Virus record (IMG/VR): IMGVR_UViG_3300049306_000006
Coordinates: 1 to 64,000 of that record
Direction: 5' to 3' (one strand)
Length of the DNA: 64,000 nucleotides
Origin: a virus
Taxonomy: Duplodnaviria > Caudoviricetes
This document shows positions 1 through 64,000 of this stretch, piece after piece. The notes under the pieces were generated by a model. It had not been told where the DNA came from. It did not search any database and saw nothing but the letters and a program-made list of their open reading frames with translations. The stretch's first letter is position 1, and each line of letters starts with the position of its first letter. The translations under genes were made by a program, and so were the position numbers.

Positions 1-378
1 GCGGTTAATGGCGCGCCCCGGCGCTCCGGCGTCCCACTGGTCGGTGAAGCCGTGCTCGTCACCGTTGGCTTCGACGTACGCCGTCGCGTTCTTGGCGATC
101 GGCGTCCAGTAGCGGTAGCCAAACAGCTCGTCGTCCGCGCGCCGGCGAATTACCGCCATCGCGTAGACGCCCTGGTCGTAGCTCTCCGCGGCCAGGTGCC
201 AGTCGTTGTGACTCGTACCGTAGACGCGCTCGAAGGCCGCCTCGAGCTCCGCGACTCCGGCCTGGTGCGTCGCAGTTACGTCTAGGACGACGTCACGACC
301 CAGGTTGCCGCGCGTGATGACCCGGTCGTCCTCGACGACTAGGCGTTGGACGATCGTCACCGCCGGTGACTCAGTCAC
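1..378 (-). CDS. hypothetical phage protein (runs off window start)
   Basis: Hand translation from GTG at 378 (MTESPAVTIVQRLVVEDDRV...) is open to base 1; start overlaps the stop of 371..580. Confidence 0.7.
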   Translation of the reverse strand, partial: MTESPAVTIVQRLVVEDDRVITRGNLGRDVVLDVTATHQAGVAELEAAFERVYGTSHNDWHLAAESYDQGVYAMAVIRRRADDELFGYRYWTPIAKNATAYVEANGDEHGFTDQWDAGAPGRAINR

Positions 379-580
379 GAATCAACCTCCAGTGCTCTTC
401 CATCTTAGTCATACACTCCTCCGCGAGCTCCGAGGAGTCGGCCGCGACAGCCCACAGCCAGCGCTCTAACATGTTCTCAAACGTCTCTGGTGCCTGGTAG
501 CGCCAAGAATCACCGTACAGCATCTCAAAGTACCGGTGAACGTGCTTGGTGATCTCCTGACGTGTTAGGTTCTCAGTCAC
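371..580 (-). CDS. hypothetical protein
   Basis: GTG start with GAGAAAGG RBS; coupled to neighbours. Confidence 0.7.
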   Translation of the reverse strand: MTENLTRQEITKHVHRYFEMLYGDSWRYQAPETFENMLERWLWAVAADSSELAEECMTKMEEHWRLIRD

Positions 581-744
581 CTTTCTCGTCTCCTTCTCAG
601 CGTCTCAACGAACGCTTCGGCGGCTTCGGCGAGCTGACGCCGGCGCTCTACGGACTCACGCTCGCTGTCACACGGCCAGCTCTGGCCGCAGTCTTTACAG
701 ACCTGAACCAGTCGGTGCGTCTTAACGAGACTAGTCTTCCACAT
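577..744 (-). CDS. small Cys-containing hypothetical protein (CKDC...WPC)
   Basis: Hand translation MWKTSLVKTHRLVQVCKDCGQSWPCD..., 55 aa; fills the gap with a GTGA overlap. Confidence 0.6.
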   Translation of the reverse strand: MWKTSLVKTHRLVQVCKDCGQSWPCDSERESVERRRQLAEAAEAFVETLRRRRER

Positions 745-1111
745 CGGTGATCCACCTCGACTTGAGGGTGACCTGGCGCTTGACCAGCACCATCCCGTAG
801 CGGTCGAGCTTACCCTGCGCGCGCCTGTCGTCGTTAGTCAGCCGGGCGTGCGCCAGCGCGCGGCTGGCCGACTCGTCCTCGTAGAGCGGCGTCTCCAGCA
901 ACGCCTGGCGCAGCGCCTCGGGCTGTTCGCCGCGAGCGAACAGCGGCTCCCAGACCTGTGGGTCGTTGAAGATCCCGTACGTCACGCTGACCTCGAGGTC
1001 AGCCGGGTCGACGCCGAGCTCACGCCACTGAGCGTCGAGCTCGGCGAACGCGTGCGTCGGGCCGCTGAGGTCGGCCTGCGCTACGTAGTTTGTGTCCTCT
1101 GTCTCGCTCAC
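731..1111 (-). CDS. hypothetical protein
   Basis: Likely start GTG 1111 (MSETEDTNY...) overlapping the stop of the upstream gene. Confidence 0.65.
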   Translation of the reverse strand: MSETEDTNYVAQADLSGPTHAFAELDAQWRELGVDPADLEVSVTYGIFNDPQVWEPLFARGEQPEALRQALLETPLYEDESASRALAHARLTNDDRRAQGKLDRYGMVLVKRQVTLKSRWITDVED

Positions 1112-1611
1112 GTCGGTAGTACTACCTCGCTCTCTGGGTTGACTCCTAGGCGACGCCAGCGCTCGTCCAGCTGGCCGGTCCGCCACGACAGGCAGGCGCC
1201 GCACGGCGTAGAGTACGCCGACAGGTGCCTGCGGTAGCCCCGCTCGCTGCCGCGGTCGTCGCCGCAGCTGGGCTGCAGCGCTCGCCGGCGAGCGCACGAC
1301 AGCCGCTCCTCTGAGACGGCGACCGGCTCGGCGGTAACGGCCTGGCGCTGACGCCGGCGCAGCGCGTTAACCTGCTCACGCCGGACAGCGTCCTGGACGA
1401 CCTGCTCCTGAGTTCGGTAGCCGAGCGCACCCAGCACCGTGCTGAGCGCCTCGACCTCGTTGAGCTGCGTCTCCGCCTCGTCGCGGCCGTCCAGCTCGGG
1501 GTGACCACGGGCCGCTCTCGCTAGGTTGAGCGCCGCCTGGTGCCGCGTCTCGTCCCGCGGCTCGCGCGGACGCCCCAGCGTCACGAGGGCGTCCGTCAGG
1601 TCGCGTGCCAC
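1108..1611 (-). CDS. hypothetical protein with C-terminal Cys/His zinc-binding-like motif
   Basis: CGDDRGSERGYRRHLSAYSTPCGAC, a motif type common in actinophage proteins. Confidence 0.65.
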   Translation of the reverse strand: MARDLTDALVTLGRPREPRDETRHQAALNLARAARGHPELDGRDEAETQLNEVEALSTVLGALGYRTQEQVVQDAVRREQVNALRRRQRQAVTAEPVAVSEERLSCARRRALQPSCGDDRGSERGYRRHLSAYSTPCGACLSWRTGQLDERWRRLGVNPESEVVLPT

Positions 1612-1915
1612 TACCTGACCAGCGTGATACGTGGCTCGGGCCGCGGTGACGTGCGCGTCACCGGAGCGTCGCTCCGCGGCCCGCAGGCCGCCAGGGTAGC
1701 TGTGGCTAGCACGGCTACGACTAGCACGACCACGACGGCGGCGTTGGTTCTCAAGCCTACCCGGTCTCTCACTCGTCTCTCCTCACGTGTTCAACCGCTC
1801 TCACGAGCTCCATCTTACCAGGTCATGATGATCTTAATAGCCGCGCCGACGTCGTAGTCGACCAGAACGAACAGCCCCAGCGTCGCCGCCAGCTTGTAGG
1901 TCCAGTGCCTGTCTC

Positions 1916-2203
1916 TCACCGGCGTTCCCCCCGTTGGTCGGGTTGGTAGTTCCACTCACCGTCGACGACCGTCAGCATCCCGTCCGACGCGGGTAGGATA
2001 CACACGTGATAGTTACCGTCCCCGTCGAGGTGACAGAGGACGCGTCGCCCGTTCGGACCGTACGTGCCGCGGTGACGCAGCAGCTCACCGCGAAGACCGC
2101 ACGCCGGACAGGGACCGCCGTGAACCGCGGTAAACGACATCTCGAAGGTCGCAGCCTCAGTCGTCGGTGTCACACTGAATACCTCACTCTTCAACTTCCA
2201 CAA
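1916..2203 (-). CDS. hypothetical protein (CPAC)
   Basis: ORF in the minus-strand small-gene run. Confidence 0.55.
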   Translation of the reverse strand: MWKLKSEVFSVTPTTEAATFEMSFTAVHGGPCPACGLRGELLRHRGTYGPNGRRVLCHLDGDGNYHVCILPASDGMLTVVDGEWNYQPDQRGERR

Positions 2204-2440
2204 TCGTGTGATCTAACCGCTCGCTTCCCGCCGACGTGACCCACCCGTGAGCGTCGCGCTCGTCGTCATCGAATCGTTGAAACTTAACCGGTCTAGCCCA
2301 CGACATCGGTCCCTCGGGACACTTCCAGACGTGTTGCCAGGTCAGCTGGCGCGCCTCGGTGAAGTTACCGGTGACGGCGTAGCTGGTGCCGTAGCAGCGC
2401 AGCTCTAGTTTCACAGCGTTACCTCTCGTAGTGTTACCTC

Positions 2441-2794
2441 TCACAGCGTCACGCGGTGAACGACCGCGGCGTGCCTGACGGCGGACGCGACCGCGTCCAC
2501 GTGCGTGTACGCGAGCGAGAACGCTCCGCGGTACGAGACCAGGCACGCGTCACAGCGTACCCACCACAGCCGACTAGTGTATACCCGGTCCCTGTAGATC
2601 CGCAGCTTCGAGTCCAACCACATCACCCTCTGAACTGTCCTAATCGGCTTCCAGCCGCGCACGTCTCGCCGGCCGCGCAGCGTGTGTACCGTCGGTGCGA
2701 AGACGGAGCGTCCCTCGCGGTACGGAGCCACCCACCTCGCCGGTGTGGCCGCCGGTGTGCCTGCCGGTGTCGTTACCTGGCTGGCTAGCTCCAC
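2441..2794 (-). CDS. hypothetical protein
   Basis: GGGGAG RBS; overlapping gene run. Confidence 0.55.
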   Translation of the reverse strand: MELASQVTTPAGTPAATPARWVAPYREGRSVFAPTVHTLRGRRDVRGWKPIRTVQRVMWLDSKLRIYRDRVYTSRLWWVRCDACLVSYRGAFSLAYTHVDAVASAVRHAAVVHRVTL

Positions 2795-3015
2795 GCGCGT
2801 TCTCCCCTCTCCGTCACGTGTGTCTCTCCCCGCGCTAACGCGTCACGTAGCGCGGCTAGGTACTCGACGTCAGCCCGGTTTATGGACCGTACCCACTCGT
2901 TCGGTAGCACGTACTCGTGCCAGCCGACCAGCTGGACGTAGCGTACGCCGTGATCCGCTCTAGAGCTGTCACAGTACGCGCAGGCTACCTCTCGGAGCGT
3001 TAGCGTGTCAGTCAC
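2785..3015 (-). CDS. hypothetical protein (CAYC)
   Basis: GTGA coupling; shares a VGWHxF/YVxP motif with 12882..13151. Confidence 0.6.
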   Translation of the reverse strand: MTDTLTLREVACAYCDSSRADHGVRYVQLVGWHEYVLPNEWVRSINRADVEYLAALRDALARGETHVTERGERAWS

Positions 3016-3272
3016 CGGACATCACTCGCCGCGGCGACGTCTCCGGGACCCGCGAGCCGCAGGAGCTGCGCTCCCTTCACTAGCACCTCACCGAGTACCT
3101 TCTCGGTGTGAATATAGTGTCCCAGCTCGCGTACCTCACGCGTAGTTTTTGACGTAACGTTGTGATCTCGTAGGTACTGACCGCCCGAAGACACGCTGAC
3201 CTTGACCTCCTGTACACGGATCTCGACGACGTAGTGCGTCGTAACTTCGATCTTCTCTGGTGTGTAGCTCAC
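3012..3272 (-). CDS. hypothetical protein
   Basis: GTGA coupling on both sides. Confidence 0.65.
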   Translation of the reverse strand: MSYTPEKIEVTTHYVVEIRVQEVKVSVSSGGQYLRDHNVTSKTTREVRELGHYIHTEKVLGEVLVKGAQLLRLAGPGDVAAASDVR

Positions 3273-3478
3273 TCTGTCTCGTTCTCTCTTTTACACATAG
3301 TCTCTTGCGGAACGTAGTTTCGCCCGCGCCAGCTGATGACCTCACCGTCCAGCGAGGCGAAGCACTCGGGACCGATCACAATCACCGTCGGATCACGCTG
3401 CAGCGCGCGAAGCTCACCCTGGAGAACGCGCGTGCGCGCCTCGATGTCCCAGATTCGGCTCATCTCTCCTCTTTTCAC
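3269..3478 (-). CDS. hypothetical protein
   Basis: GAGGAG RBS before internal ATG (MSRIWDIE). Confidence 0.6.
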   Translation of the reverse strand: MKRGEMSRIWDIEARTRVLQGELRALQRDPTVIVIGPECFASLDGEVISWRGRNYVPQETMCKRENETE

Positions 3479-3521
3479 GGCACATAACCTTTTTTCACGT
3501 TACAGAATCTCCGTCGGTTCA

Positions 3522-3860
3522 CTACGCACCGTAGCAGCCCGTCTCACCGTTGCTCACCCAGCACGCTCTGTGTCTCGCCCAGAAGTTCTCGAACCAGTCC
3601 CAACGCAGCTTGTCACTCTCGTCGTCCCAGTACGCCCAACCGCCGGCGTGAAAGCTCGTCGCACGAACGTAGTCCTCTAGGACACCGCGCCTGAGCGGTT
3701 CGTCGAACCACGCCAGCGCCGCGCACAGACCGCAGTTCTTGAGACAACCAGTGGTGCCGAGCTGCGGGTTATCCGCGGCCGGATCATCCTCGCTAGGATA
3801 CGGAAAGTGCTCGTTGATCAGTCCCACGATCAGCCAGCCGAACGCCTGTCTCTCGTCCAC
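3522..3860 (-). CDS. hypothetical protein (CxxxCxxC)
   Basis: GGAGAGG RBS. Confidence 0.65.
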   Translation of the reverse strand: MDERQAFGWLIVGLINEHFPYPSEDDPAADNPQLGTTGCLKNCGLCAALAWFDEPLRRGVLEDYVRATSFHAGGWAYWDDESDKLRWDWFENFWARHRACWVSNGETGCYGA

Positions 3861-4021
3861 GTCACACTACCTCTCCGAAGACCGTCGTGAACGCCCAGCC
3901 CGCCACAGCGACGACGAAGACGAGACCGGTCGCTCCGGCCGCGAGACGTCGCTCACGCTGCGCCAGGCACTCGTGTGTAACCAGGGCGACCAGCGTCGTT
4001 ACCAGGTAGACGACCGCCATC

Positions 4022-4324
4022 CTACGCCTCCCCCGTGTCGTACGCCGCGCGTATCTTACGCAGCGTCTGTGAGCCGTGCGTGTGACCTATACACCTCTCA
4101 CACCGACGTGTTGGCTCTTGAGCTAGTACCCAGGTCGAGTCGCTCACGTGTGTTAAGTTGACCAGGTACTCGCTGACTAAGCTACACAGTGACCTGCGCA
4201 CACCTTCGGCGTCGGCGTCGTGAAAGCGGTGACTAACCAGCTCACCGCCACTCTTCACGCTGAGGGGCACCAGCCACTCCGGCTCCGGCGGCTTCAACTG
4301 TCGCTCACCCTCACTCACCCTCAC
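4022..4324 (-). CDS. hypothetical protein
   Basis: SLCS...RCERC motif; coupled start. Confidence 0.6.
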   Translation of the reverse strand: MRVSEGERQLKPPEPEWLVPLSVKSGGELVSHRFHDADAEGVRRSLCSLVSEYLVNLTHVSDSTWVLAQEPTRRCERCIGHTHGSQTLRKIRAAYDTGEA

Positions 4325-4599
4325 TCACCCTCGCTCACCTCTCCGACCCTCGCTCTCACGTAGGTTTCACCCAGCCACACCACGCGTCCGGTCGTCGCGA
4401 ACTGCCGGTAGGCGGCGGCGTAGCCCTCCTCCCACCCGAGCGCGTACGGCGCCGTCAGGCGCTTCTGCTCGCGCGTCCGGTCACTCCAGTCCGTGTTGAA
4501 CGCCTGACTCAGCTGTTCGGCCGTCACCCTCTTCCTGGTCTGCCACGCTCCCGTGTTCGGCGACAGGGCACGCCGGATCCGCGCTAAGAATCCTCTCAC
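4321..4599 (-). CDS. hypothetical protein
   Basis: GAGGAG RBS; coupled. Confidence 0.6.
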   Translation of the reverse strand: MRGFLARIRRALSPNTGAWQTRKRVTAEQLSQAFNTDWSDRTREQKRLTAPYALGWEEGYAAAYRQFATTGRVVWLGETYVRARVGEVSEGE

Positions 4600-4707
4600 T
4601 CCACTCCTCTCTCACCTCTCCGACGCCGTAGCCCCGCAGCCAGTCGCACGTGCAGCCGGCCAGCCGCGCCTGGTGGCACGGCTGACCCGGCTGCGGCTCG
4701 GTGGCGC

Positions 4708-4962
4708 TCACGGCGCTAAACCCTCGTCTCTGTCCCAGAGACTACGCTCGACGCGCGTTACGTGATAGTCGACCTCGAACGCCGCACGTACCTTAGTCGT
4801 CGTCACGCTCGAGTCGTCGGTCTCGTAGAGCAGCGTGTGGTGCTCACCGGTGACGTCATCACACCACGCTCGCGGATCCACCGGACACTTACCTACCTGT
4901 TTGTTAGTTGGATCGTGTCCTGGCTGGCGCGCCAGCTTCACGGTTACCAGAAAAACGCTCAC
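4708..4962 (-). CDS. hypothetical protein
   Basis: GAGAGG RBS. Confidence 0.6.
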   Translation of the reverse strand: MSVFLVTVKLARQPGHDPTNKQVGKCPVDPRAWCDDVTGEHHTLLYETDDSSVTTTKVRAAFEVDYHVTRVERSLWDRDEGLAP

Positions 4963-4992
4963 TTCTCAGCGTCCTCTCTTCTCTTCAGCGTC

Positions 4993-5463
4993 TTACCAGC
5001 CGGACCAGTACGTGAACACGTCACCGTCGCTCGCCGCGGCGAGCGCCGACTTGAGCGCTTCGTGCGTCCGGCGCAGGTCGTCCAGGTATCCCTCGTCGTA
5101 CTGCGTCGAACCGAAGAAGAACCCGCTCTGCGTCGGCAACAGCCGCTCGGCGATCGTCGTGTCGCGAATCACTAGACCTGGTTCGATTATGTCGCGCCAG
5201 CCGGTGGCGTTGGTCCATTTTTGACCGCAGTTTATCTCACCCGCGACCAGCTCACTGCCGGCCAGGACGGTCTCACAGTCGTCCAGCAAGCTCGCCAGCT
5301 GCGCTCGCGTGACCAGGTAGTCACCGCAGTCGTCCCGTCCGTCCTGGACGTTGCGAACGAACCAGGCGTGCAGCGCGTTGACCTTGCGCCACGTAATCAG
5401 CTCACGCTCGTTCCTGTACTCGCGGTGACTGTCACCGTACACCAGTCCGTGATCTAGTCCCAC
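4993..5463 (-). CDS. conserved phage hypothetical protein (WRKxNAxHxWF family)
   Basis: MGLD start, WRKVNALHAWF, LLPTQSGFFFGSTQYD and terminal YWSGW, a widespread phage family. Confidence 0.8.
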   Translation of the reverse strand: MGLDHGLVYGDSHREYRNERELITWRKVNALHAWFVRNVQDGRDDCGDYLVTRAQLASLLDDCETVLAGSELVAGEINCGQKWTNATGWRDIIEPGLVIRDTTIAERLLPTQSGFFFGSTQYDEGYLDDLRRTHEALKSALAAASDGDVFTYWSGW

Positions 5464-5513
5464 CTCAGTCTCCTCGCTCTCTCCTCGCTCGTTAAAACCT
5501 AGTTTTTATTGTA

Positions 5514-6170
5514 TCACATCCGGTCGCCGAAGTGCCACGAGTTCGTGCAGGCTTCGACCTCCAGCTCGGCGTTCGCTCGCTCACACTCCGGACAGACCTC
5601 GACGAGCTCAGCTAGCTCACAGCCAAACCTCACGGTCTCGGAGCGAGAGGTCGCCGGCGACCTAACCGGATCGCCAGAACGCAGCCGACGGTGGTTGCGC
5701 GCCAGGAAGACGAGCTGGTCTGCCAGGCGCAGAGCGTCCTCGACGCTCAGCTGAACGTCCGCTGAGTCTCGCGGACCGTCGGGCACGTCGGCGTCCTCCG
5801 GCACGGCCACGAAGATACGGACGCACGGTGTGACGTCCGCTGACTCACGGACACTAACGACGCCGCCCGGGTGGGTGCCTGGAATCACGGGCATGCGGAG
5901 AAGCTTGTGACTCGTCGGAACCAGGTGCGGCTCGACGACGTCGCTCGCTGTCGCCGTGTGAATCAGGTCAGCGTTCAGCCGACACGTATCACACATCCTA
6001 GTACCGCCGCACCGTGCCACGTTTCGCGGCCTGTCACCGACCTTGGCCTCGCCGCAGCACCGGTGACCGTGGTTGGTGTAGCCGTGTCTCACCGTCTCGC
6101 TCGTCACGTTGTCCCTACCTCTCCGGCGCCGTAGCCGCTCTCTGGCACGTAGACTCTCGTCGCCGTACAA
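5514..6170 (-). CDS. hypothetical Cys-rich protein
   Basis: HGHRCC...RCGG..MCDTC motifs; start uncertain. Confidence 0.55.
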   Translation of the reverse strand: MYGDESLRARERLRRRRGRDNVTSETVRHGYTNHGHRCCGEAKVGDRPRNVARCGGTRMCDTCRLNADLIHTATASDVVEPHLVPTSHKLLRMPVIPGTHPGGVVSVRESADVTPCVRIFVAVPEDADVPDGPRDSADVQLSVEDALRLADQLVFLARNHRRLRSGDPVRSPATSRSETVRFGCELAELVEVCPECERANAELEVEACTNSWHFGDRM

Positions 6171-6230
6171 ACTACGGAGCGGCGGCTGTTCGCACGCTCT
6201 CGCACCTCTGAGGCCGTCTCTAGCCGCACT

Positions 6231-6440
6231 CTAGTCGTCGAACGAGGTCGACGAGTCACGAACCACGACGGCGGCCACGACCTCGGCTAAGTTGATGAAC
6301 TCGAGCTTGCGCGTCCACTCAACCGGTGTCCGCCAGCTGAGCTCAACCGGCTGGTGACTGAGCTGACTGTGACCGAAGCTGAGCTCCTCGACGTCGGCCG
6401 TGACTCGTGCGCCGCTCCTCAGCGTGAGCTCTAGTTTCAC
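6231..6440 (-). CDS. hypothetical protein
   Basis: Purine-rich RBS; TAGGAT -10 element upstream. Confidence 0.6.
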   Translation of the reverse strand: MKLELTLRSGARVTADVEELSFGHSQLSHQPVELSWRTPVEWTRKLEFINLAEVVAAVVVRDSSTSFDD

Positions 6441-6542
6441 TCTTTCTCTTTCCTCTCGTTCGCCTCACTCGTCTCGTTGTCACAAACTATCCTATCACAA
6501 GCGGTGAGCCCAGCGCCGGTCGTCGGCGCTGGGCTCTCAAGC

Positions 6543-6773
6543 TTAGCTCGGTACGCGTACCGGATCTTGGTCGAACCGAACGATCAGGCCAGCGGGACGA
6601 CCCGCGTAGCTCGGAACCAGGTCGTACGTCACCATCGTAGCGTACGTGCCGTCCGCGACGTCCTCGTCCCAGTCGGTCGCCTCGAACAGCCTGTCGTGGA
6701 TCAGCGGGTGGTCCGGTGCCTCGACTCGGATCACGTCGTCGGTCAGGATCGCAGTTACCAGTGCGGTCGTCAC
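6543..6773 (-). CDS. hypothetical protein
   Basis: GAGGAG RBS; TATAAT -10 element at about 6850. Confidence 0.65.
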   Translation of the reverse strand: MTTALVTAILTDDVIRVEAPDHPLIHDRLFEATDWDEDVADGTYATMVTYDLVPSYAGRPAGLIVRFDQDPVRVPS

Positions 6774-7029
6774 GTTCTCTCCTCACTTCGTTTCACGTTT
6801 CGTCACTCGCTTCGTCTCGCGCTCAGCGGCGCGAGCTGAACTAGATCCTATTATATCAGGTTCGCGCGTCCCGCGAACCGCCGGAGGCCGTTTTCGCGCT
6901 CTCGCGCTCCCGTGCTCTCTCGCCCTCTCTCGTCCTCTCTCGTCGCCGCCCCAGCGTATCTAGCACCAGGCGCTCGCTGGCACGCTCTCGTGCCTCTGGA
7001 GGCGCTCTCGTGCCCGTCTCCGGCACGCG

Positions 7030-7806
7030 CTAGGCCAGCTCGCCGTCCAGCGTGTCCCGGCCGGCGGCCTGCTCCAGCTCGAGCAGCTTAGCGGACATGG
7101 CCCGCAGCGCCGCCTCACGCGCGCTTCCCGTGACGCCGGCGGCGTCCAGGCCCGCGTTCGCGGCCAGAATCATAGCCTGCGCCTCGACCTCCAGCTGGCG
7201 CACGAGCCGCTCGGCGACCCCCGCGTCGATGGCCAGCTTCGAGATCCTAGCCAGCCGGTCGTGCCAGAACTCGGCCTGCTTGACCCAGAAGTTCAGGTTG
7301 TCACCGTCCTCACCGACCTTACCCGCCCGTCCTGAGTCCTCGCCGGGCGGCTCCAGCTGGCGGTCCGAGTAGGCCGAGCCCAGCTTGGCCTCACAGAAGG
7401 CCACGCGACCGGCCGCGATCCGGACGGCCAGCAGCAGCCCGTCCCACGGGCTGACGTCCAGCGCCTGCGCGAACGCGTGTGCCACGACCCACGCTCCCTC
7501 CCTGACCCCGTCCTCCGTCTCGCCGCCGTGCCTGCGACACCGTCCCACGCCGGGGTGAGACGTTCCCGTTCCCGCCGGCCTGCCACACAGCTCACCGCGC
7601 AGCGGTCCCGTCACAATCTTAGCAAAGCACAGCGAGACGTCCGGGTCTCGCTCCAGCTGTTTCCTAGTCTGGTCCTCGCCGGCCCACGTCAACGTCTCGG
7701 GATCTACCAGGGCTCCTCCCCCCGCACGTTGCCTAGTCCAGGCGGCTCGCGCCGCGGCGTACAGCTCCGGACGAGCTTCAAGCTCGTGAGACGTGTCAGC
7801 TCGCAC
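7030..7806 (-). CDS. terS: terminase small subunit (HGG-motif type)
   Basis: CFAK...CGRPAGTGTSHPGVGRCRRHGG N-terminal motif plus helical C-terminus, typical of actinophage TerS; AGGAGG RBS. Confidence 0.7.
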   Translation of the reverse strand: MRADTSHELEARPELYAAARAAWTRQRAGGGALVDPETLTWAGEDQTRKQLERDPDVSLCFAKIVTGPLRGELCGRPAGTGTSHPGVGRCRRHGGETEDGVREGAWVVAHAFAQALDVSPWDGLLLAVRIAAGRVAFCEAKLGSAYSDRQLEPPGEDSGRAGKVGEDGDNLNFWVKQAEFWHDRLARISKLAIDAGVAERLVRQLEVEAQAMILAANAGLDAAGVTGSAREAALRAMSAKLLELEQAAGRDTLDGELA

Positions 7807-7898
7807 CGTTCACCTCCTACGCTAACCGGTGTAGCCAGGTTGATACGGTTTTCACCGTGTTGAGTAAGCGCGGTACTCGACACGTGGTAAGTCTCAAC

Positions 7899-8414
7899 TC
7901 ACGACAGGTCTCGAGCGTCGCTGACGCGTATCTCAGCGGCCGCTCTCGGATCGATCTTTCCTAACGCGTCGACGAACAGCGTCGGCCAGGTTACCTGTTC
8001 ACCCTCCGACCACAGCGGAAAGATGTCCGCCGAGCCGTCCGTGGGAAGCTCAGCCCCGAGCGCGGCTGTGAGCTCAGCCGCGGGAACGGTCTTAGGTACC
8101 GTGATTACCGCGACGAACTCAGCCCCCAGCGACTCCGCGTAGGTGATCATTCTCACGACCGCGCTAGCAACCGCGCTAGCGGCCGTGAGGTCTCCCTTCG
8201 CTCTGGCTTGCCAGACGCCGAGCTGACCGTTGTCGATGTATCCTACCCAGGTAGGTATGTTCTTAAACCTGTCGAACGCCGCTGCTACGAACCGGGGTTC
8301 TACGACGACTACGAACGACGTCTGGTCCGCCAGCTGTGCTGCGAGCTCGGAGATCGCTTTCCTACGACTAATGATTGAACCAATCATCGTTCTGCTCCTA
8401 GTTTCTTCTCTCAC
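7899..8414 (-). CDS. hypothetical protein
   Basis: AGGAG RBS before ATG (MIGSIISRR). Confidence 0.6.
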   Translation of the reverse strand: MREETRSRTMIGSIISRRKAISELAAQLADQTSFVVVVEPRFVAAAFDRFKNIPTWVGYIDNGQLGVWQARAKGDLTAASAVASAVVRMITYAESLGAEFVAVITVPKTVPAAELTAALGAELPTDGSADIFPLWSEGEQVTWPTLFVDALGKIDPRAAAEIRVSDARDLS

Positions 8415-8865
8415 CGCTGACTTTATATTTAAGATCTTGTAACTCTCTCGTCGCTAACTTCTGCACAGCATATTCAAGATCTTAGGAGTTGGACAGTTGG
8501 ACGGAAAAGTGCGGAATTCAGCTTCAGGCCCACGTACGTACCCAAGCGTACCCCTGCGTATACGTCTAGCTGCTAACTTGTTTTTTTCTGTCCAACTGTC
8601 CAACTGGCTTAGTCCAGCTATAATAATAAATAAGAATATAATCTCTACTATATAAAACATCTCACATCATAAGATCAAAAACTTGGACACTTCGTGGTCC
8701 AGCTAGCTGTCCAACTCTCCGAAAAAGCTGTCCAACTAGCTCAAACACATCACCGTGTTGAAAAATTTAAGTCACAAGTGAGTTGGACACTTCTCTCCAG
8801 AGCAACTTGGACTCAATCATTGATCAACATCTGTGACGTTTCACCGCACCAGCAGATTCACAAGC
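8415..8865. repeat. AT-rich region with GTCCAACT iterons; putative replication origin
   Basis: Seven perfect GTCCAACT/AGTTGGAC copies (8487, 8495, 8590, 8598, 8709, 8730, 8781) plus variants, around an A/T tract, immediately downstream of the primase-helicase genes. Confidence 0.7.
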
Positions 8866-10683
8866 TTAGTTCTGCTCAGCGGCCAAGCTGGCGCGCAGCT
8901 CAGCGAGAGAGACCTCCTGTAGGCGCCAGCCCTCCCACCGGCGAACTCCCGACTTGCAGTCGGTAAACCCGTGATTGGCGCGCAGCTCCGCGTTGAAGCC
9001 CCGCAGTCCGAGCTGTTCTACCCTGTCGTAGCGATCGCCGTAGACCTTGCACCAGCTGGTGTACGTGCTGTACAGCGTCTCCTGAGGCACGTACGTGCTG
9101 GCCGTCCCGTAGGCGCGCTCGTCCTGAGGCACCCACGTCAGCCGCCCCGAGTCCCTGGCCCAGCGCAGAAAGTCACCGAGGTGGTAGAGCTCGTCCGTCA
9201 CGTCGGACGTAGTTTCCGCTCCCGTCAGACCGGTTGCCCTGGCCGCTTGCGGCGCGCCGGAAGCGCTGAAGGCGGCCTCGACGTCGGCCGTCCCGTCGCG
9301 CCTGGCCTCGACGAACCCGCGCACCAGCAGCGCCAGCAGCCACTCGGCGACGACCCGGTCTCTGACGAAGCGCTCCTTGATCTCGGTATCCTCTAGGGAC
9401 TTGGGTAGCGTCTGGTCCATGCGCGGAACCAGCAGCCGCCGGCGCGTCGCCTCGTCGGCGCCGACGATTCGCGGCAGCTCGTTCGCGTAGACGACCGGCA
9501 GGCACACCGGCGTCTGCTCGACGAAGACGTCCGAGCGCATCGCGCGCTGCGGATCCTGGTCACCTCCCGTGAACTGTTTGATCCGGCTGGCGTGCAGCTC
9601 CCACCTGCGCGAGGCCTCCGGCAGGAAGACCAGGCGCTTGCCGTACAACCGGATCACGTCCGGGCGCGGCCTGTCACCCTTGCTCTGGTAGAAGATCGAC
9701 GCCGGGCTGGTGGCCGCGTAGCGGCCCAGCAGCCGTGACAGCGCGGCCACGAGCTGCGTCTTGCCGCTGGTGGTACCGCCGCGCAGGATGACGAAGTACC
9801 GGTGCGGGTTGCCCGCCGCCAGCGCGTGGCCGAGCAGCTTGAAGATCAGCTCTAGCTTGCCCGGCTCCGGCAGGAAGGTCTCGACGAACTGCTTGGCCAG
9901 CTCCGGCGGTGACTCTAGGATCTCCGGCCGCCAGGCGGCCGCCGCGACGCTGTGACACATGTCGTCCAGCTCGCGTCGCCGACACGTGACGTCCCAGCCC
10001 GTCCCGTCCTCTTGACCCAGCTCTAGGACACGCCCGTCGCCGACGGCGACCAGGTTCTTCCGGTCGTCGAAGTCCGTCACACCGCCGACGCGCAGCCCGT
10101 AGCGGTCCGTGCCGATGATCGCGGCGGCCGCCCGCCCGCGCAGCGTGTCCGAGCGCCTGGCCCACGCGCGCAGCGCCGTCGCTCGCTCGCGCAGGCGAAC
10201 CGCCTCGTCACACGAGGCACCGCTGGCTGCGCCGCTGGCTGCGCCGCTGTCTGTCTCCGCCTCTACGACCTGCGCGTCACGCTCCAGGACGTCGGCCCGC
10301 TCGTAGAGCTCAGCTATGACCTGGTCCGCGGCGCGCGCCACGACGCCCGTCCGGTCCCTGTCCCATAGGTTAGTCTCGTCCGCGACGTAGTACGTCCTGT
10401 TTCCGCGCTCGTCCACGTGAGCCAGGACGCGGTGCCCGAAGCGCAGCGCGAACCTGTCGCCGTTGCCGCCGTCCGTGTCGCGCAGCTGCTCACAGGTCTT
10501 GGCGCGCAGCGCAGCCAGGTTCTGGCGCGCCGCTCGCGCCGAGACGCAGGCCAGCTCCACCGGTCCGAGCTGACCCTCGCCGTAGTCGTCAGCTTGGCCG
10601 TCGCTCCCGTCGTCACGCTCACTACCGCCGACGACCCGGTCCTGGTCCGTGAGCTCTCGGCTCGTGAACGGCTCGCCGGTCAC
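8866..10683 (-). CDS. D5/P4-family SF3 helicase (primase-associated)
   Basis: D5_N-like region (GNGDRFALRF...WDRD), Walker A GGTTSGKT, Walker B LVFLPE, IKQFTGGD, RRRL. Confidence 0.85.
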   Translation of the reverse strand: MTGEPFTSRELTDQDRVVGGSERDDGSDGQADDYGEGQLGPVELACVSARAARQNLAALRAKTCEQLRDTDGGNGDRFALRFGHRVLAHVDERGNRTYYVADETNLWDRDRTGVVARAADQVIAELYERADVLERDAQVVEAETDSGAASGAASGASCDEAVRLRERATALRAWARRSDTLRGRAAAAIIGTDRYGLRVGGVTDFDDRKNLVAVGDGRVLELGQEDGTGWDVTCRRRELDDMCHSVAAAAWRPEILESPPELAKQFVETFLPEPGKLELIFKLLGHALAAGNPHRYFVILRGGTTSGKTQLVAALSRLLGRYAATSPASIFYQSKGDRPRPDVIRLYGKRLVFLPEASRRWELHASRIKQFTGGDQDPQRAMRSDVFVEQTPVCLPVVYANELPRIVGADEATRRRLLVPRMDQTLPKSLEDTEIKERFVRDRVVAEWLLALLVRGFVEARRDGTADVEAAFSASGAPQAARATGLTGAETTSDVTDELYHLGDFLRWARDSGRLTWVPQDERAYGTASTYVPQETLYSTYTSWCKVYGDRYDRVEQLGLRGFNAELRANHGFTDCKSGVRRWEGWRLQEVSLAELRASLAAEQN

Positions 10684-11795
10684 CTGACGCCTCCCCGTGC
10701 CTCGACGGCTGTCTTAGCTGTCGTCGTAGTTCGTGACTCGAGGCGCGTACCGAGCGTCTCGCTCACCCCGGCGGCGTCTAGCTTGTACGCGCGCGCCGAA
10801 GCGATCGTGGCCGTGGCCGCGGCGCGCTGGCGCTCGTCCCAGGGCTCGGCGGCCCCCAGGACGAGCTCCTCCACCTGAGCCGGAGCCAGCCCGAGCGCGA
10901 ACAGGTCACACGAGACCTCGAAGATCGTCGAGTTCCAGCCCCCCACCCGGTTGGCCAGCCTGACCAGCTCGGCCAGCGTGGCCAGGTACCGGCCGAACAG
11001 GCCCGAGTCTCGCTGGCTGACCGGGGTAAAGCGCCAGCCGGCCGCGTCGCGCAGCCGGCGCCGCTGGCGCTCCAGCTCGCTGCGCTGGCCGGCGCCGAGC
11101 GGCCGCCGCAGCCGGTCCAGTCGGCCGATCGCCTCGTACAGCCAGTCCGGCACCGGCGCGAGCGCCAGGTCTCGCGCCGCGCGGTAGCCGGGCGTCGGCG
11201 GCGCCGCGACCCAGGAGTTGGCCGAGCTGACGACGTCGATCCGCCACTCGTGCCGGTGGTGCCTGTTGCGCGGCCGCGGACGTCCTGTCAGGTCGTAGTA
11301 CAGGTGAACGCCGCCGGACTTGGTAGCCACGCAGTACGTCGCCAGCTCCGCTGGGTCGTGACCGAGCTCTCGCGCCAGCGCCACCAGGTCGTCTATCCCC
11401 CGCCTGGCGACGGGCTGGCTCACGCTGACCAGGTTCGGGTTGTCCGAGTGAACGACCAGCTCGCCGGCGTACGACTTGACGTCACAGTCCAGGACGACGA
11501 CGTCGTTCAGCGCCGGGATGAACGCCACGTCTAGGCCCTGGACCTCGACGGTCGCCAGCCACTCCTCCCAGGCTAGCCGGTAGCCCCGCCAGTAGCGCGG
11601 GTTGCGCTGGCGCGAGACCAGCGGCGCCCGCGGCCTGGTCTGTGTCCGGCGCGAGACGGCGAACTGGTACCACTTTTCGCTCCAGCCGGCGGGCCTGGCA
11701 CGCAGCTCGGCGGACAGCTCTAGCTTGTGATCGTAGGGACCTGGTACAGTAGTCAATATGTGATCCTTACTTGTGAAAAGTAGTGTGATCATCAC
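10680..11795 (-). CDS. bifunctional DNA primase/polymerase (Prim-Pol)
   Basis: VVLDCD, TKSGGVHLYY, IDV...WVAAPP motifs; true start probably TTG near 11757. Confidence 0.8.
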   Translation of the reverse strand: MMITLLFTSKDHILTTVPGPYDHKLELSAELRARPAGWSEKWYQFAVSRRTQTRPRAPLVSRQRNPRYWRGYRLAWEEWLATVEVQGLDVAFIPALNDVVVLDCDVKSYAGELVVHSDNPNLVSVSQPVARRGIDDLVALARELGHDPAELATYCVATKSGGVHLYYDLTGRPRPRNRHHRHEWRIDVVSSANSWVAAPPTPGYRAARDLALAPVPDWLYEAIGRLDRLRRPLGAGQRSELERQRRRLRDAAGWRFTPVSQRDSGLFGRYLATLAELVRLANRVGGWNSTIFEVSCDLFALGLAPAQVEELVLGAAEPWDERQRAAATATIASARAYKLDAAGVSETLGTRLESRTTTTAKTAVEARGGVR

Positions 11796-11923
11796 CGTGA
11801 GCGGTGCTGCGTGGCCCTCTTACTGTGAAGCTGTTAGCGAAGCCGACCGGCCGGTCACCGGTCCGCTGGAACCAGACGACGAGGGACCGTCCCCTGGCCG
11901 GGTACGGTCCCTTCGTCTGTGCG

Positions 11924-12199
11924 CTAGCCGTCGCCGGTCACGTCGCTGTCCCCGGCTCCGGCTTCGGCTACCGCGACGTAGTCCTCGTAGCGAACGCCGA
12001 CCGAGGCCAGGCGCAGGTCCGCCTGTAGGCGAGCGCTGTCCGCCCGCAGGCGGGCGCGAACCGCCGCCAGCCGCCGGATCTCGGCCAGGGTCTCGGCCTC
12101 GCGCTCGGTGTTACCCCAGCGCTTGAAGCTGCCGGCGGCCGCGGCCAGCCGACGCATCCGGACGGTCAGCTCGGCGTCGGTCACCGTCGTTACGGTCAC
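11924..12199 (-). CDS. hypothetical protein
   Basis: GGGAG RBS; TAAGAT -10 element at about 12241-12246. Confidence 0.55.
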   Translation of the reverse strand: MTVTTVTDAELTVRMRRLAAAAGSFKRWGNTEREAETLAEIRRLAAVRARLRADSARLQADLRLASVGVRYEDYVAVAEAGAGDSDVTGDG

Positions 12200-12404
12200 G
12201 TGTAAGCTCCCAACACAAGTTAATACTTAACGTTAACTAATCTTACAACACCTCACCCGGCTCCGGCTACCTCAGCGAGCGTGCCCGGTTACCGGTGGGC
12301 TCGTCGTCGGCTACAGTAGACCTACGAGGAACACCGCGCACCGCGAGACACCGCGAGACACCACGTAACGCATCACACCTGAGCGAGAAGAGAGGAAGTC
12401 GACC

Positions 12405-12854
12405 TTGTCTAGTCAGACAGCTCTTACCTATGAAGACGTCCGCCTGGAGGGCCGCGACGGCGAGCCGCACAGCTTCACCGGCGTGCTGCTCGGGCGCAGC
12501 ACGAGCCGCGCGGACCACCACGCGCACCCCGGCGACTTCGCGGACCGCGGCGAGAAGTGCTCCGCCTGCCGCTGGTTCGAGGTCGCGCTGTACCGGCGAC
12601 GTGCGCGGACCGCGGACGCACCGACGACGTACGACTACGTCGTTCACACCGTCGGCGGCACCGTGGTTCCCGGCGAGAGCCGGCGTAGCCGCGTCTCGTA
12701 CACGCCGTCCGCGTACGACGTCATCGAGATCCTAACCGTTCGGCCGCGCGACGGCCAGCCGTTCATCGCGCAGCAGTCCGCCCGCGTCCTGGCGCTGGCC
12801 GCCGCGCTGGACGACGACGTTCACGACGCTTACGTGAATAGGGCCATAGTATAG
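12405..12854 (+). CDS. hypothetical protein (CSACRW)
   Basis: GAGAGGA RBS; first gene of the rightward arm. Confidence 0.7.
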   Translation: MSSQTALTYEDVRLEGRDGEPHSFTGVLLGRSTSRADHHAHPGDFADRGEKCSACRWFEVALYRRRARTADAPTTYDYVVHTVGGTVVPGESRRSRVSYTPSAYDVIEILTVRPRDGQPFIAQQSARVLALAAALDDDVHDAYVNRAIV

Positions 12855-12881
12855 TATGATCACTGAGAGAGGAGAGAAGCT

Positions 12882-13151
12882 GTGAAGCTAGCTGAACTGC
12901 ACGCCGGCGCGCTGGTCGAAGCGAGCGTAGTCCGGCTGAACGGCTGCCGCTGGGACGAAGTCATAGAACGTGATCACGCACAACGTTATGACATTCACGT
13001 AGGATGGCATTCCTTCGTACCGCCCACCGACGCTCAGCGCCTGGCTCGCGCGCGTGAACGCCGGGCGTTGCGTCGCTACGCCGAAGCGCTAGCCGCGGGC
13101 TTGTCCGAGGCCGAAGCGTGCGAGGACGGCTGGCCGAGGGGAGAGCTGTGA
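12882..13151 (+). CDS. hypothetical protein
   Basis: TATGAT -10 element and GAGGAG RBS. Confidence 0.6.
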   Translation: MKLAELHAGALVEASVVRLNGCRWDEVIERDHAQRYDIHVGWHSFVPPTDAQRLARARERRALRRYAEALAAGLSEAEACEDGWPRGEL

Positions 13152-13375
13152 CCTTCACCGAGTTCATCAACGAGACGGCGTGGCTCGGCTACGTCCTGGG
13201 CAGCGTTCTCGTCGTCCTAGGCGTAGTCGTCGTGGCGACGCTGCTGACGCGCGACCGGGTAGACGACGGCTACCGCTGGCTCGGCGACGAGGCCGAGCCC
13301 GTCGAGCGGCGCTCACCGTTCGCACCCGTCCGGCCGGCTGAGCTGACCGAGACGTGTGAGCGGCGGCCGACGTGA
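13148..13375 (+). CDS. small membrane protein
   Basis: GTG coupled start; hydrophobic LGYVLGSVLVVLGVVVVATLL. Confidence 0.6.
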   Translation: MTFTEFINETAWLGYVLGSVLVVLGVVVVATLLTRDRVDDGYRWLGDEAEPVERRSPFAPVRPAELTETCERRPT

Positions 13376-13779
13376 GCCGCGCGGACAACTCCTGGGCGGC
13401 GCGTCGTAGCCGGCTGGCGGACTACCGGGTACCGCTCGTGAGCGAGACGGTGCTGGAGTACGCCTACGCCATGGGAGGTCGCGTGTGTGACCTACCGGCT
13501 CCGTACCTGGACGCCGTCGCCGAGGCCAACCGGCGGACGTACCCGACGAGCGTCAACCGCCGAGTCGCCGACCTGATGGCCGGACGCCGGTTCGCCGGCT
13601 CGCTTCACCCCCTGCTCGCCGGGCTGACCTACGCCGAGGTGCGGAAGTTCTACGCGCTGCGTGACCGGACCCAGTGCGAGCGCTACCGCCGGGCGCGCGG
13701 CCAGCTGCCGCGCGCCGAGTGGCTGGCTCGCCGGCGTGCGAGCGCCGAGAGCGCGCGTACCGTCACCGCGCACACGTGA
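13372..13779 (+). CDS. hypothetical protein
   Basis: GTGA coupling. Confidence 0.6.
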   Translation: MSRADNSWAARRSRLADYRVPLVSETVLEYAYAMGGRVCDLPAPYLDAVAEANRRTYPTSVNRRVADLMAGRRFAGSLHPLLAGLTYAEVRKFYALRDRTQCERYRRARGQLPRAEWLARRRASAESARTVTAHT

Positions 13780-13833
13780 TATAGTAGGTAGCGCTGAGGT
13801 ACAACCCTTCGTAACACACGAGGAGAACGACTG

Positions 13834-14070
13834 GTGATCGACTTAACGAGCGTCGAGTGGCGCAAGAGCAGCCGCTCCGGCGCCTACGGAGACAACTGCG
13901 TCGAGGTAGCTTTCGCCGACGACGACGGCGGCGGTTTCACCGCTGCCGTCGGCGAACGTACCGTCTTGGTTCGTGACTCGAAGAGTCCCGGCGGACCGGT
14001 GCTGACCTTCACCGCCGGCGAGTGGAACGCCTTCGTCGCCGGCGCGCGTGACGGCGAGTTCGACCTGTAG
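13834..14070 (+). CDS. DUF397 protein (copy 1)
   Basis: WRKSSRS..NCVEVA...VRDSK...LTFTAGEWNAFVAG signature; GAGGAG RBS. Confidence 0.9.
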   Translation: MIDLTSVEWRKSSRSGAYGDNCVEVAFADDDGGGFTAAVGERTVLVRDSKSPGGPVLTFTAGEWNAFVAGARDGEFDL

Positions 14071-14074
14071 CTCG

Positions 14075-14340
14075 CTTAGGACCGCGACGGCGTCAACCCC
14101 GGCTCCACCTATACCTTCACCGGGGAAGGACGGCCAAGACTCGAGCGTGAGGGCTCGACAGTCGTACCTGCGCCGTCGCGGCTCTAGCGTGACAGCTGTG
14201 TAGACAAACCGCACAGAGCGCACAGACTGCGCCGAACAACGACGAACAACGACGAACAAACTACACGCTAGACGCCAGAGTGGTGTACGCGGAACGAAGC
14301 CGCTGGACCGCCCACGCCGAGGTGGTAACCCAGTTCAAAA
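14075..14340 (+). ncRNA. candidate structured non-coding RNA
   Basis: Nested perfect stems 14082-92/14171-81, 14097-102/14120-25, 14141-46/14153-58 and 14183-91/14264-72; no credible ORF; strand inferred from flanking genes. Confidence 0.5.
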
Positions 14341-14358
14341 AACACAGAGGAGAGACGA

Positions 14359-14685
14359 GTGAAACTAGTAAAACCGCTCGAGACCGCTCGAGCGTCCGCG
14401 CAGTCCCTGCGCGAGACCGTCGACTCGTGGCTGCACGGCTTACTCAAGCACATGGCAGCGGCGCGCGCCGCGGACGAGCGCGTCCAACGGCGGCTCGGTC
14501 AGGTTCGAGTCCTGTACCAGAACCTGACCGAGGAGCAGCTGCGTGCCAAGGTCAAGGTCGACTACGACCTTAACGACGCGCTCAGCGAGTACCGACAGCA
14601 CTGCAGCGAGGTCCAGCGCTACTCGAACGCGATTCAGGCGCTGGCCGCGGGACACGAGCTTCTGACCGAGCTGAGCGAGCGCTAG
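14359..14685 (+). CDS. hypothetical coiled-coil protein
   Basis: GAGGAG RBS. Confidence 0.7.
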   Translation: MKLVKPLETARASAQSLRETVDSWLHGLLKHMAAARAADERVQRRLGQVRVLYQNLTEEQLRAKVKVDYDLNDALSEYRQHCSEVQRYSNAIQALAAGHELLTELSER

Positions 14686-14792
14686 CTCGGCGTCGACTTG
14701 CACGAGCGACTGACCTCGTTGTAGGATCACAGACAAGAGCCGCGTGACGCTAGCGCGAGAGACGAAGAGCAGAGAGTGAGAAGTGATGATTC

Positions 14793-15755
14793 ATGAGTGA
14801 CCAGAAGTGGCAGGACAACTTTAAGCTACGCTGCCAGGCCGTCGGCTGGCGCGTCGAGACGTCCAAGTCGAACCACAACAAGGTGTTCAGCCGGTCCGGC
14901 CAGCTGCTGCTGACGTACTCCGGGACGCCGAGCGACCGGCGTACGATGCTAAACGTGCTGGGACAGGCCAAGCGCGCCGGCCTCGAGCAGCTCGAGGCCG
15001 ACCAGAGGCTGGCCGCCGAGCGTGACAGGCTGACACGCATCGAGGTCGACAGGACGTCCAACGGTCACGTCGAGAGCCGGGTGACACCTCCCGTGTTCGT
15101 CGCGCCGGTCACCTCCGACGCGGCGCCGTTTCCCGCGACGGCCGAGCCGCGGAGCGAGCTCGGCCTAGGTCAGGTCGACGGCGTCGCGATCGTCGCCGTC
15201 GCACCCGCCAAGACGCAGACTCCAGTCATGGCGCAGCCGGCTCCGCTGGCTAACGCCGAGGAGCTGCTGCTGGCCGACGGTCGTGTGCTGTACCGGTGCC
15301 TCAAGCCGCAGCCGCTAACGGGTAACCCCTGTCACCGAACCTTCGAGACGGTCAACAGCGTGCGAGCCCACATTATTCACCACGCTCGTACCGCGGGGTC
15401 GCTGCGAGACCGAGACGTCGAGCCGGTGAAGCCGGTGAAGACAACGAAGGTTGCGAAGCCCGTAAAACCAGTGAAGCCTAGGGAGAAGAGCTCAGTGACA
15501 ACCACCGCCTCACCCGTGTCCGCGTCCGGCGAGCCGCCGACAGAGAGTCCCGCGAGCGACCGGGCGAGCGTCACGCAGCTCCAGCGGCGCGTGACGGCGA
15601 TCACCGAAGCGCTCGAGCTCATCTCGAACGGCGTGCGAGCCGTCTCACAAGAGGTGTCCGAGATCCAGTGTGAGCTCAACGAGCTCCAGGTGACCAGCGC
15701 CGAGACGCTGCGCAAGGCTGAGCAGTTCGACAACCTGAAGGCTATGCTGAGCTAG
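14793..15755 (+). CDS. HicA-like N-terminal domain + C2H2-like zinc finger + coiled coil
   Basis: GWRVETSKSNHNKV...GTPSDRRTMLN..KRAG (actinophage HicA-like); RCLK...CHRTFETVNSVRAHIIHH. Confidence 0.6.
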   Translation: MSDQKWQDNFKLRCQAVGWRVETSKSNHNKVFSRSGQLLLTYSGTPSDRRTMLNVLGQAKRAGLEQLEADQRLAAERDRLTRIEVDRTSNGHVESRVTPPVFVAPVTSDAAPFPATAEPRSELGLGQVDGVAIVAVAPAKTQTPVMAQPAPLANAEELLLADGRVLYRCLKPQPLTGNPCHRTFETVNSVRAHIIHHARTAGSLRDRDVEPVKPVKTTKVAKPVKPVKPREKSSVTTTASPVSASGEPPTESPASDRASVTQLQRRVTAITEALELISNGVRAVSQEVSEIQCELNELQVTSAETLRKAEQFDNLKAMLS

Positions 15756-15805
15756 GGCCGCGAGCGCCCCGCGAGCGTCCCGTAGACGTGTACGCTAGTT
15801 TCTAC

Positions 15806-15843
15806 GCGCGATCGAGCGCAGCCTTCCCCGCGCTCGATCGCGC
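15806..15843 (+). terminator. 14-bp perfect hairpin, probable terminator
   Basis: GCGCGATCGAGCGC-N10-GCGCTCGATCGCGC after the HicA-like gene. Confidence 0.6.
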
Positions 15844-15894
15844 ACGTAAGACCTAATCGTTCACCTGAGACACAGCGAGAAAGAGAAGAAAACC

Positions 15895-16533
15895 GTGACC
15901 GTAGCTGGTGTGGCCGTCGTTGCTCCTCTCACCGAGGACAGCGGCGGCCTCTTTTTTCTCGACGACCGCGACGCAGCGGTCATCGAGGCGCGTGAGAGCG
16001 CGCCGAACTCGTGGGACGTTCCGACAGCCCTCTTCGACGTCCTCAGCGAGAGTGACGAGCCCGACCGGAGCGAGCCGGTGCTCGGAACGGACGTCGCGGT
16101 CCGCTCCGTCACCCTCGCTCAAGCTAGTCGCCAGACGCCGCGCGTCCGACGGCGTCAGCGGCTCTCTGACGCGCTCTCGCGGGCCAGAGCCGCCTGGCGC
16201 GGGTTTGTTACCACGCTGCGCGACTCCTGGGCCTGGCTGACCGCTGAGACGCTGACCGAGGTACGCCGGCGTCGTCACGTCGGTCGTCACCGCCTAGCGC
16301 CGACGGGCCTGCACCGGACGACACGCACCGTCCTCGGCCGTGAGCGCTCCAGCGCCGAGTTCGCTCACGCGGCCGCGCTGCGCGCCCGCGAGCCGCGCGA
16401 CGAGGAGGGTGACTTAGTCTTTCGCGACGGCGACACGTTCGTGTCGTGGGTCGCGCTGGCGCTCGAGTCCGCGCGCCGGCTGGGTGAGGCGCGCCACCCG
16501 CCGGCACCCAGCCACCGCTTTCTCTGTTCATAA
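15895..16533 (+). CDS. hypothetical protein
   Basis: Purine-rich RBS; long ORF in operon direction. Confidence 0.55.
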   Translation: MTVAGVAVVAPLTEDSGGLFFLDDRDAAVIEARESAPNSWDVPTALFDVLSESDEPDRSEPVLGTDVAVRSVTLAQASRQTPRVRRRQRLSDALSRARAAWRGFVTTLRDSWAWLTAETLTEVRRRRHVGRHRLAPTGLHRTTRTVLGRERSSAEFAHAAALRAREPRDEEGDLVFRDGDTFVSWVALALESARRLGEARHPPAPSHRFLCS

Positions 16534-16559
16534 GCTGCGAACGGAACGGAGCTCAGGTC

Positions 16560-17648
16560 GTGTTATGTATCATCGATGGTCCGGACGGTACCGGCAAGTC
16601 GACGCTCGTCGCCGAGCTCAGCGCGTCGCTGCGCGAGCGCGAGCCCGCCGCTGAGGTCAGCGTAATCCACTGTAAGAGACCGACCGGTCACCCGCTGGAC
16701 GAGTACCTGACGCCGCTGCTGGACTACCGACCGGGAGCGGGTAAGCACCTGCTCTTCGACAGGTGGGCGTGGGGTGAGTACGTCTACCCGCACCTGTACG
16801 GCCGCGTGACGCAGCTCGACGAGCCAATCCTGTGGTACCTGAACCAGTACGTTCGCCGACTGGGCGGAGTCGTCGTCTCGACGAGGCTGCCGCGTGACGA
16901 CGTCGAGCGCGTCTACCGCCAGCGCGGCGAGTCCGAGCTGCTGGCGGACTACGCGCGGACGCTCGAGCTGTTCGCCGAGGTGGCTGCCGCCTCGCCGGTG
17001 CCACAAGTGACCTATGACTGGAGCGACGAGGTGAACCAGCGAACGCGGGGAAGTCTCACGGATCTGCTGGACCTGGCGCGCCGGTGTGAGCAGACCGTGA
17101 CTCCCCTAGCTAAGTACGTGACGCTGGTCGGAGCGACTCGGCCGAGCTACCTGCTGCTCGGTGACGTTCGTCACAAGGTCGACCGCGTGACGCAGCTGGT
17201 GACACGGACGGACCGCCGTCCCGCCTTCGTGCCGTACCGCCAGACGTCGGGGCACTGGCTGCTCGAGACGTTCGTCACTGACCCCGAGCTGCGTTCCGGC
17301 GTCGCGCTGGCCAACGCTTGCGACGTCGACGACGTCTACCAGCTGTGGCGTGACCTCGGTAAGCCGCGGACCGTCACGCTCGGCCGCAACGCTCACCGTG
17401 AGGTGGCGGCGTACGCCGAGCTGCGACACGGACAAGCTTCCCACCCGCAGTATATGAAACGGTTCCACAACAAGGAGCGTGACGTCTACCGCGCCGCGTT
17501 GCTGGAGGCCCTCGAGACGAACGGAGACTGTTCACGGTGGTTGAAGTCTACGCGACCTACGGCGCCGACGCCTACCCAGAGGTCATCAACTTGGTCCGTC
17601 GCCGAGGTGAGTCCTGTGACTCACGTAACGGTCCCGTCTACGACCTAG
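16560..17648 (+). CDS. dNMP (thymidylate-type) kinase fused to a UDG-superfamily-like domain
   Basis: IIDGPDGTGKST P-loop and FDRWAWGEYVY; C-terminal LLLGD, TVTLGRNA and SHPQY resemble UDG-fold motifs. Confidence 0.75.
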   Translation: MLCIIDGPDGTGKSTLVAELSASLREREPAAEVSVIHCKRPTGHPLDEYLTPLLDYRPGAGKHLLFDRWAWGEYVYPHLYGRVTQLDEPILWYLNQYVRRLGGVVVSTRLPRDDVERVYRQRGESELLADYARTLELFAEVAAASPVPQVTYDWSDEVNQRTRGSLTDLLDLARRCEQTVTPLAKYVTLVGATRPSYLLLGDVRHKVDRVTQLVTRTDRRPAFVPYRQTSGHWLLETFVTDPELRSGVALANACDVDDVYQLWRDLGKPRTVTLGRNAHREVAAYAELRHGQASHPQYMKRFHNKERDVYRAALLEALETNGDCSRWLKSTRPTAPTPTQRSSTWSVAEVSPVTHVTVPSTT

Positions 17649-18442
17649 CTAACCTGACGATCGAGCTCGAGTCGCCGCTGAACGCGCTGCCGTTGGGCTG
17701 CGGACGCAAGCTCAGCCCGCGCATCGCCGCGGCTGAGGCGCTCCAGCTAGTCGGTGGCTTCTCCGATCCCGCGTGGCTGTGCCGCATCGCGCCGCAGTTC
17801 AAGCGCTTTCGCGAGGACTTCAACGTCGACATCTCACCGTCACCTGACCGACCTTCTCGTCTCGAGCCAGTGCCGTGGTTTCACGGCGCCTACGGCAACC
17901 GAATCACGCGCTGGCCGCAGCTCGAGACGGTCGTTCGCCGGCTGCGCGAGTCGCCGAGCACGCGCCAGGCCGTCGTGACCCTGTGGGACCCGGCGCTCGA
18001 CGCGGTCAGTGACGACCACCTGGACTACCCGTGCACCGTGGCGCTGAACTTCCGGCGCACCGGCAAGCACCGCCAGAAGCTGAGCCTGCAAGTCCTAATG
18101 AGGAGCAACGACTGCTGGCTCGGGCTCCCCTACGACATTAATATGTTCACACAGCTCCAGCTGACGCTCTGCAACGTCCTGGCGCTGGAGCCCGGCACGT
18201 ACACTCACACCGCGTGGTCGGCGCACCTCTACCACGCTAACCTGGACGCCTCGTATGACGTGACGGACAACGCCGTGACGCGAACTGTGCGTCTCGATCA
18301 CGTGACGGGCGTCGGCCGCGAGTACGACACGCTCGCTGAGGTACGCCAGCGAGCCCACGCTCTGGCGCTGGAGCCCGAGAAGCTGACAGATCCGACGGAG
18401 AGCGAGAAGTGGTACCTTGACGTCCTCAGCTCGACACGTTGA
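17537..18442 (+). CDS. thymidylate synthase family, probable dCMP hydroxymethylase/methylase
   Basis: GAYGNR, RQAV, catalytic DYPCT, MRSNDCWLGLPYD (Asp at the base-specificity position), SAHLY. Confidence 0.8.
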   Translation: MVEVYATYGADAYPEVINLVRRRGESCDSRNGPVYDLANLTIELESPLNALPLGCGRKLSPRIAAAEALQLVGGFSDPAWLCRIAPQFKRFREDFNVDISPSPDRPSRLEPVPWFHGAYGNRITRWPQLETVVRRLRESPSTRQAVVTLWDPALDAVSDDHLDYPCTVALNFRRTGKHRQKLSLQVLMRSNDCWLGLPYDINMFTQLQLTLCNVLALEPGTYTHTAWSAHLYHANLDASYDVTDNAVTRTVRLDHVTGVGREYDTLAEVRQRAHALALEPEKLTDPTESEKWYLDVLSSTR

Positions 18443-18959
18443 CGCCGTAGCGCGTCCCTCGTGGCACGAGACGCGCCTCGAGATGGCGCGCGCCGTCGCC
18501 CGGCGCAGCCTGTGCTCCCGTGATCAGGTCGGCGCTATCATCGTTGACCGTGACAACAAGGTCATCGGTGAGGGTCACAACGGACCGCCGCGCGGCTTCT
18601 TTCACGACCAGCGGCGGTGCCTCGAGTGGTGCCAGCGAGCGCAGCGAGCGCCGGTGCTGACGGCGCACCTCGGCTCAGTCAGTGAGTTGCACCCTACGTA
18701 CGACGACTGTCCCTCGCTTCACGGTGAGGCCAACTGTCTCATGATGTCGGACCGCTCGCTGCGCGCCGGTGGCACGATCTACGTCACCAGTCACGTCTGC
18801 TTTAGCTGTGCCAAGCTGATCGCCAACTCAGGCTTAAGATACGTCTACGTCACAACCGGTGAGGAGCACGCGCACCGCTCCAGCGCCGTGTCATATGATT
18901 TTCTCGTTTATTGTGGACTCTACGTCACCGTCAACGGTGAGAGGTGGGAGAAGAAGTGA
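18417..18959 (+). CDS. dCMP deaminase family
   Basis: RSLC..DQVGAII, GHNGPP, LHGEANC, VCFSCAKLI. Confidence 0.85.
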   Translation: MTSSARHVDAVARPSWHETRLEMARAVARRSLCSRDQVGAIIVDRDNKVIGEGHNGPPRGFFHDQRRCLEWCQRAQRAPVLTAHLGSVSELHPTYDDCPSLHGEANCLMMSDRSLRAGGTIYVTSHVCFSCAKLIANSGLRYVYVTTGEEHAHRSSAVSYDFLVYCGLYVTVNGERWEKK

Positions 18960-19168
18960 GCACCTGGCAGAGGTCGAGCCGCTGCGGTGAGTCAACGCAC
19001 TGTGTCGAGGTGTGGTTCGAGCCGTCGCGAGAGAAGCTAACCGTCGACGAACCGCGTTTCGTGCTCGTGCGCAGCTCTAGTGATCCGACTGGTCCAACTC
19101 TTAGGTTCACCGAGACTGAGTGGCGTAGCTTTCTCGCCGTCGTTAGCGACGGAAACCACGACCTGTGA
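18956..19168 (+). CDS. DUF397 protein (copy 2)
   Basis: WQRSSRC..THCVEV...VRSS.DP.GPTLRFTETEWRSFL. Confidence 0.8.
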   Translation: MSTWQRSSRCGESTHCVEVWFEPSREKLTVDEPRFVLVRSSSDPTGPTLRFTETEWRSFLAVVSDGNHDL

Positions 19169-20949
19169 GCAAGCTAGCCGGAGTCCAGCTTCACCGCGTC
19201 GATGACTTCGACGACGTCCAGAGCTTTCTCGACTGGGCGTGGGCGGTCCGGAGCAAGCCCGTCGGCGTCGACACCGAGTCGACGGGCTTCTACTGGCACC
19301 GTGACGACTACGTTCGCACCGTTCAGGTCGGTGACGAGACGGACGGCTGGTGCCTGCGCTGGGACAGGTGGTCCGGCCTGTTCGAAGCCTTCCTGAAGGT
19401 TCACACCGGACCGATTGAGATGATGAACTCGAAGTTCGACTACGCCTTTCTGCGCAAGGCCGGCGTCGAGCTGGACAAGTCTCGCGTTCGCGACGTCGGC
19501 GTCATGTCTCACGTTCTCGAGCCGCACCTGTCGCGCGCGCTCAAGAACCAGGCCAAGCGGCACGTCGATCCCGCGGCCAACGCGCTGCAGTACAAGCTCG
19601 ACGAGGCCCTCGGCGCGCACGGCGGCTGGACGTGGGCTACAGTGCCGTACGACTTTCAGCCCTATTGGTCCTACGCAGCGTTGGATCCCGTCCTGACGGT
19701 GCTGCTGGCGCAGCACCACTGGCCGCTGGTCCAGGAGCAGGCGCCGGCGGCCTACGAGCTGGAGAACGCCTTCCAGTGGGTCGCCCTCACCATGGAGACG
19801 CTCGGCACTCCCGTCGACGTCGACTACGCCAGCCAGCACTACGACAAGTTCACGGCCTACTGCGCCGAGGTCGAGCGCTGGTGTCAGGCCGAGTACGCCG
19901 TCAAGCCGGGCAGCAACGCCGCGGTGATCGACGTCCTGTCCAGGGCGGGCTTCGAGTTCTCGAAGGCCACCAAGTCCGGCGCCGTCGCGCTGGACAAGGA
20001 CGTCCTGGAGGGCATCGACCACCCGCTGGCCCAGGCCGTCCTGCGCCGGCGCCAGCTCCAGAAGATCGCCTCGACGTACCTGAGGTTCTACGTCGACAAC
20101 GCGGACGCCGAGGCGCGCATTCACCCGTCGATCAACACCCTCGGAGCGCGCACGAGCCGCATGTCGATGGCCGAACCGAACTTCCAGAACCTGCCGGTGC
20201 GCGGCGGCAACCCCGCGATCAAGGTGGTACGCAACTGCGTCCGGGCCCGTCCCGGTCACACCCTGGTCTTCTCCGACTTCGACCAGGTCGAGATGCGCGG
20301 CCTGGCGATCATGTCAGGTGACCCGGGCCTGATCGCCGCCTTCCGCTCGCCGGAGGACTTCTTCGTCAACCTGGCGCGAACCGTCTACCAGGACTCGAGC
20401 ATCGAGAAGTCGGACCCGCGGCGGCAAGTGATCAAGAATACCGGCTACGCCACCATCTACGGAGCCGGAGTTTCCAAGCTCGCTCAGACCGCCGGAATCA
20501 CGCAGCAGCAGGCCGCCTGGACCAAGCAGATGTTCGACGCGACGTACCCGAGGGTTCCCGAGTTCACGCAGAGCGTCTTCACCGAAGCGATGCAGAACCT
20601 GCACTCACAGGGAACTCCGTACGTTCCGTGTCCGCTGACGGGTCGTCGTCACGTCGCTGACCGCGGCAAGGAGTACGCCCTAGTCAACTACGCAATCCAA
20701 GGGTGGGCCGCCTCCCTGTTCAAGACCAAGCTGCTGGAGGCCGACGCCGCGGGCCTCGGTGATTTCATGATACTTCCCGTACATGATGAAATCATCCTCG
20801 AGGTTGAAAACACGCAGCTGCGCGACGTCATTCACACGCTGCGCAAGGTGATGAACGACGACGAGTCGTTCGCCGTCCCGATCTCCGCCAGCGTCGCCGT
20901 CGGCGAGCGCTGGGGAGAGAAGCGTGAGCTGCGAGACGGTGAGCTGTGA
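19165..20949 (+). CDS. polA: DNA polymerase family A with 3'-5' exonuclease
   Basis: VDTES (Exo I), YAALD, SDFDQVEMR (motif A), KNTGYATIYG (motif B), PVHDEI (motif C). Confidence 0.95.
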   Translation: MSKLAGVQLHRVDDFDDVQSFLDWAWAVRSKPVGVDTESTGFYWHRDDYVRTVQVGDETDGWCLRWDRWSGLFEAFLKVHTGPIEMMNSKFDYAFLRKAGVELDKSRVRDVGVMSHVLEPHLSRALKNQAKRHVDPAANALQYKLDEALGAHGGWTWATVPYDFQPYWSYAALDPVLTVLLAQHHWPLVQEQAPAAYELENAFQWVALTMETLGTPVDVDYASQHYDKFTAYCAEVERWCQAEYAVKPGSNAAVIDVLSRAGFEFSKATKSGAVALDKDVLEGIDHPLAQAVLRRRQLQKIASTYLRFYVDNADAEARIHPSINTLGARTSRMSMAEPNFQNLPVRGGNPAIKVVRNCVRARPGHTLVFSDFDQVEMRGLAIMSGDPGLIAAFRSPEDFFVNLARTVYQDSSIEKSDPRRQVIKNTGYATIYGAGVSKLAQTAGITQQQAAWTKQMFDATYPRVPEFTQSVFTEAMQNLHSQGTPYVPCPLTGRRHVADRGKEYALVNYAIQGWAASLFKTKLLEADAAGLGDFMILPVHDEIILEVENTQLRDVIHTLRKVMNDDESFAVPISASVAVGERWGEKRELRDGEL

Positions 20950-21037
20950 CAACGTGGACTAAGCACCACACCACGCTGCTGTTAGGAGTCGTTCTCGTGT
21001 GTTTCAGCGGCTGCCTCTTTGTATTAGTGAGATGTTG

Positions 21038-21250
21038 ATGAAAACAAGAAAACTAAGAGTTTTAAAGACAGCGTCAACCTGGTGGCGTATCATCACACGT
21101 CAACAAACGCCGATAGAAAAAGCACGACGTGCGATCAGGGGAGCTCGCCGCCAGAGCGAGTGGCTCGGTAAGAGGCCGTTCAGCGACAAGTACGGCTATG
21201 ACGGCAGCGCCGAGTCGTCACGTTTCGTCGGATACGATGACAAGACTTGA
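21038..21250 (+). CDS. small basic hypothetical protein
   Basis: Low-GC ORF MKTRKLRVLK... Confidence 0.45.
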   Translation: MKTRKLRVLKTASTWWRIITRQQTPIEKARRAIRGARRQSEWLGKRPFSDKYGYDGSAESSRFVGYDDKT

Positions 21251-21426
21251 GGAAGTGAGTGATTAGGTGACTGTCGACTGGAAGTGGCGCTTCGTGGACG
21301 CGGGTTGTCCGAACTGCGGCGCTCAGCGAGGTGGACCGGAGGGTCTACACCACCACGACTTAACCGTCTGGTGCCTACGCTGCGGCTGGGGCCGCAACTG
21401 GACTGACCTAGCGGTGAGGTACCAGC

Positions 21427-21879
21427 GTGATCCTAGTAGGCGTTGATCCCGGCAAGGTCACCGGTCTCGCGGTCTGGTGGTCGCCGGAGTCATACGACTC
21501 GGCGGCCGCTAACCGCGGTCCGCTGGATACCGCGGAGGTAACCGCTTCACACGTTACGCCGGTCCTACGCCGAATGCTCGACGGTCGGCGACCAACTCTG
21601 GTGGCCGTCGAGCGCTACCGCCAGACGGGACGTAAGACTCACCAACCGCACGCCTACGAGGTGATCGGCGCCGTCAAGGCGCTGTGTGACGAGCTGACTG
21701 TCCGCTGCGTCTACCAGTCGCCGTCACCGACACAGAAGACCGGTCGTCCCGAGCTGCTGCGCCAGCTCGGCTGGTTCGTTAAGTCCAAGGACGGCCACGC
21801 GAACGCGGCGACCGGTAACGTGCTACACTGCCTAGCTACCTTTTATCCCGAGACATACGCCGAACTTGTTGGCTTGTAG
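21427..21879 (+). CDS. RuvC-like Holliday junction resolvase
   Basis: ILVGVDPGKVTGLA, VAVERY, HANAA. Confidence 0.8.
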   Translation: MILVGVDPGKVTGLAVWWSPESYDSAAANRGPLDTAEVTASHVTPVLRRMLDGRRPTLVAVERYRQTGRKTHQPHAYEVIGAVKALCDELTVRCVYQSPSPTQKTGRPELLRQLGWFVKSKDGHANAATGNVLHCLATFYPETYAELVGL

Positions 21880-21935
21880 TAGGATAGACACGAGACACGA
21901 GACACGAGACGAGCGAAACTGAGAGGAGTGAACCG

Positions 21936-22145
21936 GTGAGTGACGACTTCTACCTCAAGACACCGCCGCTCAACCACCCCGACTGGCGTCCGTACGCCTT
22001 TAACGGCCACTACTGCGTCGCCGAGCGGTGGTGCCCGTGCGGCCACTGGGGCGCCGGTCGCCGTGCCACGAGGCGCGTCGACGGTAAGCGCGGTTTGGTG
22101 ACGCTGGACCGGATCGAGGAGAGCGGTGGCGATGGCGCACGCTGA
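21936..22145 (+). CDS. hypothetical protein
   Basis: GAGGAG RBS; TAGGAT -10 element. Confidence 0.55.
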   Translation: MSDDFYLKTPPLNHPDWRPYAFNGHYCVAERWCPCGHWGAGRRATRRVDGKRGLVTLDRIEESGGDGAR

Positions 22146-22416
22146 CATCCTCGACACGGCTAAGCGCCGGATCTTCGTCCAGACGGTCTGGAGCGAAAAA
22201 GAAATGATCAAGCTGGTTCCCGGCTCGTCGTGGGACAACGACCGCAAGCTGTGGACGGTGCCGCTGACGTGGCCCGCGTGTCTCCAGCTGCGCGGAATCT
22301 TCGGCCAGACGCTGACCGTCGGACCCGAGCTGACCCGCTGGGCGGCCGAGGAGCACGCCGGACGCGTCGGTCGTGCGCTCGAGCTGCGCAACTTGACGGA
22401 ATTAAATCATGACTAA
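22126..22416 (+). CDS. HARP-like helicase accessory domain protein
   Basis: EKEMIKLVPGSSWDNDRKLWTVP, like the N-terminal domain of phage SNF2 helicases. Confidence 0.6.
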   Translation: MAMAHADILDTAKRRIFVQTVWSEKEMIKLVPGSSWDNDRKLWTVPLTWPACLQLRGIFGQTLTVGPELTRWAAEEHAGRVGRALELRNLTELNHD

Positions 22417-24100
22417 GACTTATGAACTGTTCGATTATCAGCGAGCTGACGTAGCGTTTCTTGAAGTCGCAGGCAGTGCGCTCCTCGGTAATGACATGGG
22501 TCTTGGTAAGGGACCTGCAGCTCTAAAGACGATCGAACGAGTAGACGGGCTGCCCGCGCTCGTCGTATCACCGAACTCGATGAAGTTCACGTGGGCGCTG
22601 GAGGCCGAGAGGTGGTTACCGTCCGCCAAGCCGTACGTCGTCGACGGCACAGCCGCGGCGCGCAAGAAGCTGCTCAGTGCGGCCTCGCAGGACCCGAGCG
22701 CGCTCGTCATCATCAACTATGAAGCGCTGCGCGGCCACTCCCGCCTAGCGGGCTACGGCTCGATCGCGCTGGCGCGCTGTCCCGAGTGCGGCGGCAGCGA
22801 CCCGAAGGTGACACATACTAAGTGTGAGGTTCACCCGCGCGAGCTCAACGTCATTCCCTTCAAGACAGTCATACTAGACGAGGCTCACCGCTGTAAGGAC
22901 TGTCACTCGAAGCAGACTCGCGCCGCCTGGGCCATCGGCCAGGGCAAGACGGTGACGCGTCGCTACGCGCTGACGGGCACCGCGATCTCGGGTGACCCGT
23001 CCGACCTGTGGTCGATCCTACACTTTCTGGCACCGGACGAGCACCCAACCAAGACCAAGTTCGTCGACAGGTACTGCGTCCAGGCCTTCAACGCGTGGGG
23101 CGGCCTCGACGTCAAGGGCCTGCACCCCGCGACCCGTGAGGAGTTCTACCGTGTCATCGACCCGCGCTTTCGCCGAATGCCGAAGGACCTAGTCCTCTCA
23201 CAGCTGCCGCCGAAGGTCCGCTCGACCCGCTTCGTCGAGCTGACGCCGAAGCAGCGGAAAGCGTATGACGAGCTCGAGACGGGCCTGGTAACGCGGCTGC
23301 CCGACGGTAACGTGCTGGTCGCCAGCAACGACCTAGAGGCGCAGGTCCGCCTGCTTCAGTTCGCCTCGGGAACCATGGAACGCACCTTTGTGCCGCTGGA
23401 CTACGAGCGCGCCCTCCAGCTGAACCAGGCACACCGCGCCGGCGGCAAGGGTGAGCTGTTTACCGCGGCCGAGCTGGCGTACGTTCGCGAGACCGGCTTT
23501 CATCCCAGGCCGACGTACCGAATGTGCGACCCGTCATCGAAGGTAGACGCGCTGGTGGACATCCTGGAGGAGCTCGGTGACAAGCCGGTCCTGGTCTCGG
23601 CGGCTCACCGCCAGCTGATCAACCTAGCGGCGGCGCGGCTCGACAAGCTGAAGATTCAACACGGTTTACTCGTCGGCGGTCAGCAGGCCTTCGAGCGCCA
23701 GGCGACGCTGCGTGACTTCCAGGCCGGCAAGCTGCGCGTCCTGCTGTTCACGCTAGCCGCGGGCGGCACAGGCCTGACGCTGACCGCGGCCGACACGCAG
23801 GTCAGGCTCCAGCGCTCGTGGTCACTGATCGAGAACCTACAAGCGGAGGACCGAAATCACCGCATCGGCTCGGAGATCCACTCATCGATTCACTACGTCG
23901 ACGTCGTTGCTAGGGGAACCGTCGAGGAGGTCCAGCTGGAGCGCCTGTGGGAGAAGACCGAGCGCCTCGAGGAGATCAACCGTGACCGGGCGCGGCTTCA
24001 GCTGGAACGCCGAGTTACCGACGAGCTCGACGCCGAGCTCGCGCGGCTCGAGGCTCTCAACCTCGGTGAGGTCTCTCAACCTAAGGAAGGAGACGCGTGA
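22409..24100 (+). CDS. SNF2-family helicase
   Basis: DMGLGK, ILDEAH, LTGT, QAEDRNHRIG. Confidence 0.9.
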   Translation: MTKTYELFDYQRADVAFLEVAGSALLGNDMGLGKGPAALKTIERVDGLPALVVSPNSMKFTWALEAERWLPSAKPYVVDGTAAARKKLLSAASQDPSALVIINYEALRGHSRLAGYGSIALARCPECGGSDPKVTHTKCEVHPRELNVIPFKTVILDEAHRCKDCHSKQTRAAWAIGQGKTVTRRYALTGTAISGDPSDLWSILHFLAPDEHPTKTKFVDRYCVQAFNAWGGLDVKGLHPATREEFYRVIDPRFRRMPKDLVLSQLPPKVRSTRFVELTPKQRKAYDELETGLVTRLPDGNVLVASNDLEAQVRLLQFASGTMERTFVPLDYERALQLNQAHRAGGKGELFTAAELAYVRETGFHPRPTYRMCDPSSKVDALVDILEELGDKPVLVSAAHRQLINLAAARLDKLKIQHGLLVGGQQAFERQATLRDFQAGKLRVLLFTLAAGGTGLTLTAADTQVRLQRSWSLIENLQAEDRNHRIGSEIHSSIHYVDVVARGTVEEVQLERLWEKTERLEEINRDRARLQLERRVTDELDAELARLEALNLGEVSQPKEGDA

Positions 24101-24274
24101 GCTTTTTGTTCGGTCTAGTCCTCGGCGCGCTGGTCACCGGCGTCGCCGGGTACGCGTGGCTGTTCTGGTACTTTAAGGACTCGTTCAAGTGATCGGCAGA
24201 GACTGGGCGATCGACGCGGCGTACGTCGTGCAGACGGCGCTGGTGTTCCTCTGTATCCTCGGGACGGTGTGGTC

Positions 24275-25267
24275 GTGACGATCGTCGACGGCGTCCGCGT
24301 CGTGAGTAACTCTGAGCTCCAAGCGTTTAAGTGGTGTCGCCGCCACTGGTGGCTGGCCTGGTACCGCGGGCTGACGCCGCGCGCCGGCGAGAGCGTCACC
24401 GGCGCAGCGGCGACCGGTACGCGGATCCACGAGGCGCTAGCCGGCTACTACGTTCCCGACGACCAGCCGGCGGCCGACCCGCTGGTGACGCTGCGCGCCG
24501 CGCAGCAGCGTGACCTGGCGCTGCACGTCGGTCGCGCCTTCGGTCCGGACCAGCCGCTCGGCGACGAGAACGAGCGGGCGCTGACGCTGAGCGAGGGTAA
24601 GCGCCTCGAGAGCGACTTCGTCCTCGAGCAGCGGGTGATCGAGGGCTACCTGGAGTGGCTCGCCGAGACGGGAGCCGACGCCGAGTGGGAGATCATCGGC
24701 TCTGAGCAGTACGTCGAGACCGTCATCGAGGTCGAGGACTGCGGTCCCGTCAAGCTGATCGGCAAGCTCGACGCGCGGGTGCGCAGCCGGGTCACCGGTC
24801 AGCTTAGGTTCATAGACCATAAAACCGTCTCGACGCTCTTCGACCCGCTGCTCGGCCTCAACCAGCAGATGCTGCACTACGAGCTCATCGGCACGCTGCT
24901 CGGCTGGGGACCGACGACCGGCGCGCTGTACAACATGCTCCGCAAGGTCAAGCGCACCGCCGCGGCGCGGCCGCCGTTCTACGCGCGTGTTCAGATCGAT
25001 CACAACAAGCACGAGCTTCAGGCGTACTCGGCACAGCTGGCAGGTACAATTCGTGATATGATAGACGTCGAGCGTCGGCTCGCCGCGGGCGTCTCGCACC
25101 ACGCGGCGGCGTACCCGACGCCGGGCCGTGACTGCGGCTGGAGGTGCCAGTTCGTCGGTGTGTGCCGCCTGCTCAACGACGGCTCACGCTCCGAGGACGC
25201 GCTGACCGATCTCTATGAGGTCAGGGACCCGCTGACCTACTACGGTAGCAGTAGAGAAGGAGAGTAG
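24275..25267 (+). CDS. Cas4/RecB-like PD-(D/E)XK exonuclease
   Basis: SNSEL..FKWC, GTRIH, GKLD...IDHKT, C-terminal CGWRCQF..VC. Confidence 0.85.
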   Translation: MTIVDGVRVVSNSELQAFKWCRRHWWLAWYRGLTPRAGESVTGAAATGTRIHEALAGYYVPDDQPAADPLVTLRAAQQRDLALHVGRAFGPDQPLGDENERALTLSEGKRLESDFVLEQRVIEGYLEWLAETGADAEWEIIGSEQYVETVIEVEDCGPVKLIGKLDARVRSRVTGQLRFIDHKTVSTLFDPLLGLNQQMLHYELIGTLLGWGPTTGALYNMLRKVKRTAAARPPFYARVQIDHNKHELQAYSAQLAGTIRDMIDVERRLAAGVSHHAAAYPTPGRDCGWRCQFVGVCRLLNDGSRSEDALTDLYEVRDPLTYYGSSREGE

Positions 25268-25271
25268 AGGA

Positions 25272-25607
25272 GTGATTAGTTGGCTCGACACGGACCCGGC
25301 GACGTGGAACGTCGTGGCCGCGGGCTACGCACAGAGCTGCCCGGACGACTGCGGCAACCGGATCGAGGTCGGCACGCCGATCACTCGCGCCTCGGGCGTC
25401 TGGCGCCGGCGAACCTGTGTCCTGCGTCAGTGGAACGACTACCAGCGGCTCGTGCTCACCGGAACACAGGCCGAGCTTACCGCCGCGATCAAGCGTGTGA
25501 CCAGGCTCGGCGGCTACCTGGTAGTGCGCGGCTGGGACCCGCGGGAAGCGCGTGACGCGCGTTTCCGGTGGACGGAAGTGACACCGACCGAGGAGGAAGA
25601 CAGGTGA
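25272..25607 (+). CDS. hypothetical protein
   Basis: RBS; coupled. Confidence 0.55.
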   Translation: MISWLDTDPATWNVVAAGYAQSCPDDCGNRIEVGTPITRASGVWRRRTCVLRQWNDYQRLVLTGTQAELTAAIKRVTRLGGYLVVRGWDPREARDARFRWTEVTPTEEEDR

Positions 25608-25789
25608 CCGGTAACCGCAGAGAGAAGCGGCTCGCCCGTGAGCGCCGGGAGCAGCTCGGCTGCGACTACGCGACGGCGCTGCGTCAGGTTCGCGCCGAGT
25701 ACGAGGAGAAGCTGCTCGCTCGGACGCGAGCGCTGCTCGACAACGTCGAAACCGTGACAGTGACTCACGACAAGGAGTCAAGTGAGTAA
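25604..25789 (+). CDS. hypothetical protein
   Basis: GTG coupled start (MTGNRREKRLAR...YATALR). Confidence 0.55.
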   Translation: MTGNRREKRLARERREQLGCDYATALRQVRAEYEEKLLARTRALLDNVETVTVTHDKESSE

Positions 25790-26555
25790 GTCTGAGACGG
25801 AGGCCGTCCTCTCCACACTGATCCACGCGGACTCCAAGGAGGGTAAGACGACGGTAGCCAGTACGTCACCGACGCCGCACCTGGTGCTGGACGCGGAGGG
25901 TTCGTGGAAGTTCATCGACGAGGTCGGCTACCGCTCGGGAAAGCGGCTGAGCAAGCTGGCGTGGAACCCGCTGACTGAACCTGTCCCGCGCCAGACGGAC
26001 GGAGACTGGAACCTCGTGCGAGTCAACGTTCACTCGTGGGACGTTCTGGCGGCGACGTACCGCTGGCTGTCACAGGCCGAGCACGACTTCGTCTCGGTGA
26101 CGCTCGACTCGATCACCGAGGCTCAGCGTCGGTGCAAGAAGAACATCCGCACTGGCACCGAGCAGATGCAGACCCAGCAGTGGGGCCAGCTGCTCGACCA
26201 GATGGACGGCCTGATCCGCGGCTTTCGCGACCTGACGCTGCTACCTAATCCGATTCGCGTCGTCAACTTCATCTCGGAGACGGTGATGAAGGACGGCAAG
26301 TGGCGCCCGTACATGCAGGGTCAGATACGCGACACGATTCCGTATTTCGTCGACATCTGCGGCTACCTATTCACCGAGCTGCGCCCGAACGGCGACAAGC
26401 AGGACAAGGTCAAGCGCCTGCTGATCGGCGCCGGAGTCAACCCTGGCTACCTGGCGGGCGAGCGCGTCCAGGGACGCCTGCCGGACATCATCGACAACCC
26501 AAGCATCGCGGATATGCTAGCTAAGGTGTATCCCGACTTTAAGGAGAGCGAGTGA
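25782..26555 (+). CDS. AAA_24/Sak4-like ATPase
   Basis: HADSKEGKTT, LDAEG, TLDSITE, QQWGQL. Confidence 0.8.
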   Translation: MSKSETEAVLSTLIHADSKEGKTTVASTSPTPHLVLDAEGSWKFIDEVGYRSGKRLSKLAWNPLTEPVPRQTDGDWNLVRVNVHSWDVLAATYRWLSQAEHDFVSVTLDSITEAQRRCKKNIRTGTEQMQTQQWGQLLDQMDGLIRGFRDLTLLPNPIRVVNFISETVMKDGKWRPYMQGQIRDTIPYFVDICGYLFTELRPNGDKQDKVKRLLIGAGVNPGYLAGERVQGRLPDIIDNPSIADMLAKVYPDFKESE

Positions 26556-27181
26556 GCGAGAACACCATCGACTGGGCCAGCCTACACCAGGACAGCACGA
26601 CGACGCTGGAGGGGGAGTTTCCCGTCGTCATCGTGGAGGCGACGGCGACCAAGACTAACGACCAGTCGAAAGATATGATTAAGTGGAAGGCCAAGGTCGA
26701 GTCCGGTCCGTACGCGGGACGGCCGTTGTGGGGCAACTTCACGATCTCTCCCGAGTCGCCCGGCGCGATGCGCATCCTGTTCTCTCACCTGGCCGTCCTC
26801 GGACTGGACGGCGCCTTCTTTGCGGCCAACCAGCACGCGCCCGTCGCGGTGATCGCGCAGGCGCTGGTCGGCCGCAAGGCGGTCGCCGAGGTCGGCACCC
26901 GCTCGTGGAACGGTACCGAACGTGAGGAGGTCAAGGCGTGGAAGCCCGCGCTCGGCGGACCGGGAGGCGGTACCTCCCTGGGCGTTCTGGGCGGTCTTAC
27001 CGGCGGAGGCGGTAGTTCGCTCGGCGGAACGCCCGTCGCGCCGTCAGCGGGCGTCTCGCCGGCCCCAAAAGCCGCGCAGTCACCGGTCTCGGGCCCTTCG
27101 GTGTCGGCGGCAACTACGCCCGCGGTCTCCGAAGTTACCTCTAGCGAACCGTCGACTCCCGCTCCTGAGCTGCCCTTCTAG
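26552..27181 (+). CDS. DUF669-like single-stranded DNA-binding protein
   Basis: MIKWKAKVESGPYAGRPLW; low-complexity tail ending ELPF; follows the Sak4-like gene. Confidence 0.75.
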   Translation: MSENTIDWASLHQDSTTTLEGEFPVVIVEATATKTNDQSKDMIKWKAKVESGPYAGRPLWGNFTISPESPGAMRILFSHLAVLGLDGAFFAANQHAPVAVIAQALVGRKAVAEVGTRSWNGTEREEVKAWKPALGGPGGGTSLGVLGGLTGGGGSSLGGTPVAPSAGVSPAPKAAQSPVSGPSVSAATTPAVSEVTSSEPSTPAPELPF

Positions 27182-27210
27182 GCTACGATGATACATGACT
27201 ACGTAGTAGA

Positions 27211-28590
27211 GTGGTGGACGATGAGTCCACCGCTCTCTCACAGAGGAGTGAAGTGCGAAAACGTGTAGGATACGCTAAGTTAGGTCGATCGATGCCCCTC
27301 TCGCTTGCCAGGTGCGGCACCGCGGGCGGAGACGTCGAGATGATTCCGACGCTGAAGCTGCTCGCTGAGCGTCACCCGGACGTCGACTTCATCCTAGTCG
27401 GCCGCAACACCGGCGAGCTTCCCGCGGCCGTCGGCCTGCCGACTAACGTCTCCAACCCCTGGGTCACCTGGCAGCCGCTGATCCGCGCCGAGCTCAACGC
27501 GGCGGGTCTCAATCACGGAAATTTGACGATCGACGAGCACGTTCGTGTCCGTGAGATCCTCGAGGCGCACACGCGCGCGACGTTCGAGTCGCTCGACGGC
27601 CTCGTGTCGTGGCTCGGCCAGCACGGCACGACCAACACGCCGCTACCGTCGATCCAGGAACGCTCGAGGCTGACCAAACCGTACGACTGGTCGTCGCTCT
27701 ACTGCTCGTACCTGCTGTGGGGAGTCAACGCCTGGCGTGACGCGGACCCGCTGAGACGTGAGGAGGTGCTGCTGAACGCGGACCCGCGTAACTACCCGAA
27801 GTACCGTGACACGAAGTGGCCGCTGCGTCATCCCGTTCTCGCGCAGTACGACGTCGTTAACACGATCAAGCACGAGCGCTACGGCGACGCTACGGGCTTC
27901 GAGTGGTGGCACCTCGTTCTAGGTGACGACGTCGACGTCGAACCCGGTCGAGACGAGAACGAGCTCTGGCGGTCGAAGGTCCGCAGCGTCTACTCGCGCC
28001 TAGAGATCTCGGCGCTGGTTCCCGGTACGCCGTTCGGCGACACCGTCAAGTTCGATGACGACTTCGAGCGACCGCACGACCTCGGTCTCGTCATCAACGA
28101 GACCCGACGTGAGGGCGCGCTCGGCAAGACTCGTCGTCAGATCTTACGTGACTGGGTACTACCGCTGGAGCCCGCCTTCATCCGCGGCAAGTGGTCCGAC
28201 CAGTCACAGCGCGAGCTGGGTGTCGAGATCACTCCAGTTCCTGTGGTTAACTACCTAAGCTTGCTCCAGACGGCGCGCTGCACGCTGACGACGCCGTCAT
28301 CAGGCTCCGGCTGGGCGACCGCCAAGCCGTGGGAAGCGTTCGCCGCGGGCGTCGTCTGCTTCTTTCACAACGCGTATGACGACCAGGATCACATCCTCGG
28401 TGACGCGCCGCCGGAGCTGCGCGCTTTCCTGCGCGTCGGCTCGGCCGCGGAGCTCGCGGAGCGCGTCCGAACGGTGTCACGAGACCGCGAGACGTGGCGG
28501 TGGGCCGTCAAGCTCCAGCGTGAGCACTTCGAGCGTGCCGTCGCCGAGCTACGCTGGCTCAGGCTGATCGAGGAGAGGCTGGAGCTGTAG
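27211..28590 (+). CDS. GT-B glycosyltransferase, probably DNA/nucleotide-modifying
   Basis: C-terminal TLTTP..SGWATAKPWEAFAAGVVCFF donor-binding motif; located among replication and nucleotide genes. Confidence 0.7.
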   Translation: MVDDESTALSQRSEVRKRVGYAKLGRSMPLSLARCGTAGGDVEMIPTLKLLAERHPDVDFILVGRNTGELPAAVGLPTNVSNPWVTWQPLIRAELNAAGLNHGNLTIDEHVRVREILEAHTRATFESLDGLVSWLGQHGTTNTPLPSIQERSRLTKPYDWSSLYCSYLLWGVNAWRDADPLRREEVLLNADPRNYPKYRDTKWPLRHPVLAQYDVVNTIKHERYGDATGFEWWHLVLGDDVDVEPGRDENELWRSKVRSVYSRLEISALVPGTPFGDTVKFDDDFERPHDLGLVINETRREGALGKTRRQILRDWVLPLEPAFIRGKWSDQSQRELGVEITPVPVVNYLSLLQTARCTLTTPSSGSGWATAKPWEAFAAGVVCFFHNAYDDQDHILGDAPPELRAFLRVGSAAELAERVRTVSRDRETWRWAVKLQREHFERAVAELRWLRLIEERLEL

Positions 28591-29411
28591 TGGACGCGAT
28601 AATCTTGGCGGGAGGTCGCGGCGAGCGGGTCGCGGGTCTGACGGGCCCGTTCTTCAAGCCGCTGCTGGAGGTCGACGGCGAACCGCTGGTTCGCCGGGCG
28701 GTCCGCGTCGCACACGAGACTAGCGACACGATACCGATCGTCGTAACGGCACCAGCGAACACCGAAGCCATTCACGACGCACTGACCGGGTTTGAGGCAA
28801 ACCTGATTGTTCAACGTGAGCCGCTCGGCGACGCGCACGCGCTGCTGACCGGACTCCTAGTTAAGCCGAGAGGCAGTGAAGCACACGAGACGGACGAGCG
28901 AGTGCTCGTGCTGCTCAGTGACAACACGACGACGCTCGCCGACGTCCAGGCCGTCACCGCGCACGAGGTAGCCGTCGGCGTCCAGCGCTTCGACAGGTCC
29001 AAGGCCGCACGCTTCGCGCGCTTCGAGGCCGGACGTTGGGTCCAGAAGGTTCCCGTCGCCGTCGATGACGTGAGCCTGGCGTGCTGGGTGGGTCCGTTCG
29101 TTGGGTCGCGCGCCGCGGTGTACCGTGCCACGCTCGACGTCGTCACGCGCGCGTACCTGAGCGGAGATGAGGCGCTGATCGGTCCCAACCTCGGTCAGCT
29201 GGTACCGAACGCCGAGCTAGTGACCGTCGAGACGGAGGACGTCGGTACGCTGGAGGCCTACGCCGAGTACCTGCGACTGCGTCGACTCGACAGGTGTCCG
29301 CGCCACGACGTCAGCTTCAGCGTCACCGAGCGTACCGGCGTCGGTCGACGCGTCTGTCCCAGCGGGGACACGTGGTACGTTGAGAACGACGTCCTACGTC
29401 AATATGAGTGA
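28590..29411 (+). CDS. sugar-phosphate nucleotidyltransferase (NTP_transferase)
   Basis: AIILAGGRGER..KPLLEVDGEPL, QREPLG.AHA, DVGT. Confidence 0.85.
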   Translation: MDAIILAGGRGERVAGLTGPFFKPLLEVDGEPLVRRAVRVAHETSDTIPIVVTAPANTEAIHDALTGFEANLIVQREPLGDAHALLTGLLVKPRGSEAHETDERVLVLLSDNTTTLADVQAVTAHEVAVGVQRFDRSKAARFARFEAGRWVQKVPVAVDDVSLACWVGPFVGSRAAVYRATLDVVTRAYLSGDEALIGPNLGQLVPNAELVTVETEDVGTLEAYAEYLRLRRLDRCPRHDVSFSVTERTGVGRRVCPSGDTWYVENDVLRQYE

Positions 29412-29557
29412 AAACGACAAAAGAGTAGGAGACACACAGGTGAGTGACAACAAGAGGGACGAAAACAGGACAGACTGGCCGATCGCGACGGTAATGTTGG
29501 GCTTTATGGCCGCAGTGGTTGCCGTCGTCTACATCATTGCGAAGGTGTGGTGCTGAC

Positions 29558-30064
29558 GTGATCGACAAGCTCGAGCACCTCATCCGGCTGCAGCGTGACC
29601 TGCAGACGCGGACGTTCGGCTTCGACTTCGCTACGATGACGCCAGACGAGCGGATCCGGTACATTCGTGACCAGCACCAGGCGATCGTCGTCGAGCTGGT
29701 CGAGGCGCTCGACGAGGTCGAGTGGAAACCGTGGGCCCAGCCGGTCAGTCCCGCTCACGGTCGCCGGATCAACCGCGACGCGTTCGTCGGCGAGCTGATC
29801 GACGTGCTGCACTTCTGGGTCAACATGGTGCTCGCCGTCTCAGGTGACGCGACGCCGACCGAGGTCGCGGACGAGGTCTTCACGCGCTACGCGCTCAAGC
29901 ACCGCGTCAACGTCCAGCGCCAAGCCGACGGCTACGACGGGTCCTCCACCAAGTGTCACAGCTGTAAGCGCGCGCTCGATGATCCGGCCGTAGCGTGCTG
30001 GCGCCGCGGTGACCAGGGGTTCTGCAGCCAAGAAAACGTCGACGTCAACTACGTTAAGAGCTAG
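29558..30064 (+). CDS. all-alpha dUTPase/dCTPase (MazG-like)
   Basis: ELVEALDEVEWKPW, ELIDVLHF, K..VN.QRQ..GY. Confidence 0.85.
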   Translation: MIDKLEHLIRLQRDLQTRTFGFDFATMTPDERIRYIRDQHQAIVVELVEALDEVEWKPWAQPVSPAHGRRINRDAFVGELIDVLHFWVNMVLAVSGDATPTEVADEVFTRYALKHRVNVQRQADGYDGSSTKCHSCKRALDDPAVACWRRGDQGFCSQENVDVNYVKS

Positions 30065-30077
30065 GGAGAGACAGCGA

Positions 30078-30284
30078 GTGAACAGCTCTGAAGTGTCTTG
30101 GCGAAAGAGCACACGCAGCGCCGGCAGCGGTGAGTGTGTCGAGGTAGCTCTAACCTCGGACAGCGTAGCGGTGCGAGACTCCAAGAACCCGGCCGGCGGA
30201 GAGCTGCGCTTCACGCACGTCGAGTGGAACACCTTCGTCGCAGGAGTCAAGACTAGCGAGTTCGACGCTAACGTCGACGGATAA
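30078..30284 (+). CDS. DUF397 protein (copy 3)
   Basis: WRKSTRS..GECVEVA..VAVRDSKNPAGGELRF...EWNTFVAGVK. Confidence 0.9.
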   Translation: MNSSEVSWRKSTRSAGSGECVEVALTSDSVAVRDSKNPAGGELRFTHVEWNTFVAGVKTSEFDANVDG

Positions 30285-30338
30285 GTCTCGTCGTCGGATA
30301 CGGTGTACTTGCGCGGTAGACGACGAGAAGGCGAGAAC

Positions 30339-31895
30339 GTGTACAAAGCTGTCGATGTCATGGGATTTGCGGGAGGTTTCACTCTCGGCGCCGTTCAAGC
30401 GGGCTTCGAGCTCGTCGGTAAGCGTGAGCTCAAGGGCGGCTTCGGCGTTCAGAACTGTGAGAGAAATCGACACCTTCTCGGCGACGCGTGGCGAGCGGAA
30501 GCGTGTAACGCCACCGAGTGGACAGTACCAGAAAGTGAAGTACACTTTACTCTAGGTAACCCACCCTGCAGTGGCTTCAGTGTGTTAAGTGCTAAAGCGT
30601 TTCGCGGTCCCGACTCCACGATAAACAAGTGCATGTGGGACTTCGTCGAGTACGCCGCGCGCGTCCGGCCGCAGGTCGCCGTCTTCGAGTCCGTTCAGCT
30701 AGCGTACTCGCAGGGTGGCGACCTGATGCGTGCGCTGCGCGCTCGCCTGGAGGAGCTGACTGGCGACAAGTGGAACCTGTATCACGTGCTACACAACGCG
30801 CTGTCCGTCGGCGGTCCCGCGATGCGCAAGCGCTACTTCTGGGTGGCCTCCCGCGTGCCGTTCGGAATCGAGTGGCCACGTCTCGTCGAGGTTCCCAACT
30901 TGGAAGACGTCATCGGTGACCTGCGTGACCTACGCCAGGCTTGGGAGCCGCAGCGCTACGTTCGCAAGCCGTCGTGGTACTCCGTCCAGTTCCGCGACGC
31001 GAGCCGCGCCGTAGACGGTCACGTCAGCGTCGACACGCCACACACGCGTCGGACGCTCGAGCTGCTCGAGCGGACCGAGTGGCAACCAAATGAGCACATC
31101 CAGCAGGTGACTCGCCGACACTTCGACGAGCACGGTGAGCTGCCGCCGTCGTGGCAGCACCTGACGGACAAGCTCAAGGGTCGCGACTTCTTCCAGGGCT
31201 TCAACACGCCGATCATGTGGCACCCGGAGCACCACGCGCGGGTCGTCACCGGCGGCGCGCTGCTTCACGCGATTCACTGGGCCGAGCGACGCATGTTCAC
31301 TCACCGTGAGGCTGCCCGAGTCCTCGGCTTTCCGGACGAGTGGCTGATCGAGCCGCTGCGCGGAGTCCCCGGACTGTTTCTCACGTGGGGCAAGGGAATC
31401 AGCGTTCACTGCGGCCGCTGGATCGCCTCCTGGGTCAAGCGAGCCCTCGACGGTGAACCCGGCTCGCTGACCGGTGAGCTGATCGGAGACCGTGAGCGTC
31501 TGATCGACGTCACTCACGCCTGGCGGGACGTCTATGTTACAGTCAGACTCGGCACACAAACACAGAGAGCTGCCGCTAAGCGAGAGGAAAGTTTTGTGAC
31601 CGAACCAACGACCGAACCAACGACCGAAGCTTCGACCGAGACGACTGAGACCGCTCTCCGCGGTCGCCCGCGTCCGTCGGAGACGCTGGAGCGTGATGAG
31701 GTAGTCTTCAACGCGCTGACCGAGCCGCTGTCGCGCGCCGCGCTGACCGCTAGGCTCGCCGAAGCGGGTACTCCGTTTGATCCGAAGGCCGTCTACCTGA
31801 GCATCTGGCGGCTTCACCGCGCGGGCAGGATCGAGCGCAAGCGTGAGGGTGGAACTCACCTGTGGCTTCGTACCGGTGAGACGCCGGCGGAGTAG
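30339..31895 (+). CDS. divergent C5 cytosine DNA methyltransferase with C-terminal winged HTH
   Basis: DVMGFAGGFTLG, GNPPCSGFS, FESV, RKRYF, REAARVLGFP, WGKGI. Confidence 0.8.
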   Translation: MYKAVDVMGFAGGFTLGAVQAGFELVGKRELKGGFGVQNCERNRHLLGDAWRAEACNATEWTVPESEVHFTLGNPPCSGFSVLSAKAFRGPDSTINKCMWDFVEYAARVRPQVAVFESVQLAYSQGGDLMRALRARLEELTGDKWNLYHVLHNALSVGGPAMRKRYFWVASRVPFGIEWPRLVEVPNLEDVIGDLRDLRQAWEPQRYVRKPSWYSVQFRDASRAVDGHVSVDTPHTRRTLELLERTEWQPNEHIQQVTRRHFDEHGELPPSWQHLTDKLKGRDFFQGFNTPIMWHPEHHARVVTGGALLHAIHWAERRMFTHREAARVLGFPDEWLIEPLRGVPGLFLTWGKGISVHCGRWIASWVKRALDGEPGSLTGELIGDRERLIDVTHAWRDVYVTVRLGTQTQRAAAKREESFVTEPTTEPTTEASTETTETALRGRPRPSETLERDEVVFNALTEPLSRAALTARLAEAGTPFDPKAVYLSIWRLHRAGRIERKREGGTHLWLRTGETPAE

Positions 31896-31915
31896 CGGGA
31901 CCGACGGAGCGACTG

Positions 31916-32293
31916 GTGGCGCTCTCCGGCGGTGACCCGGACGACCGGCCTGTGGCCGGTCGTCGAGGATACGTGAGCGGTGACGGTGGTGACTTTACTC
32001 AGGTGACGCTCGCGCGGCTCGAGGCCAAGTTTGACACGCTGGCGCAGGTACAGACGATGCGTCACGAGGCCCTAACTAACGACATCAAGCACATTCGTGA
32101 GACGCAGCTGACCACGTCAAGTGATCACGAGCTGCGAATTCGCACGCTCGAGCAGAAGTCGATCGAGCCGGCGCGCGTCTTTGCCCTCGAGCAGCGACGC
32201 TACGTCGAACCCAAGACGGTCATAACCGCCATTACGATCTTGACCGGCCTCGGGGTGCTAGTCATAGCAATCATCAACGCCGTAACACGGTAG
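31916..32293 (+). CDS. membrane-anchored coiled-coil protein (lysis-associated)
   Basis: DHELRIRTLE plus C-terminal transmembrane helix, upstream of the endolysin. Confidence 0.7.
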   Translation: MALSGGDPDDRPVAGRRGYVSGDGGDFTQVTLARLEAKFDTLAQVQTMRHEALTNDIKHIRETQLTTSSDHELRIRTLEQKSIEPARVFALEQRRYVEPKTVITAITILTGLGVLVIAIINAVTR

Positions 32294-32313
32294 TGAGAGC
32301 GAGGTGAGGTAAG

Positions 32314-32442
32314 GTGCCGATCGAAGATGACGAGCCGCAGTTCGAGCTGGTAGACGAGGAAGCTGGGCGCGCCGAGGCGCGTGAAAACACTGACGACGAG
32401 GAGGACACGACTGAGGACGACGACGACGACGACGAGAGGTAG
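32314..32442 (+). CDS. very acidic 42-aa peptide
   Basis: GAGGTGAGG RBS; MPIEDDEPQFELVDEE...EDDDDDDER; absent from the ORF track. Confidence 0.6.
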   Translation: MPIEDDEPQFELVDEEAGRAEARENTDDEEDTTEDDDDDDER

Positions 32443-32448
32443 TGTCGC

Positions 32449-33468
32449 GTGACGGTATTTGGGTGGGACGTGTCTCACTACGACTGGGATCGTGGTTTAG
32501 TAGACCTCCAGGCGGCGGTCGCCGACGGCGTCACCTTCGCCACTCACAAGGTCAGCGAGGGCAGCACGTACGCCGATCCGCTGTTCGACGACTTCGCCGC
32601 TCGGGCCCGCTACACGCTGCCGCTCTCCGGCGGCTACTGCGTCAACAGACGCGGTGACCAGGTGTCGCAGGTCGACTGGTTTCTCCAGCGACTGGACGCC
32701 GGTGCGCCGTGGTGGCGTGACGGACCGTTCATCATTCAGCTCGACTGTGAACGCTGGTCGAACAAGGACGGCGTCTACGCCTACGAGCCGTCGCTCTCCG
32801 AGATCCACGCCTGGTGTGACTACTTCGTGCAGCGCACCGACGGCCGGTGGACACCGATCGTGTACGCACCGAAGTGGGTCTACGGTGACACGCTCGCCGG
32901 CCTACGCTACCCGCTGTGGGCGTCCAGCTACGGTACCAACCCGGACCTACCCTACCGGCAAGCGTACCCGGGTGACGGGTCGAGCCGGTGGGCGGCCTAC
33001 TCGGGCATCACGCCGACGATCCTCCAGTACGGATCCCGTACGACGATCGGCGCGCAGACGATCTGCGACGCCAACGCCTTCCGCGGCACGCTGGACGAGC
33101 TGCGTACCCTAGTCACAGGAGATGCTATGAGTTGGGCCGATAGGTTCGAAAACCCCGGCGCACCCGGAACTGACGCCTCGGCGGCGGACTACCTGAGGTT
33201 CGCCAACAACTACGCGTTCCAGGCCATGAACGCCTCCTCGGCGGCGCTGGCGCTGCTCGAGAAGATCGCCGGCCAGCTGGGTCTGTCCGTTGAGGAGCTG
33301 GCCGAAGTCAAAGCGGCGGCCGAGGCCGGCGCCAAGGCCGGCGTGCTCGGCTCAGTCGACGAGCTGGTGGCCGCGTTCGTGGCTGCGCTGCCGAACGACG
33401 TCGCCTCCCGCGAGGATGTGGTGTCAGCGCTGCGCGAGGTGCTGATTCGCGGAGTCGAGCCGGTATGA
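32449..33468 (+). CDS. endolysin, GH25 muramidase
   Basis: FGWDVSHY, KVSEG, QLDCE, LWASSY, ILQYGS, DANAFRG. Confidence 0.9.
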   Translation: MTVFGWDVSHYDWDRGLVDLQAAVADGVTFATHKVSEGSTYADPLFDDFAARARYTLPLSGGYCVNRRGDQVSQVDWFLQRLDAGAPWWRDGPFIIQLDCERWSNKDGVYAYEPSLSEIHAWCDYFVQRTDGRWTPIVYAPKWVYGDTLAGLRYPLWASSYGTNPDLPYRQAYPGDGSSRWAAYSGITPTILQYGSRTTIGAQTICDANAFRGTLDELRTLVTGDAMSWADRFENPGAPGTDASAADYLRFANNYAFQAMNASSAALALLEKIAGQLGLSVEELAEVKAAAEAGAKAGVLGSVDELVAAFVAALPNDVASREDVVSALREVLIRGVEPV

Positions 33469-33719
33469 GCCACGTTGACTACGAGACGGAGATCAAGACT
33501 GGGCAGGCCGCACGTACACACGGCCTACGTATGTTTCTCATCGGTCTAGGTCTCGACGTCGCCGTCGCGGGGACGGTGTTTCTCGTGTCCGTGATCAGCG
33601 ACCTAGAGTGGACCCGAACATACTGGTTAATGTTGGGTCTCGGCCTAGCAAAGTCTTGCGTTCAAGGAGTTGTCGGTTACTTCGCGCGAAAGTGGATAAC
33701 TCCGAAGCACCTACGCTAA
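33465..33719 (+). CDS. holin
   Basis: 84 aa with two transmembrane segments, directly after the endolysin. Confidence 0.7.
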   Translation: MSHVDYETEIKTGQAARTHGLRMFLIGLGLDVAVAGTVFLVSVISDLEWTRTYWLMLGLGLAKSCVQGVVGYFARKWITPKHLR

Positions 33720-33735
33720 GTCACAGCACAGTGCT

Positions 33736-33796
33736 ACAACCCGCTTAGATAACCTTAGGCGGGTTGTTTGCGTTTCATCATACTGTATTATATGAT
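33736..33796 (+). promoter_or_regulatory. terminator hairpin fused to sigma70/HrdB-type promoter (cassette 1)
   Basis: ACAACCCGC...GCGGGTTGT stem; TTGCGT (33768)-N17-TATGAT (33791). Confidence 0.75.
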
Positions 33797-33861
33797 TGAG
33801 ACGTAAGCGAATAAAAAATGATGAGTGACAGAGCGACAATTTTGATGGGATAACGTAACCC

Positions 33862-33987
33862 ATGCCGCCGTACATGGCTCTGATGGTCGGCGACCGACCG
33901 GAGGACGAAGAGTGCGCCCGGATCGCAGGCGTGGACTTCATGTGGGCCGCTGATTGGCGCGCTCAAGCTGCTGTTCCCGCCGCCTGA
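33862..33987 (+). pseudogene. C-terminal fragment of a HAD-family phosphatase
   Basis: ALMVGDRPEDEECARIAGVDFMWA is HAD motif IV only; motifs I-III are absent. Confidence 0.55.
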
Positions 33988-34038
33988 TTTTCTCCCCCAC
34001 CTATCCCAAGGACCCGAACCCACTACGGAGTGTTAAGC

Positions 34039-34233
34039 ATGAACACCCACGACTGGACCCCCGAACAGCACCATGCCGAAGCACAACACCTGACCAACCT
34101 CGCGCGACAGCCAGTCATCACCGGCTGGCTAACCGGTTTTCGCACCCACAACGAAGTCGCCGCGCTCGCGCTGCTGCACGCCACGATGGCGCTCTATCGC
34201 CCCGCACCGTCCGGAACGGAGGAGCTGAAATGA
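34039..34233 (+). CDS. hypothetical protein
   Basis: GGAG RBS, ATG start. Confidence 0.6.
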   Translation: MNTHDWTPEQHHAEAQHLTNLARQPVITGWLTGFRTHNEVAALALLHATMALYRPAPSGTEELK

Positions 34234-34352
34234 TCACTCATTTCGACGCATCGGCGCCTGCGGAACCGGCCGTGGTGGCGCTGTATGGCCAGCTCTCCGG
34301 CGAGCTGGGCGCACTGGTCGACCGCGCCCGCACGGATCTAGCTGAGGGCTGA
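34230..34352 (+). CDS. small or truncated hypothetical protein
   Basis: ATGA coupling, GGAGGAG RBS. Confidence 0.45.
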   Translation: MITHFDASAPAEPAVVALYGQLSGELGALVDRARTDLAEG

Positions 34353-34386
34353 AACCCGGTCCGACTGAGACGTCTCACCAAGTAAT

Positions 34387-34429
34387 CTTAGGTAGACTGT
34401 TTGCACATTGTCACACCGTGTTGTATGAT
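34387..34429 (+). promoter_or_regulatory. sigma70/HrdB-type promoter (cassette 2)
   Basis: TTGCAC (34401)-N17-TATGAT (34424). Confidence 0.8.
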
Positions 34430-34469
34430 TATCACAACACAGAGAAACGACGACGAGGGAGAGTAAGAA

Positions 34470-34778
34470 GTGAACGTCAACGTCAAGCGCAACTCTAGCG
34501 GTCGAGCCGTCTCGATCGACCTGACAGAGGTTCCGCCGCGGCCGCGACCCGCCGAAGCCGACGAGGCGATCGCTGTAATCGGCGACGCACTGGGACTGAG
34601 CGCCCTAGCCGTCGTCAAGGTCTCCGGCTACTGGCTGCTCGGTACCCTCAACGAGACTCCCGGTGCTGGCTGGCGGCCGACGTACGGTCACCGCCCCGGT
34701 GAACAGACCCGCAGCTTCGACAAGCTGATTCGTGAGGGACTACAGGTTACCGTCTGTCGCTTGGTGTCCACCAGGTAG
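34470..34778 (+). CDS. early hypothetical protein
   Basis: GAGGGAG RBS downstream of the promoter. Confidence 0.7.
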   Translation: MNVNVKRNSSGRAVSIDLTEVPPRPRPAEADEAIAVIGDALGLSALAVVKVSGYWLLGTLNETPGAGWRPTYGHRPGEQTRSFDKLIREGLQVTVCRLVSTR

Positions 34779-34787
34779 TCAACTCTC

Positions 34788-34847
34788 CAGCCCACCTAAA
34801 AAACCTTAGGTGGGCTGTTTGCACTGTGTCACACCGTGTTGTATGAT
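34788..34847 (+). promoter_or_regulatory. terminator hairpin fused to promoter (cassette 3)
   Basis: 12-bp stem CAGCCCACCTAA/TTAGGTGGGCTG; TTGCAC (34819)-N17-TATGAT (34842). Confidence 0.8.
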
Positions 34848-34884
34848 TGTTGTAGCACACGAACGCTGACGAGGGAGAAGAGAA

Positions 34885-35289
34885 ATGATTAAGTGCGCTC
34901 ACTGCAGGGATCGACACGAGACCGTCACTGAGGTTCGCCTCTGCTCGCAGGTCAAGGTCGCCGTCGCGGTCCTCGACCGCACGCCGGTGACTGAGCCGGG
35001 TATGTACCGACGCAGCGGTGACGTCTTCCAGGTAATCTGGAACAAGGCGAAGACTCACCTGTACGCCCAGCGCTACGTGCCGACGTTCGTCGCGGGTCAA
35101 CTGCACAAGTTCGAGTTCGTTTACGACAAGGGCGCGATCTTCACGCTCGATGCTGTCGACCGCATGACGGTCACCGAGGTCGGTCAGCTCGGTCGCGACA
35201 CAGGCTGGTGCTGGGTCTGTCACCGCAAGCTTACCGTTCAGAAGTCGATCGAGGCCGGAATCGGCCCGGTCTGCGCGAAAAAGGTGTGA
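34885..35289 (+). CDS. DUF6011-like zinc-ribbon protein
   Basis: CWVCHRKLT..KSIEAGIGPVCAKK. Confidence 0.75.
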   Translation: MIKCAHCRDRHETVTEVRLCSQVKVAVAVLDRTPVTEPGMYRRSGDVFQVIWNKAKTHLYAQRYVPTFVAGQLHKFEFVYDKGAIFTLDAVDRMTVTEVGQLGRDTGWCWVCHRKLTVQKSIEAGIGPVCAKKV

Positions 35290-35294
35290 GAGTC

Positions 35295-35507
35295 GTGCCA
35301 GTCAAGAGGATCAAGGTGACAGAGTACGTCTGCGACGGCTGCGGAGGTACACAGGTCGTCACCGACCCGCTCGACGTCATCGGGTTCTCCGGCGTCGTCT
35401 CGGAGCAGTGGAGTTACGGTGGTACGGGTTCAGTCAAGTTCTTCGCCTGTGCCTCCGCGTGTCTTCAGCTCGCGATCGGTCAAGCGTTAGAGAAGTCGTA
35501 TAAGTGA
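35295..35507 (+). CDS. small zinc-binding protein
   Basis: VCDGCG...ACASAC. Confidence 0.6.
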   Translation: MPVKRIKVTEYVCDGCGGTQVVTDPLDVIGFSGVVSEQWSYGGTGSVKFFACASACLQLAIGQALEKSYK

Positions 35508-35743
35508 CCACGTACCGTAGAAAGGGAACGTTTCGTGCGCAGCACGCCGAGAAGTCCGGGCGTGCTGCGCAGCGCAGCGCGCTGCCGCCGCGGTGCACGC
35601 TGTGTCGCATGCCAGGCGTCTTTATGACTAACGGCGAGCCGCGCTGTGACGAGCACCGGCGCGATTGCACGTGCTCGCACGGCAACGACTCACCGGCAGA
35701 GAGCCACACAACCGGGTGTCCGCGGAGTCTAAGAAGAGGATAA
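35504..35743 (+). CDS. Cys-rich hypothetical protein
   Basis: CTLC, CDEH, CTC; coupled. Confidence 0.55.
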   Translation: MTTYRRKGTFRAQHAEKSGRAAQRSALPPRCTLCRMPGVFMTNGEPRCDEHRRDCTCSHGNDSPAESHTTGCPRSLRRG

Positions 35744-35747
35744 AACG

Positions 35748-36104
35748 GTGAGAGCCGAGCCTAAGCCAAGCTGGCGCACGCGCAACAGGCACGTAGCCGG
35801 CGCGGTAGTCACACAGAGTCACATGAGTCCCGAGTCGCTACGCCACGAGCTCTCCGCGACACGTCGCAGTCAGGTCTACCGCCAGGACGTCAAGTTCGCG
35901 CCGGCTGACAAACCGGTGCTGCTACCTCCGCGCGGCTCGCGCGAGCGCGCCGAGCTGATCGCGGAGATCGTGCGACTACGCGAGTCGGGTCTATCACTCT
36001 TGAAGATCAGCGTAGCGCTCGAACCGCAGCTTTCACAGCCTACCGTGGCAAACTTACTTAGAGAGTGGAAACGTTCCCAGAGAGAAAGCGAGGAGACGAA
36101 GTGA
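35748..36104 (+). CDS. HTH DNA-binding protein
   Basis: LRESGLSLLKISVAL..LSQPTVANLL. Confidence 0.65.
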   Translation: MRAEPKPSWRTRNRHVAGAVVTQSHMSPESLRHELSATRRSQVYRQDVKFAPADKPVLLPPRGSRERAELIAEIVRLRESGLSLLKISVALEPQLSQPTVANLLREWKRSQRESEETK

Positions 36105-36352
36105 GAACGTACCGACTTCCGCAGCTGTCGCGGCTCGCGCTGTGGCTCGCGGTTCACGTGGTTCCTGCTCGCGTGTTCGCAGCGATTATGATTATGACGC
36201 TTGACGGTCTCGCCGAGCACTACCGACCGGTGAATCACCACAGTGAAGACGGCTCACGCGAGCTGTTCGACGCCGTCTCGGCGATTCGCATCGAGAAGCT
36301 ACGTCGTCAAGTGTGGCGCTACGAGCTCAAAGCAACCGTAGAGGAGAAGTGA
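36101..36352 (+). CDS. hypothetical protein
   Basis: GAGGAG RBS; GTGA coupling. Confidence 0.6.
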   Translation: MRTYRLPQLSRLALWLAVHVVPARVFAAIMIMTLDGLAEHYRPVNHHSEDGSRELFDAVSAIRIEKLRRQVWRYELKATVEEK

Positions 36353-36356
36353 ACAG

Positions 36357-36590
36357 GTGAGCGAGAGACACATAGATCTACCAGCGCTGACTAGAGCGCT
36401 ACGAGAACTAGATCACCAGCAGCAGAGAACCGACTGGATAGGAGACCGCGAGGTCGCCTGGTACTACTGGCGTGTCGACGTCGAGAGAGCTCTCAGCTAC
36501 GCCGACGGTGAGCTGTTTCCAGACTACACAAACGATGAGCTGTTCGTCTCTACGGACACCTTCTTCAGAGACGGCGAGGAGAGAAAGTGA
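36357..36590 (+). CDS. hypothetical protein
   Basis: RBS; coupled. Confidence 0.6.
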   Translation: MSERHIDLPALTRALRELDHQQQRTDWIGDREVAWYYWRVDVERALSYADGELFPDYTNDELFVSTDTFFRDGEERK

Positions 36591-37573
36591 TGAGTGAAAT
36601 AACTAACCAGGCACCAGACCAGCAGTTCAGCTCCCGTGAGGTGCCGTGGTTGAAGCTAGGTCGCCTCGTTGAGCAGCCCGCGACCGCGGCCGAGGCCGCC
36701 AAGCTGGCGGGGCTCGACTTCACCGTGTCGCTGCGTGACGTCGCGTGGCTCGACCCAGACAACGGCTTCTCACACGACATAACCAACCGCAAGGCCGTCG
36801 TCGCGGACGACAACGGCGACTTCATGGGGTTCGCCTCGTCGAGCGTCTACCGGCCGCTCCAGTACGCCGAAGCGTTCGACTTCATGGACACGCTCGGCGC
36901 GCCGTACGTGGCCGCCGGCGGCCTGCGTAAGCGTCGTCAAGGCTTCATGGTTGTCAAGCCGGACTTCGACTTCGATGTCATCGGCGGCGAGGACCCACAC
37001 GAGCTGTACGCGGTGCTGCGTACCAGTCACGACTGCACCCGCGGCGTCGAGGTGTCCGTCATGCCGCTGCGTAACCGGTGTATGAATCAGCTGACGCTGC
37101 GAACGTTCTCCAAGGGAGCGCGCTACCGCTGGGCGATCAAGCACACCGGCACGATGCACGCCAAGCTTCAGGAAGCACAGCAGTCGCTCTCACGCCTGAC
37201 AGCGTACGCCGAGCGCTACGCTCAGCTAGTCAGTCAGCTCGTCGAGACGGACGTCAAGCCGGAACGCGCGCGCGAGCTGCTCCAGATCGTGATTCCGCAG
37301 CCGCGGACGGGAAAGACCGAGCGGACTCACGACCAGTGGGTCGAGCGCGTCAACACGATCATGAACATGTGGCAGACGTCGCCGGCCGTCGGCTTCGCGG
37401 GTACCGGCTGGGGCCTGGTCAACGCCGTCTCGGAGTACCTCGAGTGGGGACGCGCCGGCGGTACGCCGGAGTCGCGCTTCCTAAACGCGCTGGAGGGACA
37501 GACACACAAGAAGATCAATCACACCGTTGAGCTGCTGCTCACCGATCACACTGATTTTAGTTACGTGGGTTAA
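36587..37573 (+). CDS. DUF932 (TIGR03299-like) phage/plasmid protein
   Basis: REVPW..LG, AGLDFTV, TSHD, RCMNQL, KHT, GTGWGLVNAVSEY. Confidence 0.85.
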   Translation: MMSEITNQAPDQQFSSREVPWLKLGRLVEQPATAAEAAKLAGLDFTVSLRDVAWLDPDNGFSHDITNRKAVVADDNGDFMGFASSSVYRPLQYAEAFDFMDTLGAPYVAAGGLRKRRQGFMVVKPDFDFDVIGGEDPHELYAVLRTSHDCTRGVEVSVMPLRNRCMNQLTLRTFSKGARYRWAIKHTGTMHAKLQEAQQSLSRLTAYAERYAQLVSQLVETDVKPERARELLQIVIPQPRTGKTERTHDQWVERVNTIMNMWQTSPAVGFAGTGWGLVNAVSEYLEWGRAGGTPESRFLNALEGQTHKKINHTVELLLTDHTDFSYVG

Positions 37574-37579
37574 GTCAGA

Positions 37580-37915
37580 GTGACTACCAACTGGGTGCAC
37601 CGTGCGTTCTGTCGCGGTGCCAACCCAGAGATCTTTGAGGACCCGCGAAACCAGGAGACGGCTCTAGCCTACTGTCAGCGCTGCGTCGTTCGTCCGCAGT
37701 GTCTAGCACACGCGCTGACGTTGCTACCTCACCCCGAGGGAGTCTGGGGCGGTACCACCGACGAGAAAAGAGCTCGCCTACGTCGTGGCGGACGGCGAGT
37801 AACCTGTCCCAGCTGCAGCGTGAGTGACGTCTACGCCGATGATCACAGTCAAGTCTGTGTCAGCTGCGGCCTAGCCTGGCGAATCACCTCGTCTGTGTCA
37901 ACATATCAATCCTGA
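37580..37915 (+). CDS. whiB: WhiB-family transcription factor with C-terminal zinc ribbon
   Basis: W..RAFC...CQRCVVRPQCL..GVWGGTT; extra CPSC...CVSC. Confidence 0.9.
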   Translation: MTTNWVHRAFCRGANPEIFEDPRNQETALAYCQRCVVRPQCLAHALTLLPHPEGVWGGTTDEKRARLRRGGRRVTCPSCSVSDVYADDHSQVCVSCGLAWRITSSVSTYQS

Positions 37916-37933
37916 GACACTCGCTGACGTCCG

Positions 37934-37973
37934 AACGGCCACCTGCCGATACAAACTATCGGAGGTGGCCGTT
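37934..37973. terminator. hairpin between convergent transcription units
   Basis: AACGGCCACCT..CCGATA/TATCGG.AGGTGGCCGTT. Confidence 0.75.
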
Positions 37974-37980
37974 AGAGTGT

Positions 37981-39072
37981 CTACGGTGCGACTCGCCGCA
38001 CGAGAGGGTTAGTTGTGCTGTTTTCACGCTGGAGCTGGAGCGCGTCTACCCACGTCTCCCACCAGAGCCACGCGTTACCCTCGATCGTCCACTTACGCAT
38101 GACTTCTCGACCCCGCTGCGCCAGCTCGGCACGCTGGTCTGCGTCGCTGGCGAGGACCTGCAGCTTGGTTCGCCACTCGCTCGGCGTCCGAGCCAGCCAG
38201 CCGACGCCGAGCTTGTGTAGCCGGGTGTACTCGGCGCGCGGAGAGGCGACGACGGGAACGCCGCACGCCGCGGCCTCCGCCGCCTTTAGCCAAGATTTAG
38301 ATATATTAAACTTAGTATCTGCTAACGGCGTGACGGCGACGCCGAGCGAGCTGACCGCCAGCGGCCACTCCTCGAGCTTGACGACACCCGTCGAGGCGAT
38401 CTCGAACTTCGTCGAGACGCCGAGCGCGGCGTGAACTCCGGAGATCGGACCCGCGACCTTGAAGCGGTGGCCCTCGCGCAGCAGCTGTGCCGGTGCGGCT
38501 CCCATGACCTGTAGGTCAGTCGGGTGCGAGTGTACCGAGCCCGCCCAGCCGATGACGTCCGAGTCGTTGTGTGGCACGTCGAGCAGCCGCTGAGGAACGC
38601 AGTTGTACAGCACGCGACCGGGAGACTTGCGCGCGTAGACCTCCAGCAGCGCCGGCGTCGACACCGTCACCAGCGTCGCGGCCTCACACGCGAGCGTCGT
38701 GTTCTGCCACGAGTGATCGGAGTTGCCGTTGATCGCGGGATGCAGCGCCCGAAACGCGGGGTTGGCGGGGTGGATGCACGTCAGGTCGTCATCCATGTCA
38801 ACGACCACCGCGATTCCCTTGGCGCGCATCAGGCTAATCGCGGGAACCATGTACCTGTGTGTTATTCGCTGCAACACAATGACGTCAGCGTCCTCCGGCA
38901 CCTTGACGTCAACCATGCGGTCACCCTTCATGGAAGCCTGCAGCGCGCGACCGCGTTCCTCGGGCCAGATGATCTCAACCTGGTAGCCGTCACGCGCTAG
39001 CTGGCGCGCCGCCCATATTAATCTATAGAATCCGCAGCCGTGAGCGTCAGCGGGAAAGACGTAAACCTTTAT
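37981..39072 (-). CDS. GT-B (GT4-like) glycosyltransferase
   Basis: GCGFYRL, DMDDD, IGWAGS..H, FNISKSWLKAAEAAACGVPVVAS; start codon ambiguous. Confidence 0.85.
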   Translation of the reverse strand: MKVYVFPADAHGCGFYRLIWAARQLARDGYQVEIIWPEERGRALQASMKGDRMVDVKVPEDADVIVLQRITHRYMVPAISLMRAKGIAVVVDMDDDLTCIHPANPAFRALHPAINGNSDHSWQNTTLACEAATLVTVSTPALLEVYARKSPGRVLYNCVPQRLLDVPHNDSDVIGWAGSVHSHPTDLQVMGAAPAQLLREGHRFKVAGPISGVHAALGVSTKFEIASTGVVKLEEWPLAVSSLGVAVTPLADTKFNISKSWLKAAEAAACGVPVVASPRAEYTRLHKLGVGWLARTPSEWRTKLQVLASDADQRAELAQRGREVMRKWTIEGNAWLWWETWVDALQLQRENSTTNPLVRRVAP

Positions 39073-39088
39073 GACTGCATCACCCTCA

Positions 39089-39637
39089 CTACCACAAGTG
39101 TGGTTGGCCCGCGGTACCCTGTCCGCCGCGGTACTCCCACGTGACGTCAGGAACAAAAGTAAACCGAGCACCCAGCCGGTGCAGCCTGCGGTAGAAGCCC
39201 CACTCGTCCCAGTCGGCGTCGAAGCCCGCGCGCTGCGCTAGCTCAGTGTGAACCAGGCTGGTGACGTAGATGTACGGACGCTCGTAGAGCAGCACCGGGT
39301 CAAAGGGCTGACCGATCGATTCCCAGGTCACCTGGTCACCGTTAAAAGCGCGGCACGGCGAGTAGGCGACGTCGGCGCCAGCGTCGCTGGCGGCGCGCGT
39401 CAGCTTCTCGACGTGATCGTCGTACCAGACGTCGTCGTCGTCTAGGAAAGCAACCCACTCCGTTCGCGCGCCGGCCAGCGCGCGGGTCCGCGTCGTCGCC
39501 GAACCCTCACGCCGGTGATCGATCGCGACGCTGAGCGCCGTCACCGGTCGCGTCTGGCTCAGGACGCTCGCGATCGCCCGCTGCAGCTTCTCGGCTCGCA
39601 CCGGTATGTGAGGAATTACCGCGGTGACGTCTACCAC
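39089..39637 (-). CDS. GT2 glycosyltransferase
   Basis: VTAVIP, SVLSQT, WVAFLDDDD, DEW. Confidence 0.85.
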   Translation of the reverse strand: MVDVTAVIPHIPVRAEKLQRAIASVLSQTRPVTALSVAIDHRREGSATTRTRALAGARTEWVAFLDDDDVWYDDHVEKLTRAASDAGADVAYSPCRAFNGDQVTWESIGQPFDPVLLYERPYIYVTSLVHTELAQRAGFDADWDEWGFYRRLHRLGARFTFVPDVTWEYRGGQGTAGQPHLW

Positions 39638-40221
39638 CGGTCACCCCGTCCGGACGTGTTGTACTGGCCGTGGTGCCAGATCCAGGTGACCTCGGGCACG
39701 TGAAGGAAGCGCGCTCCGATCTCCAGCAGCCGCAGGTAAAAGCCCCAGTCGTCGTAGTCCGAGTCGAGCGCGTGCCGCGGCGGACCGAACAGCGCCTGCT
39801 TGGCCATGTTGGCGTGTACCAGGGACGTCACCGGGATGTACGACCTCTGGCGCAGCAGGTCGGGATCAAACGTCTGACCGAAGCGTCCCCACTCCTCGCG
39901 CAGCGGAATTGCGTTGTTTCGCTCGTCGACGACGCGGCAGCCAGTGTAGACGACCGTGGCGCCCTCTCGCTGAGCGTAGCGCACTAGCGTCTCGAGGTGG
40001 TTCGGCAAGAACTCGTCGTCGTCATCGAGGAAGGCAACCCACGTCGTCGAAATGTGGTAGAGCGCGCGGTTGCGCGTAATCGCTGAGCCGTCGTGCCGCT
40101 TGTCGAACGCGATGACGACGTTCTCCGGCTGGAGCGTCTGCGCGGTGACGCTCGCGACCGCGCGGCCGAGCTCGAAGGTCCGCACCGGAATGTGCGGTAT
40201 GACGACGGTCACGCGATCCAA
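39631..40221 (-). CDS. GT2 glycosyltransferase
   Basis: VTVVIP, TRNRAL, WVAFLDDDD, YDDW. Confidence 0.85.
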   Translation of the reverse strand: MDRVTVVIPHIPVRTFELGRAVASVTAQTLQPENVVIAFDKRHDGSAITRNRALYHISTTWVAFLDDDDEFLPNHLETLVRYAQREGATVVYTGCRVVDERNNAIPLREEWGRFGQTFDPDLLRQRSYIPVTSLVHANMAKQALFGPPRHALDSDYDDWGFYLRLLEIGARFLHVPEVTWIWHHGQYNTSGRGDRW

Positions 40222-40227
40222 CGTAAG

Positions 40228-40569
40228 CTACCGCCTCTCTGACCACGGTAGCGCAAGGCCGTCGTTTTCTCTGCGCGGTACCAGGTGAATGTGTAGGTGA
40301 AACACCGACTGAGTAGCGGCCTCACCCTTTGACGTAATTAAGTTTACGTCTCCGCCGACTCGACGCGCGTACTGAAACGCGGCGTGCGTCGCGTCGATGG
40401 TAGCTAGCCAGTCGGTCGTGAAGTCGATGACGTGCTTCTTAGGCAGTACTATGACGTGACCGCTCGTCACCGGGTTCAGCGGTACAATCACCAGTACGCG
40501 GTGAGCGTCGTACAAGACTTCGGCCGGTTCATCACCGGTCACGATTCGACAAAACACGCAGTCGCTCAC
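40228..40569 (-). CDS. HIT family nucleotide hydrolase
   Basis: DCVFCRI, PLNPVTSGH, QSVFHLHIHLVPR. Confidence 0.9.
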   Translation of the reverse strand: MSDCVFCRIVTGDEPAEVLYDAHRVLVIVPLNPVTSGHVIVLPKKHVIDFTTDWLATIDATHAAFQYARRVGGDVNLITSKGEAATQSVFHLHIHLVPRRENDGLALPWSERR

Positions 40570-40570
40570 T

Positions 40571-41137
40571 TCACCACCTCGTCGGTAATCCGCTGGTATT
40601 ACCCGCATGCCCCCTGTAGAACCAGGTCACCTCACCAGTACCGACGAACTTACCACCCGCCGCCGAGCAGCCGAGGATGAAGCGCCAGTCCTCCTGCGGC
40701 AGCGTCCAGCCCTCGGGGTGATCGGTACAGAACTTTACCTCTTGTGCCAGCTCGGTACGAACCAGCAGCGTCATCGTTGTGTGGTGCGGCTCCGCTGGGT
40801 TGAACTGGCGACCTCGGTGCGTCGGAAACGGGTTGTTACCGTCGAACCACGAGTATCCGACGTCAGCCTCGTGCTCGTACACGAGCCTCAGCAACGTTTC
40901 GATGTGACTTGGGTAGAAGTAGTCGTCGTCATCCAGGAAGGCGACCCACTTGGTGAGGACTCCGTTGAGCGCACGCTGGCGAGTGACGGCCGCGCCGTTC
41001 TTGTCGACGTCCAGCGCGCACGAGATGCCGCCGCTCGGCGGAGACGTCTGCGCGCGCACGCTGTCGCAGGCCGCCTGCAGCAGGCCGTTCGTGACACGCG
41101 GAGGTATCGCTGGCAGCGCGACCGTCACGTCATTCAC
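40571..41137 (-). CDS. GT2 glycosyltransferase
   Basis: WVAFLDDDD, QEDW. Confidence 0.85.
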   Translation of the reverse strand: MNDVTVALPAIPPRVTNGLLQAACDSVRAQTSPPSGGISCALDVDKNGAAVTRQRALNGVLTKWVAFLDDDDYFYPSHIETLLRLVYEHEADVGYSWFDGNNPFPTHRGRQFNPAEPHHTTMTLLVRTELAQEVKFCTDHPEGWTLPQEDWRFILGCSAAGGKFVGTGEVTWFYRGHAGNTSGLPTRW

Positions 41138-41181
41138 GACTCAGACACCTCGCTGTCGTTAAAGCTGTCCACGTGCCTACT

Positions 41182-41697
41182 CTAACCTCTCGCTAGGGCG
41201 CCGACGGCGCACTGCCACGTCGGTCGCGCGTCGGCGACCGGCCAGAGCAGCGCGACCTCATCCATGTTCATAGGAGTGACGCTCGACCAGCCCGTGTTCT
41301 CCAGCAGCTCGACCAGCCGGTGCTCGGTACACTCCCACAGGTGAACGTCTCCGGCCCAGCGTCCCGCGCCGAAGCGCAGCGAGTCCAGCGTGGCGCCGAA
41401 GGCGTCCGAACCCGTCTCGCCGAGCAGCTGGCGACCGCGCTCGACGTCGGGCCCCACGAGCATGATCGCACCGTTGAGAACCACGCAGTCTCGCAGCCGC
41501 GCCAGCAGTCGCTCGGCGTCGTCGATCGTCAGGTGCTCTAGGACGTGTCCCGCGTAGACGCGCTCGACGCTACCCGTCGGCCACGGCAGCTCACTAGTCA
41601 GGTCGACTCGCTGGTCCGCGCGGTGCGGCATCGTCCACAGGTCGACGTTGAGCCAGCCGTCAACGTACCTATCACCGCAACCGAGATTAAGCTGCAC
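41182..41697 (-). CDS. class I SAM-dependent methyltransferase
   Basis: LNLGCG, WLNVD, HVLEHL. Confidence 0.85.
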   Translation of the reverse strand: MQLNLGCGDRYVDGWLNVDLWTMPHRADQRVDLTSELPWPTGSVERVYAGHVLEHLTIDDAERLLARLRDCVVLNGAIMLVGPDVERGRQLLGETGSDAFGATLDSLRFGAGRWAGDVHLWECTEHRLVELLENTGWSSVTPMNMDEVALLWPVADARPTWQCAVGALARG

Positions 41698-42924
41698 CTA
41701 GCCTCCTATCGCAGTAGGTACGGGAATCGGTACGACCCAGCGGCCTCCGTTGTCGGTGAACGAGCGCTCGCTCCGCGTAATGTGTTGCGCGTAGTTCCAC
41801 GCCAGCAGCAGGTACGTCGTTCGCGCCGCGACGCTCGCGTACAGCTCTCGCGGCGCTCTGATCTCGAGCCCGGTTCCCGGAATGAAGCGTCCCTGCTTGG
41901 CCACCGTCGTGTCGACGACGTGACTGAGAGCGTTCGAACCGAGGTCACAGAAGTTCAGCAGCGTCGTCGCCTTGGCCGGCGCACCGTAACCGATGACGAT
42001 TCGTCCCGCCTCCCGCTCGGCGTAGACCAGGTCGTTCAGCCGTTGGCGGACACGCTCGACGCGTCCCTGGAACCCGTGATAGGTACTCTCGTGTCGCAAC
42101 CACTCCTCCGAGTCCTCGACGTGCTGTACCCGGTTGAGCTCGGAGCGAGCGTGCCGCAGCGTCACGCGCAGCGAGCCCGACTGACGCTCGGTCAGTCGAA
42201 CTCCGACGACGTGTAGCCCCCACCGGAGCGCGGCGCGCTTGAGGCTCGTCAGCGAGAAGAAGTTACGGTGCTCGTGGTAGACCAGGTCGAACGCGTTCGA
42301 CACCAGCAGGTCCGGCAGGTACTGGACCTCGACGAAGGCGACTCCCGATCCAGCTAGCAGGTTGCTGACGCCCTCCAGAAAGTCAGAGACGTCCTCGACG
42401 TGGGCGAGGACGTGATTAGCTATGATGACACCGGCGTGGCCGTGGCTGCCGACCAGCTCACGAGCCCGCGTCGCGGTGAACGGCTTCTCGACGACCTCCA
42501 GGCCGCGCTCGCGCGCCGCCGCGACGGGTCCGCTGGCCGGATCGACTCCGAGCGTCGGACAGCCCTCGGTGTGAAAGTGACGTAGCATGTCACCGTCATT
42601 ACACCCGAGCTCGACGACTAGTCGGTGTGCGCAGTCCGCGTAGTCTGACTTCAAGATCCACTTTGCGTAGTCCTCGTGATAGGCGGACAACGGTGCCGAG
42701 GCCGACGAGTAGAACGAGTAGCCCGTCCCAAACAGCGTGCGCTGGTCGACAACCTCGAGCAGCTGGACCAGCCAGCAGCCCGTACAGACTGCCAGCTGGA
42801 GCGGGTGGTAACCGGTGACGTCACCGGCCTGAGCGGTGTAGGCGTCGGCGATCGGCGACGCACCTAAGTCGAGAAAGACTCGCAAGTCGTCGTAGCCGCA
42901 GGCGCTGCACTTAGTTCGCTTCAC
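41698..42924 (-). CDS. NDP-hexose C-methyltransferase
   Basis: CSACG...LDLG..P.AD...CTGCWLVQL zinc domain, ELGCNDG, NHVLAHV, YHEH, GYGAPAKATTLLNF, LLLAWNY. Confidence 0.9.
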   Translation of the reverse strand: MKRTKCSACGYDDLRVFLDLGASPIADAYTAQAGDVTGYHPLQLAVCTGCWLVQLLEVVDQRTLFGTGYSFYSSASAPLSAYHEDYAKWILKSDYADCAHRLVVELGCNDGDMLRHFHTEGCPTLGVDPASGPVAAARERGLEVVEKPFTATRARELVGSHGHAGVIIANHVLAHVEDVSDFLEGVSNLLAGSGVAFVEVQYLPDLLVSNAFDLVYHEHRNFFSLTSLKRAALRWGLHVVGVRLTERQSGSLRVTLRHARSELNRVQHVEDSEEWLRHESTYHGFQGRVERVRQRLNDLVYAEREAGRIVIGYGAPAKATTLLNFCDLGSNALSHVVDTTVAKQGRFIPGTGLEIRAPRELYASVAARTTYLLLAWNYAQHITRSERSFTDNGGRWVVPIPVPTAIGG

Positions 42925-43081
42925 ACGTGATCCTTCGATCCGCTCGACAAGATTGTGTAAAGCGGTACGCGGCCGGTACGACGCCGGTTAGGTATCGACG
43001 TCGTGCCCTCCAGCGTCCCGTTCCCCGGTGACAGCCGAGAAAAAACCACGATTTCCACAAGAACCACACCAGCGCTCTCAC
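42911..43081 (-). CDS. small hypothetical protein
   Basis: GTGA-coupled ORF filling the gap. Confidence 0.4.
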   Translation of the reverse strand: MRALVWFLWKSWFFLGCHRGTGRWRARRRYLTGVVPAAYRFTQSCRADRRITCEAN

Positions 43082-43713
43082 GTGCCTAGTCCCCACTTTC
43101 GTCGTACGCGCTCGTCGGCGCGCAGCCACTCCCGGTGACTCTCCGGAGACTTAAAACCGACGTCGGTGTGATGAAACGTGTCGACGTCCGCGACGTACGA
43201 CTTCATTCCGGCGGCGCGTACCTGCAGCGCGATCTCGTCGTAGCCGTGAAAACCGGGCACCTCGTCGAAGCGTAAGTTATCGATCGCCCACGGAGAGAAA
43301 GCTAGCAGGCTTCCCTCGAGCAGGTCGACGTAACCGGTGCGCTGACCGAAGTCGATTAGCCCTGAGTTGATCCGCTGGTGTCCGACGGGCGAGTCGTTCC
43401 ACCACGCTAGTCCCTGGCTGGCACCGCCGCCGACAACTCCGACTAGCGCTACGTCCGGTTGCCTCAGCGCCGCGAGAAGCTTCTCTTCAGCGCGTGGATC
43501 GATAACCTCTAGGTCATCGTGAAGCAGAACTAGCGCGTCGGGTAGGTAGCTGGAGTGCGCGTCGAGCACGGTGTTGTAAGCCTCAGCGATCGACGCTTGA
43601 TCTGTCACTACAACGACTGAGCTGTTCTTCGGAACACAGGGCTCGACATAACTGTGAAATTTGTCCCACGAACCCACGCAGCAGCCGTAAACTACCACGG
43701 CACCGAACCCCAC
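43078..43713 (-). CDS. GT-A glycosyltransferase-like protein
   Basis: SIAEAYN, LVLLHDD, FDE..GFHGYD. Confidence 0.8.
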   Translation of the reverse strand: MGFGAVVVYGCCVGSWDKFHSYVEPCVPKNSSVVVVTDQASIAEAYNTVLDAHSSYLPDALVLLHDDLEVIDPRAEEKLLAALRQPDVALVGVVGGGASQGLAWWNDSPVGHQRINSGLIDFGQRTGYVDLLEGSLLAFSPWAIDNLRFDEVPGFHGYDEIALQVRAAGMKSYVADVDTFHHTDVGFKSPESHREWLRADERVRRKWGLGT

Positions 43714-44387
43714 TTTCGCGTGAACGTCTCGCGGTCGCGTCCGGCCTGCTCAGCCAGCGCGCCGACGGTTGTGGAGTTGGCTAGTAGATTTTTTGTGGTG
43801 TAACCGGGGAGCAGCAGCACACCGCCAGATTGAATAGCAATATATTCAAAATCATTATCTCCGTACCACCACCGAAAGTCCTCGTCAGCGCGCAGGCCGA
43901 GCTCACCGCGAACGACGAACGCCCACGGACACATACGTGTTATGATGTTGTCGTCGGGTCGTGTCTTGAGCAGCGGCTCAGTCACGTTGCCGTACGCGTA
44001 CGTGCAGGCGACGGCGGGCTTGCGTTCACGTCCCGGACCCTCGAGGGCGTGACAAACGTAGGCTAGCCAGCCGGTAGGCAGCTCGGTGTCGTCGTTCAGC
44101 ACGACGACGTTCCACGCTCTCTCGCCGAGAATCCTCGCCGTCTGTTCGATGACGGCGAAGCCGCGGTTCCACAGCGCGTACAGGTTCGGCGGGCTCTCGT
44201 CCTCGCGAATCACCGTGGCGCTCAGGCCCGTCTGCGCGCGAAACCACAGCGCTGACAAGACGGGCTCGGTGTCGTTGTCGATGACGATGACGTGTGTGCA
44301 GCCCTGCTCGCGTAGGTTCTTTACCAGCGCCGTCACCAGCTCGGTTCGGTCGTGCGTCGGAATGATCGCGTAGCTAGGCACCGTCAC
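43692..44387 (-). CDS. GT2 glycosyltransferase
   Basis: IIPT, VIDN, WNRG, VLNDD, DEDFRWWYGDND; likely start GTG 44387. Confidence 0.8.
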   Translation of the reverse strand: MTVPSYAIIPTHDRTELVTALVKNLREQGCTHVIVIDNDTEPVLSALWFRAQTGLSATVIREDESPPNLYALWNRGFAVIEQTARILGERAWNVVVLNDDTELPTGWLAYVCHALEGPGRERKPAVACTYAYGNVTEPLLKTRPDDNIITRMCPWAFVVRGELGLRADEDFRWWYGDNDFEYIAIQSGGVLLLPGYTTKNLLANSTTVGALAEQAGRDRETFTRKWGSVPW

Positions 44388-44450
44388 GAGGTCTACCGTA
44401 GCACGTCGGTGAGTCCGCGAGAACGAGGACCGTGGCTCTCGGCTTAGCAC

Positions 44451-45125
44451 CTAGAATGATGCGATCTCGTGCACGATACTAAAACGGATCTGGTCCGTAG
44501 CTGTCCACGCGTGCGGCACGTTAGCACCGACGTCACCGTTGGGGGTGTTAGTCACGAAGTACTGATCCAGACCCGACGACACGTTAACGATACCGGCCCG
44601 GTTGGCGGTACCGTTGTCTAGCATGTAGCACGCGCCGGTGGCGGTGACGCCGTCGCTCGAGGCGGCGAACGGCGTCGACCACAGGTAACGACCCGTCCCC
44701 TGGTTTGAGCCCGCGCCCCAGAGCGTCAGCACCTCGACGGCGATCGTGCGGTAGCCGACCTTCAGCCAGCGCCCCGTCACCGAGCCGTCACCGACGTCGG
44801 GAGCTACGCCCGTAGAGGTAAACACAGGAGAGTACGTAGTCCAGCCGGGCTGCTCGCTCAGTGAAGCGATCACGTAGTTTCCGCTCGGCGGCACGACCAG
44901 GACCATCACACGCTCGCCGACGGCGACGTAGCCGATCAGTGACGTCAGCGGCACCGGCGTCGCCGCCTGGCCGAGGACGCCGTCACCGTCGAAGTTACCC
45001 AGCGGCGTAACCGCGCTCGCTGTGACTATCGTCGCGGGACGCAGGCTCCACGCGCTGGGCCGCTCGACGCTCTTAGCGTCGAGGACACCGCTTACCACCA
45101 GCTCGGTGAAGTCGGGAGTCGTCAC
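44451..45125 (-). CDS. minor tail protein
   Basis: GTGA-coupled to the upstream tail gene; OB-like N-terminus and WTTYSP beta-rich C-terminus. Confidence 0.7.
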   Translation of the reverse strand: MTTPDFTELVVSGVLDAKSVERPSAWSLRPATIVTASAVTPLGNFDGDGVLGQAATPVPLTSLIGYVAVGERVMVLVVPPSGNYVIASLSEQPGWTTYSPVFTSTGVAPDVGDGSVTGRWLKVGYRTIAVEVLTLWGAGSNQGTGRYLWSTPFAASSDGVTATGACYMLDNGTANRAGIVNVSSGLDQYFVTNTPNGDVGANVPHAWTATDQIRFSIVHEIASF

Positions 45126-46198
45126 GAGTACACCTTTCGGAGCGTGTTTGACATCGGTGCTCCCGCGCTGAGCGGTAGGCTCCACGCGACCTCTACCCAG
45201 CGCTCTCCCTGCCACAGCACCACGTCGTACGAGTCGTGACGTGGGTCAGCCAGCGTCGTGAGCGTCACCTGCTCGACGAGCGTCTGCGCCTGCGCCAGGT
45301 TAGCCGCGATCAGCCCCGCCTGCGCCGACGAGAACACCTGTCGGTTGCTGACCTCCGGCACGACGAAGCCGCGGTTCTGGATCGAGTGCGGCGCGCTGGA
45401 GGGCACGTCGGCGACTCCGACGACCGGTCCGTCGAACGAGCTCGCTCCGTTGCCGACGACGATGAAGCGGTTGGGTGCGTTGATCAGGTTGTCGCTCTCT
45501 ACGATACCAGCGCGCAGGACGAAGTTCTGGTGATCGAAGTCGAACGACGGCAGCTCGTGTCTCGGATCGACCGGTCGCTTGAATCGCAGGACCGAGTCGT
45601 TGTCGAACCACGGGCTCAGGTAGTCGCCGTCCAGCGCCAGCTGCTCGATGATTGAACCGCCGCGCGCTCCGACGCTCCACGCACCTAGGCTGATGAACGG
45701 CGTAGGTTCGACCTGAAAGCTGACCGAAAAGCGTGACACAAACCGCTGGAGCAGCGACGAGACCAGCTCACCGTTGACGGTGTTGGCGCCGAATGACGTA
45801 GACGTCTGCTGGTCGATGATAAACATCTCGTCGTAGAACGACGCGCTGGACGTCGTGCCGCCGGTGCTGACGAAGCGCGCCCAGTCGGACGGCACGTAGC
45901 GCCCAAGAAAGAACTCGCTCTCCCGAATTATCATGAACAGCTCCAGGCGTGACGAGACGCTGTTGAACGCCAGCGTGTCCTCACGATCGAGCAGCAGTCC
46001 GCTGATCGTGCGCTTGATCGTTCGCTGTGTGTCGTGCGCGAGGGTCGCGCTGAGTTTACGCAGCGGGTGAACCTGGCGCCGGTAGCCCGTCACCGCGTCG
46101 ACGATGTCGAACCGAAACGAGATCGCACGCTGGCCGACGGCGCCCGTGATATCCAGCTCAGCGTGTTGAAACTTAGTTAAGTGCGTCACGGATCTCAC
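45122..46198 (-). CDS. minor tail (hub-like) protein
   Basis: Position; PNRFIVV, DPRHDSYDVV. Confidence 0.7.
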   Translation of the reverse strand: MRSVTHLTKFQHAELDITGAVGQRAISFRFDIVDAVTGYRRQVHPLRKLSATLAHDTQRTIKRTISGLLLDREDTLAFNSVSSRLELFMIIRESEFFLGRYVPSDWARFVSTGGTTSSASFYDEMFIIDQQTSTSFGANTVNGELVSSLLQRFVSRFSVSFQVEPTPFISLGAWSVGARGGSIIEQLALDGDYLSPWFDNDSVLRFKRPVDPRHELPSFDFDHQNFVLRAGIVESDNLINAPNRFIVVGNGASSFDGPVVGVADVPSSAPHSIQNRGFVVPEVSNRQVFSSAQAGLIAANLAQAQTLVEQVTLTTLADPRHDSYDVVLWQGERWVEVAWSLPLSAGAPMSNTLRKVYS

Positions 46199-49100
46199 GT
46201 ACCCAGGTCGGCGGGATCGACGACGCTCGCGGTCTCTGTCACCTGGATCACGCTGACCGACGCCAGGTAGAGCCTCCTGTTGTCGCGTACGTCGCCGGCG
46301 GGAACCACCACCGTCGCGAACCAGCGGTTGCCCAGCTCGTCACGGACGCAGACGTAGTCCAGGTCCGCCCACGCCAGGTCACGCAGCCCGCGGAAGTTGG
46401 CCAGCGACGGCAGCGTGATCGCGGCGTTGTTCACCAGGATGACGCGCTGGAACCGCTCTCCGCCACGCTCCAGCGGACGCAGCGCCACGACGAAGTCACG
46501 ACCGTACAGCTGCTGAAGCGCTACCTCCTCCGCCTCGGGGAAGGCGAACTGCTCGACGGGTTGTCCCTCCCACTGCATGACGTACGCGAGGCTGCTGCTC
46601 GGCGCCGCGTTCGAGGTAAAGATCAGTACCGAGTTGCCGTCGCCCGCTCCCTGAACTCCCGGCGACGGCAGCGTCGCCGAGCCCGTCACCCACGGGCCCG
46701 CGAAGTCCAGCGCGTTCAGCGTCCTGATTCGGTACCAGCTGGTGACGCCGACCCGCGCCTCGAAGTCGCTGAGTGAGTTGACACAGTCCGGACTGTCTGT
46801 GAGCATGATTGTCTGCCAGTCGGTTAGCGCGTCGCTCCGCTGGACCTCGAGCTGGCCGCCGGAGAGCGCCGCGTTGAGCGCTCTAAAGCCGGCAAACGAC
46901 ACGACCGGGTCGACGTTGGTGTTTCCGGGAGTACGACGACTACGCACACCGTAGCTGCCGGCCGCGGTCAGACTAGCGTCGGTGACGGTGAGCTGCCACG
47001 TGGGCGTCTCGGTACCGCCGACCTGCCACGCGCGCGCTCGCAGCGTCGTACCGACGACTTGGCCTATGACGTTGTACGACGCACCGGCGTAGTTGACGAC
47101 GTTCGCCAGGGTCGTGTCCGCTAGGTCCGTGATAACACCCGCCACTTGCTTGTGAATGTGAAGCGTCACCGAGTTGTCAGTCTTCACGTGTACCTCGATA
47201 AAGTACCGGTTAGACGTATCGAGGTGACGGAGAACGACTCCCGCTTCCATGTCATTACCGGTTGCTACCTGTGAGAAGCTAACGCCTAGCGCCTCGACGT
47301 ACTGGTCCGGGTGCGGAGCTGTGATGATTGAGTTGCGTGACGTGCTAGCGCTGGTCAACAGGTGAGTTCCCGCCGCTCCGTCGACGTCGTAGTCGCCGGC
47401 AGCTCCCCCCGTGTTAGTCCACGCCTGACCGGTCGAGGCGTTGTTCCACGTGTCGACGTTGACCCGGTCAAACGTGTCACAGGCGCCAAACCCGTTCCAG
47501 GTCAGCTGGTTGTAGCCGATGCCCGTCGGAATGCAGCCGAACGGTGCGGCGCACACGAGCGTCGCCAGTCCCGTCACGGGCTGGCTAGCCGTCGTCAGCG
47601 CGAACCCGGTGACGGCGGGCGGGTCCTGTGAGAAGATGAGCACCGCGTCGCTCGTCGTGTCCTCTGCCGTTCCCGAGATGCTCGGCGACTGCCAGCTCAG
47701 CGTCACCGTCGAGCCCTGCGGCGCGTAGTAGGTGGCGGGACCGGTAGCCGCCGCCGTCGGACTAGGCTGCCACGAGCCGGTTGGTCCGTCGGCGACTAGG
47801 ATCTGCCACTGGTTGCCGGCCGCCTCACCGGCGGCCTGCCAGCGCCAGTCGACGTCACCGGCCGCCGCGCTGAACGTCGGCGGACTCGCGAACCGCAGGT
47901 TGACTTCACGCCAGCCGTCTACGATCTCGTCGAGCGCGTCGAAGTCCGTCACCGAGATCGAGACCGTGGACAGACCCGTAGCGACGTCGACCAGCGTCAG
48001 CGGCACGGTCGTCTCGCCGAAGCGCCGTGCGTAAAAGCGAACCTGTGGAAACTGCGCCGCGCTGGTGACCGGATCATCTTCAATCTCTTGGATGGGACTG
48101 TGACTCGCGTAGACCGGCGCGCCGTAGCTGGTACCGTAGGCGTGTACTCCGGTAACGATCGTCGAGCTCGTGTGAAGCGTCAGGTGCGGCAGAACCAGGT
48201 CGTCACCGTCGCTGACGGTGAACGTGTCTCCCTCCGTCGTGGTCTGGTTGACCTGAACCCCGCGGTGAGTCGGCAGCTCGTAGTAGCCGCGCACGGCGTG
48301 AATCTTCGGTGTGCCCTGGAGGTTCGACAGGCTCGACATGTCACGGTGATAGATCGTGACTGTGTACTCACCGGGCGTGAGCGTCGCTCCCTGCGTGAAC
48401 GTCACGGGACTGTACAGCCGAGCAGCGATGGCGCCGATGTTGTAGAAGTCCGCTAGGAGCTCAGGAAAGTTACTGAACGTGTTGTCGTACGTTCGAAACC
48501 CACCGTAGAGCACGCGGGTCTCCTCGCAGTACAGCACCTCAAGCTCGAGGTAGCCGAGGAGCACCGTAGAGACGGTGGCGTTGTTCTGCATGAACACCGT
48601 GAGGGCCTCGGCGGCCGCGGCGCTCGCACGAAACCTGTTTAGCTCCTGGAAGCGCCAGGGAAGTACCGTGCGCTGGTTACGAAAGCTGACCGTAGAGTCC
48701 CACGCAGGGTTGAGCTCGGTGATCGAGAGCGTCGAGATGTTGCCGGGCTCGGCCGTGTTGGTGATCTCGGTGACGTCGGGAAACGCAAATCCCTTAAACG
48801 CCGCCTGGTTGTGAATGCGAAATTCCATGTTGTCGGCGTTGCTGACGTTAGGCGACTGCAGCACGTAGTGCAGTCGCACGTCGACGATCCGTTTATCCAG
48901 CAGCACCTGCGCGTAGGAGTCCGTGTCGAAGCTGACCTGGAGCTGGCTGGAGGTTCCGGTGTCGGGGTCAAAGATGATAAACTTACGGTCACCTGGGTTC
49001 AGGAGCGCAGCTACGCCCTCCGTCGCGTCGATCGAGCCCGGGTTAGTGACGGTAATCGCGGACGGCTTGATCCGAACCGACTTCACCGGACCGGTCAGGT

Positions 49101-49323
49101 GCTCGCGTCCCGTCGGGTAGATCGAGATGAAATCACACGTCTGTGCAATGATGTTACCGGGTACCTCATTAACGTAGAACGCGCCGCTGACGGGTACCGC
49201 GGTGTGATCAATTCGGAACGTGTAGCCGCGCTCGGTGATGCCGTCTGGTAGGTAGTGCGCGTTGCGAATCGGCACCCACTCTTGACCGATGACGTACGGC
49301 GCGTGTGGATTGTAGTTTCCCAT
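46195..49323 (-). CDS. large minor tail protein (with carbohydrate-binding-like inserts)
   Basis: 1042 aa directly after the tape measure gene; DTFDR...GQAW lectin-like segment. Confidence 0.75.
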   Translation of the reverse strand: MGNYNPHAPYVIGQEWVPIRNAHYLPDGITERGYTFRIDHTAVPVSGAFYVNEVPGNIIAQTCDFISIYPTGREHLTGPVKSVRIKPSAITVTNPGSIDATEGVAALLNPGDRKFIIFDPDTGTSSQLQVSFDTDSYAQVLLDKRIVDVRLHYVLQSPNVSNADNMEFRIHNQAAFKGFAFPDVTEITNTAEPGNISTLSITELNPAWDSTVSFRNQRTVLPWRFQELNRFRASAAAAEALTVFMQNNATVSTVLLGYLELEVLYCEETRVLYGGFRTYDNTFSNFPELLADFYNIGAIAARLYSPVTFTQGATLTPGEYTVTIYHRDMSSLSNLQGTPKIHAVRGYYELPTHRGVQVNQTTTEGDTFTVSDGDDLVLPHLTLHTSSTIVTGVHAYGTSYGAPVYASHSPIQEIEDDPVTSAAQFPQVRFYARRFGETTVPLTLVDVATGLSTVSISVTDFDALDEIVDGWREVNLRFASPPTFSAAAGDVDWRWQAAGEAAGNQWQILVADGPTGSWQPSPTAAATGPATYYAPQGSTVTLSWQSPSISGTAEDTTSDAVLIFSQDPPAVTGFALTTASQPVTGLATLVCAAPFGCIPTGIGYNQLTWNGFGACDTFDRVNVDTWNNASTGQAWTNTGGAAGDYDVDGAAGTHLLTSASTSRNSIITAPHPDQYVEALGVSFSQVATGNDMEAGVVLRHLDTSNRYFIEVHVKTDNSVTLHIHKQVAGVITDLADTTLANVVNYAGASYNVIGQVVGTTLRARAWQVGGTETPTWQLTVTDASLTAAGSYGVRSRRTPGNTNVDPVVSFAGFRALNAALSGGQLEVQRSDALTDWQTIMLTDSPDCVNSLSDFEARVGVTSWYRIRTLNALDFAGPWVTGSATLPSPGVQGAGDGNSVLIFTSNAAPSSSLAYVMQWEGQPVEQFAFPEAEEVALQQLYGRDFVVALRPLERGGERFQRVILVNNAAITLPSLANFRGLRDLAWADLDYVCVRDELGNRWFATVVVPAGDVRDNRRLYLASVSVIQVTETASVVDPADLGT

Positions 49324-49326
49324 GTC

Positions 49327-51834
49327 CTAAACCGCCCTCGCTCGTACGGCGACGCCGCGACGCGCGATCGTCGCCGCGATGCCCGCGCCGACGGCCTGGC
49401 CGACGCTGAAGGCCTCGCTCTCCGTCGGTACCGCGCCGGAGAAGTTCACGTTGATCGCTCCCGGACTAAAGACGACTCCGCCGGCACCGCCGGAGACGGC
49501 GCTGCGAATCAGGCCGATCAGCTTCGACAGCGGCGCGACGACCTCGTCTTCGGATCCCTCGCCGACGTTCGCAATGACGCCGCCCGGCCGGTGCGGGACT
49601 ATCGCTCCCTCCGCTAGACGTGGGATTCGTCCGAGGTCACCGGGGAGGACGGCGTCGATCGACGCGATACCGGAGTTGATCTTATCGATGGCACGGTTGA
49701 GAAAACCCTTGACGGAGCCGACGATGTCGCCGGCGATGTCGCCGATGAACGAACCGACTGACCTAAAGCCGTTCATAAACGACTCGATCAGGTTCTTTCC
49801 GGCACGTGCGAAGATCGGTACTAGCTCGCGGATCTTGTCGGGCACCGACGCGATGAAGTCCACCGCGGCGTTGAAGCCGTTGACGATCGTGTCTCGCGCG
49901 GTCGTCACAGCCGAGGTGACGGCGTCGACGATAAACGTCTTCACGAGAGTGAACGCCGTGGACACACGTCCCGGTACCGAGTCGAGAAACGTAAGCACCG
50001 CGTTGAAGCCGTTGACGAACAGCTCGCTCGTCGCGGTGACGGCTGCTCGCGTCAAGTTGATGATGAAGTCCCTGACGCGCACGAAGATTGCGGCGACTCG
50101 CTCCGGCAGCGAGGCTAGAAACTCGACGATCTTGCCGGGAAGAACCTGGATCGCAAACAGAATGAGACCGATTGACGCGCCTACGGTGAGCAGCACCCGG
50201 TCAAACACGGCACCGATGAAGTCGCCGATGAGCGACGGAATCGACGCTAGAAACTTGCCGAAGTCGCTGACGCGGCTACCGACTCCGCTGATGAAGTCAC
50301 CGACGCGCGTGACGGCCGCCTCGAGAGCGTTACCCACGCGTTCCGGAACGGTACCGACAAAGTTTCCGAACTCGCGCAGCTTACCCAGCGCCTGTGAAAC
50401 AAATCGTCCGATCGCCGCGCCGAGCTTGGTTACTCCGGTTCCTATGAGCTCGAGGACGTCGAGTGTCCTGTGAAAGCTGAACAGCGAGACCTCGAACGTA
50501 GCGACCAGTCCGGCGATCGCCACTCCCAGCGCCTTGACGATCAGTACTAGGTCCTGCAGCGTGCGCTGACCCTCGGCCGACTTGAAGAACGCGTTGAGCT
50601 CGTTGACGCTGTCGGTCAGCGTCTTAATTAAGTCGTGTCCCGCGTCCTCGGTTCCAGCGAAGATGGTGCCGAGCAGGCCGCCGACGGCCTTCAGCAGGTC
50701 AACCAGCTCCTTAACGGTGGTAAACGCATCCTCAATGAAGGTGTTGAAGTCGTTGGACTCGATCGCCTGGTTGAGAAACGCGGCGAAGCTGTCGAGCGCG
50801 TGACCGAGCGCCGTAGCGATTCGCTCGATGAAGGGCAACGACTCCCGAACCGACGAGCCGACCGCGTCGAAGAAGCGAACTAGCGGTCCGGTGAGCGTCG
50901 AGATGATTCGCGCCGTCGCCGCGAACAGCTCGTTGAAGACGTGCACGCTGCGCGCCGACGCTAGGAAGCCGACGAAGTCGTGAACGAGTCGACCTACCGC
51001 GGCCGCCACGGCGTTGAAGCTTCCCGCGATCTGCGGCAGTATTCCCGCCAGAACGGTGAAGCTACCCTTCACCTGTGAGAAGAACGCCTCCTGTGTGACC
51101 CGCTGAAAGCTGCGCAGCGTCGGCAGGAGCGCCGCGACCTCGCGAGCGACCAGCGCCGCCGACGGTGACAGCTTCTTGAGCGCTTCGTTGATCTTGTCTA
51201 TGTCACCGCTGGCGAGCGCGCTGACCGCCTCACCGAAGTTCTGAAACGCGACGACGACTGGAACTATCGCCGCGATCAGAACACCGAGACCTGACGGCAG
51301 GATGCCGACCAGCCCGATGAGGTTAGACAGGGCAGCAGCGAGCGCGATGATAGCAGGTACCAGTGCGAGGATGAGAACTAGCAGCGGACTCGACGTTACG
51401 AAGCTACCCAGGACTCCGGCGAGCTGGCCGAGCAGACCGACAGTCGAGCTGAGACCCGCTCCTAGCTTCTTGAGACCCCGCTCGAAGTGGTCACCGAGGT
51501 CGTCGAAGACGTCACTCACTCGCGTGAACGCGTTGCGCAGCGTTCGCTGAAGGCGGTTCAAGCCGTCGGGCATCCCGCGACCGATACGTGACGTAGTCGT
51601 GACGACCGCGTCGTCGATGTCCCTGAACGCCCTGGTCGCTGTCCTAGCGGTGTCCCTGAAGTGCGCGTCTACCTTGTCGAGGGCGTCGTCTATGCCGTCA
51701 TCGATGTTCTTAACGGTCTTGTCGAGCTCCCTGTCGACGTCGTCGAGAACGTCCTTGATGTCCTTCTTGACCTGCTTTAGGGACTTATCGCGCACCACGA
51801 TGTCGACGTACGCCACGTCGATCGGTTGTGTCAC
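49327..51834 (-). CDS. tape measure protein
   Basis: Ala/Leu-rich amphipathic repeats; IPRLAEGAIV...VGEG..DEVVAPL C-terminus. Confidence 0.9.
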   Translation of the reverse strand: MTQPIDVAYVDIVVRDKSLKQVKKDIKDVLDDVDRELDKTVKNIDDGIDDALDKVDAHFRDTARTATRAFRDIDDAVVTTTSRIGRGMPDGLNRLQRTLRNAFTRVSDVFDDLGDHFERGLKKLGAGLSSTVGLLGQLAGVLGSFVTSSPLLVLILALVPAIIALAAALSNLIGLVGILPSGLGVLIAAIVPVVVAFQNFGEAVSALASGDIDKINEALKKLSPSAALVAREVAALLPTLRSFQRVTQEAFFSQVKGSFTVLAGILPQIAGSFNAVAAAVGRLVHDFVGFLASARSVHVFNELFAATARIISTLTGPLVRFFDAVGSSVRESLPFIERIATALGHALDSFAAFLNQAIESNDFNTFIEDAFTTVKELVDLLKAVGGLLGTIFAGTEDAGHDLIKTLTDSVNELNAFFKSAEGQRTLQDLVLIVKALGVAIAGLVATFEVSLFSFHRTLDVLELIGTGVTKLGAAIGRFVSQALGKLREFGNFVGTVPERVGNALEAAVTRVGDFISGVGSRVSDFGKFLASIPSLIGDFIGAVFDRVLLTVGASIGLILFAIQVLPGKIVEFLASLPERVAAIFVRVRDFIINLTRAAVTATSELFVNGFNAVLTFLDSVPGRVSTAFTLVKTFIVDAVTSAVTTARDTIVNGFNAAVDFIASVPDKIRELVPIFARAGKNLIESFMNGFRSVGSFIGDIAGDIVGSVKGFLNRAIDKINSGIASIDAVLPGDLGRIPRLAEGAIVPHRPGGVIANVGEGSEDEVVAPLSKLIGLIRSAVSGGAGGVVFSPGAINVNFSGAVPTESEAFSVGQAVGAGIAATIARRGVAVRARAV

Positions 51835-52196
51835 TTTCGTCCCCTCAGCTGCAGTCCCACCCGGTTGACGTCACTGACCGTAACGCCTCCCGGCTTAAAC
51901 CACGTCGGTCGTCGGATACCGTGACTCGGTACCGGCGGCGGAGCCTCGTCATAGATCGAGATGTAACCGATCAGTCTCTCGTTGAGGTCCTCGAGACCCG
52001 CTACCTGTTCCTTCGTCAGCGTTCCCTGTGTGATAGAATCGTCGATCAGCCACCAGTGTGCCAGGTTGAGAAACCTGGCCGCCTCGAGTCCTAGTGCATC
52101 AACTCCACGGGCAGCGCACCAGCCGTCGAAGATGTGCCAACGCCGACGCTCACTGATGAGTCCGACGAGTCCGACGACAGCGTCGAACGGCCTTTT
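51831..52196 (-). CDS. tail assembly chaperone, -1 frameshift extension (gpGT-like)
   Basis: Start-less open frame (RPFDAVV...WHIFDGWCAARGVD..RFLNLAHWWL...RGRK*) whose TGA overlaps the tape measure GTG. Confidence 0.7.
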   Translation of the reverse strand, partial: KRPFDAVVGLVGLISERRRWHIFDGWCAARGVDALGLEAARFLNLAHWWLIDDSITQGTLTKEQVAGLEDLNERLIGYISIYDEAPPPVPSHGIRRPTWFKPGGVTVSDVNRVGLQLRGRK

Positions 52197-52516
52197 GTGT
52201 AGACCTCAACGATCCACTGGATGATCTCCAGTAGCTGCTGGATGTCGATCGGCTTGCGCGGGTTACCGAGCCGAGCCTCAAACACCTCGTACGAGTCGTC
52301 CAGCAGAAACAGCTTGAAGATGTCCCGCAGCTTGGCGACGACCGCGGCCGCTCGGTCCGTCTCGCTGTCCTCGGCGCGCGTGCGCACCGCGCTCAGTAGT
52401 TCCTGCAGCGTGTCCGGCAGCAGCGCTTCGACGCAGTGAAAGTGGTCATCGTCGATCTTGAAACGAACCGGCTTGCGCTTCTTAGTGAAGTCTCTGTAGT
52501 GAACCTCGTCGGCCAC
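52091..52516 (-). CDS. tail assembly chaperone (gpG-like)
   Basis: Position before the tape measure gene; GGGAG RBS. Confidence 0.75.
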   Translation of the reverse strand: MADEVHYRDFTKKRKPVRFKIDDDHFHCVEALLPDTLQELLSAVRTRAEDSETDRAAAVVAKLRDIFKLFLLDDSYEVFEARLGNPRKPIDIQQLLEIIQWIVEVYTKGRSTLSSDSSDSSVSVGVGTSSTAGALPVELMH

Positions 52517-52595
52517 CCGCGTCTCCCGTCTGTCTCTCCCGTGTAGTCTCCAGTGACTCTACCCCGCCGCGGACAAGTCCTATGCGATGAAGAAC

Positions 52596-53057
52596 TCAGG
52601 CGTCTCTGAAGGCCGGAAGCGCGTCCTTGAGAAACGGGTTAGGTTTCATACCGCGCACGTAGCGCGCTACGACCTTACCGGCGAGCTTGCCCTTCTTGGC
52701 GCCGTAAACCTGCGACTTGAAGACGAGGACACGTGACCTCAGCGGTCGAATCAGCCGGTGCTTAGGTCCGTACAGTCCGGTACCGTCGTGCACGTAGAGC
52801 GCGTAGTAGACGCCGGTACCGACGCGTACCGCCAGGGAGTTGACGCGCGGAACCAGCGCTACCGCCACGCTAGCGCGCAGCAGTCCCGTGTTGATCCGTC
52901 GCGGTCCCGAGCCCGTGGCTCCGCCGAGGTTGCGCCGGGCGCGCGACTGAACGCGCGCGCCGCGCTTGAGTAGGTCCTTAGCCACGGCGCCGCTCGGACC
53001 CTGCAGCATGTTTCGCAGCTGAACGTCGTTGAACTTATGTGTCACGACGACCGGCAC
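52596..53057 (-). CDS. HK97 gp10-like neck/tail completion protein
   Basis: TGLLRAS, YALYVHDGTG, GMKPNPFLKDAL. Confidence 0.85.
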   Translation of the reverse strand: MPVVVTHKFNDVQLRNMLQGPSGAVAKDLLKRGARVQSRARRNLGGATGSGPRRINTGLLRASVAVALVPRVNSLAVRVGTGVYYALYVHDGTGLYGPKHRLIRPLRSRVLVFKSQVYGAKKGKLAGKVVARYVRGMKPNPFLKDALPAFRDA

Positions 53058-53079
53058 ACCGTCACCTCCTACCTCAAGG

Positions 53080-53601
53080 TTAAATCAGCTCGAACTTGAA
53101 GATCAGCTCTGAGCCGCCGCAGCCCCCCTCGGGTCCGACGAAGTTGGTTCGCCCGACGGTGTACTTCTGGATCGTTCGCGCGGTCTTGTACGTCCGCAGG
53201 CAGCACTCGACGCCGCGACGGACCGCCCACGCGTCCGCCTGTTGGATCAACGCAGCCTCGCGCAGCTTGGCGCACGACGGCGGCTTTCCCGCTTGGTCCA
53301 GTCCGGGAACGCACCTCAAGATCGACACGAGGGTCTCGACGACCAGCGCGAACGGTCCGCAGCTCGTGATCCGCTGCGTCTCCGAGGCGTCCGTCGGAAA
53401 CGTCGACGTCGGGTAGATCCCCTGGATCGTCAGCGCCAGCTGACCACAGTCACAGCCGTCCCACGCGATCGCACCCGGTACCAGCAGGCAAGTCCGCATG
53501 TTGGGAGGAACGCCGCCCGACTCCGGCGTGGTTTGTAGCTCGTCGACGACGCACTGGCCGACACCGGTAACGATCGCGGCCGCGGTTAGCGGAAGTATCA
53601 C
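53080..53601 (-). CDS. tail terminator-like protein
   Basis: AWDGCDCGQL, GPEGGCGG; position. Confidence 0.65.
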   Translation of the reverse strand: MILPLTAAAIVTGVGQCVVDELQTTPESGGVPPNMRTCLLVPGAIAWDGCDCGQLALTIQGIYPTSTFPTDASETQRITSCGPFALVVETLVSILRCVPGLDQAGKPPSCAKLREAALIQQADAWAVRRGVECCLRTYKTARTIQKYTVGRTNFVGPEGGCGGSELIFKFELI

Positions 53602-55238
53602 GGCGTCGTCCCCCAGGCTCGGTGCTGCGGTCCGTCGAGGTCGTAGACCGCGGAGCGGGCCTGGTTGTGATTCGGGTTAGCGGTCTTGATGAACAGGTCA
53701 CACATGCGCAGCTGAATGAAACCGGTGTTGAACAGGTCACTGACGCGCGCGATCGACATCGAGATTCCCTGCCGGCTGATGTCGACGACTCCTTGCGGCA
53801 GCGCGCAGTCCAGACACAGCAGGTACTTGACGATCTCGGCCGCCAGCTCACCGACGGCGATGTTACCGAGCGTCGGAACGACCTCACCGTAGTCGACGGT
53901 AACGGCCCATGTGTCGACCTCAGTGTCCGCCAGGTTCATGTTCTGGCAGAACGGCCACAGCTGGCCGCCGAGCCTGACCAGCTTGCGGTAGTCGTCTATC
54001 CGGTAGTCGACGTTCTTGATCAGAGCGACGCCGTCAACCTTGACCTCGATGATGTCGTAAACGGGACCCGGTAGCGTCGTCTCCTCCAGCGCGACGCACG
54101 AGCACGAGTCGTTCGGACACGAGCCGCACGCCAGGTTGTACCACGTGCCGGACCACCAGTACGGCTGCGGGTACGTGCCGTACTCCCACCACTGGTGCCA
54201 CGGAAACGTCGCCGAGCACGACTGGCGACACGGGCGCAGCGTCACGCGGCACAGGCCGAAGCGCTGCGCCGTCAGCTGGTACAGGATCTCTGAGGCGGCC
54301 TCCAGCGCCGCGCCGGTGACGGCCGCCGCGCCCGTCAGCAGCCGCACGTCACACTCGCCGCCGGGCCAGACCGCGTCCCACGGCTCACAGGGTCCGAACT
54401 TGTACAGGTGCACGTCACCCTCCTCTGTCGCGGAGGGCTGCGGAGCCTGTCCGCTACCGGCGGCGGTCGTCGCCGTCACCGTAACGTTAACTGTAGCTTC
54501 CGTGACGTCTCCGGCGCCTGCCGCGAGTCCCCCGGCTACCACCAGCGTGCCGAAGGCGTCCGCGTCCGGCGAGACGCCGCCGCCCGCGACCGTCGTCGGC
54601 GAGACCTGCACCGCGGAGGTTGCTCCCAGCGCGGCGCCGGAGCCAGCCGTAGCACCCGCTGGTGAACTGACCGCGCCGCTGGCGCTAGTTACCGCACCGG
54701 TGCCGGTCGCCGAGCCAGCGGAGGCGGTGGTGCCCGCCGCCTCGACGTCGACGTCCGCAAAGAAGTACGCCTCGTACGACGTAGCGGGAATCGCAGCTTG
54801 ACCGGCGCCGTTGTTGAACCGGCCCGTCGTCGAGACGACCAGTCCGCCCGAGCCGACGGGAAACGTCTCGCTGCCGTCATCGGTGTAGACGCCGTTACCA
54901 CCCTGGAAGTAGACGTTGACGACGTAGTCATCGGCCGCGCTCAGCGTCACGTTTCCCGGTGTCGTGAACAGCGCGCTCGTAAATGACATCCACGTGCCGC
55001 TGGTCGGTGTGCCGTGTCCGGCTGCGTTGAGGTTAGACTCGGCGACGAGCGCCGAGTCGCTGATCCGCCACAGCTGCCAGAAGAACGTCGTCGGGCGACC
55101 CGCTAACGGAACCCACGCACGACCGCTGGTACACGTGGAGTCGCTGGAGACGGTGAACTCCGCACCCCAGCCGTGGTTGTTTCCGTCGAAGTCGTTCTGA
55201 ACGACGGGCGTCTGTCCCGTGTAGATGGTGTCGGCCAC
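53598..55238 (-). CDS. head-to-tail adaptor with N-terminal DUF4082-like domain
   Basis: C-terminal ASEILYQLT..RFGLC..TLRPC...GELAAE..C.LP...ISRQGIS adaptor; N-terminal beta-sandwich ending YFFADV; Ala/Gly/Thr linker. Confidence 0.7.
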   Translation of the reverse strand: MADTIYTGQTPVVQNDFDGNNHGWGAEFTVSSDSTCTSGRAWVPLAGRPTTFFWQLWRISDSALVAESNLNAAGHGTPTSGTWMSFTSALFTTPGNVTLSAADDYVVNVYFQGGNGVYTDDGSETFPVGSGGLVVSTTGRFNNGAGQAAIPATSYEAYFFADVDVEAAGTTASAGSATGTGAVTSASGAVSSPAGATAGSGAALGATSAVQVSPTTVAGGGVSPDADAFGTLVVAGGLAAGAGDVTEATVNVTVTATTAAGSGQAPQPSATEEGDVHLYKFGPCEPWDAVWPGGECDVRLLTGAAAVTGAALEAASEILYQLTAQRFGLCRVTLRPCRQSCSATFPWHQWWEYGTYPQPYWWSGTWYNLACGSCPNDSCSCVALEETTLPGPVYDIIEVKVDGVALIKNVDYRIDDYRKLVRLGGQLWPFCQNMNLADTEVDTWAVTVDYGEVVPTLGNIAVGELAAEIVKYLLCLDCALPQGVVDISRQGISMSIARVSDLFNTGFIQLRMCDLFIKTANPNHNQARSAVYDLDGPQHRAWGTTP

Positions 55239-55250
55239 GGCACCACCTCG

Positions 55251-55727
55251 CTACGTGTGAGTGTAGCGCAGGATGCCGTTCGCGTGCCAGGCTACGGTAA
55301 ACGTGCCGTTGACGACCGAGTTTGAGCCGCCGAAGTAGTTGTAGCAGACTCCCTGGTCGGCCACGGGCGCGGCCAACGTGTCGTCGTAGACTAGGCAGCC
55401 GAAGACGTTCGCCAGGTCCGCCGCCGAACCGGACACCGTGTCGCTCGCGTCGAAGAAAACCACGTCCGCCGTGGCGCTGTTCAGCGTCTGACCGGTCAGC
55501 GCGACGCCTCCCTGCGCCCACTGTCCCGCCTCGAAGACCTCGTTGCCCGCGCTGGTCCACTGGCCGGCGTTGTACGCCGTGTTAGCCGAGGTCACGTTCG
55601 AGTCCGGCGTGATGTCGTTGTCATAGAGCGCGACCTTGAACGAGTCGGCGTCTAGGTCAAACGCCGCGACGTTGCCGAGGACATCTGCTAGGAAGGCACG
55701 AAAGATCTTGGAGGTCGACCAGGCCAC
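55251..55727 (-). CDS. virion structural protein
   Basis: DLDADSFKVALY...NGTFTVAW, a common phage family. Confidence 0.7.
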   Translation of the reverse strand: MAWSTSKIFRAFLADVLGNVAAFDLDADSFKVALYDNDITPDSNVTSANTAYNAGQWTSAGNEVFEAGQWAQGGVALTGQTLNSATADVVFFDASDTVSGSAADLANVFGCLVYDDTLAAPVADQGVCYNYFGGSNSVVNGTFTVAWHANGILRYTHT

Positions 55728-56050
55728 TACGCACCGCCCCGTGTCACGCCGGAGACGGCGGCCAGCGGTGCCAGCACGCGACAGTCCTGTCCGTCAGCAC
55801 GCTCGGTCACGATCGACATGATCGGACGTCCCTCGCCGTCGACCTGCACGACGTTCTCGCCGACGTAGTCATCACGCTCGCGCGCGTAGACCTTGGCGCG
55901 TACGCCGTCCTCGACCAGCGGAGCGATCAGGCCCCTCAGGCCCCGACAACGGTGAATGACCGCCTGCGGTCCGGACTTGTAGGTGACGCGCGTGTAGTCA
56001 CAGTTGGGACAGCCCCAGTGTCGCTCCACGCTCAGGTCGAAAGTTGCCAC
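55727..56050 (-). CDS. hypothetical protein (CPNC...HRC)
   Basis: EREDY-like ERDDYVG motif; coupled. Confidence 0.7.
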   Translation of the reverse strand: MATFDLSVERHWGCPNCDYTRVTYKSGPQAVIHRCRGLRGLIAPLVEDGVRAKVYARERDDYVGENVVQVDGEGRPIMSIVTERADGQDCRVLAPLAAVSGVTRGGA

Positions 56051-56062
56051 GAGTCACCGTCT

Positions 56063-56746
56063 CTACGTCAGCAGGAACGCGCCGCACGCGTCCGGCGGAG
56101 TCGGCGGCGCGGTCGTCGTGATGTTCCACAGGTAGTCGTCTACGTAGTCAGTCGTGTCGATCGCTCCCGGCAGCCACGAGGTTCCCGTTCCTGGCCCGTC
56201 GCCCCACAGCGCGGACGGGTACTTGGTCTCGGCCTCGGCGGACAGCTCGAGCGGACCGTTCTCGATGGTGAACGAGCCAACCTTCGCGTTCCAGACGTGC
56301 GGCCACGCCCAGTAGACGTAGCGCTGCGCGCCCGTCGTCGGGTCGCACGAGCCCGGTCCCGCCAGCGGCTGCCACGTCTCCAGCGAGAAGTGCGCCTCGG
56401 GGTTGTTGTAGCCGTACGCCGCACCGGTTCCGGTGACGGCCGAGGCGAGCAGCAGCCGCGAGCCGAAGATGATGACCGAGGCGTCCGGGTCGAGGACGCA
56501 GAGGTTGATATTCACCGTCGAGTTAACGTAGGCGTTCGGGCCCTTGACGTTGATGCACAGCCGGCCGTTTGCCTTCTTGGTGCGAATCTCGTCGCCGTCC
56601 TCATACTGCGGCTCGGACTCGACGCTGATGTACCCCTCGGTGACTACCACCGCGCTGGACGCGCCGGTGACGGGGCTGCCACACACGTCCAGCTTGACCA
56701 GACGTAGGACGGTGCCCTGGGCAGCGGCCCCACACTGTGCTACCAC
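56063..56746 (-). CDS. major tail protein
   Basis: LRLVKLDVCG, GDEI..KKANG.LC, WGDGP, resembling cluster-B-like tail tube proteins; GGAGG RBS. Confidence 0.8.
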   Translation of the reverse strand: MVAQCGAAAQGTVLRLVKLDVCGSPVTGASSAVVVTEGYISVESEPQYEDGDEIRTKKANGRLCINVKGPNAYVNSTVNINLCVLDPDASVIIFGSRLLLASAVTGTGAAYGYNNPEAHFSLETWQPLAGPGSCDPTTGAQRYVYWAWPHVWNAKVGSFTIENGPLELSAEAETKYPSALWGDGPGTGTSWLPGAIDTTDYVDDYLWNITTTAPPTPPDACGAFLLT

Positions 56747-56759
56747 AACATCCTCCTAC

Positions 56760-57059
56760 CTAACCCGGTGATCCACCAACAAAAGCTATTAAGCTTGGTT
56801 CACCCGTTGATGACTTAGCCCAAAGTTCTTGTCCCGCTGGAAGAACAATATTTACCGCAGGACTATCAGAAGCTTCAGTACCTGGTCCACCGTCAGGTAG
56901 CCGGAAATCAACATCAGATGAGCTAAAGCCGATATAAACGTGCTCAGCAGTGCTAAATGTAAATGAACGTAAGTTTACAACTCGATCAAAATCAGCAGAA
57001 TCGATATATTTTACAGCAGTGGTGCTTACTGCAGTGTCAAAAGTAAAGAAAACACTCAC
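56760..57059 (-). CDS. low-GC small beta protein, possible capsid decoration
   Basis: GTGA-coupled to the pentamer gene; paralogous to 58003..58281. Confidence 0.6.
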   Translation of the reverse strand: MSVFFTFDTAVSTTAVKYIDSADFDRVVNLRSFTFSTAEHVYIGFSSSDVDFRLPDGGPGTEASDSPAVNIVLPAGQELWAKSSTGEPSLIAFVGGSPG

Positions 57060-57982
57060 GGCGCCACCAAAGTCAATCCACGTGCAGAGTCAAATTGTCC
57101 CGAGATAGTTCCACCGAGGCTGACCGGCACCGCGAAGTGACAGCAGTCCCACGCCAGGGTGAAGCGTTGCTCGATGATGTACGTGGCGTCGTTGACGCTG
57201 CGCGTGATGAACTCGCGCGGGCTCGCTGCGATCGGCGTCGGCTCGGACTGGAGCAGCTTGACGGAGCCCGTCGCGTAGAACCAGTAGACTCCGGCCGCCG
57301 GCGCGACTCCGGCCGGTGAGCTGCCCGTGTAGCCGGGCGCGGGAACCACGATCGAGCCGTTCGTCGTCACGAGCCGGGAACCCTTGGCCGTCACCAGGTG
57401 GTTGGCCGCCAGGTGAGCCGTGGCGCCGCGCGGCACGTGAATCAGCGGCGTGCCGCCGTAGCACTCAGCCATCGCCTGCTCGAGGCGACCGATCGCCTCG
57501 ACGACGTCGACCGAGCCGGTAACCAGGACCGTCGCCGCGGTCTGCAGGTTGACCGTCGAGCCGCCGACGACCTCGGTGATAGCGGTGTCCTCGGCCAGGT
57601 GCTGCGACGTGTTGAAGTCGCCGCCTGTCCAGAAGACCCGCTCGACGATCGTCGGAGCGTTGCGGTTGTGCGCCTCCAGCGTCCGGCGAATCAGGCCGTT
57701 GACGCCGTCCTCGACGCCGACCGGGGAGCAGTCCAGCCACGTGTAAACCGCGAACGAGTCCGCCGCCCGGTTCGGAATCGAGCCCGTCGTCTGCTTGGCG
57801 CTGCCGATGCCGGTCAGGCACGCCGTCGAGGTCTGCAGCGGCAGCGTGCAGGCCTCAGGAGTGAACTGGACGCCGAGCTTCTGGTGTCCCCGGTACGGGT
57901 GCGGACCGTCGACGACGTCGGCTAGCCGGTACTGGAGAGGCTGAAAGACCGGCGGTGACACCCAGTCACGCTGGCTTACCAT
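57056..57982 (-). CDS. second capsid protein (pentamer-like)
   Basis: FAVY...CSPVG, VERVFW, AIGRLE, LIHVP, GYTG; follows the major capsid gene as in cluster-B-like phages. Confidence 0.75.
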   Translation of the reverse strand: MVSQRDWVSPPVFQPLQYRLADVVDGPHPYRGHQKLGVQFTPEACTLPLQTSTACLTGIGSAKQTTGSIPNRAADSFAVYTWLDCSPVGVEDGVNGLIRRTLEAHNRNAPTIVERVFWTGGDFNTSQHLAEDTAITEVVGGSTVNLQTAATVLVTGSVDVVEAIGRLEQAMAECYGGTPLIHVPRGATAHLAANHLVTAKGSRLVTTNGSIVVPAPGYTGSSPAGVAPAAGVYWFYATGSVKLLQSEPTPIAASPREFITRSVNDATYIIEQRFTLAWDCCHFAVPVSLGGTISGQFDSARGLTLVAP

Positions 57983-58002
57983 CCGGCTGTCCTCCTCTCC
58001 CT

Positions 58003-58281
58003 CTAAGCTTTAGTGACGACTAGACCGACGGCTGCGGGATTTTGGTTTTGATCGATCCAACCCTGAAGCTCTTCATCGGCGGGAAGTACAAGTGATACGC
58101 CTAGTCCTACGCTTGGACTAGAAAAGCTAATTTTCGCGCTGTTCACGCCGTCGAAGCTCCAGTTCACCGCACCGGGACTACCCGAAACAAAGTGAACTCG
58201 TCGATCAACGTCGCTGTCCGCCGTCACTACCACCTGTGAGGTGGTAGTGACGGTAACAGTTTTGATCTCGTACGCTGACAC
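58003..58281 (-). CDS. low-GC small beta protein, possible capsid decoration
   Basis: Follows the major capsid gene; DVDRRV...LVLPADEEL. Confidence 0.6.
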   Translation of the reverse strand: MSAYEIKTVTVTTTSQVVVTADSDVDRRVHFVSGSPGAVNWSFDGVNSAKISFSSPSVGLGVSLVLPADEELQGWIDQNQNPAAVGLVVTKA

Positions 58282-58285
58282 TCAG

Positions 58286-59995
58286 CTACGCTCCGGCGTC
58301 GACGCAAGCGATGTCCGCGGCACCGGTCTGGCCGGACGGACAGATGGTAACCGTCAAGCGGCGAACCTCGTGCCCCGGCTGGAAGATCAGCCAGCACTCT
58401 TCCATCCACTCCGCGGTGTGGTCGTTCGTCGCGTTGAGGACCGAGTCGCGGATGATGCCGAGGTCGAGCCGCATGCCACGGCCGAGAACGACGGTGCCCG
58501 GCGCGTACATCAGGAACTCGACGGTCGTCGGCCACACGGTCGGAATTGTGGTTGGAACGCCTGGGAAGCCCGCAGTGCGAACCTGGTAATCGTCAACCCA
58601 CTGAATACGGATGTTGGCTGCGTCGAACAACGTCATGAGCTGCGCGTCGGTGTACGCGAGCATATCCGTCGAAGCACCCATGCGACGCCGCAGGTCCGAA
58701 CGCATGACTCCCCGCAGCCAGCGCGGTGCGATAACCTCGATGAGCGCGTCCTCGCACATCGCGTAGCGGTCACGATAGTCGGTCGCCTGAAGCTCCAGCG
58801 AACCGAGAACAGGCGCGACGACGCCATCCGCCGCGGTATTTGTCGCCAGGAAGCCCGCCGACAACGTCCGAATCGCGTCGATGTACAACCGGTTCATCTT
58901 GTGATCGTGAGACTTCATCACCAGGTCGGTGTGATTCGCGATCAGCTCGGGGAAGGCGTCCTCCGTCAGGTTGCCAACCGTCAGGCAGATGCCGTCACAG
59001 CGCAGGCGCTCCTCGTCGAAGGTCGCACACGGCACACGGCCACAGGTCTTGGTGCCCGACTGGCCGGTGCCGGTGACGGCCGCCACGTCCTGCGTCTCGG
59101 TCCACGTCCACAGCGCGCCGCCGAGGACGACGTCGGCGAACGACGGCGAGACCGGCCAGCGGATGCCGCCCCGGTTGATGCCGATTGTCGGCAGGTCGAT
59201 GCGACCCGCGTTGCAGGCGATGTTGAAAAAGTCGTACGAGATCTCGCTCGGCGCGCACCAGCCGCCCGCGGCGACCAGGATGTCCGGGTTGGCCGCGGCT
59301 GTCATGACCTCGTTGAACTCGGCGAGCGACGAGTCCGGTCCGAGCGTAAAGCGGTGCTCGCGCAGCAGCGAGGCGATCGGCACGCGCGGCGCGTCGTTGC
59401 CCCAGCTGGTCACGGGCAGCGTGCGCGCCCGGGTGTGCATCGCCGAGACCAGCTGCTCCATGCCGGACAGCTTCTGGCCGGCGCCGAAGCCGGGAATGTC
59501 GGCGGACGCCGTCATAACCGTCTCGGGACGCGGCTCGGACGTGCTCGGCGCCTGGCGCTGCGCGTCCGCTAGCGACGGGTTCTTAAACTTACCGGCCGGG
59601 CGCGGGTTTGTCGTAGCGCCGCCGGTCTTGCGCGGCTCGTTGGCGGCAGCCACGGGCGTCGGCTCGGGCTTGGCCTCGGGCTCAGGTTCCTCGGCGGGAA
59701 CCTCGTCGTCGTCGGCCTCGGCGTCACCGCCGGTGACTAGCTCGGCCAGCTTGGCGCTGGCCTCAGCCTTACGCTCACCGGCTTCGGTCGCCCGGCGCGT
59801 CTTCTCAGCCTGGACTCGCTCGATTCCTTCGGCGAGCTCGGCCATCTCGTCGGCCTCTTGGACGGCGACGGAGAAGTCTGTCGCCTGGCTCTCGTAGAGC
59901 TGCTTGGCGCGCTTGCGCGCGGCGGTCTCGAACTCGTTCAGCTGCTTCGCACTGAGGGTTGTGATGTCCTCAGGAAGGCTCAGGTTTTCGGACAC
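58286..59995 (-). CDS. major capsid protein (hexamer-like) with N-terminal scaffold-like region
   Basis: LVAAGGWCAPSEISYD, INRGGI, LDLGIIRDSVLNATND; likely start GTG 59995. Confidence 0.9.
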   Translation of the reverse strand: MSENLSLPEDITTLSAKQLNEFETAARKRAKQLYESQATDFSVAVQEADEMAELAEGIERVQAEKTRRATEAGERKAEASAKLAELVTGGDAEADDDEVPAEEPEPEAKPEPTPVAAANEPRKTGGATTNPRPAGKFKNPSLADAQRQAPSTSEPRPETVMTASADIPGFGAGQKLSGMEQLVSAMHTRARTLPVTSWGNDAPRVPIASLLREHRFTLGPDSSLAEFNEVMTAAANPDILVAAGGWCAPSEISYDFFNIACNAGRIDLPTIGINRGGIRWPVSPSFADVVLGGALWTWTETQDVAAVTGTGQSGTKTCGRVPCATFDEERLRCDGICLTVGNLTEDAFPELIANHTDLVMKSHDHKMNRLYIDAIRTLSAGFLATNTAADGVVAPVLGSLELQATDYRDRYAMCEDALIEVIAPRWLRGVMRSDLRRRMGASTDMLAYTDAQLMTLFDAANIRIQWVDDYQVRTAGFPGVPTTIPTVWPTTVEFLMYAPGTVVLGRGMRLDLGIIRDSVLNATNDHTAEWMEECWLIFQPGHEVRRLTVTICPSGQTGAADIACVDAGA

Positions 59996-60105
59996 AGAAC
60001 ACAACCCTCTCGTGATGTCCGGTTCTAACCTGGCCCGTTAAGATCCGTTTGATTCGGAATACTACTTGTTACCGTGTCGCTTGAGCAAACAGGCGCCGCC
60101 GCGAC

Positions 60106-60276
60106 TCAGCGATAGCGTGAGTTCTCGGCCGCCGCTATGGCCGACTGGACGTACGTCTCGGCCTCCCGGACGGCGTCCGCCTCAGCCCGCGCCAGCGAGG
60201 CGCGTGCCGCCTCGGCGTCCTGCGCGGCCTGGACGCTGGTTACCTGGTCCGCACGCTTACGTCCGCAACCACACAT
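60106..60276 (-). CDS. small MCGCG-start head protein
   Basis: Hand translation MCGCGRKRADQV...SRYR, 56 aa, GGAG RBS; absent from the ORF track. Confidence 0.7.
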   Translation of the reverse strand: MCGCGRKRADQVTSVQAAQDAEAARASLARAEADAVREAETYVQSAIAAAENSRYR

Positions 60277-60303
60277 CAGCTTCTCCGTTTCTGTCTTTAT
60301 CTC

Positions 60304-63300
60304 TCAGACTAGTTCGAGCTGCCTAGCCAGCTCACGCTTGCTGGTCGCTGGATCGACGCCGAGCCGGCTAGCTAGCTCACGCTTGCGTCCCAGCGGGTCG
60401 ATTCCGAGCTGACGCGCCAAGCTAGCCTTGGCTAGCATCACGAACTCCAGCGCCGCGTGAGCGTCCGGGCGTGCCGGACGTACGTGCTGACCGACGTACT
60501 CGATGGGCAGCGCCGCCGCGGACAGGACGCCGTCGCTGTACGAGGCTGACGGCCGCGAGCGTGCCAGCGGAAAGCCGGGAACCGGTACCACGTGAGCCGC
60601 GATGAACTCGCGAACTCCCGGCCGGTCCGGGTGCGGTTGCACGTCCAGCGACAGGCTACAGCCCAGCGCCTGCGCCACCTGCGCCGGATCCGCGCCGGGA
60701 TTCAGCGCTCCCGCCACCCAGATGTCGCCGCCGCGCGTGTAGCCGACGCGCACGTTGGCGAGCACCGAGCACGAGTTGTCGTAGTGCTCACGCCGCTGGT
60801 CCAGCGTGCCGTAGTTCTGCGTCAGCGCGTGCCCACAGTTGGCTGTGATGACTCCGGTCACCACGCGACCGCCTCCGCGAACGATCGTCTCGGCCTTGTG
60901 AAACCGTGAGAAGTCGACGTTGCGCGGTACCTTGGTCTTGACGCTGCGGTGCGTGACGTTCGCCGGCGCGACCAGGCCGTAGAGCCGACCCTCGTCCGTT
61001 ATGGTTAGCGCCCCGGACAGCTCGACGTCCGTCGGCTCGCTGAACCAGTGCGCCGACGGCACGTTCGGAATCGTGATCGTGTGTGTCGAGTCATCCTCAG
61101 CGGACGCGACGACTATCGCCGTCTCGTCGGTTTCACAGCCGCAGTCGTGTACCGACGCGACGGTCGGTTGCCTCTCGTAGTCTTTCTTACGCATTACCTC
61201 TTTCTGCGAGATTCTCTTAGTCTCGTCAAAGTTGTTCTTACCTTGGCGAAACACGGTAACTGTACCGTCATCGTGAATCTCTTGGATGACCCACGGCAAG
61301 CCACGCTGTTCAGCCGGCACGTTACGCTCGACGTCTGGGCTTACGTACACGTGTTCGTGGGCTATGAAGCGTACGCCACGAGAGTCGACGAACCCTGCCA
61401 CGCTCGAGGGACCCTTTATCGAAGGATTTAGGTCCTCGAGTCCTCCTCCATCAACTGAGTTACCGTGACTCTTCTGGTTGTGTGTTCCGTGAGCCACGAG
61501 AACGTCGTCCGCAACGTCGACGTCGGTTCGCTGACCACCGCAGCCGCAGTCCTCGAACTTGGCTGCCTCGACGACTCCCTCGCCCTGGCTGATCTCGGCC
61601 AGCGCGCCGGTAAAGCGCAGCTTGGCCTCGACGAACGCGGGGAAAGCGACCAGCGTGGCGCCGCGAATCCGGCCCCGGTGGAAGATCGTCGTCTCGGGCT
61701 TGGCGAACGGGTTGCCGCCCGCGCCGGGCTCAGCCTCGTCGTCGTTGAAGACTAGCTCGACGTCGGCGTCCTTGACCTTGTCAACGTCGACGGAGACTCC
61801 GCCGACCTTCATCGTGTTGCGAATTCCGTCACCGTGCTCGCCGCCGAGCGCCGTGCCGAAGACGTGGCCCCAGCCGTAGACCTGGTTGCCGCGGCGCGCG
61901 GCGTGCGCGATCTCACCGACGGTGAACGAGCCCGAGTGCCCACCCGTGTTCGCCGGCTGGTAGAGCAGCGGCAGCGGCAGCTGCGCCCAGTCCAGGCTTC
62001 CGAGCGCGAAGATGCGACCGTCACCGGACTCGGCACCCTCGACGACCAGCGTACCCTCCCAGGGCTCGTCGGCGTACTCCGTCGTAGGTGACTTCGACTT
62101 ATCACCGTCGCTTGACATCTCGTCGTCAGACATGCAGGAGCCGTCCGACATCTTGTGCTGGCCGGAAGGACACTTCTTCTTACCTGCCGCCGCGGTCACA
62201 ATCTTTCGCGTCGAGTCAACTCTCGGCGCTGAGGTGTTACCAGGCGCCACGGAGCGCCGGTCCGCCTCGTCCTCGTCGACGTCGTCCTCGTCATAGTAGT
62301 TCGAGGTCCGCTGGCCGACGCCGCGCTCATACTCGGCGCTGCCTGACCTCGGATTGATCTTGCGAGAGCTGGTCGGCTTGCCGCCGCTGCCGAGGCTCTT
62401 GATCGTCTCAGCGAGGTCAGCCTTCGTGACGTTCTTCAGCCCACCGAGCTTCTTCAGCTCCGCGGCGCTCGGGTTTCCGTGGCTACTCTGGTCGTGCGTG
62501 CCGTGAAACTCCTCGAGCGTGTCGCTCGTTGCGCTCACCTGAGCCTCGACGCTGAACGGGTACACCAGCGCCGCGGCCTCCTCGCGCTTACCGCTCGCCG
62601 ACCAGTTACCGGGAATCCGGTCACTCGCCTCGAGGGCACGCGCCCGCTTGATGATGTGTCGTCGAATCTTGTCGTGCGGTGCCGAGCCGCGTCCGACGGC
62701 GCGGATCGCCTTGTCCAGGTCGGCCAGTCCGTGGTGCTCCTGGTCGCGGATCGGGTACGAGCCGTCCGGCAGCGCCCAGCCGCGCTCGGCTGCGATCCGG
62801 CGCGCCGCGGCGTTCAGGTTGCCGGCGTCCGGCGTCTCCAGGTTGGCCTCAGCGGCGTCGTCATTGGGTGTCGCAGCGAAGGCTGTGCTCGTGCTCGTGC
62901 TCATACTAGGCTCCAGGATGCTGCTTGCTACCAGCTCAGCGACGACGTCGCTGAGCTCAACGAGCTCACCGGAGCTCGGAACGCCCTTCTCGGCGGGCCA
63001 CTCGCCCGTGGCAGCCTTGTGGTACTCGGCGCACAGGCCCTGCGGGTTTCTGACGTACTTGCCGAGGTTGCGGACGCACCTGTCGAACGAGCCGTCTGTC
63101 CCCCAGCGGATCTTGATCGCGCCGGGTCCGCGCGTCCAGTACTTCAGCAGGTCGTGGCCACCGGGTCCTGGGATGTTGACGTCACGCTCGCGCGCGGCGC
63201 GAATGACCAGGTTGAGCTCTCGCGCGTCCAGCGATCCAGTGCTCTCCGGTGTGGTGCTCTCTGGCGCTGCTGCGCCCTCTCGCACCGAAGCGTTCGGCTC

Positions 63301-63435
63301 GGCGGCGTACAGCGCGCGCAGCTGCGCTCGGGCCTGCGCCTGTGTCTCGTGACACGCGACGGTCTCGCCGTCGGCCTTCTTCACGACGCAGTACTTGTCA
63401 CCCGACTTACGGACCTTCCACGGCACTCTGGACAC
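60304..63435 (-). CDS. capsid maturation protease, multi-domain
   Basis: WEGTLVVEG.ESGDGRIF, GVSVD.D, RIRGATLV.FPAF; extra modules YWTRGPGAIKIRWG and ALPDGSYPI. Confidence 0.8.
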   Translation of the reverse strand: MSRVPWKVRKSGDKYCVVKKADGETVACHETQAQARAQLRALYAAEPNASVREGAAAPESTTPESTGSLDARELNLVIRAARERDVNIPGPGGHDLLKYWTRGPGAIKIRWGTDGSFDRCVRNLGKYVRNPQGLCAEYHKAATGEWPAEKGVPSSGELVELSDVVAELVASSILEPSMSTSTSTAFAATPNDDAAEANLETPDAGNLNAAARRIAAERGWALPDGSYPIRDQEHHGLADLDKAIRAVGRGSAPHDKIRRHIIKRARALEASDRIPGNWSASGKREEAAALVYPFSVEAQVSATSDTLEEFHGTHDQSSHGNPSAAELKKLGGLKNVTKADLAETIKSLGSGGKPTSSRKINPRSGSAEYERGVGQRTSNYYDEDDVDEDEADRRSVAPGNTSAPRVDSTRKIVTAAAGKKKCPSGQHKMSDGSCMSDDEMSSDGDKSKSPTTEYADEPWEGTLVVEGAESGDGRIFALGSLDWAQLPLPLLYQPANTGGHSGSFTVGEIAHAARRGNQVYGWGHVFGTALGGEHGDGIRNTMKVGGVSVDVDKVKDADVELVFNDDEAEPGAGGNPFAKPETTIFHRGRIRGATLVAFPAFVEAKLRFTGALAEISQGEGVVEAAKFEDCGCGGQRTDVDVADDVLVAHGTHNQKSHGNSVDGGGLEDLNPSIKGPSSVAGFVDSRGVRFIAHEHVYVSPDVERNVPAEQRGLPWVIQEIHDDGTVTVFRQGKNNFDETKRISQKEVMRKKDYERQPTVASVHDCGCETDETAIVVASAEDDSTHTITIPNVPSAHWFSEPTDVELSGALTITDEGRLYGLVAPANVTHRSVKTKVPRNVDFSRFHKAETIVRGGGRVVTGVITANCGHALTQNYGTLDQRREHYDNSCSVLANVRVGYTRGGDIWVAGALNPGADPAQVAQALGCSLSLDVQPHPDRPGVREFIAAHVVPVPGFPLARSRPSASYSDGVLSAAALPIEYVGQHVRPARPDAHAALEFVMLAKASLARQLGIDPLGRKRELASRLGVDPATSKRELARQLELV

Positions 63436-63478
63436 CTCCCGGTGTTGACGACTACGCTATCACCAAGCGGTGAAACTG

Positions 63479-63655
63479 CTACTCTTCACCGTCTTCGTAG
63501 TCGCTGTCGTAGTCACTGTCACCGTCATAGTCACTGTCACCGTCGTAGTCGACGAGCTCGTCTTCGCCGACGAAGACTAAGTCGTCACTAGTCCACACGT
63601 TTTTCTCCGCCGCTGTGATTGTTTCAGCGTCGTCTACGTCTCTGTCCAGGCTCAC
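63479..63655 (-). CDS. small acidic protein (58 aa)
   Basis: GTGA-coupled to the ART gene; MSLDRDVDDAE...DYDGDSDYDGDSDYDSDYEDGEE. Confidence 0.65.
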   Translation of the reverse strand: MSLDRDVDDAETITAAEKNVWTSDDLVFVGEDELVDYDGDSDYDGDSDYDSDYEDGEE

Positions 63656-64000
63656 TTCTTTTTTCCCTTCACAGGTGACGGACTCAGCTCAGCGTAGACC
63701 TGCACCTCACCGTTCACGTACTCGGTCTTTAAGATGTTAAACGTCGAGTCTGAGCCGAAAACGAACTCACCGTAGCCGACGTCGGCCCCGGGCGTTCCCG
63801 CTGGCACATTGACGTGAAACATCGTTTTGATCATACCAGGGATGTAGGACGCACGCGTGTCCGCGTAGAAGTCCGCCGTTCCCCTGTCCTCGTCCGTCGA
63901 GATGATTCCCGGGTCGGTGAGGCGCGCTCCGGGGCGAAGCTTCATAATCAGCTCAGGTGGCAGCACCGCGCCGCGGTAGACGACCGAGTCGTTGGTGACC
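63652..64000 (-). CDS. C-terminal ADP-ribosyltransferase (VIP2-like) domain of a gene starting beyond the window
   Basis: VVYRG, TDPGIIST, GYGEFVF match the R-S-E ART motifs; located in the head-gene block. Confidence 0.7.
   Translation of the reverse strand, partial: VTNDSVVYRGAVLPPELIMKLRPGARLTDPGIISTDEDRGTADFYADTRASYIPGMIKTMFHVNVPAGTPGADVGYGEFVFGSDSTFNILKTEYVNGEVQVYAELSPSPVKGKKK

Follow-up and report, generated by a model that had tools for sequence, protein, structure and literature searches.

A candidate virion-glycosylation cassette downstream of the tail genes of an uncultured actinobacterial phage

Background

Glycosylation of virion proteins has been demonstrated in the mycobacteriophages Che8, Corndog (cluster O) and Myrna (Freeman et al. 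2023, Cell Host Microbe 31:1216, as relayed in PMC11600133 and PMC12619734). In cluster O, according to PMC11600133, an O-methyltransferase gene is followed by three tandem glycosyltransferase genes whose products modify capsid and tail-tube subunits. Among NDP-4-keto-hexose 3-C-methyltransferases, MtmC of Streptomyces argillaceus additionally uses NADPH to reduce the 4-keto group (PMC10269268).

The sequence analyzed here is a 64,000-nt window of the 98.9-kb (~99 kb) genome of an uncultured phage of the actinobacterial host group. At 37981-44450 it carries a cassette of nine minus-strand genes, co-oriented with the structural operon and located directly 3' of the tail genes, which comprises five GT-A and one GT-B glycosyltransferases, a sugar 3-C-methyltransferase, a small SAM methyltransferase and a HIT protein. 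The best reading, given a probability of roughly 0.55, is that the cassette encodes a cytoplasmic glycan machinery of the phage, expressed late with the tail genes, that glycosylates virion proteins.

Organization of the cassette

The genes of the structural operon and the cassette are as follows.

60304-63435, minus strand: portal gene, in the structural operon upstream of the cassette
58286-60004, minus strand: capsid gene, structural operon
56063-56746, minus strand: major tail gene, structural operon
49327-51834, minus strand: tape measure gene, structural operon
46195-49323 and 45122-46198, minus strand: tail protein genes, structural operon
44451..45215, minus strand: 254-aa protein lying between the cassette and the last tail gene, perhaps a minor tail protein
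43692..44450, minus strand: predicted GT-A glycosyltransferase p252, first core gene (motifs and AlphaFold model; alternative start 44387)
43078..43713, minus strand: GT-A glycosyltransferase GT25 (Glyco_tranf_2_5), second core gene (PF13712, E 1e-07)
42925..43077: intergenic gap of 153 nt between the GT25 and C-methyltransferase genes (sequence reading)
41698..42924, minus strand: predicted NDP-4-keto-hexose 3-C-methyltransferase (TylC3/TcaB9/MtmC type), third core gene (Pfam and PDB alignment)
41182..41697, minus strand: small class I SAM methyltransferase (LNLGCG motif, phrog_6636, weak PF08241 at E 0.0024)
40571..41137, minus strand: short GT2 glycosyltransferase GT2c (PF00535, E 4e-08; phrog_14775, E 1.5e-29)
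40228..40608, minus strand: HIT-family (Hint-like) nucleotide hydrolase/transferase, between GT2b and GT2c (PF01230, E 5e-14)
39631..40221, minus strand: short GT2 glycosyltransferase GT2b (PF00535, E 3e-14; phrog_14775)
39089..39637, minus strand: short GT2 glycosyltransferase GT2a, an extra paralogue (PF00535, E 8e-13; phrog_14775)
37981..39171, minus strand: GT-B glycosyltransferase, last gene of the operon (PF13524 (Glyco_trans_1_2), E 1e-07; PF13692; phrog_7162, E 3e-33)

Pfam/PHROG matches, motifs and modeling bore out the content and common orientation of all nine genes as given in the preliminary description, the strand being the minus strand. The span proposed there, 37981-44387, held at its lower limit, but the first gene, in its longest ORF, extends to 44450, 44387 being an in-frame GTG. 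Within the block, described as mostly overlapping, a 153-nt gap lies between 43078 and 42924. This gap is missing in relatives, where the GT25 and C-methyltransferase genes abut; its RNA fold was unremarkable (z-score −1.07), and a GAAGGA ribosome-binding site precedes the GTG at 42924 that starts the C-methyltransferase.

From the tail genes into the cassette, start and stop codons overlap or abut with no detectable terminator between them, and promoter-like or terminator-like sites in 37500-46500 were no commoner than in shuffled sequence. The 254-aa protein at the junction, whose stop codon abuts the p252 start, had no Pfam match and a weak match to phrog_13144; it travels with tail genes, accompanying tail358 in nine related loci. 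The cassette would be transcribed along with the tail genes, in the late phase of infection.

Glycosyltransferases

The first core protein, p252, had no Pfam match above threshold (PF00535 weak, E 7e-4) and is predicted to be a GT-A glycosyltransferase from its motifs, its model and annotated phage homologues. Specifically, it carries the motifs IIPTHDR and NDD, with D120 and D121 invariant across 21 homologues; its AlphaFold model (pLDDT 89.7) has a GT-A fold with Foldseek E-values of 3e-9 to 1e-7 against GlcAT, ppGalNAc-T2, TarS/TarP and RmlT; and it shares 34% identity with annotated glycosyltransferases of the Streptomyces phages Zuko and KimJongPhill. In GT25, which had no match among 50,697 phage records, H65-D66-D67 is invariant in 25 homologues, and the top fold match of the AlphaFold model (pLDDT 92.4) was the UDP-binding protein majastridin (2NXV/2QGI, TM 0.74–0.76). 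The fold matches of both core GT-A proteins are generic, including protein, teichoic-acid and glycan transferases.

All three short GT2 paralogues carry the motif VAFLDDDD. GT2c has orthologues (57–68% identity) in L013, L025, L036, L039 and L050, and GT2b has orthologues in close relatives at 50–79% identity; GT2b is also 37–39% identical to Zuko and KimJongPhill glycosyltransferases and 33% to that of Arthrobacter phage Atuin. GT2a shares 48% identity with GT2b and 41% with GT2c; the closest relatives (L036, L039 and L050) lack an orthologue of it, and this third short GT2 is an addition specific to this phage. The cassette GT-B had no PDB sequence match; it is 38% identical to Atuin gp165 and has orthologues (43–65% identity) in 21 related loci. 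An 83-nt overlap of its ORF with GT2a leaves its true start uncertain.

Methyltransferases and precursor supply

The NDP-hexose C-methyltransferase of the preliminary description is supported by Pfam matches (Methyltransf_13, E 1e-16; Methyltransf_23, E 5e-18; Methyltransf_14, E 1e-37) and by full-length alignment with MtmC (4RV9, E 2e-70) and TcaB9 (3NDI, E 4e-66). By sequence, the protein is a predicted full-length homologue of NDP-4-keto-hexose 3-C-methyltransferases with intact zinc and catalytic residues, C6, C9, C47, C50, Y69, H175, Y216, E218 and H219 being invariant across 21 clade members. Phage C-methyltransferases form a single clade (support 100, stem 0.76) and share at most 38% identity with enzymes of cellular genomes, short or phage-like MAG contigs set aside; this separation and low identity exclude the recent capture of a host operon, which had been named as a refuting case. 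No cultured phage record has a C-methyltransferase in this form. The small methyltransferase, whose gene is found in 18 related loci, is 40% identical to the annotated methyltransferase gp5 of Streptomyces phage KimJongPhill and is probably a glycan O-methyltransferase.

A 4,6-dehydratase-family SDR gene (PF16363, E 1e-55 to 6e-58; Gmd-like or RmlB-like by NCBIfam) occurs in 28 of 47 related loci, usually abutting the C-methyltransferase gene. The absence of a dehydratase or reductase, first noted for the window, holds for the entire 98.9-kb genome, in which no SDR dehydratase/reductase, 3,5-epimerase or aminotransferase was found; a 4,6-dehydratase is also absent from six other near-complete relatives. 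This comparison supports the earlier proposal that host 4-keto-6-deoxysugars are diverted. As 2,3-dehydratase, 3-ketoreductase and 4-ketoreductase partners are likewise missing from this genome, the substrate is probably a plain 4-keto-6-deoxyhexose and not a 2,6-dideoxy sugar. A sugar-1-phosphate nucleotidyltransferase is encoded at 28590-29411, in the replication module.

Conservation among phages

The HMM search and synteny survey proposed in the preliminary description confirmed the protein families and found the core of p252, GT25 and C-methyltransferase in 47 IMG/VR phage contigs, with C-methyltransferase identities of 50–64%. In all 47 the core sits among virion genes, at one of three sites: downstream of the tail genes (this phage, L013, L021, L024-L028, L031, L036, L039, L043 and L050), between portal and capsid genes (L010 and L011) or upstream of the tail genes (L014, L017, L022, L038 and L072). 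The interpretation as a phage glycan-building cassette in a late operon is supported.

The HIT protein, which carries the triad HLHIHLV, stands apart from this pattern, with no homologue across the 47 related cassettes. Actinophage records with a homologue number 277, those listed annotating it as a stand-alone HIT gene, and HIT lies directly ahead of a short GT2 in just 2 of 62 IMG/VR HIT loci. Its proposed part in a glycan factory is doubtful: the gene is widespread and mobile among actinophages, and the closest relatives lack it in their cassettes. It is probably an accessory gene that inserted here without being related to the rest of the cassette.

Possible acceptors of the glycan

We infer the substrate, branched-sugar product, transferase order and acceptor as follows. 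The C-methyltransferase would take a host-made NDP-4-keto-6-deoxyhexose, the product of a host 4,6-dehydratase and likely dTDP-4-keto-6-deoxyglucose (RmlB) or GDP-4-keto-6-deoxymannose (Gmd), and place a SAM-derived methyl group on C-3; a host reductase could then reduce the branched sugar at C-4, or the sugar could be transferred in its keto form. From this and host NDP-sugars, p252, GT25, the three short GT2 enzymes and the GT-B would assemble an oligosaccharide, which the small methyltransferase may O-methylate. The glycan would most likely be attached to at least one virion protein, so that the particle would be coated with a methylated glycan. The capsid protein is not extended at its C-terminus compared with its homologues, and the Thr/Pro-rich C-terminus of the major tail protein (NITTTAPPTPP) is not diagnostic because it also occurs in G027, a complete genome without a GT2 gene.

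The cassette might instead modify a host envelope glycopolymer (teichoic acid, arabinogalactan-type or lipid-linked precursor) from the cytoplasmic side, masking receptors against progeny or competing phages on infected or lysing cells. The GT-A fold matches to the wall-teichoic-acid transferases TarS, TarP and RmlT are in keeping with this, as is a phosphodiesterase-like region (phrog_24476) in the 1042-aa tail protein, which we take to hint at a teichoic-acid-type receptor, and a tyrosine integrase is present in two relatives (G010 and G012). However, none of the cassette proteins contains a hydrophobic stretch of membrane-spanning length or matches flippase, polymerase or initiating phosphoglycosyltransferase families; the three insertion contexts of the cassette are all in late structural operons and not in a lysogeny module; and no integrase or large serine recombinase was found in eight of the ten near-complete genomes (at least 90% complete, all cassette-bearing: G000, G003-G005, G009-G013 and G015). 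Host-surface receptor masking, as put forward earlier, is therefore disfavored and considered unlikely.

As the transferases are soluble, another soluble target can be envisaged, either a phage or host protein that is not structural, or a small molecule, for instance an anti-phage compound made by the host; the closest PDB sequence relative of GT2b, AvpGT (9JMA, E 4e-07), was crystallized with the nucleoside Ara-A. Such a target appears distinctly unlikely: six transferases imply an oligosaccharide and not a single inactivating sugar, and the constant linkage to virion genes in 47 contigs is hard to square with a metabolite.

A glycan could also be built or extended on hydroxymethylated pyrimidines of phage DNA, in the manner of T4-like and other hypermodifying phages. 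Phage GT-A and GT-B enzymes are known to make multi-sugar glycans on DNA (bioRxiv 10.1101/2023.12.21.572611; PMC13326640), and besides the sugar nucleotidyltransferase this genome encodes a thymidylate-synthase homologue (17537-18442), a dCMP deaminase, a dUTPase_2/MazG-like enzyme and a P-loop kinase-like protein. Yet it has its own candidate DNA transferase, a GT-B at 27211-28590 adjoining the nucleotidyltransferase. In the PDB the sequence of this GT-B matches T4 beta-glucosyltransferase alone (E 0.026), and its Atlas model has matches to PF09198 clusters (TM 0.57–0.69). This GT-B and the thymidylate-synthase homologue are both present in G000, G003, G004 and G013 and both absent from G005, G009, G010, G011, G012 and G015, although all ten carry the cassette; the six also lacked a Tet/JBP match, in a control search that was silent everywhere. 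Moreover, the cassette proteins are mostly acidic (pI 4.7–6.6), and the cassette lies 20 kb away on the opposite strand, whereas known hypermodification genes cluster with nucleotide-metabolism genes (bioRxiv 10.1101/2023.12.21.572611). The cassette is independent of the DNA-modification module, and the exact co-variation of the pair, with six cassette genomes lacking both, makes DNA glycosylation very improbable.

Comparison with known systems

T4-type DNA glucosylation and phage DNA glycan hypermodification share with this phage GT-A and GT-B enzymes using NDP-sugars and a thymidylate-synthase homologue in the genome, but the cassette also occurs in six near-complete genomes without that homologue. 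The capsid glycan machinery of chlorovirus PBCV-1 includes A064R, with two rhamnosyltransferase domains and a methyltransferase domain; its cytoplasmic GT-A enzymes and methyltransferase make a methylated, deoxyhexose-containing glycan on the capsid protein independently of host secretory glycosylation. PBCV-1 is, however, a eukaryotic algal virus, and its glycan is not known to contain a C-branched sugar.

The phage C-methyltransferase has the same full-length three-domain architecture as TcaB9 (Micromonospora chalcea), MtmC, KijD1 and TylC3-type enzymes from the antibiotic pathways of actinomycetes, with the four zinc cysteines and the Tyr/His/Tyr-x-Glu-His catalytic set of the TcaB9/MtmC type. 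As in TcaB9/MtmC-type pathways, 4,6-dehydratase genes adjoin it in phage relatives. It differs in being phage-encoded and in forming a separate long-stem clade, and its product presumably goes onto a glycan and not a polyketide.

Among sequenced phages, Zuko, KimJongPhill (Zukovirus) and Atuin have homologues of p252 (34%), GT2b (37–39%), the small methyltransferase (40%) and the GT-B (26–38%). KimJongPhill has a GT-methyltransferase-GT arrangement and also a UDP-glucose dehydrogenase-methyltransferase-GT-B set beside the terminase genes. Unlike this cassette, these sets are without a C-methyltransferase or GT2_5 enzyme and lie at genome ends, not after tail genes; their function is predicted, as here.

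Like the mycobacteriophage O-glycosylation systems, so far as the sources cited above describe them, this actinophage combines soluble glycosyltransferases with a small methyltransferase; virion glycosylation is experimentally established there, whereas here it is proposed from genes. The GT-B, GT2b, p252, GT25 and small methyltransferase had no tblastn match in any mycobacteriophage record, so the likeness is one of functional analogy only. In those same accounts the mycobacteriophage systems have two or three transferases, whereas this cassette has six, together with a sugar 3-C-methyltransferase, a 4,6-dehydratase in relatives and a location inside the structural operon.

The cassette within the late operon

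The window spans positions 1 to 64,000 of an IMG/VR virus record of 98,878 bp that CheckV rates as complete, with a GC content of ~64% throughout, cassette block included. The nine enzyme genes of the cassette directly follow the gene for a 254-aa protein, and the operon end at 37981 meets a converging plus-strand block.

Structural operon and cassette (coordinates, strand, feature)
63.4 kb down to 38.0 kb, minus: structural genes and cassette, one operon
60304-63435, minus: portal fusion
58286-60004, minus: capsid (phrog_777), sharing ~30% identity with capsids from phages of Microbacterium, Mycobacterium and Gordonia
56063-56746, minus: major tail protein
between major tail protein and tape measure, minus: adaptor, tail-completion and chaperone-like genes
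49327-51834, minus: tape measure
46195-49323 and 45122-46198, minus: tail proteins
44451-45215, minus: 254-aa protein
37981-44450, minus: cassette of nine enzyme genes

Adjacent cassette genes touch or overlap, the one exception being a gap of 153 nt that precedes the C-methyltransferase gene. Nothing noteworthy was found in this gap or in a 72-aa ORF at 42911-43129 (pI 12), and terminator-like and promoter-like sites showed no excess over shuffled sequence. When 50,697 phage records were searched for DNA nearly identical to the block, none matched. The phage has no cultured close relative.

The preliminary description had counted six glycosyltransferases, two methyltransferases and a HIT hydrolase, and this was confirmed. 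Pfam, PHROG and NCBIfam scans identified a GT-B, three short GT2 paralogues of 182–196 aa (GT2a, GT2b and GT2c), a Glyco_tranf_2_5 GT-A (GT25), a three-domain C-methyltransferase, a small class I methyltransferase and HIT. The remaining protein, p252 (252 aa), gave no above-threshold match in the Pfam scan. It is a GT-A on the basis of its motifs (IIPTHDR at the start and an NDD motif invariant in homologues), a weak PF00535 match, an AlphaFold model (pLDDT 89.7) matching GT-A structures and the glycosyltransferase annotation of its homologues in Streptomyces phages, and the count of six transferases therefore stands. Five cassette proteins thus combine the GT-A fold with an Asp-x-Asp type motif – DDDD in GT2a, GT2b and GT2c, NDD in p252 and an equally invariant HDD in GT25, whose AlphaFold model also matches GT-A structures. 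Structures matched by the p252 and GT25 folds were GT-A proteins of a generic kind only, and the p252 profile matched the flagellin glycosyltransferase GmaR weakly (E 0.003) and over the nucleotide-binding start only. GT2a is an additional paralogue that is absent from the closest relatives and shares 48% identity with GT2b. In the region 38990-39180 (minus strand), the longest GT-B ORF begins 83 nt within the preceding GT2a gene, with no obvious in-frame ATG, GTG or TTG shortly past the GT2a stop.

The HIT protein matches PF01230 (E 5e-14), its HLHIHLV sequence fitting the HxHxHxx motif expected in this domain of ~110 aa. It falls in the Hint branch of the HIT superfamily, with HinT as the top NCBIfam match, under its cut-off. 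HIT homologues were found in 277 actinophage records, and none of 47 related cassettes contained a counterpart. Among 62 IMG/VR HIT loci, the gene lay directly before a short GT2 of a different glycan cassette in two and within the tail module in two others (L156 5001-5908, L160 5001-5893, L187 and L212 5001-5339); the two tail-module loci belong to relatives of the phage under study, where a tail-completion gene lies on one side of HIT and a chaperone gene on the other. HIT is read here as a mobile accessory gene, whose role in the late operon may have nothing to do with sugars, or which may act in nucleotide-sugar turnover.

A putative sugar C-methyltransferase and its probable sugar substrate

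The C-methyltransferase shows a three-part architecture, with an N-terminal zinc domain (Methyltransf_13, PF08421, E 1e-16), a class I SAM domain (PF13489, E 5e-18) and a C-terminal Methyltransf_14 domain (PF08484, E 1e-37), and its residues 4–406 align end to end with MtmC (4RV9, E 2e-70) and TcaB9 (3NDI, E 4e-66). Residues C6, C9, C47 and C50 align with the zinc cysteines (CxxC ... CxxC) of both enzymes, while Y69, H175, Y216, E218 and H219 align with the TcaB9 active-site residues Tyr76, His181, Tyr222, Glu224 and His225 (numbering of Bruender et al.). The four cysteines and five active-site residues are invariant across 21 clade members. Judged from these alignments, the phage protein looks like a working NDP-4-keto-hexose 3-C-methyltransferase. 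The search of phage records gave only seven C-methyltransferase matches, all distant, and a search of the available literature found no published work on phage sugar C-methyltransferases.

4,6-Dehydratases yield exactly the 4-keto-6-deoxy sugars required by this class of C-methyltransferase. In 28 of the 47 related loci (IMG/VR contigs with a related C-methyltransferase) an SDR gene of the NDP-sugar 4,6-dehydratase family is present (PF16363, E 1e-55 to 6e-58), usually abutting the C-methyltransferase gene. By NCBIfam, one kind of SDR is nearest to GDP-mannose 4,6-dehydratase and another to dTDP-glucose 4,6-dehydratase, both under the equivalog cut-offs. The genome under study encodes no such partner, with no match to Epimerase, GDP_Man_Dehyd, RmlD_sub_bind, dTDP_sugar_isom or DegT, and a dehydratase is also absent from six other near-complete cassette-bearing genomes. 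Since the dehydratase occurs in relatives' loci but not in this genome, the earlier suggestion of a 4-keto intermediate taken from the host appears well supported by the sequence comparison. A dehydratase-family SDR, matched in two pieces, was found in genome G003 ~7 kb past the cassette and on the opposite strand (G003:C1:86901-87671, minus strand), and may be a displaced or divergent dehydratase; the cassette locus of G003, L013, encodes the C-methyltransferase that, of those in the IMG/VR loci, is closest to that of the phage under study (64%).

No 4-ketoreductase is encoded in the genome under study. The 4-keto group could be reduced by a ketoreductase supplied by the host, the keto sugar itself could be accepted by a transferase, or the C-methyltransferase could be bifunctional, as is MtmC (PMC10269268).

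Relatives and origin of the cassette

The IMG/VR scan recovered 47 contigs with a C-methyltransferase 50–64% identical to that of the phage and 13 with a distant one (~30%), and the protein database contained more than 100 further relatives with 56–78% identity, each on a metagenomic contig no longer than 115 kb; the closest metagenomic ones reach 75–78%. Homologous C-methyltransferases number more than 1,300. Mapping of the window's proteins onto the 47 loci showed that p252, GT25 and the C-methyltransferase form a constant core, which occurred in three settings – the first, in the phage under study and about a dozen others, after the tail genes and ahead of the small methyltransferase, GT2c, GT2b and GT-B, a second between the portal and capsid genes (L010 and L011) and a third upstream of the tail genes and followed by an SDR gene and one GT2. 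Virion genes were the neighbours of the core in every case.

A FastTree phylogeny combined 40 phage C-methyltransferases with the distant viral group and 79 cellular homologues, and in it all 40 from phages formed one clade (support 100, stem 0.76 substitutions per site). Nested within this clade were two 2–3-kb Micromonosporaceae MAG contigs (L073 and L074, JAEHDK0100006xx), and this family is a lead as to the hosts of the clade. Phage-like or very short MAG contigs aside, identity to proteins of cellular genomes did not exceed 38%; the only other “cellular” match above this value, L072 (JAZJZX010000040.1), a 38-kb “Chloroflexota” MAG contig, carries the cassette and a homologue of the tape measure, and is probably of phage origin. 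Recent capture of a host operon was rejected on this low identity, the monophyly of the phage clade and a block GC equal to that of the genome. The clade structure and low cellular identity argue that the cassette is an old phage-borne module.

Possible destinations of the proposed glycan

One possible reading, at a probability of roughly 0.45, is that a large clade of soil actinobacteriophages makes a virion glycan containing a 3-C-methyl-branched 6-deoxyhexose, phages like the one under study diverting a host NDP-4-keto-6-deoxyhexose through their own C-methyltransferase and sister phages carrying a Gmd- or RmlB-like dehydratase. Placement of the glycan on the virion is suggested by the consistent location of the cassette among virion genes, its apparent co-transcription, the predicted solubility of its enzymes and the precedent in mycobacteriophages (PMC11600133; PMC12619734).

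Among the virion proteins, the capsid has no C-terminal extension relative to its homologues. The tail tube carries NITTTAPPTPP at its C-terminus, a motif that is not diagnostic because it is also present in a complete relative lacking any GT2 gene. Ser/Thr-rich tracts occur in the portal fusion, in the chaperone-like protein and, within an N-terminal extension, in the 546-aa adaptor-like protein. The latter (53598-55238, minus strand) is a head-tail adaptor homologue, matching phrog_783 over residues 305–540, whose 300-residue extension includes a long Ala/Thr/Ser/Gly-rich linker (residues ~165–270); this extension may be a decoration domain and is a candidate acceptor of the glycan. The chaperone-like protein (141 aa; 52091-52516, minus strand) has a Ser-rich end, SSDSSDSSVSVGVGTSSTAG, at the usual site of tail-chaperone frameshifting.

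A glycan on the host surface, masking receptors, had been offered in the preliminary description as the alternative to one on the virion. The membrane flippase, bactoprenol transferase and serotype-specific transferase of Gtr-type systems in temperate phages have no equivalent set here: the cassette proteins contain no 19-residue hydrophobic window above 1.75, and the genome encodes no integrase or serine recombinase. Lysogenic conversion by this phage was rejected on these grounds. It is not a general role of the cassette either, since the enzymes lack a membrane-spanning stretch and eight of ten near-complete genomes, this one among them, lack both a tyrosine integrase and a large serine recombinase. 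Late receptor masking via a cytoplasmic precursor is a possible explanation. The earlier interpretation as a whole is partly supported. In the 1042-aa tail protein (46195-49323, minus strand), residues 614–811 match phosphodiesterase family phrog_24476 (E 5e-24), a region that could indicate a teichoic-acid-type receptor.

Phage DNA can bear multi-sugar glycans (bioRxiv 10.1101/2023.12.21.572611; PMC13326640), and the cassette was therefore tested for service to a DNA pathway.

Genes of the DNA module (coordinates, strand, feature)
17537-18442, plus: thymidylate-synthase homologue, confirmed
27211-28590, plus: candidate GT-B, 459 aa (432 aa if an internal start is used), immediately preceding the nucleotidyltransferase gene
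28590-29411, plus: sugar nucleotidyltransferase, confirmed

A dCMP deaminase, a dUTPase_2-like enzyme and a C5 DNA methylase were also confirmed in the 16.5–31.9 kb region. The product of 27211-28590 is a candidate GT-B akin to T4 DNA beta-glucosyltransferase, on lines of evidence that are weak singly and mutually consistent: a Glyco_trans_1_2 match in 7 of 21 family members, a family profile whose only PDB sequence match is the T4 enzyme (E 0.026), and a likeness of the Atlas model to PF09198 clusters (TM 0.57–0.69). Across ten cassette-bearing genomes, each at least 90% complete, this candidate and the thymidylate-synthase homologue were both present in four (G000, the phage under study, G003, G004 and G013) and both absent from six (G005, G009, G010, G011, G012 and G015). 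Their joint presence or absence indicates that the DNA module is a separate unit and that the cassette works without it. No dependence on an enzyme forming hydroxymethyl- or hydroxy-pyrimidines was seen, PF00303, with which the candidate GT-B co-varies, being absent from 6 of these 10 genomes; a Tet_JBP search gave no match but is uninformative, its control having been silent as well. DNA glycosylation by the cassette was largely rejected on the co-variation test, and most likely the cassette does not serve a DNA-glycan pathway.

Comparison with known glycosylation systems

If virion glycosylation as proposed here is correct, this previously undescribed clade would contain the first viruses to make a branched-chain sugar, the 3-C-methyl 6-deoxyhexose; elsewhere, C-methyl branched deoxysugars are known from antibiotics and from rare surface glycans of bacteria. 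The cassette is spread over dozens to hundreds of uncultured soil phages and offers a clean case of metabolic parasitism, in that sister phages carry the dehydratase for the 4-keto substrate whereas the phage under study appears to rely on its host. If confirmed, the proposal would give glycoengineering new transferases and sugar-tailoring enzymes, and would raise the question of how a glycan coat benefits a phage in soil, for example by making the particle more stable, by aiding adhesion or by helping it to evade surface traps of the host.

To our knowledge, phage virion glycosylation has been shown experimentally in only a few mycobacteriophages, and there it shields particles from antibodies. 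The mycobacteriophage-type system is characterised by O-glycans at the C-termini of capsid and tail-tube subunits. The cassette resembles it in combining phage-encoded glycosyltransferases with methylation, there by one methyltransferase and here by two alongside six transferases, but differs in showing no homology to the Che8, Corndog and Myrna enzymes: the five proteins covered by this comparison (GT-B, GT2b, p252, GT25 and the small methyltransferase) matched no Mycobacterium phage among 50,697 phage records (tblastn, E <= 1e-5 or 1e-3). The relation to the proven system, as far as these comparisons reach, is one of analogy. Streptomyces Zukovirus phages and Arthrobacter phage Atuin have homologues of four cassette genes but lack the C-methyltransferase and GT25. 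The cassette suggests a virion glycosylation much larger and chemically richer than that of the mycobacteriophages, with six transferases, a step of O-methylation and a deoxysugar bearing a C-methyl branch.
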